35,104 nt of DNA from Actinobacteria bacterium UBA7524. GTDB taxonomy: Bacteria; Actinomycetota; Coriobacteriia; Anaerosomatales; UBA912. Position 1 is the first letter of the stretch; each line of letters begins with the position of its first letter. Position numbers and translations under genes: made by a program. Of the stretch, positions 1-35,104 are shown in pieces. Location: NCBI GenBank assembly GCA_002478275.1, contig DLMY01000053.1, positions 90,347 to 125,450 of the forward strand, given 5' to 3'. The notes beneath the pieces are model-generated. The model saw only the letters and a list, made by a program, of their open reading frames with translations, was not told where the DNA came from and did no database searches.

Positions 1-2
1 GC

Positions 3-164
3 GTGGAGCTCAGTGCGGAAGAGGTCTCCTCGGCGGATGCGGTAGTGGTGATCACGAATCACTCGGAGCTCGACTACGAGCTGGTGGTCCGCGAGGCTCA
101 GCTCGTGCTCGATACGCGGAACGCGTTGAAGTCCTACGAAGACGACAAGGTGGTGCGGTTGTGA
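3..164 (+). CDS. 3' end of nucleotide-sugar dehydrogenase (UDP-GlcNAc 6-dehydrogenase, WbpA/WecC-like), partial
   Basis: Manual translation VELSAEEVSSADAVVVITNHSELDYELVVREAQLVLDTRNALKSYEDDKVVRL* has the ADAVVxxTxH and DTRN motifs of the UDP-binding C-terminal domain; stop TGA overlaps the next GTG start. Confidence 0.85.
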   Translation: MELSAEEVSSADAVVVITNHSELDYELVVREAQLVLDTRNALKSYEDDKVVRL

Positions 165-1219
165 GTGCGGTCGACGCGGGACGAACTGACGGCGGTAGCG
201 CGCCGGTGCGGGTAGGCGTGGTCGGTTTCGGCTACTGGGGCCCCAACATCGTACGCAACCTCGACAGACTTGGTGACGCGGAGATCGTTGTCGCATGCGA
301 CCTGTCCGAGGCCAACCTCGGCAAGCTGGCGCAGCTCTATCCGTACGTGGAGACCACGACGGACCTGGACGCGATGCTGGCCGACTACGATCTGGACGCC
401 GTGGTTGTCGTCACGAGCGCCCCGAGCCATTACGTGATAGCGAGCAAGGTCATCGCGGCGGGCAAGCACTGCTTCGTGGAAAAGCCGCTGACGCTTACGA
501 CCGAGGACTCCGAGAAGCTCGTGCGCGCAGCGGACGAAGCCGGCGTGACGCTGATGGTCGGACACCTGATGGAGTACCACTCGGCGATCAACTGGATCAA
601 GGAGTACATCGCAGGCGGCGACCTCGGCGACGTGCTTTATGTGTACATGCAGAGGCTCAACCTGGGCAAGGTGCGTACCGAGGAGAACGCGTTCTGGTCG
701 CTGGCTCCACATGATGTCTCGATCGTCCTGTATCTCCTCGGCGAGGCGCCCGATTACGTGAGCGCGAACGGAGCGGCCTACGTGACCCCCGGGGTGCACG
801 ACACGGTATTCGCGAACCTGCACTTCCCGAGCGGCAAGATGGCCAACATCCACGTAAGCTGGCTGGATCCGCACAAGGTCCGCAAGCTCACGGTCGTCGG
901 CACGCGCAAGATGCTCGTGTTCGACGACATGCAGGCGACGGAGAAGATCTGGATCTACGACCGTGGCGTGGGCGAGCCGAAGAAGGCGATGGCGTACGGC
1001 GAGGACCTGACGCTGCGTTTCGGCGACATCAGCGTCCCGTGGGTGCCGCTCAAAGAGCCGCTTGCGATCGAGGTACAGCATTTCCTCGATTGCTGCCGCG
1101 ATGGCCAGACGCCGCGCAGCGACGGTCGCGACGGGCTGCGTGTCGTGCGCGTGCTCGAGGCCGTCGACGAGTCGATGGCCGCCGGAGGGGCTCCGGTCAC
1201 CACGAGTGTGGAGGTCTGA
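161..1219 (+). CDS. Gfo/Idh/MocA family NAD-dependent oxidoreductase (WbpB/WlbA-like sugar 3-dehydrogenase)
   Basis: GVVGFGYWG Rossmann motif, GKHCFVEKP, MVGH; position in a sugar-nucleotide operon. Confidence 0.9.
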   Translation: MSAVDAGRTDGGSAPVRVGVVGFGYWGPNIVRNLDRLGDAEIVVACDLSEANLGKLAQLYPYVETTTDLDAMLADYDLDAVVVVTSAPSHYVIASKVIAAGKHCFVEKPLTLTTEDSEKLVRAADEAGVTLMVGHLMEYHSAINWIKEYIAGGDLGDVLYVYMQRLNLGKVRTEENAFWSLAPHDVSIVLYLLGEAPDYVSANGAAYVTPGVHDTVFANLHFPSGKMANIHVSWLDPHKVRKLTVVGTRKMLVFDDMQATEKIWIYDRGVGEPKKAMAYGEDLTLRFGDISVPWVPLKEPLAIEVQHFLDCCRDGQTPRSDGRDGLRVVRVLEAVDESMAAGGAPVTTSVEV

Positions 1220-1220
1220 G

Positions 1221-2021
1221 ATGGCGCACGGCCTACATGTGTCTGCCGACGCGACCGTGGCGGGTGACCTCGCACACGGGCACGGCGTAGTGATCGCCGC
1301 AGGAGTGTCGATCGGCTCGGGTGTCACACTCGGTCACTTCGTCGTGGTGGCCGAGAGCGCCAGGATCGGCGATGGGTGCATGATCGGCAACCACGTCACG
1401 ATCTGCGAAGGAGCCCTGCTCGGGGATGGTGTCACCGTCTCGGACTTCGCAGTGGTGGGGAAGCGGCCCAAGCTTGGGCCCTCCTCGACCGCGAAGGGTG
1501 GCGAACTGCCGGGAGTCACGCTCGGAGCCGGGTGTTCGGTAGGCAGCCACACCGTCCTGATGGCGGGATCGACCTTCGGCGACGGTTGCATAGTCGGGGA
1601 CAACGCCGGGGTGCGCGAGCGCTGTACGATCGGCGAGCGTGTCGTGGTCGGCCGAGGAGTGACCGTCGAGAACGATACCGCCATCGGATCGAGGACCAAG
1701 ATCCAGAGCGGCGCGTACATCACCGCGTACGTGACGCTTGAAGAGGACGTGTTCATCGCTCCGATGGTGGTCACCACGAACGACAACTACATGGGGCGTA
1801 CCCAGGAGCGTTTCAAGCACCTGAAAGGCTGCACGGTGCGGCGCGGAGCGCGCATCGGCGGTGGCTCGCATATCCTTCCCGGCATCGAGGTCGGCGAGGA
1901 GGCCTTCGTGGCCACGGGTGCCATCGTTACCCGTAACGTGCCTCCCGGCACCATCGTGATGGGTGTTCCGGCCCGCGTCGTACGCGACGTGCCCGCCGAA
2001 CACCTGCTCGAGAACCAGTAG
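1221..2021 (+). CDS. Hexapeptide-repeat (left-handed beta-helix) N-acetyltransferase, WbpD/WlbB-like
   Basis: Hexapeptide repeats, KIQ...VFIAPMVVTTND, GAIVTRNVP...GVPAR; ATG at 1221 after GGAGG (1210-1214), in frame with the 1062 ORF. Confidence 0.9.
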   Translation: MAHGLHVSADATVAGDLAHGHGVVIAAGVSIGSGVTLGHFVVVAESARIGDGCMIGNHVTICEGALLGDGVTVSDFAVVGKRPKLGPSSTAKGGELPGVTLGAGCSVGSHTVLMAGSTFGDGCIVGDNAGVRERCTIGERVVVGRGVTVENDTAIGSRTKIQSGAYITAYVTLEEDVFIAPMVVTTNDNYMGRTQERFKHLKGCTVRRGARIGGGSHILPGIEVGEEAFVATGAIVTRNVPPGTIVMGVPARVVRDVPAEHLLENQ

Positions 2022-2029
2022 ACGTATGT

Positions 2030-2079
2030 GTAACGGCTCGGTCACGGTCTGCGGGTCCGGTTCCGTGGTGCCGCAGAAT
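2030..2079 (+). promoter_or_regulatory. Putative activator-dependent promoter: GTAAC-GGCTCG-GTCAC repeat, 28 nt, then -10-like CAGAAT
   Basis: Same motif and identical spacing recur at 11773-11822. Confidence 0.5.
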
Positions 2080-2141
2080 CGAGCATATGGAAGACGTGCG
2101 AGGGCCGAGCGGCCCCGCAAGGACGAAGGAGCGTAACGTAT

Positions 2142-3257
2142 ATGGGGATCCCCCTGCTCGACCTCAAGGCGCAATACCGCGAACTGCAAAGCGAGCTGGA
2201 CGCCGCGACCGGCGAGGTCATGGCGAATGCGGCGTTCATCGGCGGCCCGAAGGTCAAGGAGCTCGAGCAGGCCATCGCCTCGTACTGCGGTACGGAGCAC
2301 GCGGTGGCGTGCGGTAACGGCACCGATGCGCTGTTCCTGATCATGGCGGCGGCCGGCATCGGGCGCAGTGACGAGGTCATCACGACCCCGTTCACGTTCT
2401 TCGCCACCGCCGAGGCGATAGCACATGTGGGTGCGACCCCCGTGTTCGTCGACATCGAGCCCGGCACGTACAACATGGATGTCACCAAGCTTGAGGCAGC
2501 GATCACCGAGCGCACCAAGGCCATCATGCCCGTGCACATCTTCGGGCAGTGCGTTGACATGGATCCGTTGCTCGCCATCGCGCGCGAGCGGGGCCTGCTT
2601 GTCGTCGAGGACGCGTGTCAGGCGATCGGCGCGACGTACAAGGGTAAGCGCGCGGGTGGCCTGGCCGACGCGGCCGCGTTCTCGTTCTTCCCGAGCAAGA
2701 ACCTGGGGTGTGCCGGTGACGGAGGCATCATCACCACCGATGACGCCGACCTGGCGGCCCGCGCACGCAAGCTCGCCTCGCACGGCACGACCAAGAAGTA
2801 CTTCCACGACACCTTCGGCACCAACAGCAGGCTCGATGCGCTGCAAGCTGCCATTCTGCTGGTCAAGCTCCCGCATCTGGACCGCTGGAACGCGGAGCGG
2901 CGCGAGGCGGCGGCCATCTACGATGAGCTGCTCGCGGGCACCCCGGGCATCGAGCTTCCGGTGGCGCGCGAGTATGGTGAGGCGGTCTACCACCTCTACA
3001 TCGTCAAGACCTCCTCGGCGGAAGGTGCCGAGAAAGTGATGGGCGCGCTCAAGGAAGCGGGCATCGGTACCGCGCTCTACTACCCGCTCGCCTTGCACGA
3101 GCAGGAGGTCTTCACGAAGGATCCTGACTACGTGCAGCCTTCGCTACCGGTCGCCGAGTCGTGTGACGGCGCCACGTTCGCGTTGCCGGCCTACCCGGGG
3201 ATCGTGCGTGAGCAGATCGAGGAAGTGGTCACAGTGGTGAAGGCGGCGTTGGCGTGA
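2142..3257 (+). CDS. DegT/DnrJ/EryC1/StrS PLP-dependent sugar aminotransferase (WbpE/WlbC-like)
   Basis: NGTDAL, TTPFTFFAT, VVEDACQA, SFFPSKNLG (PLP lysine), GTNSRLD; RBS GAAGGAG. Confidence 0.93.
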   Translation: MGIPLLDLKAQYRELQSELDAATGEVMANAAFIGGPKVKELEQAIASYCGTEHAVACGNGTDALFLIMAAAGIGRSDEVITTPFTFFATAEAIAHVGATPVFVDIEPGTYNMDVTKLEAAITERTKAIMPVHIFGQCVDMDPLLAIARERGLLVVEDACQAIGATYKGKRAGGLADAAAFSFFPSKNLGCAGDGGIITTDDADLAARARKLASHGTTKKYFHDTFGTNSRLDALQAAILLVKLPHLDRWNAERREAAAIYDELLAGTPGIELPVAREYGEAVYHLYIVKTSSAEGAEKVMGALKEAGIGTALYYPLALHEQEVFTKDPDYVQPSLPVAESCDGATFALPAYPGIVREQIEEVVTVVKAALA

Positions 3258-4384
3258 GTGGTGCGGACATGACTGACGGGAGTGCGGACGAGGGGCTGAG
3301 GGCCCGGCGGCTGACGATCGTTTCCGTGGTCGGTGCACGTCCGCAGTTCATCAAGGCGGCGCCGGTGAGCCGTGTGCTTCGTGAGCGTCACGACGAGGTG
3401 CTCGTGCACTCCGGGCAGCACTATGACTACGCGATGAGCGACGTGTTCTTCGAGCAGCTCGGTATACCCAAGCCCGACTTCAACCTCGCGGTCGGTTCGG
3501 GCTCGCATGCCCGGCAGACCGGCGAGATGATGCCGATGCTCGAGGAGCTCTTCATCGAGAAGGACCCCGACATGGTCCTCGTCTACGGCGACACGAACAC
3601 GACGCTGGCCGCGGGTCTCGCGGCGGCGAAGCTCGGCGTGCCGGTCGCGCATGTCGAGGCCGGACTGCGCTCGTTCAACCGCTCTATGCCCGAGGAGATC
3701 AACCGCGTCTTGGTCGATCACGTCTCGGAGGTCCTGCTGTGCCCGACGCGCGCTTCCGTGGCGAACCTCGAGGCCGAGGGTATCACCGAGGGCGTGCATC
3801 TGGTCGGAGACGTGATGCTGGACACGGCGCGGTTCTTCGCCGAGCACGTCGACCCGACCGAAGCGCTCGACACCTACGAGCTCGAGCGTGACGGCTACTA
3901 CCTGGCGACCGTCCACCGGGCGGGCAACAGCGACAGCCGGACGAGGCTTGTCGCCATCATCGAGGCGTTCGACTCGCTCGACCGTCAGGTGCTGTGGGCC
4001 GTTCATCCGCGTACAGCGAAGAACATCGAGGCGTTCGGCTTGACGGAGATGCTTGAGGACGCGGGCAACATCCGCCAGGTGCCGCCCATCTCCTATATCG
4101 ATACCGTCTCGCTGCTGCGTTGTGCGGCGGGGCTGCTGACCGATTCCGGAGGCATGCAGAAAGAGGCGTACTTCTTCGGCATCCCGTGCGTGACATTGCG
4201 CGAGGAGACCGAGTGGGTCGAGACGGTCGAGCTTGGCTGGAACACGCTTGCCGGAGCCGATGGAGACCGGATCCGTAGTGCGGTCGACGCGCTGCACAAG
4301 CCCACCGTGCGCCCTGACGTCTATGGCGACGGGCGTGCCGCCGAGGCCATCGCGCATGCGATAGAGCAGTACTTCGGAGGCTGA
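3254..4384 (+). CDS. wecB: Non-hydrolysing UDP-GlcNAc 2-epimerase family (WecB/WbpI-like)
   Basis: GARPQFIK, HSGQHYD, GDTNTT, HVEAGLRS, PEEINR, TDSGGMQKEA, RxETEW; start could also be ATG 3269. Confidence 0.92.
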   Translation: MSGADMTDGSADEGLRARRLTIVSVVGARPQFIKAAPVSRVLRERHDEVLVHSGQHYDYAMSDVFFEQLGIPKPDFNLAVGSGSHARQTGEMMPMLEELFIEKDPDMVLVYGDTNTTLAAGLAAAKLGVPVAHVEAGLRSFNRSMPEEINRVLVDHVSEVLLCPTRASVANLEAEGITEGVHLVGDVMLDTARFFAEHVDPTEALDTYELERDGYYLATVHRAGNSDSRTRLVAIIEAFDSLDRQVLWAVHPRTAKNIEAFGLTEMLEDAGNIRQVPPISYIDTVSLLRCAAGLLTDSGGMQKEAYFFGIPCVTLREETEWVETVELGWNTLAGADGDRIRSAVDALHKPTVRPDVYGDGRAAEAIAHAIEQYFGG

Positions 4385-4387
4385 TAG

Positions 4388-5428
4388 ATGGTGGCCGGTT
4401 CCGATCAGTTGGGGCGACGCCTCTGGGTAGACATGACCAATTCCCCGCACGTGCTCGTACTCAGGCCGATCATCGACGAGTTCGCAGAGCGCGGTTGGGA
4501 GGTCGTCGTGACCGCCCGGCATTTCGCGCAGACGATCCCGTTGCTCGAGCGGTTCGGGATCGAGCATACGGTCATAGGAAGGCACCGTGGCCGCAACATG
4601 GCCGCGAAGGCATGGGGGATGGCGGCGCGTACCGGCTCGATGGTGCGGTTCGGTTCGGGGAAGGGCTTTCACCTCGCGCTGTCGCACGCGAGCAACGATC
4701 TTCCCGTGGCATCCCGCATGCTAGGGATACCGCACGTGACGATGTTCGACTACGAGTTCGCCAAGTTGTCGCACTCGATCAACGTGCGTTTCTCGGCAAA
4801 GGCGCTCGTGCCCGATGCGATCAGCGTGGAGGCGCTCGCGCCGTACGGAGGAACGCCCGCGAAGGTCGACAGGTATCCCGGACTGAAGGAAGAGTACTAC
4901 CTTGCGGATTTCGAGCCTGACCCGGGCGTGCTCGAAGCGCTGGGTCTGGACAGCTCGAAGATCCTGCTCGTCTTGCGTACGCCGCCCAGCATGGCCGCGT
5001 ACCACAGGATGGAGAACCCGGTCTTCGACGACGTGTTGAGAGCCATCGCTTCTCGCGACGACACGCAGGCGGTCGTACTGCTGCGGACTCCTGACCAGCG
5101 CGCGGGTGTCGAGGCGCTGGGAGCTGGTAACCTGATAGTCCCCGACAAGGTCGTGGACGCGCAGAGTCTCGTATACTACGCCGATGCGGTGGTTTCCGGC
5201 GGAGGGACGCTGAACCGTGAAGCGGTCGCGCTCGGTACGCCGGCATACACGGTCTTCCAGGGCGTCATGGGCGCCGTGGACAACGACCTGATCGAGCGGG
5301 GCCTGATGGTAAGGCTCTCCTCGGCGGATGAACTGAGGTTGGAGAAGAAGCCGGCTGGCGCGAGCAGGACGCGCAGGGATGTCGGAGAGTTGGTCGACCG
5401 TATCGCGGCGGTAGCGAAGCCGCGCTGA
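4388..5428 (+). CDS. DUF354 family GT-B-fold protein (putative glycosyltransferase)
   Basis: WVDMTNSPHV N-terminus, YPGLKEEYYL, GGGTLNREAVALGTP. Confidence 0.8.
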   Translation: MVAGSDQLGRRLWVDMTNSPHVLVLRPIIDEFAERGWEVVVTARHFAQTIPLLERFGIEHTVIGRHRGRNMAAKAWGMAARTGSMVRFGSGKGFHLALSHASNDLPVASRMLGIPHVTMFDYEFAKLSHSINVRFSAKALVPDAISVEALAPYGGTPAKVDRYPGLKEEYYLADFEPDPGVLEALGLDSSKILLVLRTPPSMAAYHRMENPVFDDVLRAIASRDDTQAVVLLRTPDQRAGVEALGAGNLIVPDKVVDAQSLVYYADAVVSGGGTLNREAVALGTPAYTVFQGVMGAVDNDLIERGLMVRLSSADELRLEKKPAGASRTRRDVGELVDRIAAVAKPR

Positions 5429-5447
5429 GAGAGGTCAGTTAACGGAG

Positions 5448-6932
5448 ATGGGCAGGCGTTCAAGACAGGAACCGGGTGGCGAGCGGTCCAGGCGCAGGAA
5501 GCCGGAGCGCGGTTCGCGCGCGGGCAAGGCGTGGCGCAAGTCCGGTCCGGAGCGCATAGAGAAGCTTGAGCCGAGCGCTACTTCGGGGGAGTCGCCGACC
5601 GAGTCCACTCGTCGCCGGCAGCGTCCGGACTACGGCGAGCGACGCCGCAGGGCGCTCAGGCGCAAGCGGGCCGCACTCGGCTGTGCCGGTGCTGTGGGCG
5701 CATTCATGCTGCTGGCAGCCGTCGCGGTCGCGCTGTACGTGGGCGCCATCAACAACAAGCTCACCGGAGAGATACGCGCAGAGAGCAACGTCGTCCAGTT
5801 GCTGCGCAGGGAGAGACCGGCCGAGCGTAACGATCCGTTCTACATGCTCCTGATGGGCGTGGACAGTCGCGAGGAGGGGGAACGTGCTCGCTCGGACACG
5901 TTGATCGTGGCACGCATCGACCCGGACAAGAAGACGGCCGCGCTCATCTCCATCCCGCGCGACACGCGTGTCAACGTGCCCGGACATGGCCTCCAGAAGA
6001 TCAACTCGGCCAACGCCTACGGTGGGCCGGAGCTGGTGATCCGGACGGTCAAGGACTTCACTGGGCTGCCCATCAGCCATTACGTCGAGATCGACTTCAG
6101 TGGCTTCAAGAGTGTGGTCGATGCTCTGGGCGGTGTGACCGTCTACGTCCCGCAGCGTATCAACGACATGAAGGCCGCGAATCACGTGGCGTCGGCGGCG
6201 AAGCTCGAGGCCGGGGAGCAGCGGCTGGACGGAGCGCATGCGCTGACGTTCGTGCGGTCGCGGGCTTTCCCCAGAGGTGACCTGCAGCGTGTCGAGAACC
6301 AGCAGGCCTTCCTCAAGGCGCTGGTGAAAGAGACCCTCAGGGTGACCAACGCACTCAGACTGCCCTCGGTGGTCGATGCGGTCGCGCAGAACGTCACCAC
6401 AGACATGTCCGTGGGTGACCTGCTGAGGGTCGCCAACCAGATGAAGGACATGCAAGACGAGGCTATCGAGACCGCCACGATGCCCGGCGAGCCCAAGATG
6501 ATAGGCGGCGGGTCGTACGTGATCTGCGACGAAGAGGCGTTCAAGGAGATGCTCTCCCGATTCAGGGACGGCCGGTCGATAGAGAACATCGATGACGAGG
6601 GCAACCCTGACCCCTCCACGCCCGAAGAGGTGTCGGTGACCATCCGCAACGGTGCCGGGATCGCCGGTGTCGGAGCGGACGCCGCGCGTAAGCTCCGGGG
6701 CCATCACTTCGATGTCGACGAGGTCGGCAACATGAACCAGTTCGTCTACGACGAGTCACTCATCGTCTACAAGACCAACAAGGGGCCTGCGGAACTGGTC
6801 GCCGGCAGCCTCGGGCGCGGCCGCGTGGTTCCGTCGCGCGGGATGTACGCGTTCGATAGCGACGTGCTGCTCGTCGTAGGCAAGGACTGGGGGGTGCCGG
6901 AACCGCTGCGCACTCTGCAGCTGATCCGCTGA
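5448..6932 (+). CDS. LCP (LytR-CpsA-Psr) glycopolymer-peptidoglycan transferase with LytR C-terminal domain
   Basis: Arg-rich N-tail plus TM helix, RSDT, SIPRD, KINSA, ALTFVRSR..GDLQRVENQQ, C-terminal VTIRNGAGIAG. Confidence 0.92.
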   Translation: MGRRSRQEPGGERSRRRKPERGSRAGKAWRKSGPERIEKLEPSATSGESPTESTRRRQRPDYGERRRRALRRKRAALGCAGAVGAFMLLAAVAVALYVGAINNKLTGEIRAESNVVQLLRRERPAERNDPFYMLLMGVDSREEGERARSDTLIVARIDPDKKTAALISIPRDTRVNVPGHGLQKINSANAYGGPELVIRTVKDFTGLPISHYVEIDFSGFKSVVDALGGVTVYVPQRINDMKAANHVASAAKLEAGEQRLDGAHALTFVRSRAFPRGDLQRVENQQAFLKALVKETLRVTNALRLPSVVDAVAQNVTTDMSVGDLLRVANQMKDMQDEAIETATMPGEPKMIGGGSYVICDEEAFKEMLSRFRDGRSIENIDDEGNPDPSTPEEVSVTIRNGAGIAGVGADAARKLRGHHFDVDEVGNMNQFVYDESLIVYKTNKGPAELVAGSLGRGRVVPSRGMYAFDSDVLLVVGKDWGVPEPLRTLQLIR

Positions 6933-6952
6933 GCACCGACCTGGCCCCGGAT

Positions 6953-6981
6953 TTGCCGCCTACTGTCCCTGACGCTACCAT
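6953..6981 (+). promoter_or_regulatory. Putative housekeeping sigma promoter TTGCCG-N17-TACCAT
   Basis: Consensus-like hexamers with a 17-nt spacer upstream of the SpoIID gene. Confidence 0.45.
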
Positions 6982-7027
6982 CTGAAGCGTGCCTGTCACG
7001 GCACACGATGGCACGAAGGAAGCACAG

Positions 7028-9265
7028 ATGATGTCACGGCTTCGCCGCACCACGCATCGTACTCTCAAGCCCGTGATGACAGCGCTGCTGGCCGCAGCGC
7101 TGGTCCTCGGTTCCGCTCCCGCGCAGCTGGAGGGGCAAGAGCCGACATTCACCTTCATCAGCCGCGGGTTCGGCCACGGCATCGGGATGAGCCAGTGGGG
7201 CGCGAAGGGTTTCGCCGAGAAGGGCTACGGATACGCACACATCCTGCGCCACTACTACGGCTCCGGCGGCACGGACCCCAAGACCGCCTTGACCACGCTT
7301 TCCTCCGAGCCGATCCGGGACGTCAACGTCGACCGCGAGGCGAATTACGACTCGGGCGCCAACGCCGGATACACGCGAAGCTCCTGGAACCTGAGGCCCG
7401 GTCACGCCGGGTCGCAGCTTGCGGTGATGTCGGGTTCGACGGTCGACACGTATCCCGACGGCTGGACGACCATCTCGGCGAGCGGCAACAACGTCGTGGT
7501 CAGAAACGCAGTCTCCGGAGCGACCAAGACCTACGCCGGGACGATCGCGGTGTGGGGTGCGACGGGGTCTCCTCGGCTGACACAGGTACGGGAAGGGACC
7601 GGCTTCTACAACTACGAGTACGTCCGCTTCCGAGGAGAGATGCGCGTCAGCGCCTCCTCGGGGATGCTCAAGCTGATCAACCGCGTCTCGATGACCGAGT
7701 ACCTCTACGGGGTCGTGCCGCGCGAATCGCCGGCGAGCTGGCATATCGAGGCCCTCAAGGCGCAGGCGGTGGCGGCGCGCGGCTACGCGATCACCGCCAC
7801 GCGCGCCGAGCTGTACACGACCACCCGCGACCAGGTCTACGGCGGCCACTCGCGGGGTTCGGACCGCTCGAACACCGAGGCGCACGAGTACGCGAGCACG
7901 AACTCGGCGGTCGACGCGACGGCGCGTCAGGTCGTCACCTACGGCGGTGTGGCCGTGCGCACGTTCTTCGCGTCCACGTCCGGCGGCTATACGGAGCACA
8001 ACGAGAACATCTGGAGCGGAGGAGCACAGTCGCATCTTCGCGGCGTACCCGATCCGTTCGAGCTGGCGTCCGGCTCGAAGTACCACTCCTGGTCAACGGT
8101 GACCTACACTGCGAGCCAGGCCCGCACGCAGTTGCTTGCTGCGGGCGTAGCCGCCTCGGCGCTGCCCGCGGCGATCGCGGACATCCGGGTGACGGCGCGC
8201 GGTGTGTCGGGCCGGCCCACCGCGATCACGATCACGGGCACCGACGGCAAGGCCTACCCGTTCGCACAGTCGAGCATGGACCGCTTCCGCAACGCGTTCG
8301 GGCTCGGCCGCAGTCGTTGGATACACATCAACCCCAAGTCGGGCCGCATCCAGGGCGCCGACCGCTACGAGACCTCCGTCAACGCGAGCAAACGGGTGTT
8401 CACGTCGCCCCAGACGGTGATCGTCGCTGGCGGACGCGCTCCCGCTGACGCGCTGGCGGCATCCGGACTCGCAGGGGCCGTGGGAGGAGCGCCGGTGCTG
8501 CTCACCCCGGCCAGCAGACTCGATTCTCGTGTCGCCGAGGAGATCAGACGACTCTCGCCAGGTAAGGTCTACCTGGTGGGTGGGACAGCCGTGCTCTCAT
8601 CGCAGGTCGAAGCCGACCTGCGGGCGCTGCCCGGTCTCGGTGCCGCCGGTGCGGTGCAGCGCCTCGCGGGAAGCGACCGTTACGGAACCGCCCGTGTCAT
8701 CGCACTCGAGATCAAGGCGCGTGGCGTGTCCACTCCCCGTGCGATCGTGGTGAGCGGCGAGAGTCTGGCCGACGCTGTCGCAGCTGCCGGGCTCGCGTAC
8801 TCGCGCAAGCTGCCGATCATCCCCGTGAAGGCTGCGACGGTGCCGGGTTCCTCGGCAGAGGCGCTTCAGGCGCTGGGTGTGACCGAGTCGCTCGTGGTGG
8901 GCGGTGAGGCGGTCGTGGGAGCGGGTGTGTTCGGTGAGCTGCCGGGCGCGAAGCGCATCGCTGCCGGCAAGGACCGCTACGAGACCGCGGGTCAGCTGGC
9001 CGATTACATCACGGCTAACGAGGGCTTCAACTGGGGAAGCGTATACGTCTCGAGTGGGCATTCGCTTGTTGACGCGCTGTCGGCGGGGCCGGTCACCGGG
9101 CACAACCGCAACCCGATGTTGTTCGTGCGTCCTTGGGGCGAGGCCTCTGCGACCACGGACAGGCTCGTCGCCCGCAAGAGCTCGCTTTGGCGGGTGCACA
9201 TCGTCGGTGGCGAGGCCGCCGTGCCCGGTTGGAATCAAAGCCGCATCGAGACGGTGTTCGACTAG
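7028..9265 (+). CDS. Secreted SpoIID/LytB lytic-transglycosylase-domain protein with three cell-wall-binding-2 (CWB2) repeats
   Basis: Signal-like N-terminus; GFGHGIGMSQWGA..ILRHYY; YLYGVVPRESP..EALKAQAVAAR; three GxDRYxT repeats with DAL/DAV and PVLL/PIIP/PMLF; RBS GAAGGA favours ATG 7028. Confidence 0.88.
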   Translation: MMSRLRRTTHRTLKPVMTALLAAALVLGSAPAQLEGQEPTFTFISRGFGHGIGMSQWGAKGFAEKGYGYAHILRHYYGSGGTDPKTALTTLSSEPIRDVNVDREANYDSGANAGYTRSSWNLRPGHAGSQLAVMSGSTVDTYPDGWTTISASGNNVVVRNAVSGATKTYAGTIAVWGATGSPRLTQVREGTGFYNYEYVRFRGEMRVSASSGMLKLINRVSMTEYLYGVVPRESPASWHIEALKAQAVAARGYAITATRAELYTTTRDQVYGGHSRGSDRSNTEAHEYASTNSAVDATARQVVTYGGVAVRTFFASTSGGYTEHNENIWSGGAQSHLRGVPDPFELASGSKYHSWSTVTYTASQARTQLLAAGVAASALPAAIADIRVTARGVSGRPTAITITGTDGKAYPFAQSSMDRFRNAFGLGRSRWIHINPKSGRIQGADRYETSVNASKRVFTSPQTVIVAGGRAPADALAASGLAGAVGGAPVLLTPASRLDSRVAEEIRRLSPGKVYLVGGTAVLSSQVEADLRALPGLGAAGAVQRLAGSDRYGTARVIALEIKARGVSTPRAIVVSGESLADAVAAAGLAYSRKLPIIPVKAATVPGSSAEALQALGVTESLVVGGEAVVGAGVFGELPGAKRIAAGKDRYETAGQLADYITANEGFNWGSVYVSSGHSLVDALSAGPVTGHNRNPMLFVRPWGEASATTDRLVARKSSLWRVHIVGGEAAVPGWNQSRIETVFD

Positions 9266-9425
9266 CGCGTAGACCAGAGGGCTCATGCGCGGCTTCAAGC
9301 GGCCTTCGACTCTGGCCGATACTCACCATGTGGGCCTCAGTATCGCTTGTGTGTATCCCGGCCCCGGTGAGGTTTCGAATCGCCAGACACGAGTCTGCGA
9401 ACTGTAGTGATCGAGGTGTGTTCGT

Positions 9426-11723
9426 ATGAGAAGAATGCTCTCCCTTGCGCTTGTCCTGGCGCTGGTGCTCCCCGTCGGAACGTTCGTGCGTCCCGAGCAG
9501 GCGGCGGCCGACTATCAGCCTCCCGACATCAAAGTGGCGGTCGTGCGCTCCCAGGCCTCGCAGGACTGGGTGGACAAGTACAAGCGCGGTTACGGGATCT
9601 TGCTCAAGCAAGGCAAGGTCTACGACTGGCTGACGTCCAAGGGCTGGAAGGTCGAGTACATCAACGACGCCGACCTTGAGAACATCAACAAGCTCAAGCA
9701 GTACGACGCGGTCGTGTGCATGTGGGTCTTCGCGATGTCGCCTGCCGCCTCGCGTACCGTTACCCGGTACGTCGCCGAAGGTGGGGGACTTGTGACGCTC
9801 TACGCTTCGTCGCGCGTGGCGCCCGGTGTCGGCGGTAATGAGAGAGACGACCACTGGGTGTACATCATGAATCACCAGGGATGGGAGTGGGGGCCGCTGT
9901 CCGAGGTGAACCAGACGTACTTCATCGACGACGTGGGTGCGATGAAGTTCAGGGCCAATCCGGTGTGGGGGCATCCGATCGTGACCGGTGCAGCGGGGAT
10001 ACTCTCCGCGCGAGGGCACAACAACGGTGACATGACGCTGTATCGCGACCAGAACCCGGGCGCCTGGGTGGAGTTGCCCAAGATGTTGTCGGGCAACACC
10101 AACACGTCGCAGTTCATGACGATGACGCAACTGTCCACACCCACGGGTTCGAAGTCATATCCGGGCACGCATCCGGGGGCTGTGGCCTCCACATACCTCG
10201 GTGGGCGGATGGCGTACTTCTACTTCTCGCCGACCGACATGTTACCCAACTTCAACCAGGACGGTAGCGCGGACAGGGTGCTGTCGACGGGCGTGAAGCA
10301 GGGCGAGGTCTCGGCAGCCTACATCGAGGCCGCTATCGGATGGGCGGCCGGCAGCGGAGGGCGACCCGGGGTGCTGGTCCGCGACGGCAGGACGAACGCG
10401 ACACTCAACGTCTATCAGGACGGCATCTACGCATCCCAGTACGTCACGAACCGCGGGAACGTGAGCGTGACCGGGAATCTCCACTTCCGGGTGTTCTCGC
10501 CGAGTGGCGCGAAGGTCCGGGAGGTCGTGCTCTACAAGATCGGGACCGAGCCGGGCGAGACGAACCGCTACTCGCACCAGTACGTGGTGTCGCGCCTGGA
10601 GCCAGGCACGTATCGGGTGGAGGTCGAGTACCACACGACCTATCCGCTGTACGAGCGTCGGTACGTGGAGACGGCGTACGTCTACCGTGGCCAGGGCACG
10701 AACATCCCGACCGTTTTCGACCGGCAGAGGACGAACGGCCAGGTCGTCTACGACCCTCGCGTGGTCCGTCACGCGGGAGACAACCGCTACCGGACCGCTC
10801 TGGCTATCGCTGATGCTGCGGGAGGGTATCCTCGGCAGAATGGGTATGTGGTCGTGGCGAGCGGCGAGGGTGGAGCTGACGCGCTCGTTGCATCGGGAGT
10901 GGCCGGGGCGTACGATGCGCCGCTGGTGTTGACGCGCCAGGACCTGTTGCCCGCGGTGGTCGAGTCCTGGATGACGAACAAGGCCCGGGGCTTCAGTCAG
11001 GTGATCATCGTGGGTGGGGAGGCGGCTGTCTCCTCGGCGGTCGAAGGAAGGCTCAGGACGCTGTTCGGGCAGGGCAACGTCAAGAGGCTTGCCGGCGATG
11101 ACCGCTACGGGACTTCGGCGGCGGTCGCCCGCGACATGAAAGAGCAGCTGGGCCGGAGCTATGACGGCGGCATGGTCGTCGCCAACGGTCGCGCGCTGGT
11201 GGATGCTGCAGCGGCGAGTGCGATAGCCGCGGGCCGCAAGTGGCCGATCATCTACGTGCGCTCGAACAGCGTGCCTGCTGAGCCCGGTGCCGCTGTCTCC
11301 GAGATCACGAGCGACACGACCGCTCCTTTGCGCGCCTGGATCGCCGGAGGTACCGCGGTGGTCGGGACCGGCGTCGAGACCGAACTCAAGGCCTTGCAGC
11401 CGCGGCTGACGATCTCACGGGCAGCGGGTGCGGACCGCTATGACACCGCCGCGAAGCTCTCCGATCTCGCATCCGCGTCGGGGTCATCGTGGAACACGGT
11501 CGGCATGGCGTCCGGAGTGAGTCTGGCCGATGCGTTGTGCCTCGGCTCGCTCGTGGGCCGTGCGAACGGACCGATGCTCCTGACCAACGGGGCGAGCATG
11601 ACGGTGCCTACCGAGAATCGCATCAAGAACAACAAGTCGCAGATCCGCACCGTGGCGGTGGGTGGCGGGGTGGCCGTCGTCAGGCATGACGTGACGGCGA
11701 GGATATCGTCGCTGTTGCCGTAG
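9426..11723 (+). CDS. Secreted CWB2-repeat surface protein with uncharacterised N-terminal domains
   Basis: Signal peptide MRRMLSLALVLALVL..AAA; three repeats (AGDNRYRT, AGDDRYGT, AGADRYDT) with DAL and PLVLT/PIIYV/PMLLT. Confidence 0.85.
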   Translation: MRRMLSLALVLALVLPVGTFVRPEQAAADYQPPDIKVAVVRSQASQDWVDKYKRGYGILLKQGKVYDWLTSKGWKVEYINDADLENINKLKQYDAVVCMWVFAMSPAASRTVTRYVAEGGGLVTLYASSRVAPGVGGNERDDHWVYIMNHQGWEWGPLSEVNQTYFIDDVGAMKFRANPVWGHPIVTGAAGILSARGHNNGDMTLYRDQNPGAWVELPKMLSGNTNTSQFMTMTQLSTPTGSKSYPGTHPGAVASTYLGGRMAYFYFSPTDMLPNFNQDGSADRVLSTGVKQGEVSAAYIEAAIGWAAGSGGRPGVLVRDGRTNATLNVYQDGIYASQYVTNRGNVSVTGNLHFRVFSPSGAKVREVVLYKIGTEPGETNRYSHQYVVSRLEPGTYRVEVEYHTTYPLYERRYVETAYVYRGQGTNIPTVFDRQRTNGQVVYDPRVVRHAGDNRYRTALAIADAAGGYPRQNGYVVVASGEGGADALVASGVAGAYDAPLVLTRQDLLPAVVESWMTNKARGFSQVIIVGGEAAVSSAVEGRLRTLFGQGNVKRLAGDDRYGTSAAVARDMKEQLGRSYDGGMVVANGRALVDAAAASAIAAGRKWPIIYVRSNSVPAEPGAAVSEITSDTTAPLRAWIAGGTAVVGTGVETELKALQPRLTISRAAGADRYDTAAKLSDLASASGSSWNTVGMASGVSLADALCLGSLVGRANGPMLLTNGASMTVPTENRIKNNKSQIRTVAVGGGVAVVRHDVTARISSLLP

Positions 11724-11772
11724 CGGGGGCCGGCGAGGTCTGGGATCGGCCGGACCGCTTGCCCGGTGTACC

Positions 11773-11822
11773 GTGACGGCTCGGTGACGCCCGTTCGCGT
11801 TGTCACCCGCACCCGTTATACT
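11773..11822 (+). promoter_or_regulatory. Putative activator-dependent promoter: GTGAC-GGCTCG-GTGAC repeat, 28 nt, then -10 TATACT
   Basis: Good -10 hexamer; same architecture as 2030-2079. Confidence 0.55.
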
Positions 11823-11925
11823 TGCTTAGTCCGCGCATCCCTGGCGACCCGTGCTTCGTGCTCGAAGGCCGTCGCTCGGGTGTGCGCGCCGGACGGTTCG
11901 CCAAGCCCGTCACGCAGGAGGCCAC

Positions 11926-12423
11926 GTGAAGCTGCTCGATGACCGTAAGCGATTGTTCGGAATCATCAACCCCGTCGACTTGGTTGCGATCGCGCTCGCC
12001 GTGGTCGCCGTCCTGGTGTTGGCGAGCGTGTTGTTCGGCCGCTCACCCACGGCTCCGGTCGCGCCCTCGAGCGACAACACGGTCGAGGTGGTGCTCACCG
12101 GCACCGTCATGGAATTCGATGAGCTGCAGTTCGAGGTCGGCCAGGAGGTCAGCAGGGTCGGAGGCGGCGGTGTCATGGGGACGCTCGAGTCCTTCGACGT
12201 CAGGCCCGCCGAGCGCGAGGTCTACTCCGATGAAGGCACGGCCAGTGTCACGGAGAGCCTCATGTCCTTCGAGATCCGCATGGTGGTTCGCGGTAAGGGC
12301 GCGATCACGCAGACCGGTGCCAGCATCGGCGCGGAGCGCATCAGGCAGAACCAGGCGTTCGATGCGCAGTTGCCCTACTTCCAGATGCCCGTGCGAGTGG
12401 TATCGGTCAAGCAGGTCGACTGA
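11926..12423 (+). CDS. DUF4330 family membrane-anchored protein
   Basis: MKLLDDRKRLFGIINPVDL N-terminal signature then TM helix; GTG start after AGGAGG. Confidence 0.78.
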   Translation: MKLLDDRKRLFGIINPVDLVAIALAVVAVLVLASVLFGRSPTAPVAPSSDNTVEVVLTGTVMEFDELQFEVGQEVSRVGGGGVMGTLESFDVRPAEREVYSDEGTASVTESLMSFEIRMVVRGKGAITQTGASIGAERIRQNQAFDAQLPYFQMPVRVVSVKQVD

Positions 12424-13901
12424 TGCTCGAGCGCCTCACATGCGCTGGCTGGCGCGGCTGGCTGGCGCTCGCCGGGCTGGTCTTCGTGCTGGTGCTCGTC
12501 CCGCTCTCGCCGGGTCGGGACGCCGGAGCCCAGTTGCCGCTCGACACGATCGTGCTCTCCATACCCATCGCGGTCCTGTTGTGCGTCCCCCTTCTGACCC
12601 GTTCGGGCCGCCTCGCACTGCCACGTGTCGGTGTCGAGCTGCCCGCTCTGGCATTCCTCGGCTGGGCACTCATCAGCGCGGCGCTGACGGGTACGCAACC
12701 CAGCGTACTCGCCACATGGGCGCGTTATGCATCCTACGTCTTGCTGATCTACGCCGTCGCCGCAGTCGCGGTCGACCCGCTTCGCCGGCGGCTCGCGATG
12801 TGGCTCATGACGCTTGCCGGGTCGGCGACGGTCGCTCACGGGTTCTGGCAGTACGTCAACCCTACGACCTACATCGGTATGGAGGGCCTGGACACGAGCG
12901 TGGCCACCCGGGTCTTCGCCAGTTTCGACAACCCGAACTTCTACGCCGAGTACCTGGTGCTGCTATGTGCGGTCACACTCGCGCTCGTGTTCGCGGAGAG
13001 GGGCCCGGTGCGCTACGTCGCCGTGTTCCTGCTTGCTGCTCAGGCGATGGCGTTGCTGCTCACCTATACCCGCGGCAGCTGGCTTGCGCTCGCGCTCGGT
13101 CTCGCGATCGGCGTCATGATGATCGACGCACGGTTGATATGGCCGTTCGCGTTGGGCGGCGGCGTGCTGTTGCCCTTCGTACCAGGCGCTGCGGCCAGGC
13201 TCGCTTCCGTGTTCTCGCTCGAGGGGACGGCGAGCTTCCGGCTGATGCTGTGGCGCGTCGCCGGTACGGCGATCGCCGAGCGGCCGGTGTTCGGCGTGGG
13301 GCTGGGACGCTTCTATGACGCGTTCACCGATGCGGTACTCTCCAACCCTCAGCTGAACATAGGGTTTCTGTTCTACGGCGCGCACCAGTCCTACTTCCAG
13401 CTGGCCGCCGAGACCGGTGTCGTGGGGGCGCTCGCGTTCGTGTGGATGGTGTTCGAGGCGTGCCGCATGGGCGGTTTCTACAACGCACGGATGCACGAGG
13501 ACCTCACGGCGCGACTGACCAACGCGGCGCTGACGGCCGGACTCATCGCGTTCGCCGTCAACGCACTCACGAGCAACGCATTCCAGCATCCGCGCGGCGC
13601 CGTGTTCTTCTTCGTGGTAGCGGGGCTGCAGGCGGGTCTTGGTGCTCGCTTCTGGAGCGAGCCTGCAGCGGAGCGGGCTTCAGACCGGCAACCTCTTACC
13701 GCTGGTGTGTGGGCAAGCTCCGTGCCCGGCCGCTTGTACGCCGCAATCGAGAGCGTCGGAGGTTCGTGGTGGCGGGCGAGCGCGACGCGGCGCCTGCTCA
13801 TGCGCGAACCTGAAGGGGGAGGACACCTGCTGGCGGAGAGCTTCCTGGCGCGCGTGCTTGTAGGCGAGGGCGAGGAGCCGGTCGGGTGCGCATCCTCCTG
13901 A
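12423..13901 (+). CDS. O-antigen ligase/polymerase (Wzy_C, IctB-like) family membrane protein
   Basis: Multi-TM; FDNPNFYAEYL, TYTRGSW, RLMLW..RPVFGVG, AHQSYFQLAAETG. Confidence 0.88.
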   Translation: MLERLTCAGWRGWLALAGLVFVLVLVPLSPGRDAGAQLPLDTIVLSIPIAVLLCVPLLTRSGRLALPRVGVELPALAFLGWALISAALTGTQPSVLATWARYASYVLLIYAVAAVAVDPLRRRLAMWLMTLAGSATVAHGFWQYVNPTTYIGMEGLDTSVATRVFASFDNPNFYAEYLVLLCAVTLALVFAERGPVRYVAVFLLAAQAMALLLTYTRGSWLALALGLAIGVMMIDARLIWPFALGGGVLLPFVPGAAARLASVFSLEGTASFRLMLWRVAGTAIAERPVFGVGLGRFYDAFTDAVLSNPQLNIGFLFYGAHQSYFQLAAETGVVGALAFVWMVFEACRMGGFYNARMHEDLTARLTNAALTAGLIAFAVNALTSNAFQHPRGAVFFFVVAGLQAGLGARFWSEPAAERASDRQPLTAGVWASSVPGRLYAAIESVGGSWWRASATRRLLMREPEGGGHLLAESFLARVLVGEGEEPVGCASS

Positions 13902-15010
13902 TCTCCAACATGTGGCCGTCTGCGGCCGATCCTGTCTTCGGGGTGTTCGTTGCCCGGCAGGCCGAGGCCCTGCGGGCAGCGGGCGCCGAGGTCACCGTGG
14001 TCGCGAACAGCGATTCACGCACCGGCGTCCTCGCGGCGCTACCCAAGTACGCGTGGCTGGCGCTGCGCGCGTGGTGGCTCGCGAGGCAGCGCGAGTACGA
14101 CGTCGTGGTCGGCCACTACCTGTATCCGACCGCCGCCATCTCGTCGATGGCCGCTCGCCGCGCAGGTGTGCCGCTCGTGCTCGTGACGCACGGCACCGAC
14201 ACCCGGTCGGTCATGCGCACCGACCGCTTCGCACGCGCCGGTCGCAAGGCGATGAACGAGGCCACACTGGTCGTGGCGGTCTCCAATGCCCTCGAGCGCG
14301 TCGTGCGAGACGAACTCGAACTGCCCGCGTCCGTCCCCACGGCCGTGATCAACATGGGAGTCGACGTATCTGCGTTCGGTCCCGATCCCGAGGCTCGCAC
14401 GAGACTCGGTCTGACCGCCGAGGAGCGCATCGTCCTGTTCGCAGGTACGCTCTCCGAAGGCAAGGGCGTCGACGTCCTGCTCGAGGCGTTCCTGCGTGCA
14501 CATCCGCGCGTCGGCGGGCAGTGCGGCCTCGTACTGGTCGGAGCCGGACCTGCCGAGGAGACCCTGCGTGAGCGGTTGCGTGCGCTCGACCTGACGTCCA
14601 CGCCCGAAAGCGCATCCCCCGAGGCGCTCGCCTCGCGCAACGTCCTGCTCGCCGGCACGCTGAGGGCAAGTGAGCTCTCGGCCTGGATGGCCGCAGCCGA
14701 CGTATTCGTGCTGCCCAGCCGCAACGAGGGTCTGGGACTCGTCTTACTCGAAGCGATGGCGTGCGGCACGCCGTGCGTCGGTACCCGTGTGGGCGGCATA
14801 CCGGAGGTGCTCGACGAGCCTGCATGCGGGCGGCTCGTGCCGCCCGATGACGCCGGCGCGCTTGCAGCAGCGATCATCGAGGTGCTGTCTGCGGGTAAGG
14901 ACTCCTACACAGACGCGTGCATCGCACAGGCAGCGAAGCACAGTGTCGGCGCCAAGGCCGAGGAACTCCTCGGCAGGCTTGAGGAGGTGGCGGTGAGTGA
15001 GCAACCCTAA
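13886..15010 (+). CDS. Glycosyltransferase family 4
   Basis: MRILLISNMWP, THGTD, KGVDVL, FVLPSRNEGLGLVLLEAMACG (EX7E). Confidence 0.92.
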   Translation: MRILLISNMWPSAADPVFGVFVARQAEALRAAGAEVTVVANSDSRTGVLAALPKYAWLALRAWWLARQREYDVVVGHYLYPTAAISSMAARRAGVPLVLVTHGTDTRSVMRTDRFARAGRKAMNEATLVVAVSNALERVVRDELELPASVPTAVINMGVDVSAFGPDPEARTRLGLTAEERIVLFAGTLSEGKGVDVLLEAFLRAHPRVGGQCGLVLVGAGPAEETLRERLRALDLTSTPESASPEALASRNVLLAGTLRASELSAWMAAADVFVLPSRNEGLGLVLLEAMACGTPCVGTRVGGIPEVLDEPACGRLVPPDDAGALAAAIIEVLSAGKDSYTDACIAQAAKHSVGAKAEELLGRLEEVAVSEQP

Positions 15011-15833
15011 GGCCGAATCGATGGCCCGCTACGCGGCGGCGATGGTCGCGGCGGACGCGTTGCTGGAGCGCAGTGAGGGGGTCGAGCCCAAGGCGCTGGT
15101 CGTGTTGGGCAGTGGTCTGGACGCCGTGATCGGTGAGACCCGGGTCGCCGCGTCGATACCGTTCGAAGACGTCCCCGGGTTCCCGCCACCGACCGTGGAA
15201 GGTCACGCGGGGCGGTTCGTGTTCGGCCACGCCGGAACCACGCCCGTACTCATCATGCAGGGCCGCATCCACCTCTACGAAGGTCATCCGGTCGAGAGAC
15301 TCGCGCTCTACGTGCGCGCCGCGCGGCTGCTGGGGGCCGATACACTGGTGGTCACCAACGCCGCCGGAGGGGTGTCGCCCGAGCTGGCGCCGGGAGACGT
15401 CGTCGTGCTTTCCGACCACATCAACCTCATGTTCACCAACCCGCTGCTCGGACCCAACGTCGACGAGTTCGGCCCCAGGTTCCCGGGAATGGTCGATATC
15501 TACACCCCTGAGCTGCGCGAACTGGCCGCAAGGGTAGCGGCCGAGCTCGGCATCGAGGTGCGCGAAGGTGTGTACGCGGGACTGAGCGGACCGACGTTCG
15601 AGACGCCGGCCGAGGTACGGATGCTGCGCACGCTCGGCGCTGATGTCGTCGGGATGTCCACCGTACCTGAGGTCATCACGGCCGCTCACGCGGGCATGCG
15701 CGTGCTGGGGCTCTCGCTGGTCACGAACGTCGCCGCAGGGAGCGGTCACGGGCACGAAGAGGTACTCGCCACCTCGGCCGAGCGCGCACCCGTCATGGCG
15801 GGCCTCGTGGCTGGTATACTTACGCGTCTGTAG
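14997..15833 (+). CDS. Purine-nucleoside phosphorylase (trimeric PNP family)
   Basis: VLGSGL, GHAG, QGRIHLYEG, TNAAGG, GPTFETPAE, VGMSTVPE, LVTN. Confidence 0.92.
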   Translation: MSNPKAESMARYAAAMVAADALLERSEGVEPKALVVLGSGLDAVIGETRVAASIPFEDVPGFPPPTVEGHAGRFVFGHAGTTPVLIMQGRIHLYEGHPVERLALYVRAARLLGADTLVVTNAAGGVSPELAPGDVVVLSDHINLMFTNPLLGPNVDEFGPRFPGMVDIYTPELRELAARVAAELGIEVREGVYAGLSGPTFETPAEVRMLRTLGADVVGMSTVPEVITAAHAGMRVLGLSLVTNVAAGSGHGHEEVLATSAERAPVMAGLVAGILTRL

Positions 15834-15905
15834 CGCAGAGAAACCCGAACGGTCGCCGCGGTCTTGCCGCGGTCGCCGACCCGACCCGACCCGTACGCAC
15901 GCTGA

Positions 15906-17328
<1,423 letters not shown>

Positions 17329-17330
17329 CG

Positions 17331-18566
<1,236 letters not shown>

Positions 18567-18569
18567 CGT

Positions 18570-19487
18570 ATGGAAGCGCTGGCGCTTGCCGAGATCATCC
18601 TCGGCTTCATGGCACTGGTCGCGGTCGGTGCGGTGCTGCGTCATTTCGGCGTGCTCTCGCGCGAAGACACACGCCCCATCAACGCGATCATCATCTACGC
18701 CGGTCTGCCCGCGCTCATCTTCCGCGCCGTTCACGGGGCGGAGCTGGGGCCAGACCTGGCGCTTGTCGCCGGTGTCGCGTGGATCGTGTTCGCAGCGAGC
18801 GCTGCGGCCGCGTGGCTCCTCGCGCGCCTGCTGCGCCTGTCGCCGGCGACGACCGGGGCGTTCATCCTGGCCGCCTCGCTCGGCAACACCGGATATCTCG
18901 GCTACCCGGTCTCGCTCGCGGTTCTTGGCGACGAGGGCCTCGTGCGCGCGATCTTCTACGACGTCTTCGGCACCGTCGGCGCCCTGCTGCTTGTCGGGCT
19001 TCTCATCGCAGAGCGTTTCGGACACGCCGAGGAGACCCCTATCAACCTTGTGCGCGAAGTGCTGAAGTTTCCGGCCGTCGGCGCGCTCGCAATCGGACTC
19101 GCCCTGCGTGGCGTGCGGATTTCGGGACCGTTAAGTGATGGGATAGACGCGCTTGCCACACTGGTGGTGCCGCTGATCATGATCTCGGTGGGGCTGTCGC
19201 TGAAGCGGGGTAGCGTGCGCAGCAACGCAGTGCCGCTGCTCGCGCTCGGCGCGGTGAAGCTCGCGCTCGCGCCGCTCGTGGCGCTGGGGGCGGGCTCGGC
19301 GATACTCGCGGATCCTGAGGCGGTCCGGCTGGTGGTGCTCGAGGCCGGGATGCCGTCGATGATGCTCGCGTTGGTGATCGGGGCGCGCTTCAGGCTCGAC
19401 ACGGGCTTCATCGCAGCGGCCATTCTGCTCACGACCGCAGCGTCCGCGGTGACGGTGCCGCTCGCCCTGGGGCTCCTCGGCGGGTAA
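18570..19487 (+). CDS. AEC (auxin efflux carrier) family transporter
   Basis: About 10 TM; LPALIF, GNTGYLGYP, KL.LAP, EAGMP. Confidence 0.88.
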   Translation: MEALALAEIILGFMALVAVGAVLRHFGVLSREDTRPINAIIIYAGLPALIFRAVHGAELGPDLALVAGVAWIVFAASAAAAWLLARLLRLSPATTGAFILAASLGNTGYLGYPVSLAVLGDEGLVRAIFYDVFGTVGALLLVGLLIAERFGHAEETPINLVREVLKFPAVGALAIGLALRGVRISGPLSDGIDALATLVVPLIMISVGLSLKRGSVRSNAVPLLALGAVKLALAPLVALGAGSAILADPEAVRLVVLEAGMPSMMLALVIGARFRLDTGFIAAAILLTTAASAVTVPLALGLLGG

Positions 19488-19511
19488 GCGGGGGAGGCTT
19501 AGGAGGGGCTG

Positions 19512-20186
19512 GTGCTGCTCGAGACGCTGCTCGAGCTGGTGCACCCGACACGGTGCGCAGGTTGTGACCTGCCCGGCGGCCTGGTGTGCGACCGGTGTGC
19601 GGACGCGGTCCCCGTGGTCGAGCGCGCGTGGGCGTGCGAGCGCTGCGGGGCGCCTTTCGGGTCGATCAACTGCACCGAGTGCTGGGACATCGAGTTCGCA
19701 TTCGCGGCGGCCAGATGCGTGGGCGTGCTCGACAGGCCGCTGTCGCGCATGGTGACGCTGTACAAGGACGGCGGGGAGCGCCGGCTGGCCGGGCCGCTCG
19801 CCTCGATGCTCGCGGACGCCCTCGGGCCGTGGGCCGGTTGGGCGCAGGCGCTCACGTGGGTACCTGCGTCGCGCCGCGGCCTGAACAAGCGCGGGTTCGA
19901 CCACGTCGGCCTGTTCGCGCAGCAGGTCGCCCAGCGTCTCGGCCTGCCCGTCGTCGAGGGGCTGGCGGTGTCGAGCGTAGGCGACCAGCGCAGGCTGGGC
20001 CGTCTGGAGCGCAGGCAGCGCGCCGTGACCGCGATCACGGCCGTACCCGGTGCCCGCTTCCCGCCGCACGTGCTGCTGCTCGACGACGTGCTCACCACCT
20101 GCGCCACCGCTGAGGCCGCGAGCGCAGCGATACTCGCGTCCGGCGCGGTGGAGGTGCGGGTCGGAGCGATAGCCCGCGCGTGGTAG
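19512..20186 (+). CDS. comF: ComF family protein (double zinc ribbon plus PRTase domain)
   Basis: CAGC, CDRC, CERC, CTEC; WVP..RGFDH; LLLDDVLTT; RBS AGGAGG. Confidence 0.88.
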   Translation: MLLETLLELVHPTRCAGCDLPGGLVCDRCADAVPVVERAWACERCGAPFGSINCTECWDIEFAFAAARCVGVLDRPLSRMVTLYKDGGERRLAGPLASMLADALGPWAGWAQALTWVPASRRGLNKRGFDHVGLFAQQVAQRLGLPVVEGLAVSSVGDQRRLGRLERRQRAVTAITAVPGARFPPHVLLLDDVLTTCATAEAASAAILASGAVEVRVGAIARAW

Positions 20187-20214
20187 CCGGAGCCATCGCT
20201 GACGCGTGGTGGCG

Positions 20215-20223
20215 TGGTAGAAT
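20215..20223 (+). promoter_or_regulatory. Extended -10 promoter (TG-G-TAGAAT) for the raiA-motif RNA
   Basis: TGGTAGAAT lies a few nt upstream of the RNA closing stem. Confidence 0.6.
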
Positions 20224-20226
20224 CGT

Positions 20227-20482
20227 CGGTGCTTTCACTCGGGTCTGTGGTTGCGGGCGCTGCGGCGCCTCAGTCCATGGTAGACGCGGCCGAAAGGACC
20301 CACGTAAGCCGGCGGCATCGCCGTCGCGCGAGCATGGCGCGTCTTAGGGGTAAGTCGTACCGTCCGATGAAGGTCGCATCCCGCGGCCTCGGGCGAGAGG
20401 GCCTTCAGTGAGATCGCATCAAGCGAAAGCCCCGGTATGCGAGTGTGGGGCCAAAGACCAGGTCAGCCGGGTGAAAGCACCG
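20227..20482 (+). ncRNA. raiA motif RNA (large structured ncRNA)
   Basis: 16-bp closing stem CGGTGCTTTCACTCGG/CCGGGTGAAAGCACCG (one G-U); recognised conserved blocks TGTGGTTG, CCACGTAAG, GAGCATGG, TTAG..GTAAGTC, GGCGAGAG, AGTGAGA, AGCGAAA, GCGAGTGTGGGG.CAAAGACCAGGTCA; typical comF...hpf context. Confidence 0.9.
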
Positions 20483-20553
20483 GTTCAGACGATAGGCCGA
20501 GGCTCCGGGTGCCCGAGCCCGGACCCGGCCGCATGGCAGCGGAAGGACGTAGC

Positions 20554-21465
20554 GTGCGCATTTCACAGAGGACGACCACGTTGCTCGTGACGGCATCGCT
20601 CGTAGCCGTCGCACTACTTCCCGGGTGTTCCAGGCCCACCGCCGAGGAACCCGCCCTCGACCCGAAGGTCTCGCCACCTGCCATCGCCGAAGCAGGAGTG
20701 CTCAAAGCGGGCGTCGACCTGGAGTATCCGCCGTTCGCCGGCACCGACAAGGACGTGGAGGCGGGGATCGACGTAGACATCGCCTCCGCGCTGGCTTCGG
20801 CGCTCGGGCTGAAGCTCGAACTCGTGCAGGTCACGCCGAGTGAAGCGGCCGCCGCGCTGGGCGACGGTCGTGTCGACATCGTTCTGTCCGTGCCGCTCGA
20901 CACCGAGACGCTCCTCGAAGCGGCGCTCGCAGGGACCTACCTGACCGAAGGCCCCGGCTTCTTCGTGTTCGACGAGAGCCGGTCGACCACGGAAGCCCCG
21001 TCGACAGGCATGCTCAACGCGACCAGCTTCGCAGGCAAGCGCATCGGCGCGCAGGAGGGCTCGCCCTCGTTCTGGGCGCTCCAGTACGAACTGGGTGACG
21101 ATGCGGTCACGCCGTTTCCGACGTTGCGCGCCGCGCTCGAGGCGCTGGCGGCCGGTGAGGTCGACGTGGTCGTCGGCAGTACGTCGGTCGCGTCGTACAT
21201 CGCGCGTGACATCCCGGGTGTGGTCTACGAGGGCCAGTTCGGCCCTGCGACCGCACTCGGTGTGGCCGTGGCGCCCGGCAACGACGGGTTGCAGACAGCT
21301 GTCCGCGACGCTCTCGACCAGATGGCGACCTCCGGCGTGTTCGATACCATTCGCAGTACGTGGCTGGGCGCGATGCCCGCACTCGAGCTGCCCATGGACT
21401 CTGAAGGGTCCGCAGTGGGCACATCGGCCCCTGATGCCGAGTCGGATACACCCGCCGGGGAGTGA
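20554..21465 (+). CDS. Family 3 (polar amino acid) ABC substrate-binding lipoprotein, divergent
   Basis: Lipobox LLPGC; LKAGVDLEYPPF, GIDVDIA, KRIGAQEGS, GVFDTIRSTWLG; GTG 20554 after GGAAGGA. Confidence 0.85.
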   Translation: MRISQRTTTLLVTASLVAVALLPGCSRPTAEEPALDPKVSPPAIAEAGVLKAGVDLEYPPFAGTDKDVEAGIDVDIASALASALGLKLELVQVTPSEAAAALGDGRVDIVLSVPLDTETLLEAALAGTYLTEGPGFFVFDESRSTTEAPSTGMLNATSFAGKRIGAQEGSPSFWALQYELGDDAVTPFPTLRAALEALAAGEVDVVVGSTSVASYIARDIPGVVYEGQFGPATALGVAVAPGNDGLQTAVRDALDQMATSGVFDTIRSTWLGAMPALELPMDSEGSAVGTSAPDAESDTPAGE

Positions 21466-21568
21466 CGCCGATTTCTCATCCGCGGCGACGTTGGTGTATC
21501 GTTGCCAGGACGGATACGTGGAAAGGCGCGCAGATTCCCGCGCGCTGAAACGTACAAGGAGGAGCTGC

Positions 21569-22441
21569 ATGGACAGATCACGGAGATTGCTTGCGTTACT
21601 GCTCGCATGTCTGCTCGCGGTCGGGATGCTCGGCCTGGTAGGCTGCGGGGAGAGCGACGGCACCGACGACGGCGCCGATGCGGGCGACGATGCACGCGTC
21701 ATCACCAGCGTCGATGACCTTCGCGAGGGCGACAAGGTCGGCGTGCAGTCTGGCACCACCGGTGAGGGTTGGGCCAAGGAGAACCTCGAGCCTGAAGGCA
21801 TCGAGGTGGTCCCCTACGATGACATCCTGCTTGCGTTCTCCGCACTTCAGGCGGGCGACGTCATCGGTGTCATCAACGACCTGCCCATCTCGCAGGACGT
21901 TGTGAAGGACGAGGCCAGAGGCCTTGAGGTCGTCGAGGAGATCCAGACCGACGAGACTTACGGCTTCGCCTTCAGCAAGGAGAACCCGGCACTGCGCGAC
22001 GCGGTGAACTGGGCGCTGGCCGAGGTCATCGCTTCTGGCGAGTACGATGCCATCTACGAGGCGTGGTTCGGTAGCCCACCGATGTCGATGCCCGTGGCCA
22101 CGAGCAACGCCGCCGAGCCCGCCGCTGCGCCGCCCACGCTTTCAACCGGCAAGATCATCGTCGGCTCGGATACCGCCTATCCTCCGTTCGAGAACGTCGA
22201 GAACGGCATGACGGTCGGATTCGATGTCGATCTGATGAACGCCATCGGTGAGAAGCTCGGTCTTGAGGTCGAGTTCAGGAGCTATAAGTTCGATGCGCTG
22301 ATCACGGGCGTGCAGGCCGGCACGGAGTTCGACATGATCGCCTCGGCCATGACCATCACCGATGAGCGTGCGCAGTCGGTGGACTTCTCGGATCCTTATA
22401 TCAACTCGAACCAGTCGCTGGCGGTCAAGAAGGCCGACTAG
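21569..22441 (+). CDS. Family 3 ABC substrate-binding lipoprotein, circularly permuted
   Basis: RBS AAGGAGG, lipobox LVGC; KVGVQSGTTG..YGFAF..YDAIYEAWF precedes IIVGSDTAYPPFE..GFDVDL..MTITDERA..FSDPY. Confidence 0.9.
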   Translation: MDRSRRLLALLLACLLAVGMLGLVGCGESDGTDDGADAGDDARVITSVDDLREGDKVGVQSGTTGEGWAKENLEPEGIEVVPYDDILLAFSALQAGDVIGVINDLPISQDVVKDEARGLEVVEEIQTDETYGFAFSKENPALRDAVNWALAEVIASGEYDAIYEAWFGSPPMSMPVATSNAAEPAAAPPTLSTGKIIVGSDTAYPPFENVENGMTVGFDVDLMNAIGEKLGLEVEFRSYKFDALITGVQAGTEFDMIASAMTITDERAQSVDFSDPYINSNQSLAVKKAD

Positions 22442-22461
22442 ACGACCGGGACAGACGAAGA

Positions 22462-22501
22462 GCTCGAGGGGTCGGCGGTCTCGCACCGTCGGCCCCCGAG
22501 C
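22462..22501 (+). other. Intercistronic GC-rich stem-loop after the binding-protein gene (mRNA stabiliser or partial terminator)
   Basis: GCTCG-A-GGGGTCGGCGGT / ACCGTCGGCCCCCGAGC, about 17 bp, 5-nt loop, no U tract. Confidence 0.6.
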
Positions 22502-22525
22502 ATATGACACGGTCCGGGAGGTCCG

Positions 22526-23812
22526 GTGAGCAAGAAGGTTCGCAGGACGCTGTGGTATGCGGCGAATGCCGTGGTGTTCGCGGCGCTTGCCGTTTGGCTG
22601 CTCACGATGACAGGCCCGGAGAGATTCGCGTTCGAGCGCCCCGCCGAACGTGGTCAGACGGGTCTGGTCGACGCGATCTACCTGGTGCCGTCTACACGCG
22701 ACACCGTCACGATAGGCAAGCGAGGCAACATCGCTATTGCCCAGGCCGAGCTCGACAGCGACATCGGCGCCACGCTCCAGCGCGAGCCTGCCGGCGCCCG
22801 GCCATCCGATTCGACGTGGATCCTCACCGCCGAGGAGACCAGTCCCACCCCGGTGCTGCTGAACGGCCGCGAGGTCGATGAGGCCGAGATCACTCCCGGA
22901 GACGTTGTGACCGTCGGGGGCGTCGAGGTCGCGTTCGACGGTAGCCGTCAGGGCCTGCTCGGTGCGCTGGACCGCTGGGAGTCAGGTCGCATCACTCGCC
23001 TGTTCGCGTCGCCACAGATCATCTCGCGGGCCTTCCCGATACTGCTTGCGGCGTTTCCCGTTTCGCTGTTCATGGTCCTCATCTCGTTCGTGCTGGCGAT
23101 TCCCGGTGGGCTTGCGCTCGCGTTCATGAAGATGGCGCGAACGCGCTGGTTCCGTTGGCCGGCCACGCTCTACGTCGACGTGATCAGAGGCACGCCGATA
23201 TTCCTCCAGATATTGCTCGTGTTCTTCGGGTTGCCTTTGATGCCCCCATGGCAGGCTCTCGTCGGGGCCTTCCCGGCGATGAACGACGCATGGCTCTTCG
23301 GCATATCCAATTCGCTCTACCTGAGGGCGTTCGTGGTCTTGAGCTTCAACTCCGCCGCATACATGGCGGAGATATTCCGCGCCGGCATCCAGTCGATCCC
23401 TAAGGGGCAGACCGAGGCCGCGCGCTCTCTTGGCATGACTATCCCGCAGGCGATGACCTGGGTCATCATCCCGCAGACGGTACGCCGTATCCTGCCGACG
23501 ATGATGTCCGAGTTCATCCTGCTGTTCAAAGACACGTCGCTGTTCGCGGCCGTGGGCGTCGGAGAGATCATCATGCGCTCGCGAGAGGTCGCCTCGACCA
23601 CACTCAACGTCTCGCCGTACGTGCTGGCCGCCGGTTTCTACCTGGTGATAACCATCCCGCTCGGACGCATCGTCCAGAACATGGAGAACAGGCTCGCGCG
23701 CTCTGAAGGCGGAGGAACGGTCGAGAAGGACAAGAGTGAGGATGACGGTCCGGCCAAGGCCGGGGTCGCCGGTGAGGGGACGCCGTTGCCCGAGGCGGGT
23801 GGAGTGCGATGA
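22526..23812 (+). CDS. Polar amino acid ABC permease (HisM/GlnP-like) with N-terminal TM and FHA-like domain
   Basis: [50 protein letters not shown]. Confidence 0.9.
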
Positions 23813-24561
23813 TGCGACCTGCGAACGTTAGCGAGCCGGTAGTCCGGATCAAGAACCTCCAGAAGGCCTTCGGGGAGCTGGAGGTGCTGCGTGGCGTCGA
23901 CATGGACGTCGCGAAGGGCGAGGTGGTCGTCATACTGGGTCCCTCGGGTTCGGGCAAATCCACGATGTTGCGGTGCATCAACAGGCTCGAAGAGCCGACG
24001 GGCGGCGAGATCTGGTTCGAGGAGATGCAGGTCAACGACCGCCACACGAACATCAACAAGGTCCGCGAGCGCATCGGGATGGTGTTCCAGTCCTTCAACC
24101 TGTTCCCGCACCTGACCGCAAAGGGCAACGTGATGCTCGCTCAGCGAAAAGTCCTCAAACGCTCGAAGCATGAGGCTGAGCGCATCGCGGTCGAACAGCT
24201 CACTCGCGTGGGGCTAGCCGACAAGATCGACAACTTCCCGGTCCAGCTCTCCGGCGGCCAGCAACAGCGTGTCGCGATCGCCCGTGCTCTGGCGATGGAC
24301 CCGCACGTCATGCTCTTCGACGAGGTCACCTCGGCGCTCGATCCCGAGCTGGTGCGTGGAGTACTCGATGTCATGAAGGAACTGGCCCGGGGCGGCATGA
24401 CGATGCTCGTCGTCACCCACGAGATGGGTTTCGCCCGCGACGTGGCCGACAGGGTCGTCTTCATGGACGAGGGCGTCATCGTCGAGCAAGGCACGCCAGA
24501 GGAAGTATTCGATAATCCGCAGCATGAGCGGACGAAGGATTTCCTCGGCCATATCAGTTAG
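23809..24561 (+). CDS. Polar amino acid ABC ATP-binding protein (GlnQ family)
   Basis: [55 protein letters not shown]. Confidence 0.95.
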
Positions 24562-24654
24562 CCGCTGCGCCGCGAGATCAGCTGCAGCGGGCACGGTCGC
24601 AATCCGCTACCATGGGTATCTTCTACGTACGGACCATCTCACAAGGAGGAAGTC

Positions 24655-25206
24655 ATGGACATGATCATCAAGGGCCGTCACATGGCGGTCACAGAGCCCA
24701 TCCGTGACTACGCGCAGGAGAAGATCGGCCGCGTCACCAAGATCATCGACGGTGACCACATGAAGGCGGAAGTAGAGCTGTACGCCGAGAGGAATCCGGC
24801 CATCGAGAACGGGCACGTCGCCGAGGTCACCGTGTGGACCAAGGGGCCCGTGATCCGTGCGAAGGAAGCATCGACTGACATGTACGCTGCGATCGACCTG
24901 GTATCTGAGAAGCTCGAGACGCAGTTTCGCAAGTACAAGGGCAAGAAGATGGACCGGTACTCCGGCAAGCACATGCCGCCGCCGCTGCCGGTGACCGAGA
25001 TCCTGGAGCCCGAAGAGACCGAGCCGAGCATCGTCAAGACGAAGTCCCCCGCCGTCAAACCCATGACTGCCGAGGAAGCCATCTTGCAGCTGGAGCTGCT
25101 CGGGCATGACTTCTTCGTGTTCACGTCAGCGGAGACGGAGCAGGTCAGTGTGTTGTATCGGCGCAACGACGGCGACTACGGACTGATCGAGCCTCGGGTG
25201 AGCTAG
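24655..25206 (+). CDS. hpf: Ribosome hibernation promoting factor, long HPF / RaiA
   Basis: IKGRH..VTEPIRDYA, DMYAAIDLV..KLE.Q.RKYK, KPMTAEEAILQLELLGHDFFVF..VLYRRNDGDYGLIE; RBS AAGGAGG. Confidence 0.95.
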   Translation: MDMIIKGRHMAVTEPIRDYAQEKIGRVTKIIDGDHMKAEVELYAERNPAIENGHVAEVTVWTKGPVIRAKEASTDMYAAIDLVSEKLETQFRKYKGKKMDRYSGKHMPPPLPVTEILEPEETEPSIVKTKSPAVKPMTAEEAILQLELLGHDFFVFTSAETEQVSVLYRRNDGDYGLIEPRVS

Positions 25207-25235
25207 TCCGTCAGGAGCGCTCAGGGGTTTCTGTT

Positions 25236-25270
25236 GCTGTGGCGGGCCTTCGGGTCCGCCACAGTGGTTC
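25236..25270 (+). terminator. Intrinsic terminator-like hairpin after hpf
   Basis: CTGTGGCGGGCC-TTCG-GGTCCGCCACAG, 12-bp stem with UUCG loop; weak U tail. Confidence 0.7.
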
Positions 25271-25425
25271 TCGGGTGGGGCGGGAAGTATCACCTGCGAA
25301 GTGCGCTTTCACTGTGACGAATAGCACAATACGACGGAATACGGTAATCTTCCTGCAAGCCCTTGAAACTCAGTCGTAGCAGATGCCGCAGCAGTACTAC
25401 CGCCGAAGCAAACAGGGGGGCCCCG

Positions 25426-26094
25426 ATGGACCAGCAGACATCTCGGCTATCCGTTGAGGATATCGAGATCACACTCGGGCAAGTCGCCGAGATCAAGGCC
25501 GCGCGCGTGGTCGCCTCTCCAGAAGGTGTGATACAGGAGATCCACGTACTCGCGCTCCCGAACAAGACTCCCAAGCAGCTGGTCAGGGACATCGAATCCA
25601 CTTTGATGGCGACATACGGTCTTGTCGTCGACCACAAGAAGATCTCCATCGCACAGCTCGGTACCGACGTTGTGGCGATCGAACCCGAGCCGTCCCAGCC
25701 TGTTCAGTCACGCGCTCGTATCGTCGAGATCAACGCGAACGTCAACGGCGCGTATGCGGCCGTGGCCGTCACGCTGAAGCTCGAGCACGACGTGTATGTC
25801 GGCGAGGCTTCGGGCCCCGCGAGTCAGACGGGCCGCATGCGACTGTTGGCGCGTGCGACACTTGACGCGGTCGATCAGTATCTGCATGGTACGTATAGCT
25901 TCGATCTTGAAGACGTATCGATCATTCAGCTTGGTAAGGAGAGGGTCGCAGTCTCCTGCATCACGATCGTCACCCCGATGGGGGAGCAGTCGTATGCGGG
26001 CTCGGCGCTCGTGAGACAGAATGAGAAGGATTCCATAGTTCGGGCGACGCTTGATGCGATAAACCGTCGCCTTGGCTGCTTGACAACCACATAG
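25426..26094 (+). CDS. Conserved hypothetical cytoplasmic protein with a C-terminal duplicated beta-beta-beta-alpha module (LeuA regulatory-domain-like)
   Basis: ATG after AGGGGGG; IQEIHVLA..PKQLVRDIES..DHKKISIAQ; internal repeat RATLDAV / RATLDAI. Confidence 0.75.
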   Translation: MDQQTSRLSVEDIEITLGQVAEIKAARVVASPEGVIQEIHVLALPNKTPKQLVRDIESTLMATYGLVVDHKKISIAQLGTDVVAIEPEPSQPVQSRARIVEINANVNGAYAAVAVTLKLEHDVYVGEASGPASQTGRMRLLARATLDAVDQYLHGTYSFDLEDVSIIQLGKERVAVSCITIVTPMGEQSYAGSALVRQNEKDSIVRATLDAINRRLGCLTTT

Positions 26095-26170
26095 ACGATT
26101 TCGGCCAGGGCCAACGCCGTGTGCAAATCAGAAGACACTGTACGCAACAAACCGAGCGGAGCGGACAGCG

Positions 26171-26227
26171 TTCTTCCATTACTAGCGGAATGGGAGAAGA
26201 CCACAGTTCCAAGAGGGAGGTCTTCTC
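26171..26227 (+). promoter_or_regulatory. Mutually exclusive hairpins over the RBS of the small ORF
   Basis: TTCTTCCATT (26171-80) pairs with AATGGGAGAA (26189-98); alternatively GAGAAGACC (26194-202) pairs with GGTCTTCTC (26219-27), overlapping SD GGGAGG (26215-20). Confidence 0.45.
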
Positions 26228-26230
26228 AAC

Positions 26231-26305
26231 ATGAAGCGAATCATATTTCTCCTCAGCTCGCTCGCAGCGGTTCTTTACGCTGGCGGGGCGATGGCGCGAC
26301 TTTAG
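26231..26305 (+). CDS. Small signal-peptide-like ORF, 24 aa: MKRIIFLLSSLAAVLYAGGAMARL (putative signalling-peptide precursor)
   Basis: SD GGGAGG 10 nt before ATG; basic n-region, hydrophobic h-region, AGGA, short tail; occupies an otherwise empty 275-nt gap; below the ORF track cutoff. Confidence 0.75.
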   Translation: MKRIIFLLSSLAAVLYAGGAMARL

Positions 26306-26369
26306 TCATTCCAGTCATGAGCAGGTTGCAGCGGTTGGCCCTCAGTTTCCGTGAAGAAGGAGTGGAGTC

Positions 26370-27659
26370 ATGAGAGTCAGACTCTACTCCTTCTTCGTGT
26401 TCTTGGTTGCATGCTGCGCGGTTGTGGCTCTGTACCTTCGGGAACCGTTGCCTGACTTTCGTCTGGTACTTGTCATGGGGATCATGGCATTGGCCGCTGA
26501 GTCACTGGCCTTCAGGCTACAGCATGGCGGCACCGTGTCACTCATGTTCGCAGTTGCCTTTGCTGCCGTGCTATTGGGTGGACCGACTGCCGGAGTCGTG
26601 GTGGCAGTTGCAGGAGCTGCGCCACCGGCGGACTTCATTGAGAGGAAGCCAGCGTATGCGATGCTATTCAACCTGTCGCAGCTCGCTCTTGGGGCCGCTG
26701 GCGCTGGGACGGCGTATCAGCTTCTTGGGGGAGTACTGTTGTATCAGCCGGGCGTTTCTCCCCCGCCCGTAACTCAGTGGATAGTGGCCGCGCTTCTTGC
26801 CGCTCCCATCTACGCTTTGATCAACTTGGGATTGGTCACGGTTGCGGTATCCCTGAAATGCGGCCTGCCCTTGTCCACTGTCTGGAAGAGCTATCAGGCC
26901 TACTACGTCAGGAGCCTCCTGCCCCTGACGTTGCTTGGACTGGTGCTGGCACAGCTGATCGCGGTTGCTGGACTGCCCTATGCTCTGCTCCTCCTAGTCC
27001 CCTTCGCAGTTTCCTGGCGGACCTTCCGCGTATACCAGCAACAAGAGGAAGCCTACTTCGGCACGGTGCGCTCCCTCGTTGCCGCGCTTGAGGCGAAGGA
27101 TCCGTACACGCGTGGCCACGCCGAGCGGGTTGCCGAGTATGCAAAGTACGTCGGCGAGGCAGCGGGGCTGTGTGAATCCGAGGTGAAGAAGATCGAGTGG
27201 GCAGCACTTCTGCATGATATCGGCAAGATCGCAGTGAGCTGCAGGACACTTACTAAGCCGGGAACGCTCTCGGAAGGAGAGTATTCCACCCTCCGCGAAC
27301 ACCCGAATGTCGCGGCAAGCATCCTTCAAGAGGTGGGATTCCTTGAAGGCATCGTCCCACTGGTTACTGCGCACCACGAGCGTATCGATGGGACAGGGTA
27401 TCCCCTCGGTTTGGGCACTAATCAGATTCCGGTGGGCGCTCGTGTGCTTGCGGTGGCCGACGTGTTCGACGCGATTACGTCGGAGCGTTCCTACCGGCCG
27501 GCCCTTGATGTTGACGCTGCATTGCACGAGCTGCGTGCTGTGGCTGGCACCCAGCTGGATGAACGTTTCGTGAGCCTGCTTGCTTCCGGTATCACCGACG
27601 GCGCGATATCGATTGACACAGCTTGGGTTCGTCCGGAGGCTGGCGATGCCCATGACTAG
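26370..27659 (+). CDS. Membrane-bound HD-GYP phosphodiesterase (multi-TM sensor, MASE9-like)
   Basis: About 7 TM, then EAKDPYTRGHAERV, LLHDIGK, EHP, HHERIDGTGYP, VADVFDAITSERSYR. Confidence 0.92.
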   Translation: MRVRLYSFFVFLVACCAVVALYLREPLPDFRLVLVMGIMALAAESLAFRLQHGGTVSLMFAVAFAAVLLGGPTAGVVVAVAGAAPPADFIERKPAYAMLFNLSQLALGAAGAGTAYQLLGGVLLYQPGVSPPPVTQWIVAALLAAPIYALINLGLVTVAVSLKCGLPLSTVWKSYQAYYVRSLLPLTLLGLVLAQLIAVAGLPYALLLLVPFAVSWRTFRVYQQQEEAYFGTVRSLVAALEAKDPYTRGHAERVAEYAKYVGEAAGLCESEVKKIEWAALLHDIGKIAVSCRTLTKPGTLSEGEYSTLREHPNVAASILQEVGFLEGIVPLVTAHHERIDGTGYPLGLGTNQIPVGARVLAVADVFDAITSERSYRPALDVDAALHELRAVAGTQLDERFVSLLASGITDGAISIDTAWVRPEAGDAHD

Positions 27660-28851
27660 CAGGAAGGTCATCGGAGCGGCGGCCGTAGCTGGCATCGTTT
27701 TGCTGTACTTGTTCTTGCCCGACAGACTGCTGGCAGAGCCAGGGGACTGGCTTCTCTTCGCGGTCTTGGCTGCGGCGTTCGCCTTGCTCGACTCACTGCC
27801 GCTGAAGCTGTCTGGTGGTGGTTCAGCGCGCACGGATGCCGGCGTAGCCACCGCAGCGATCATCCTGCTAGACCCAGGCGCGGTGTTCGCCTGTCTGGCG
27901 CTTGGAGCTGGGCTGTCTTTGTTGTTCGTGGATGTCGAGAGTGCTCCTCGCTCGGCGGCGCTTGATCTTGGTCGGCGCCTTGCAGTCATCTACGCGGTTG
28001 CCTGGGCCTACGAAGTGTTCATCGGGCAGGTCTCGCTAGGTGCTACCCCGTACTTTGAGATGTTGATCGCCGGCGGGGCATGCGGACTTCTCTATGCCGT
28101 GCTCGACATGCTCGGGTATCTCTTCACTGACGGAAGAACCCCAGGGTCTTCGTTCATCGACGCCTCTCTGGGGCTTCTCAAGCTTCTTGGTCCGATCTAC
28201 CTGAGCCAGATATCTGTCGGAATCGTCCTGGCGATCACCTATGCAGGTTTGGGCATCCTCGTGTCGCCGATTCTTGCGTTGCTGATGGCGCTGATGCAGC
28301 GAAGCTTCGGCATGCTTCTCGATATCCGCACTGCCTACATGAGAACGATATCCGCTCTTGCCCACCTGCCTGAAATGCAGTTGAACGGCAAGCGAGGTCA
28401 TGCAGAGAGAGTGGCGGATCTGTCGGCCGCCGTGGGTCGCCGACTGGGCTTGAGGGGCAACCAGGTCGAACGTCTCTCATTCGCCGCATTGCTTCACGAT
28501 ATCGGTCTGTTGGGCTTGTACGAAGAAGAAGGTGCGCCCCTCGATCCCGCAGACGTGCTGGCCGAGTCATCGCGGCGCGGCGCTGACCTTGTTGCGGAAG
28601 TGGACTTCCTCGCCGAACTGGCACCCGTCATCAGGCTACAGGCTCAGGAACCCGAGCGGGCGCTCAGTCTTGAGCCGGACGATTTGCTGATGGCGCAGAT
28701 CATCAGGGTCTGTTCAGACTACGACGACCTTGCGGCCGCGGTGGTGGATGCGCGGGAGCGTCTGGATCGCCTGAGGTCTAGTGTCAGTCCTGTCCACTCC
28801 AAGAAGGTGCTCAGGGCCCTGACTTCTGTGGTGGGAGGGTGGGCCAGGTAG
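27646..28851 (+). CDS. Membrane-bound degenerate HD-GYP-like protein
   Basis: Similar TM region; keeps GHAERV, LLHDIG and SDYD but lacks HP, HHE and GYP; ATG 27646 after GGAGG, overlapping the upstream stop. Confidence 0.85.
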   Translation: MPMTSRKVIGAAAVAGIVLLYLFLPDRLLAEPGDWLLFAVLAAAFALLDSLPLKLSGGGSARTDAGVATAAIILLDPGAVFACLALGAGLSLLFVDVESAPRSAALDLGRRLAVIYAVAWAYEVFIGQVSLGATPYFEMLIAGGACGLLYAVLDMLGYLFTDGRTPGSSFIDASLGLLKLLGPIYLSQISVGIVLAITYAGLGILVSPILALLMALMQRSFGMLLDIRTAYMRTISALAHLPEMQLNGKRGHAERVADLSAAVGRRLGLRGNQVERLSFAALLHDIGLLGLYEEEGAPLDPADVLAESSRRGADLVAEVDFLAELAPVIRLQAQEPERALSLEPDDLLMAQIIRVCSDYDDLAAAVVDARERLDRLRSSVSPVHSKKVLRALTSVVGGWAR

Positions 28852-29412
28852 ATGGTCATGCTCGATGGGCTCATCCTCGGTCTCGTGATCGGTCTGCTCA
28901 CGAGGGGTCGTATCCGCAACCTGGAATACCACGAGATTCGCTGGGGATGGCTGTTCGTTCTGCTGCTTTCCGTCCAGATGGTGGCACCGAAGATCGCCGT
29001 GGGAGTCAGCGGTGTCGTGTTGCTCTGGCTCTTCTGGGTCGTTCCTGTTGTGGGCTGCCTGGTGATCGCCGTCCTGAATATCCGGCAGCCGGGCTTCCCC
29101 CTCATTCTTCTGGGACTCTTGTCCAACTTGCTTGTCGTCTCGCTGAATTCGGGGATGCCGGTGCTGGTCCCGAACGCGTTGATGGTGGGCGGCTCATCGG
29201 AACAGGTGCTCGTCAGCGTTGGGACATCCTGGCTGCACCGGGTTCTTGAAGTGGGCACCAGACTGCCGTGGTTAGGCGATGTGATCCCGATCCCCGGTCC
29301 CAGTTGGCACAGGGGGCTTGTCAGCTACGGCGATATCCTGCTTTCTGCGGGTGTGGGTCTCTATGTACTCTGGCTGATGCACTCGGGAGACTCCGAGACC
29401 GCTCAGGTTTAG
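28852..29412 (+). CDS. DUF5317 family membrane protein
   Basis: GRIRNL..IRWGWL, N..PG..L..LG..SN..V..LNSGMPV, LPWLGDVI, SYGDIL. Confidence 0.8.
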   Translation: MVMLDGLILGLVIGLLTRGRIRNLEYHEIRWGWLFVLLLSVQMVAPKIAVGVSGVVLLWLFWVVPVVGCLVIAVLNIRQPGFPLILLGLLSNLLVVSLNSGMPVLVPNALMVGGSSEQVLVSVGTSWLHRVLEVGTRLPWLGDVIPIPGPSWHRGLVSYGDILLSAGVGLYVLWLMHSGDSETAQV

Positions 29413-29473
29413 ATTCCGTTAAGATGTATCCCTTAGCATGTATCTGACAGGCTCATCGGATACAGGTGGCAGG

Positions 29474-29550
29474 ATGAGGGGTGCGGGGATTCCTGGTTTC
29501 GGTGCGACCGTTGAGAGGCGCAGGCTTCTCGACGTGATTGTGCGTGCACC
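29474..29550 (+). repeat. 77-nt block repeated at 32830-32906 (1 mismatch)
   Basis: Direct comparison of the 5' ends of the two paralogs. Confidence 0.9.
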
Positions 29551-32500
29551 AGAGCCCGTGGTAGTGCTGGCGGCCCCTGGAGGTTTCGGCAAGAGCGTGC
29601 TTGCTGCCCAGCTCGCCAAGCGTCATGGAGGCGATGCCGTTTGGGTAGATTGCTCAAGTCTGGAGTGCAGCAGGGAGCAGCTATTTGAAGTGGTGCGCAG
29701 TGCGATCGAGGGCTCGGTTCGAACACCGCGCGAGCGCTACGCCCTGTCGCCCATGCCCGACGTGCTCGATTTGCAGGTGGAACTCCAAGAGGCTATCGTC
29801 GGCATGGCGGGATCCGTCGTCGTGCTCGATGACGTGCAGGCTGGTGCGGAGCTCGGCGCGATTTGCGACATTGCCGGCATGCTGACGAGAGCGCATGAGC
29901 CTTCCAGGCTGGTTGTGACCACGCGTTGGGAATCGGCTGAGGTCGCGCAAGGGCTTGTCGGTGCCCTCGTGTTGTCGGCCGAGATACTTCGGCTTGACGA
30001 CGATGAGTCTACCGAAGTGATTGGACTGTATAGCTCAGGCGCAGAGCTTGATCCATTGGTCACGCATATCGCAAGGGCCGCTAGTGGACGCGTCGCGACA
30101 ATATGCGTGCTTGCACGCCAGGCTGCGCTAGGCTCCTTGACTGACTCGCTCGAGGGCATGCCCTCGATTGACCTTACTGCGCACCTACGTGAGCTACTCG
30201 ACGCTCAGCTCGATGATCGGGCACAACACTGTCTCTATGCCTGTGCTCTTCTCAGGACGGGCGGGATTGTGGAACTCGAACGCGTGGTGGGCCGCCCTGT
30301 CTTGCACGAGCTTGAGGTCATCGGTCATCTTATGCCGCTCGTTGACGTTGAGCGAGAGGCTGGGTTGCTTCGCTTTCGCGTACACGATATCGCCGCTGAG
30401 GTTTATGAAGAGGAGTGCTTTCGAAGGCTGGGCGAGAGCGGTCCGGACAGGCTTTCGGGGCTGCTTTCCGCAACACTTGATAGCCTGGCGGCGTCCTCTC
30501 GTCTGGAAGCGCTGTTCTTGCTGGCGCTTCGTCGCGCAGGCACGGATGTCGTTGTCTCATGGGCACTTCAGGAGGGGCACAGACTGCTCGAATCCGGTGC
30601 CCTTGGGTTGCTCTCGGATGTGTTCGTCAGGCTTGGAGGCGCGGAGGTCGTGCGCTATCCGAGGCTGCTGATGCTTCAGGCGGGCTTGTTACGCGAGCAG
30701 TCGCTCTATGATGAAGCTCTGCACAAGACCAGGGTTGCCCGTGACCTGGCAAGAAGTGAGGGAGATGTCGCAACAGAAGTGCAGGCCCTGATGGTGGAAG
30801 CTCGACTCCAGCTTGATATGGGCCTTCCTGCTGGTGCTTCGGACTGCCTTGAACGTGCAATACTCAGCGACGGTTTAGACATCGAGTCACGTACGATGGC
30901 ACATGGGTATCTAGGACTCTGCCTTGCCCTGAACCTGGATCGAGAGGGTGCGGAGTATCACTTTGATAAGGCGGAGGAGCTGCTATCTGCGCACAGCCTC
31001 GGTGCAGCAATCAAGTACAGGGTGCGCAATTCGATGGGTTTTGCCACCGCCGTGGTCTACGGGCGGTGGGATCAAGTACTAAGGCAGTCAGTCGCACTGT
31101 CAGATGCCACTGGTGTGGACTTCAGTCTGCGCATGCAGGCACTCGGGAATCTGGGATGCCTGCACAAGGCGCTTGGTCATACTGAGCGAGCGTTCAGCAT
31201 CCTCGGTGAGACCATTGAGCTATGCGAGAGGTACGGAATCACCATCATGCTCAGGTGTTTCTTGGGTGACTTAGCGGCATGTCATGCTTCGGTAGGAGAC
31301 TACACCGCCGCGGATCAGCGGTTCCTTGAGTCCGTTGGTCCTCCGGGCTCCGTGGCTCTAAGCGAGTTCACTTATCACTGCGCCTGTAGATCCGCTTGGA
31401 CACGCGCAAGCGGTCGTCCGGCAGAGGCCCTCAGTCTGGCAGAAGAGACACTGGAGGACTGCAGCCGGTACGGAGCCCCCGAGCAGTTCTCGTGGCACGC
31501 CACCCTTGAGCTCGCTGCGAACCTCCTCGCGTACGGGGACATCAATGCGGCGGTGCGCCTAACCTCAATGATCCGTGAAACGACCGTCGCAGCCGAGGCT
31601 CTGTTACATACACTACTTGCCGACTGCATCCTCGCCGAGGCCGACCGCAAAGCAGGTGACGTTGACCGGGCCGCTGAACGCATCGCTCCTCATGCCGACT
31701 ACATCCTCACCGACAGCGCCAACTGGTGGCTCGGTATGTACATCCGCGCTTTCCCGCACCTGCTGGGCTTCGTGGCCACCGCGTGCGATCCCGATGAGCT
31801 TTCCGTCTACACCCTCGGCATGGTGCTTCCGCAAGACGCCGAGCGCACCCTCGCAGCTGCACGTGAGGTGATGGAGCCCCAGACCTGGCGAAGGCTCGCC
31901 GCACGCCTGGTCGATGCCGAGACCATCTCTCGCATCCAGCGCCCACAGCGCCATGGCGACGTCACGCCGTGCCAGGTGCGCATGTTCGGCGGACTTGAGG
32001 TCACGATCGTTTCGCGTACCGTGCGCGAGAAGGAGTGGGGCAAGCGTAAGGCGCGGCTGCTTTTCGCGATGCTCATCTTGCAGCAGGGCAAAGACGTGCC
32101 ACGCGACCAGGTCTACGAGTACTTGTGGCCCGAGATGGATGCGGTGCGGGCGCGCAACAACCTCTACGTGATCTGGAGCGCGATGAAGATCGCTATCACC
32201 GGACAGGCGCAGCGTGGCACGGAACTGCCGTATGTCGAGAACGTTGGCGGGGTCTGCCGGGCGGTCATGGAGCACATCGACGCAGATATCGTCCAGTTCG
32301 ACAGATGCCTGACAGACGCTGCCAGGGCCACATCCTCAGGCGACATCGACGAGGCGCTTGCGGCCTACGAAACGCTCACAACGCTCTATCGTGGCGAGCT
32401 TCTGCCGGGGGATGTCTACGACGACTGGTTCTCCTCGGCAAGGGACAGGTATCGGGTGGAGTTCGGCGAGGCGATGCTCCGGGCGGTCGGGTTGTGCGAG

Positions 32501-32761
32501 GAGAGAGGCGATGCTGCGCGTGCGCTGCATTTTGCGCGCAAGGGGCTGGGCGCAGATGCGTGGCGCGAGGATCTCTACCAGGCGACGATGCGGAACCTGA
32601 TCGCCGGTGGGCAGCGCGGTGCGGCCATCGAGACGTACCTGGCGTGCCGCAGCCGGCTGAGTGAGGACCTGGGTCTGGACCCTTCCTCGGAGACGACCGA
32701 GCTCTATCAGCAGGTGTTGGCGATGGAGGAAGGCGAGCCCTCGGGCGACCTGCCCTGCTGA
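29474..32761 (+). CDS. Large STAND-type regulator: MalT-like NTPase, TPR sensor, C-terminal winged-HTH and BTAD (SARP-type)
   Basis: APGGFGKS (Walker A), VVVLDDV (Walker B), VVTTR, FRVHD; VRMFGGLEV..LWP..ARNNL; LYRGELL..DDW..REDLY..LGLDPS; start taken from homology with the paralog (track start 29438). Confidence 0.9.
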   Translation: MRGAGIPGFGATVERRRLLDVIVRAPEPVVVLAAPGGFGKSVLAAQLAKRHGGDAVWVDCSSLECSREQLFEVVRSAIEGSVRTPRERYALSPMPDVLDLQVELQEAIVGMAGSVVVLDDVQAGAELGAICDIAGMLTRAHEPSRLVVTTRWESAEVAQGLVGALVLSAEILRLDDDESTEVIGLYSSGAELDPLVTHIARAASGRVATICVLARQAALGSLTDSLEGMPSIDLTAHLRELLDAQLDDRAQHCLYACALLRTGGIVELERVVGRPVLHELEVIGHLMPLVDVEREAGLLRFRVHDIAAEVYEEECFRRLGESGPDRLSGLLSATLDSLAASSRLEALFLLALRRAGTDVVVSWALQEGHRLLESGALGLLSDVFVRLGGAEVVRYPRLLMLQAGLLREQSLYDEALHKTRVARDLARSEGDVATEVQALMVEARLQLDMGLPAGASDCLERAILSDGLDIESRTMAHGYLGLCLALNLDREGAEYHFDKAEELLSAHSLGAAIKYRVRNSMGFATAVVYGRWDQVLRQSVALSDATGVDFSLRMQALGNLGCLHKALGHTERAFSILGETIELCERYGITIMLRCFLGDLAACHASVGDYTAADQRFLESVGPPGSVALSEFTYHCACRSAWTRASGRPAEALSLAEETLEDCSRYGAPEQFSWHATLELAANLLAYGDINAAVRLTSMIRETTVAAEALLHTLLADCILAEADRKAGDVDRAAERIAPHADYILTDSANWWLGMYIRAFPHLLGFVATACDPDELSVYTLGMVLPQDAERTLAAAREVMEPQTWRRLAARLVDAETISRIQRPQRHGDVTPCQVRMFGGLEVTIVSRTVREKEWGKRKARLLFAMLILQQGKDVPRDQVYEYLWPEMDAVRARNNLYVIWSAMKIAITGQAQRGTELPYVENVGGVCRAVMEHIDADIVQFDRCLTDAARATSSGDIDEALAAYETLTTLYRGELLPGDVYDDWFSSARDRYRVEFGEAMLRAVGLCEERGDAARALHFARKGLGADAWREDLYQATMRNLIAGGQRGAAIETYLACRSRLSEDLGLDPSSETTELYQQVLAMEEGEPSGDLPC

Positions 32762-32829
32762 GGGGGGTGGGCAGGTAGGCTCGGTGACGATGTACATGTG
32801 TGTGGTGGGCACAGGATGCAGGTGATTAG

Positions 32830-35104
32830 ATGAGGGGTGCGGGGATTCCTGGTTTCGGTGCGACCGTCGAGAGGCGCAGGCTTCTCGACGTGATTGTGCG
32901 TGCACCGGAACCCGTGGTGGTACTCGCCGCCCCGGGTGGTTTCGGAAAGAGTGTGCTTGCTGCTCAAGAGTGTGCTCTCGCCGAGGGGCAGACGGTGTGG
33001 GTCGACTGTTCAAGCCTTGAGTGCGGCCGCGAGCAGCTCTTCGAAGCGGTGTGCGGGGAGGTTGAAGGGCCACGGCGCACACGCAGAGAGCGCTCAGCGC
33101 TTTCGCCCATGCCTGACGTCTTCGACTTGCAGGTTGAGCTGCGCGAGACCCTCGAGACTCAAGAGCACCCCCTGACACTTGTGCTCGATGACGTGTGCGC
33201 AGGAGCCGACCTGTCTGCGATATCGGAGTTGAGTTCGATGCTCGCGCGGCAAGACGCGCGCTCGAGGCTGCTGCTTACCACCCGCTGGGAATCATCCTGG
33301 ATCGCCGAGGAGATACCTGGAGCCCTCGTAGTCTCGGCAGAAGCATTGCGCCTCGATGATGGTGAGTGTGCAAGGCTTGTCAGCATGTATCTTGGCGAGG
33401 GCGCGGACTCTTCACTCGCGGATAGGATCGCGCAGGCCGCATGTGGTCGCGCCGCGACGGTGTGTGTGCTGGCGCGCCAGGCCGCGTTAGGCACGCTTTC
33501 GGTAGACCTCGATGGAAGCCCATCGATAGACCTGACCGCCCATCTGCGTGCTCTGCTCGACGGCCAGCTTGATGAAAGGGCCAGGCGCTGCCTGTATGCT
33601 TGCGCGCTACTGAGGTCTGGCATGCTTGCCGATGTCGAGCGCATCTCAGGAAGGGCCGCAGGAGAGGATCTCGTCCTGATTGGTCATCTCATGCCGCTCG
33701 TTGATGTGTCGGCGAGCGCAGGCTCTTTGTGGTTCCGGGTGCATGACATCGCAGCGGAGGTCTACGAGGAGGAGTGTTTCCGCAGGCTTGGGGGCGATTG
33801 TCCCGAGAGGCTTTCGGAACTGCTGGGCGCGACACTTGAGATGCTCGCAGATGCCGGCCGACATGAGGCGCTGTTCGTGCTGGCGTTGCGCAGAGCCGAC
33901 AAACAAACGCTCGTTGACTGGACGCTTCGTGCCGGGCGTGTCCTCCTTGAGTCAGGCGCTTATGGGTTGCTCGAGGAGGTCTTCGCATCACTTGGGCGCG
34001 CGGGGACGCTTCGCTACCCAGGGCTCCTGCTCCTACATGCTGAGCTTCTCAGGGAGCACCTGCGATACGAAGACGCCTTGAGCAAGGCGACGGTCGCGCG
34101 CGGTCTTGCCAAGAGCGAGGGAGATGCATTCGTTGAGGCTGGTGCACTCATGGTCATGGCGAGACTGCAGATCGATCTCGGGCTCATATCGAAAGCGGCC
34201 GATTCTCTGCAGGATGCGCTCAGTCTTGGGGTGCTTGACGTCGATTCTGAGGCGCTCGCGCATGTCTATATCGCCGCGTGCCTTGAGCAATCACAATGCA
34301 GCCACGAACAAGGGGAAGCGCACCTTCAACACGCGCTTCGCCTGCTGGAAGAGGAGTGCTTGAGCTCTGAGACCACGGCCCGAGCCAGGAACACGCTGGT
34401 TAGCGTGACGGCGAACATACAGGGCCGATTTACGGAGTGTCGAGAGTCGCTGAGTCGTGTTCTTGATCTCAAGGGACTGTCTTTCAGTCTACGCATGCTC
34501 GTGATGGGTAACCTCTGTGTCTGTGAGTGGGAAGCGGGTCACTTCGATCGAGCCAGTCGGATGCTATCGGAACTATTACAGCTGAGTCGCACACAAGGGG
34601 CTGCAACTCTCGAGGTGTTCTTCCTTGGGGTCATCGCCAACTGTCATGCGGGAAAGGGCGAGCACGAGAAGGCCGCTGAACTGCTTGCACGGGCGAAAGA
34701 GGGTTGTGTTTACCAGGAGTCGATCTACGATTTGGCCTTGCTCGCCATCTACCAATCGGTTCAGATGCGTGCGGTACATGACATCCCCACTGCTATGGAG
34801 GCTGCGGAGGAGGCACTTGAGCTGTGCGAGCGGACGGACTTCTGCTGGATGGACTGGTACGCCAGTCTAGAGCTTTCTGCGAACCTCCTCGCGTACGGGG
34901 ACGTGCGTGCCGCGGTGCGTCATGCCTCAAGCCTCCGCGAAGCCACTGCTCCGGCGGAAGCCCTCGCGTACACCCTGCTCGCCGACTGTATTCTTGCCGA
35001 GGCCGACCGCAGAGCAGGTGACATCGAGCGGGCCGCTGAACGCATCGCCCCCCACGCCGACTACATTCTCAGCGATAACCTCAACTGGTGGCTCGGTATG
35101 TACA
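32830..35104 (+). CDS. Second STAND-TPR regulator paralog, open to the window edge (partial)
   Basis: Manual frame-1 translation MRGAGIPGFGATVERRRLL..APGGFGKS..LVLDDV..NWWLGMY has no stop; in-frame TAG immediately precedes the ATG; absent from the ORF track. Confidence 0.92.
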   Translation, partial: MRGAGIPGFGATVERRRLLDVIVRAPEPVVVLAAPGGFGKSVLAAQECALAEGQTVWVDCSSLECGREQLFEAVCGEVEGPRRTRRERSALSPMPDVFDLQVELRETLETQEHPLTLVLDDVCAGADLSAISELSSMLARQDARSRLLLTTRWESSWIAEEIPGALVVSAEALRLDDGECARLVSMYLGEGADSSLADRIAQAACGRAATVCVLARQAALGTLSVDLDGSPSIDLTAHLRALLDGQLDERARRCLYACALLRSGMLADVERISGRAAGEDLVLIGHLMPLVDVSASAGSLWFRVHDIAAEVYEEECFRRLGGDCPERLSELLGATLEMLADAGRHEALFVLALRRADKQTLVDWTLRAGRVLLESGAYGLLEEVFASLGRAGTLRYPGLLLLHAELLREHLRYEDALSKATVARGLAKSEGDAFVEAGALMVMARLQIDLGLISKAADSLQDALSLGVLDVDSEALAHVYIAACLEQSQCSHEQGEAHLQHALRLLEEECLSSETTARARNTLVSVTANIQGRFTECRESLSRVLDLKGLSFSLRMLVMGNLCVCEWEAGHFDRASRMLSELLQLSRTQGAATLEVFFLGVIANCHAGKGEHEKAAELLARAKEGCVYQESIYDLALLAIYQSVQMRAVHDIPTAMEAAEEALELCERTDFCWMDWYASLELSANLLAYGDVRAAVRHASSLREATAPAEALAYTLLADCILAEADRRAGDIERAAERIAPHADYILSDNLNWWLGMY

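Follow-up and report, generated by a model that had tools for sequence, protein, structure and literature searches.

A conserved micropeptide gene, MASE9-type HD-GYP proteins and DUF5317 in a candidate membrane signalling module of Actinomycetota

To our knowledge, HdgA and HdgB of Streptomyces are the only studied pair of membrane HD-GYP proteins of this kind. In the part of the account available to us, the Streptomyces venezuelae genes hdgA (vnz24090) and hdgB (vnz24095) form an operon, and both products are found in the membrane fraction (Al-Bassam et al. 2018, PMC6205966). The N-terminal membrane domain MASE9 has been proposed from sequence to bind a ligand within the membrane and occurs also with GGDEF-EAL outputs, as stated in the portion of the survey that we draw on (Galperin and Chou, 10.1101/2021.11.05.467447).

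The locus described here lies in the genome of Actinobacteria bacterium UBA7524 (contig DLMY01000053.1, positions 90,347 to 125,450); this whole stretch of 35,104 nt is referred to as the window. Its relevant features are as follows.

24655-25206, + strand: hpf (Ribosomal_S30AE and S30AE_C domains)
about 25236-25266, + strand: GC-rich 12-bp hairpin downstream of hpf, read from the sequence; probable terminator lacking a U-run
25426-26094, + strand: 222-residue protein, no family match
26095-26230, + strand: leader RNA, candidate cis-regulator (alignment, helix pairing)
26231-26305, + strand: 24-residue micropeptide gene (ORF, conservation, substitution pattern)
26370-27659, + strand: HdgA-like protein, MASE9 and intact HD-GYP (Pfam HD_5 2.4e-35, MASE9 7.5e-9)
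27646-28851, + strand: HdgB-like protein, MASE9-like membrane domain and degenerate HD-GYP (Pfam HD_5 3.4e-5)
28852-29412, + strand: DUF5317 (Pfam 1.1e-21)
29438-32761, + strand: STAND regulator with NB-ARC ATPase, TPR and C-terminal SARP-type region (AAA/NB-ARC, TPR, BTAD 3.8e-20)
32830-35104, + strand: second NB-ARC/TPR STAND protein, incomplete (domain matches)

The same-strand block that the first-pass annotation placed after hpf is present with all its elements, and DUF5317 begins, as claimed, on the base right after the preceding stop codon. Two further descriptions hold in part. The two membrane HD-GYP proteins do overlap, but the HD-GYP domain of the second is degenerate; of the two supposed STAND-TPR-BTAD regulators the first carries BTAD, whereas in the second this domain is not visible because the gene is cut by the end of the window and contig. 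The term "peptidase" attached to DUF5317 is an interpretation rather than an observation. The hairpin after hpf was not flagged by a terminator consensus scan because it lacks a U-run. The block exists twice in this genome: a further complete copy, including a peptide gene of its own, lies on a different contig.

The first HD-GYP protein matches Pfam MASE9 over residues 6-209 (36.2 bits, cut-off 24.3), the feature it shares with the described MASE9 proteins (10.1101/2021.11.05.467447), and contains the HD, HHE and GYP motifs. HD and HHE are kept in 27/27 orthologues, and the strict GYP pattern in 16/27. The overlapping second gene is open from a TTG at 27580 (27580-28851), with ATG 27646 as its likely start. 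Its HD_5 match is below the cut-off, neither HHE nor GYP was found in its sequence, and HHE is present in just one of 26 orthologues. The N-terminal membrane domains of the two proteins are homologous (hhalign 97.9%). The pair thus consists of an HdgA-type protein (MASE9, intact motifs) and an HdgB-type protein (degenerate membrane paralogue in the same operon). It resembles hdgA/hdgB in its gene order within a single operon, first an intact membrane HD-GYP protein and then a membrane paralogue without GYP residues (PMC6205966), and differs in the micropeptide, DUF5317, leader RNA and 222-residue protein, which the available part of that account does not mention. Compared with MASE9 as covered in the portion of the survey used here, the window and its relatives add a dedicated micropeptide gene, DUF5317 and, at one locus, a histidine-kinase output. 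The genome contains 8 GGDEF matches and therefore makes c-di-GMP.

The 24-residue product, MKRIIFLLSSLAAVLYAGGAMARL, is built from MKR, 17 hydrophobic residues, GGA and a 4-residue tail, and its ORF is preceded at 10 nt by an SD-like GGGAGG. The first-pass annotation had made its proposal depend on a conserved, SD-led small ORF at homologous DUF5317/HD-GYP loci; such an ORF was found at 32/33 related Coriobacteriia loci, 30 by pattern and the rest on inspection (one more small ORF and one divergent 30-codon ORF at the same site), the remaining locus being cut by its own contig end. The predicted form, a basic N-terminus, hydrophobic run, G-A and short tail, recurs at these loci. Across the related loci, nucleotide diversity at codon positions 1, 2 and 3 is 0.34, 0.17 and 0.53, and single-base codon differences comprise 1579 synonymous and 697 non-synonymous changes. 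This pattern indicates that the ORF is a real, previously unannotated gene under purifying selection, with a conservation that is far beyond chance.

In a comparison of 25 loci, no other component of the module is as conserved as the peptide, whose mean identity is 0.59 (0.60 for its core, residues 4-20); MASE9 and DUF5317 each reach 0.29 and the HD-GYP domain 0.50. The peptide tail is variable (identity 0.24). Among 53 distinct peptides, the glycine of the G-A motif is kept in 52 and the alanine in all 53, while a K/R occurs two residues before the end in 50. No curated family matched the micropeptide, and the LPAM_1 profile gave a weak, sub-threshold match to residues 1-14. At -3/-1, ahead of the tail of 4-6 residues, the invariant small residues are as compatible with a signal-peptidase site as with helix packing.

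The linkage extends beyond Coriobacteriia. Peptide homologues precede MASE9-type GGDEF-EAL genes at 31 of 34 Thermoleophilia loci (domains assigned by Pfam at 8 of them), lying 30-60 nt upstream, and an overlapping DUF5317 gene then follows. In their membrane domains, the HD-GYP proteins are homologous to the GGDEF-EAL proteins (hhalign 99.3%, E 6e-21). At one further locus (L193), the peptide gene precedes a MASE9 histidine kinase, with DUF5317 adjoining. The constant partner is therefore MASE9 and not the output domain, and the proposed tie between peptide and membrane receptor is borne out: the peptide gene lies directly 5' of a MASE9-type gene whatever the output. At 39 further Actinomycetota DUF5317 loci, the peptide HMM gives 9 matches at E<0.05 and 4 weaker ones; the wider-locus peptides with an identified downstream gene are all 5' of a membrane-sensor gene, in either orientation relative to DUF5317. 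Some loci carry tandem peptide genes. From the linkage across Coriobacteriia and Thermoleophilia, the conserved core is the micropeptide, the MASE9 sensor and DUF5317. Our literature search found nothing in print on these partners.

The remaining genes are less constant. The 222-residue protein has no Pfam (including LeuA_dimer), NCBIfam or PDB sequence match. Its AF2 model (pLDDT 83) contains a small N-terminal domain and two beta-beta-beta-alpha units and, by Foldseek (3hps_B, E 9e-6; 3f6h_B, TMt 0.60 over 129 columns), resembles the LeuA/citramalate synthase regulatory domain, a likeness of fold only; the protein is predicted to be cytoplasmic. Of 41 genomes from the order, 36 contain it. 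It also adjoins DUF5317 or the peptide in other arrangements at L153, L156, L160, L187, L177, L178 and L191, and was not found in 5 Thermoleophilia genomes; it is a frequent yet dispensable companion of the module. The STAND genes follow the module in this Coriobacteriia order only, and tblastn did not find them at the Thermoleophilia loci or the 39 other Actinomycetota loci. They are lineage-specific neighbours outside the conserved core. The suggestion that these TPR regulators receive the peptide is not upheld, as they are linked to it in one order only and are NB-ARC/TPR/SARP proteins. A receptor of the RRNPP type was rejected, since the regulators combine NB-ARC and TPR with a C-terminal BTAD and were not found at the other peptide-bearing loci.

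A conserved leader of about 135 nt, with an invariant GAGCGGAGCGGACAG, precedes the peptide gene. Helix P1 pairs 26171-26180 with 26189-26198 around the loop ACUAGCGG, and helix P2, which contains the Shine-Dalgarno sequence (26212-26220), pairs 26194-26202 with 26219-26227. Since both use 26194-26198, they are mutually exclusive. When scored on alignments A2/A10, 96.9% of alignment cells are paired in P1, where 4 pairs have changed on both sides, and 95.4% in P2. The leader model (R1) also matches L187 (GC 0.41) and L153 (GC 0.38), with compensatory changes. The genome holds only two copies of the leader, each preceding a peptide gene. No Rfam family matched it at the gathering threshold, nor with the E limit raised to 10, and c-di-GMP riboswitch classes I and II were rejected for this leader, as their covariance models gave no match. 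In Thermoleophilia, a c-di-GMP-I riboswitch precedes the homologous peptide gene in 5/5 loci of one peptide type. A second leader, assigned to no known family, precedes peptide genes at other loci. With its conserved helices, covariation and apparent expression platform, the window leader has the general structural features of riboswitches, and the c-di-GMP-I riboswitch at the same place in Thermoleophilia makes it a riboswitch candidate.

DUF5317 scores 77.9 bits against PF17248 (cut-off 25). It is a five-helix membrane protein with a loop of ~55 residues predicted to face outward (AF2 pLDDT 93). The invariant residues are N76, N92, N99, M102, P103, D143, S158, G160 and D161; the two aspartates are 18 residues apart, ahead of the last helix. 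Searches of the AF2 model (Foldseek, VIA-align) gave no match to a solved fold; the best Z was 7.7, to unrelated helical proteins, and LspA was not among the matches. The genome encodes its own LspA, which hhalign aligned to DUF5317 with a probability of 0.2%; the sole local alignment covers the two-aspartate region of LspA. An agr-type cassette was rejected, as DUF5317 matches only PF17248 and the receptors here are HD-GYP proteins; the MASE9 protein of one relative is, however, a histidine kinase.

We propose that the block is a membrane signalling module around MASE9 in which peptide and sensor are partners within the membrane, a reading we regard as about evenly balanced between right and wrong. 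The leader RNA would control translation of a single-pass peptide of 24 residues, made together with an active MASE9-HD-GYP phosphodiesterase, its degenerate MASE9 paralogue and DUF5317. We infer a topology in which the basic N-terminus would lie inside and the G-A-x-aromatic-K/R-hydrophobic end at the outer membrane face. The peptide may contact MASE9 as a subunit or intramembrane ligand, and DUF5317, whose conserved aspartates and asparagines would also be exposed there, may act on or with the C-terminal end of the peptide; the output would be altered c-di-GMP hydrolysis. An in-membrane partner is favoured over a secreted pheromone because nothing else in the module is as well conserved as the hydrophobic core. 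The proposal that MASE9 finds its ligand inside the membrane (10.1101/2021.11.05.467447) also speaks for it. Several observations count against it. A recognisable peptide is present at only 9-13 of the 39 wider DUF5317 loci; a variable tail would be expected of a specificity determinant; the small residues at -3/-1 suit a signal-peptidase site equally well, and the window peptide weakly matches LPAM_1, a lipoprotein signal-peptide profile; and the invariant polar residues of DUF5317 look catalytic rather than structural. Deletion of hdgA or hdgB in S. venezuelae gave no phenotype, for which its authors suggest, in the part of the report available to us, that activating signals were missing under the tested conditions (PMC6205966).

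Those catalytic-looking residues bear on a second explanation, in which DUF5317 is a new aspartyl peptidase that cuts the peptide at G-A and the short diffusible product is sensed outside the cell by MASE9 and/or inside it by the TPR regulators, as in quorum sensing. The signal-peptide-like shape, the small residues at -3/-1, the weak LPAM_1 match, the variable tail and the tandem genes at some loci agree with this. The two aspartates before the last helix and the sole LspA alignment, on the two-aspartate region of LspA, also speak for it, and the positive-inside rule would place tail and loop alike outside. However, the core that would be discarded is the best-conserved part, the opposite of a disposable signal-peptide region, so the diffusible signal of the first-pass annotation finds no confirmation. 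The product would be no longer than 4-6 residues and include a near-invariant K/R, neither fold nor profile searches found a similarity of DUF5317 to any peptidase, and linkage of the STAND-TPR genes is confined to one order. The block also lacks an exporter or oligopeptide importer; the ABC system upstream has an amino-acid-type binding protein (SBP_bac_3). We consider this explanation unlikely.

Cleavage without diffusion would reconcile the conserved core with the DUF5317 residues: processing by DUF5317 would take place within the membrane, and the TM fragment left there, or its removal, would switch MASE9 in the same cell, a proteolytic on/off step and not cell-to-cell signalling. The tight operon coupling, with abutting or overlapping start and stop codons, fits such a step, but the missing peptidase fold match weighs here as well, and we hold it to be quite doubtful. 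That the small ORF acts purely as a regulatory uORF, whose translation and leader set downstream expression while the peptide is functionless, agrees with its place between a structured leader and an enzyme gene and with P2 containing its Shine-Dalgarno sequence, but is very improbable given the predominance of synonymous changes and a peptide sequence kept across two classes despite entirely different leaders (c-di-GMP-I riboswitch, the second, unassigned leader and the Coriobacteriia leader).

A joint reading goes further than the in-membrane partner and, in our view, has only a slim chance of being correct as a whole. The locus would be a self-contained peptide-to-second-messenger device: DUF5317 would found a new, outward-facing family of aspartyl peptidases and cut the micropeptide at the invariant G-A, the cut would decide whether MASE9 sensors degrade (in other lineages, make) c-di-GMP, and the Coriobacteriia leader would represent a new class of riboswitch, with c-di-GMP or a nucleotide related to it as ligand.

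MASE-type membrane HD-GYP and GGDEF-EAL enzymes are common but poorly understood; the module is a concrete lead on how they receive signals, and its co-transcribed micropeptide and conserved partner are direct experimental handles on the input of the MASE9 sensor. A widespread unannotated small gene is added to Actinomycetota genomes, and DUF5317 gains a context. The module loci also yield orphan leader RNAs, one at least and probably two, which are unusually well-motivated riboswitch candidates because relatives have a c-di-GMP riboswitch in their place.

Among known systems, the c-di-GMP-I riboswitch (RF01051, GGC variant RF03167) occupies the same position before the homologous Thermoleophilia peptide gene, whereas the window leader has no detectable similarity to RF01051, RF03167 or any Rfam family. 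In LspA (MEROPS A8, PF01252), as in DUF5317, two aspartates separated by ~18 residues stand where the last membrane helix begins, on the predicted outer face, and the candidate substrate of DUF5317 resembles a signal peptide. However, the hhalign probability of 0.2%, the lack of a fold match, the absence of a lipobox cysteine from the window peptide and the separate LspA of the genome set the two apart.

Peptide quorum-sensing cassettes such as RRNPP, SHP-Rgg and agr also place a short hydrophobic peptide gene beside membrane proteins, and TPR regulators adjoin the module in this order. Unlike the HTH-TPR receptors of RRNPP systems, these regulators are NB-ARC/TPR/SARP proteins of about 1100 residues and are absent from most peptide-bearing loci; the block has no Opp system, and DUF5317 matches no AgrB or Eep-type family. 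Small membrane proteins that modulate sensors or pumps include MgrB and SafA, which act with PhoQ, and KdpF. The window peptide is unrelated to these in sequence; what it shares with them is a length of a few dozen residues, a single membrane pass and, as its presumed target, a sensor with several membrane passes. In contrast to them, it is encoded directly 5' of its presumed target across classes, together with a third conserved membrane protein.

All elements of the block that the first-pass annotation had listed are present on the plus strand where it had placed them. The source genome is 1.8 Mb in size and 83% complete. The features of the block are as follows.

24655-25206, + strand: hpf
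about 25236-25266: GC-rich hairpin after hpf, read from the sequence
25426-26094, + strand: 222-aa protein
136 nt between the 222-aa gene and the 24-codon ORF: spacer
26231-26305, + strand: 24-codon ORF, with GGGAGG 10 nt 5' of it
26370-27659, + strand: MASE9 and HD-GYP protein
27646 (likely start) to 28851, + strand: second membrane protein, HD domain degenerate, overlapping the first HD-GYP gene
28852-29412, + strand: DUF5317, first base directly after the preceding stop
29438-32761, + strand: NB-ARC/TPR/BTAD protein of 1107 aa
downstream of the 1107-aa protein, + strand: second NB-ARC/TPR protein, extending past the contig end

Elsewhere in the window, and unrelated to the module, 20234-20475 (+) holds a complete raiA RNA (Rfam RF03072; 157 bits, E 1.7e-39), 5' of the genes for an amino-acid ABC transporter. 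The S-adenosylhomocysteine hydrolase ORF at 15918-16802 (+) encodes only 294 aa, with about one third of the NAD-binding domain, in a region of reduced GC (0.58), and may be a truncated gene or carry a frameshift. Two neighbouring proteins of ~760 aa with triple CWB2 cell-wall-binding repeats, one with SpoIID, are encoded at 6989-11723 (+) and adjoin LytR-CpsA-Psr, Wzy_C and GT4 genes in a cell-envelope cluster.

The 24-codon ORF is a genuine gene. The entire block occurs a second time in this genome, on contig C12, where it comprises a 220-aa protein, a 24-aa ORF, HD-GYP, degenerate HD-GYP, DUF5317 and an AAA protein, and the two small ORFs differ mainly by synonymous or conservative changes. 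Within the order Anaerosomatales, the 222-aa protein is present in 36 of 41 genomes. A simple pattern locates the small ORF 128-144 nt 3' of the stop of the 222-aa gene (114 nt in L060; L-numbers denote the loci compared) in 30 of the 33 loci examined. By inspection, L048 contains the small ORF with a longer start and L059 a divergent 30-codon ORF at this position; the sequence of L064, counted among the 33, ends before it. The 23 small ORFs of exactly 24 codons have nucleotide diversities of 0.34/0.17/0.53 by codon position, and their single-base codon differences are synonymous in 1579 cases versus non-synonymous in 697, although counts across these genomes overstate independent support because the genomes are kin. 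The peptides belong to no Pfam or NCBIfam family in searches against both. The only hit was that of residues 1-14 of the window's peptide (26231-26272; one of four peptides tested) to LPAM_1, a profile of lipoprotein signal peptides; at 18.8 bits it stays below the cut-off of 20, and this peptide contains no cysteine. The C12 copy of the module (L003, G000:C12:1-8062, minus strand) has its own leader, and its peptide tail reads AWKM, versus MARL in the window. This paralogous copy with a differing tail offers a natural test of peptide-to-sensor specificity.

The order-wide synteny consists of ABC ATPase, hpf, 222-aa protein, peptide, two HD-GYP genes, DUF5317 and STAND regulator. DUF5317 is present in 28 of the 30 order loci of sufficient length (22 by tblastn, 6 more by Pfam) and was found by neither method in L039 and L059. 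Since synteny within one order cannot show which genes belong together, loci from outside the order were compared. The comparison covers Actinomycetota loci, with genes read from sequence and gene starts taken from our own ORF calls. Scanning species-representative genomes with a DUF5317 alignment gave 58 loci, of which 41 (L082-L122) differ in synteny from the window's type; nearly all of these are labelled Thermoleophilia (Solirubrobacterales, Thermoleophilaceae). In these loci, a membrane GGDEF-EAL gene of ~680 aa is followed by DUF5317, usually with an overlap of 1-4 bases (Pfam-confirmed in 6 of 8 sampled loci), and the encoded proteins retain the GGDEF motif (29/29) and the EAL motif (28/29). 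A homologue of the window's peptide, 29-31 codons long, lies 30-60 nt 5' of the GGDEF-EAL gene in 31 of the 34 loci of sufficient length; L117, one of the three missed, has the peptide ORF at a shifted position. The conserved small ORF that the first-pass annotation predicted at homologous loci is found in Thermoleophilia as well as in Coriobacteriia.

Of 301 Actinomycetota genomes sampled, 121 contain DUF5317; if nine genomes flagged as unpublished, which were not used further, are set aside, the count is 112 of 292. We took 39 further Actinomycetota DUF5317 loci for their spread of families. A c-di-GMP-type or MASE-type gene adjoins DUF5317 in 21 of them (tblastn), and an HMM built from 53 distinct peptides matches small ORFs in 9 at E<0.05, with 4 more weak but recognisable. 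In every case with an identified downstream gene, the peptide gene is located directly 5' of a membrane-sensor gene on the same strand, including cases where the sensor gene is divergent from DUF5317. At L193:2055-3565, the peptide lies directly 5' of a MASE9-HisKA_3-HATPase_c histidine kinase, and DUF5317 and the 222-aa protein adjoin; a Crp-family regulator and glutamine synthetase are nearby. Tandem duplicated peptide genes are present in L161 and L165, and in L194 and L195 the two HD-GYP genes are followed by a second peptide gene, which is encoded on the other strand and adjoins an ECF sigma factor gene. The 222-aa protein adjoins DUF5317 or the peptide in several further arrangements and is a frequent fourth member of the module; a search of five Thermoleophilia genomes did not detect it. 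Among the loci compared (the window's order, Thermoleophilia and further Actinomycetota), STAND regulators were found in the window's order only. The suggestion that these TPR regulators bind the peptide as receptors gained no support; within this order, their role may be to control the module or to read its output.

Profile comparison shows that the membrane domains of the first HD-GYP protein and the Thermoleophilia GGDEF-EAL proteins are homologous (99.3%, E 6e-21). The degenerate paralogue matches the GGDEF-EAL proteins at 95.3%, and the two HD-GYP proteins match each other at 97.9%. Given these homologous membrane domains and the histidine kinase of L193, the invariant association is that of micropeptide, MASE9 domain and DUF5317, with interchangeable output domains. 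The HD and HHE motifs are present in 27/27 orthologues of the first HD-GYP protein, and HHE in 1/26 of the second. DUF5317 as a free-standing MASE9 fragment was ruled out: hhalign gives less than 1% probability with each of the three membrane-domain profiles.

The spacer 5' of the peptide gene is better conserved than the surrounding proteins. A covariance model of this leader (R1) matches 39 of the 41 loci searched, including two of other families with 38-41% GC and compensatory changes; R1 has no match in L156, even though hpf, the 222-aa protein and the peptide are present there. In L048 (G004), ~430 bases of N occupy the expected leader position between the 222-aa gene and the peptide gene. 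Helix P1 pairs 26171-26180 with 26189-26198 around an invariant loop, ACUAGCGG, is 96.9% paired and shows changes on both sides in 4 of 10 pairs. Helix P2 pairs 26194-26202 with 26219-26227 (95.4% paired), contains the Shine-Dalgarno sequence and ends 3 nt 5' of the start codon. P1 and P2 have five bases in common and are, therefore, mutually exclusive. This anatomy is that of a translational switch. A small 5' hairpin in the leader is weak (64.5% paired), and a guessed helix, ACUGUC/GACAG, was rejected (32% paired). The genome contains only two copies of the leader, one 5' of each peptide gene, and the window's leader matches no Rfam family.

At the same position in Thermoleophilia, a c-di-GMP-I-clan riboswitch precedes the peptide in 5/5 loci of one peptide type and in 0/3 of the other, which has another conserved leader with no Rfam match instead. 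Since this riboswitch holds the same position, there is good reason to regard the window's leader as a candidate sensor for c-di-GMP or some related compound; it may just as well be a site where a protein binds. Of the five riboswitch matches, four (L085:5538-5627, L090:5424-5505, L094:5458-5532 and L119:5414-5494) score higher with the c-di-GMP-I-GGC variant (RF03167) than with the canonical class. A ligand for this variant was not found in the literature searched, and the variant is absent from the main text of Weinberg et al. 2017 (PMC5737381). A second conserved leader of ~100 nt lies 5' of MKKF-type peptide genes of Solirubrobacteraceae (L099:5455-5636, L106, L114, L116, L082, L089 and L111). 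With a covarying hairpin immediately 5' of the SD and nothing in Rfam that matches it up to E 10, this leader too is an orphan riboswitch candidate in the module's setting. Fifteen further peptide or DUF5317 loci gave no Rfam match.

The 53 distinct peptides have a basic N-terminus, a hydrophobic stretch of ~17 residues in which S, A and L are frequent, a near-invariant G-A (G in 52/53, A in 53/53), and a tail of 4-6 residues comprising a variable position, an aromatic residue, K/R (50/53) and a hydrophobic residue. In 25 loci of the window's order, mean pairwise identity is 0.59 for the peptide (core 0.60, tail 0.24), compared to 0.29 for MASE9, 0.50 for the HD-GYP domain, 0.27 for the degenerate paralogue and 0.29 for DUF5317.

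An alignment of 30 DUF5317 homologues reveals invariant residues N76, G88, N92, N99, M102, P103, D143, S158, G160, D161 and G167. The AF2 model (pLDDT 93) has five helices, the fourth and fifth joined by a 55-residue loop. By the positive-inside rule, this loop, both aspartates and the C-terminal end of the peptide would face outward. Foldseek gave no match to the model at E≤0.001, and a wide VIA-align search returned generic helical matches only (best Z 7.7). Comparison with the genome's own LspA gave an hhalign probability of 0.2%; the sole local alignment places D143...S-x-G-D161 on the two-aspartate stretch of LspA, a likeness that may serve as a lead and is not evidence of homology. The AF2 model of the 222-aa protein (pLDDT 83) combines a small N-terminal domain with two beta-beta-beta-alpha units. 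The units resemble the leucine- or isoleucine-binding regulatory domains of LeuA/citramalate synthase (Foldseek E 9e-6; TMt 0.60 to 3f6h_B), with weaker matches to double-stranded-RNA-binding domains. The earlier label "ligand-binding-like" is fair.

The reading we favour, with about even confidence, is that the peptide serves MASE9 as a partner or ligand within the membrane, and that DUF5317 acts at the membrane's outer face. The comparative pattern points to MASE9 as the domain with which the peptide works; the peptide gene, putatively co-transcribed, precedes the sensor gene in every case, as a subunit gene would. The peptide core is conserved twice as strongly as its presumed partners, which is more in keeping with specific helix-helix contacts within the membrane than with a signal sequence that is discarded. 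The first-pass annotation proposed that DUF5317 matures the peptide into a diffusible signal. Cleavage would agree with the catalytic-looking residues of DUF5317 and with the small, invariant residues that precede the short and variable tail of the peptide, but the conserved core is ill-suited to a disposable signal sequence, and a diffusible signal seems rather unlikely. A cell-autonomous proteolytic switch, which would draw on the same residues, is quite unlikely. A purely regulatory upstream ORF is highly improbable, because the peptide sequence is retained behind three unrelated leaders.

Full-text literature searches returned nothing on DUF5317 and nothing on a small protein partnered with HD-GYP enzymes. 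The available portions of the MASE9 paper and of the Streptomyces papers (PMC6205966, PMC13232838) do not mention the module's partners. The hdgA/hdgB operon of S. venezuelae, as described in those portions, encodes a conserved 6TM-HD-GYP and a degenerate 6TM-HD-GYP protein, both located in the membrane, and their deletions had no phenotype. The window's HD-GYP pair matches this system in combining an intact and a degenerate membrane HD-GYP protein within one operon.
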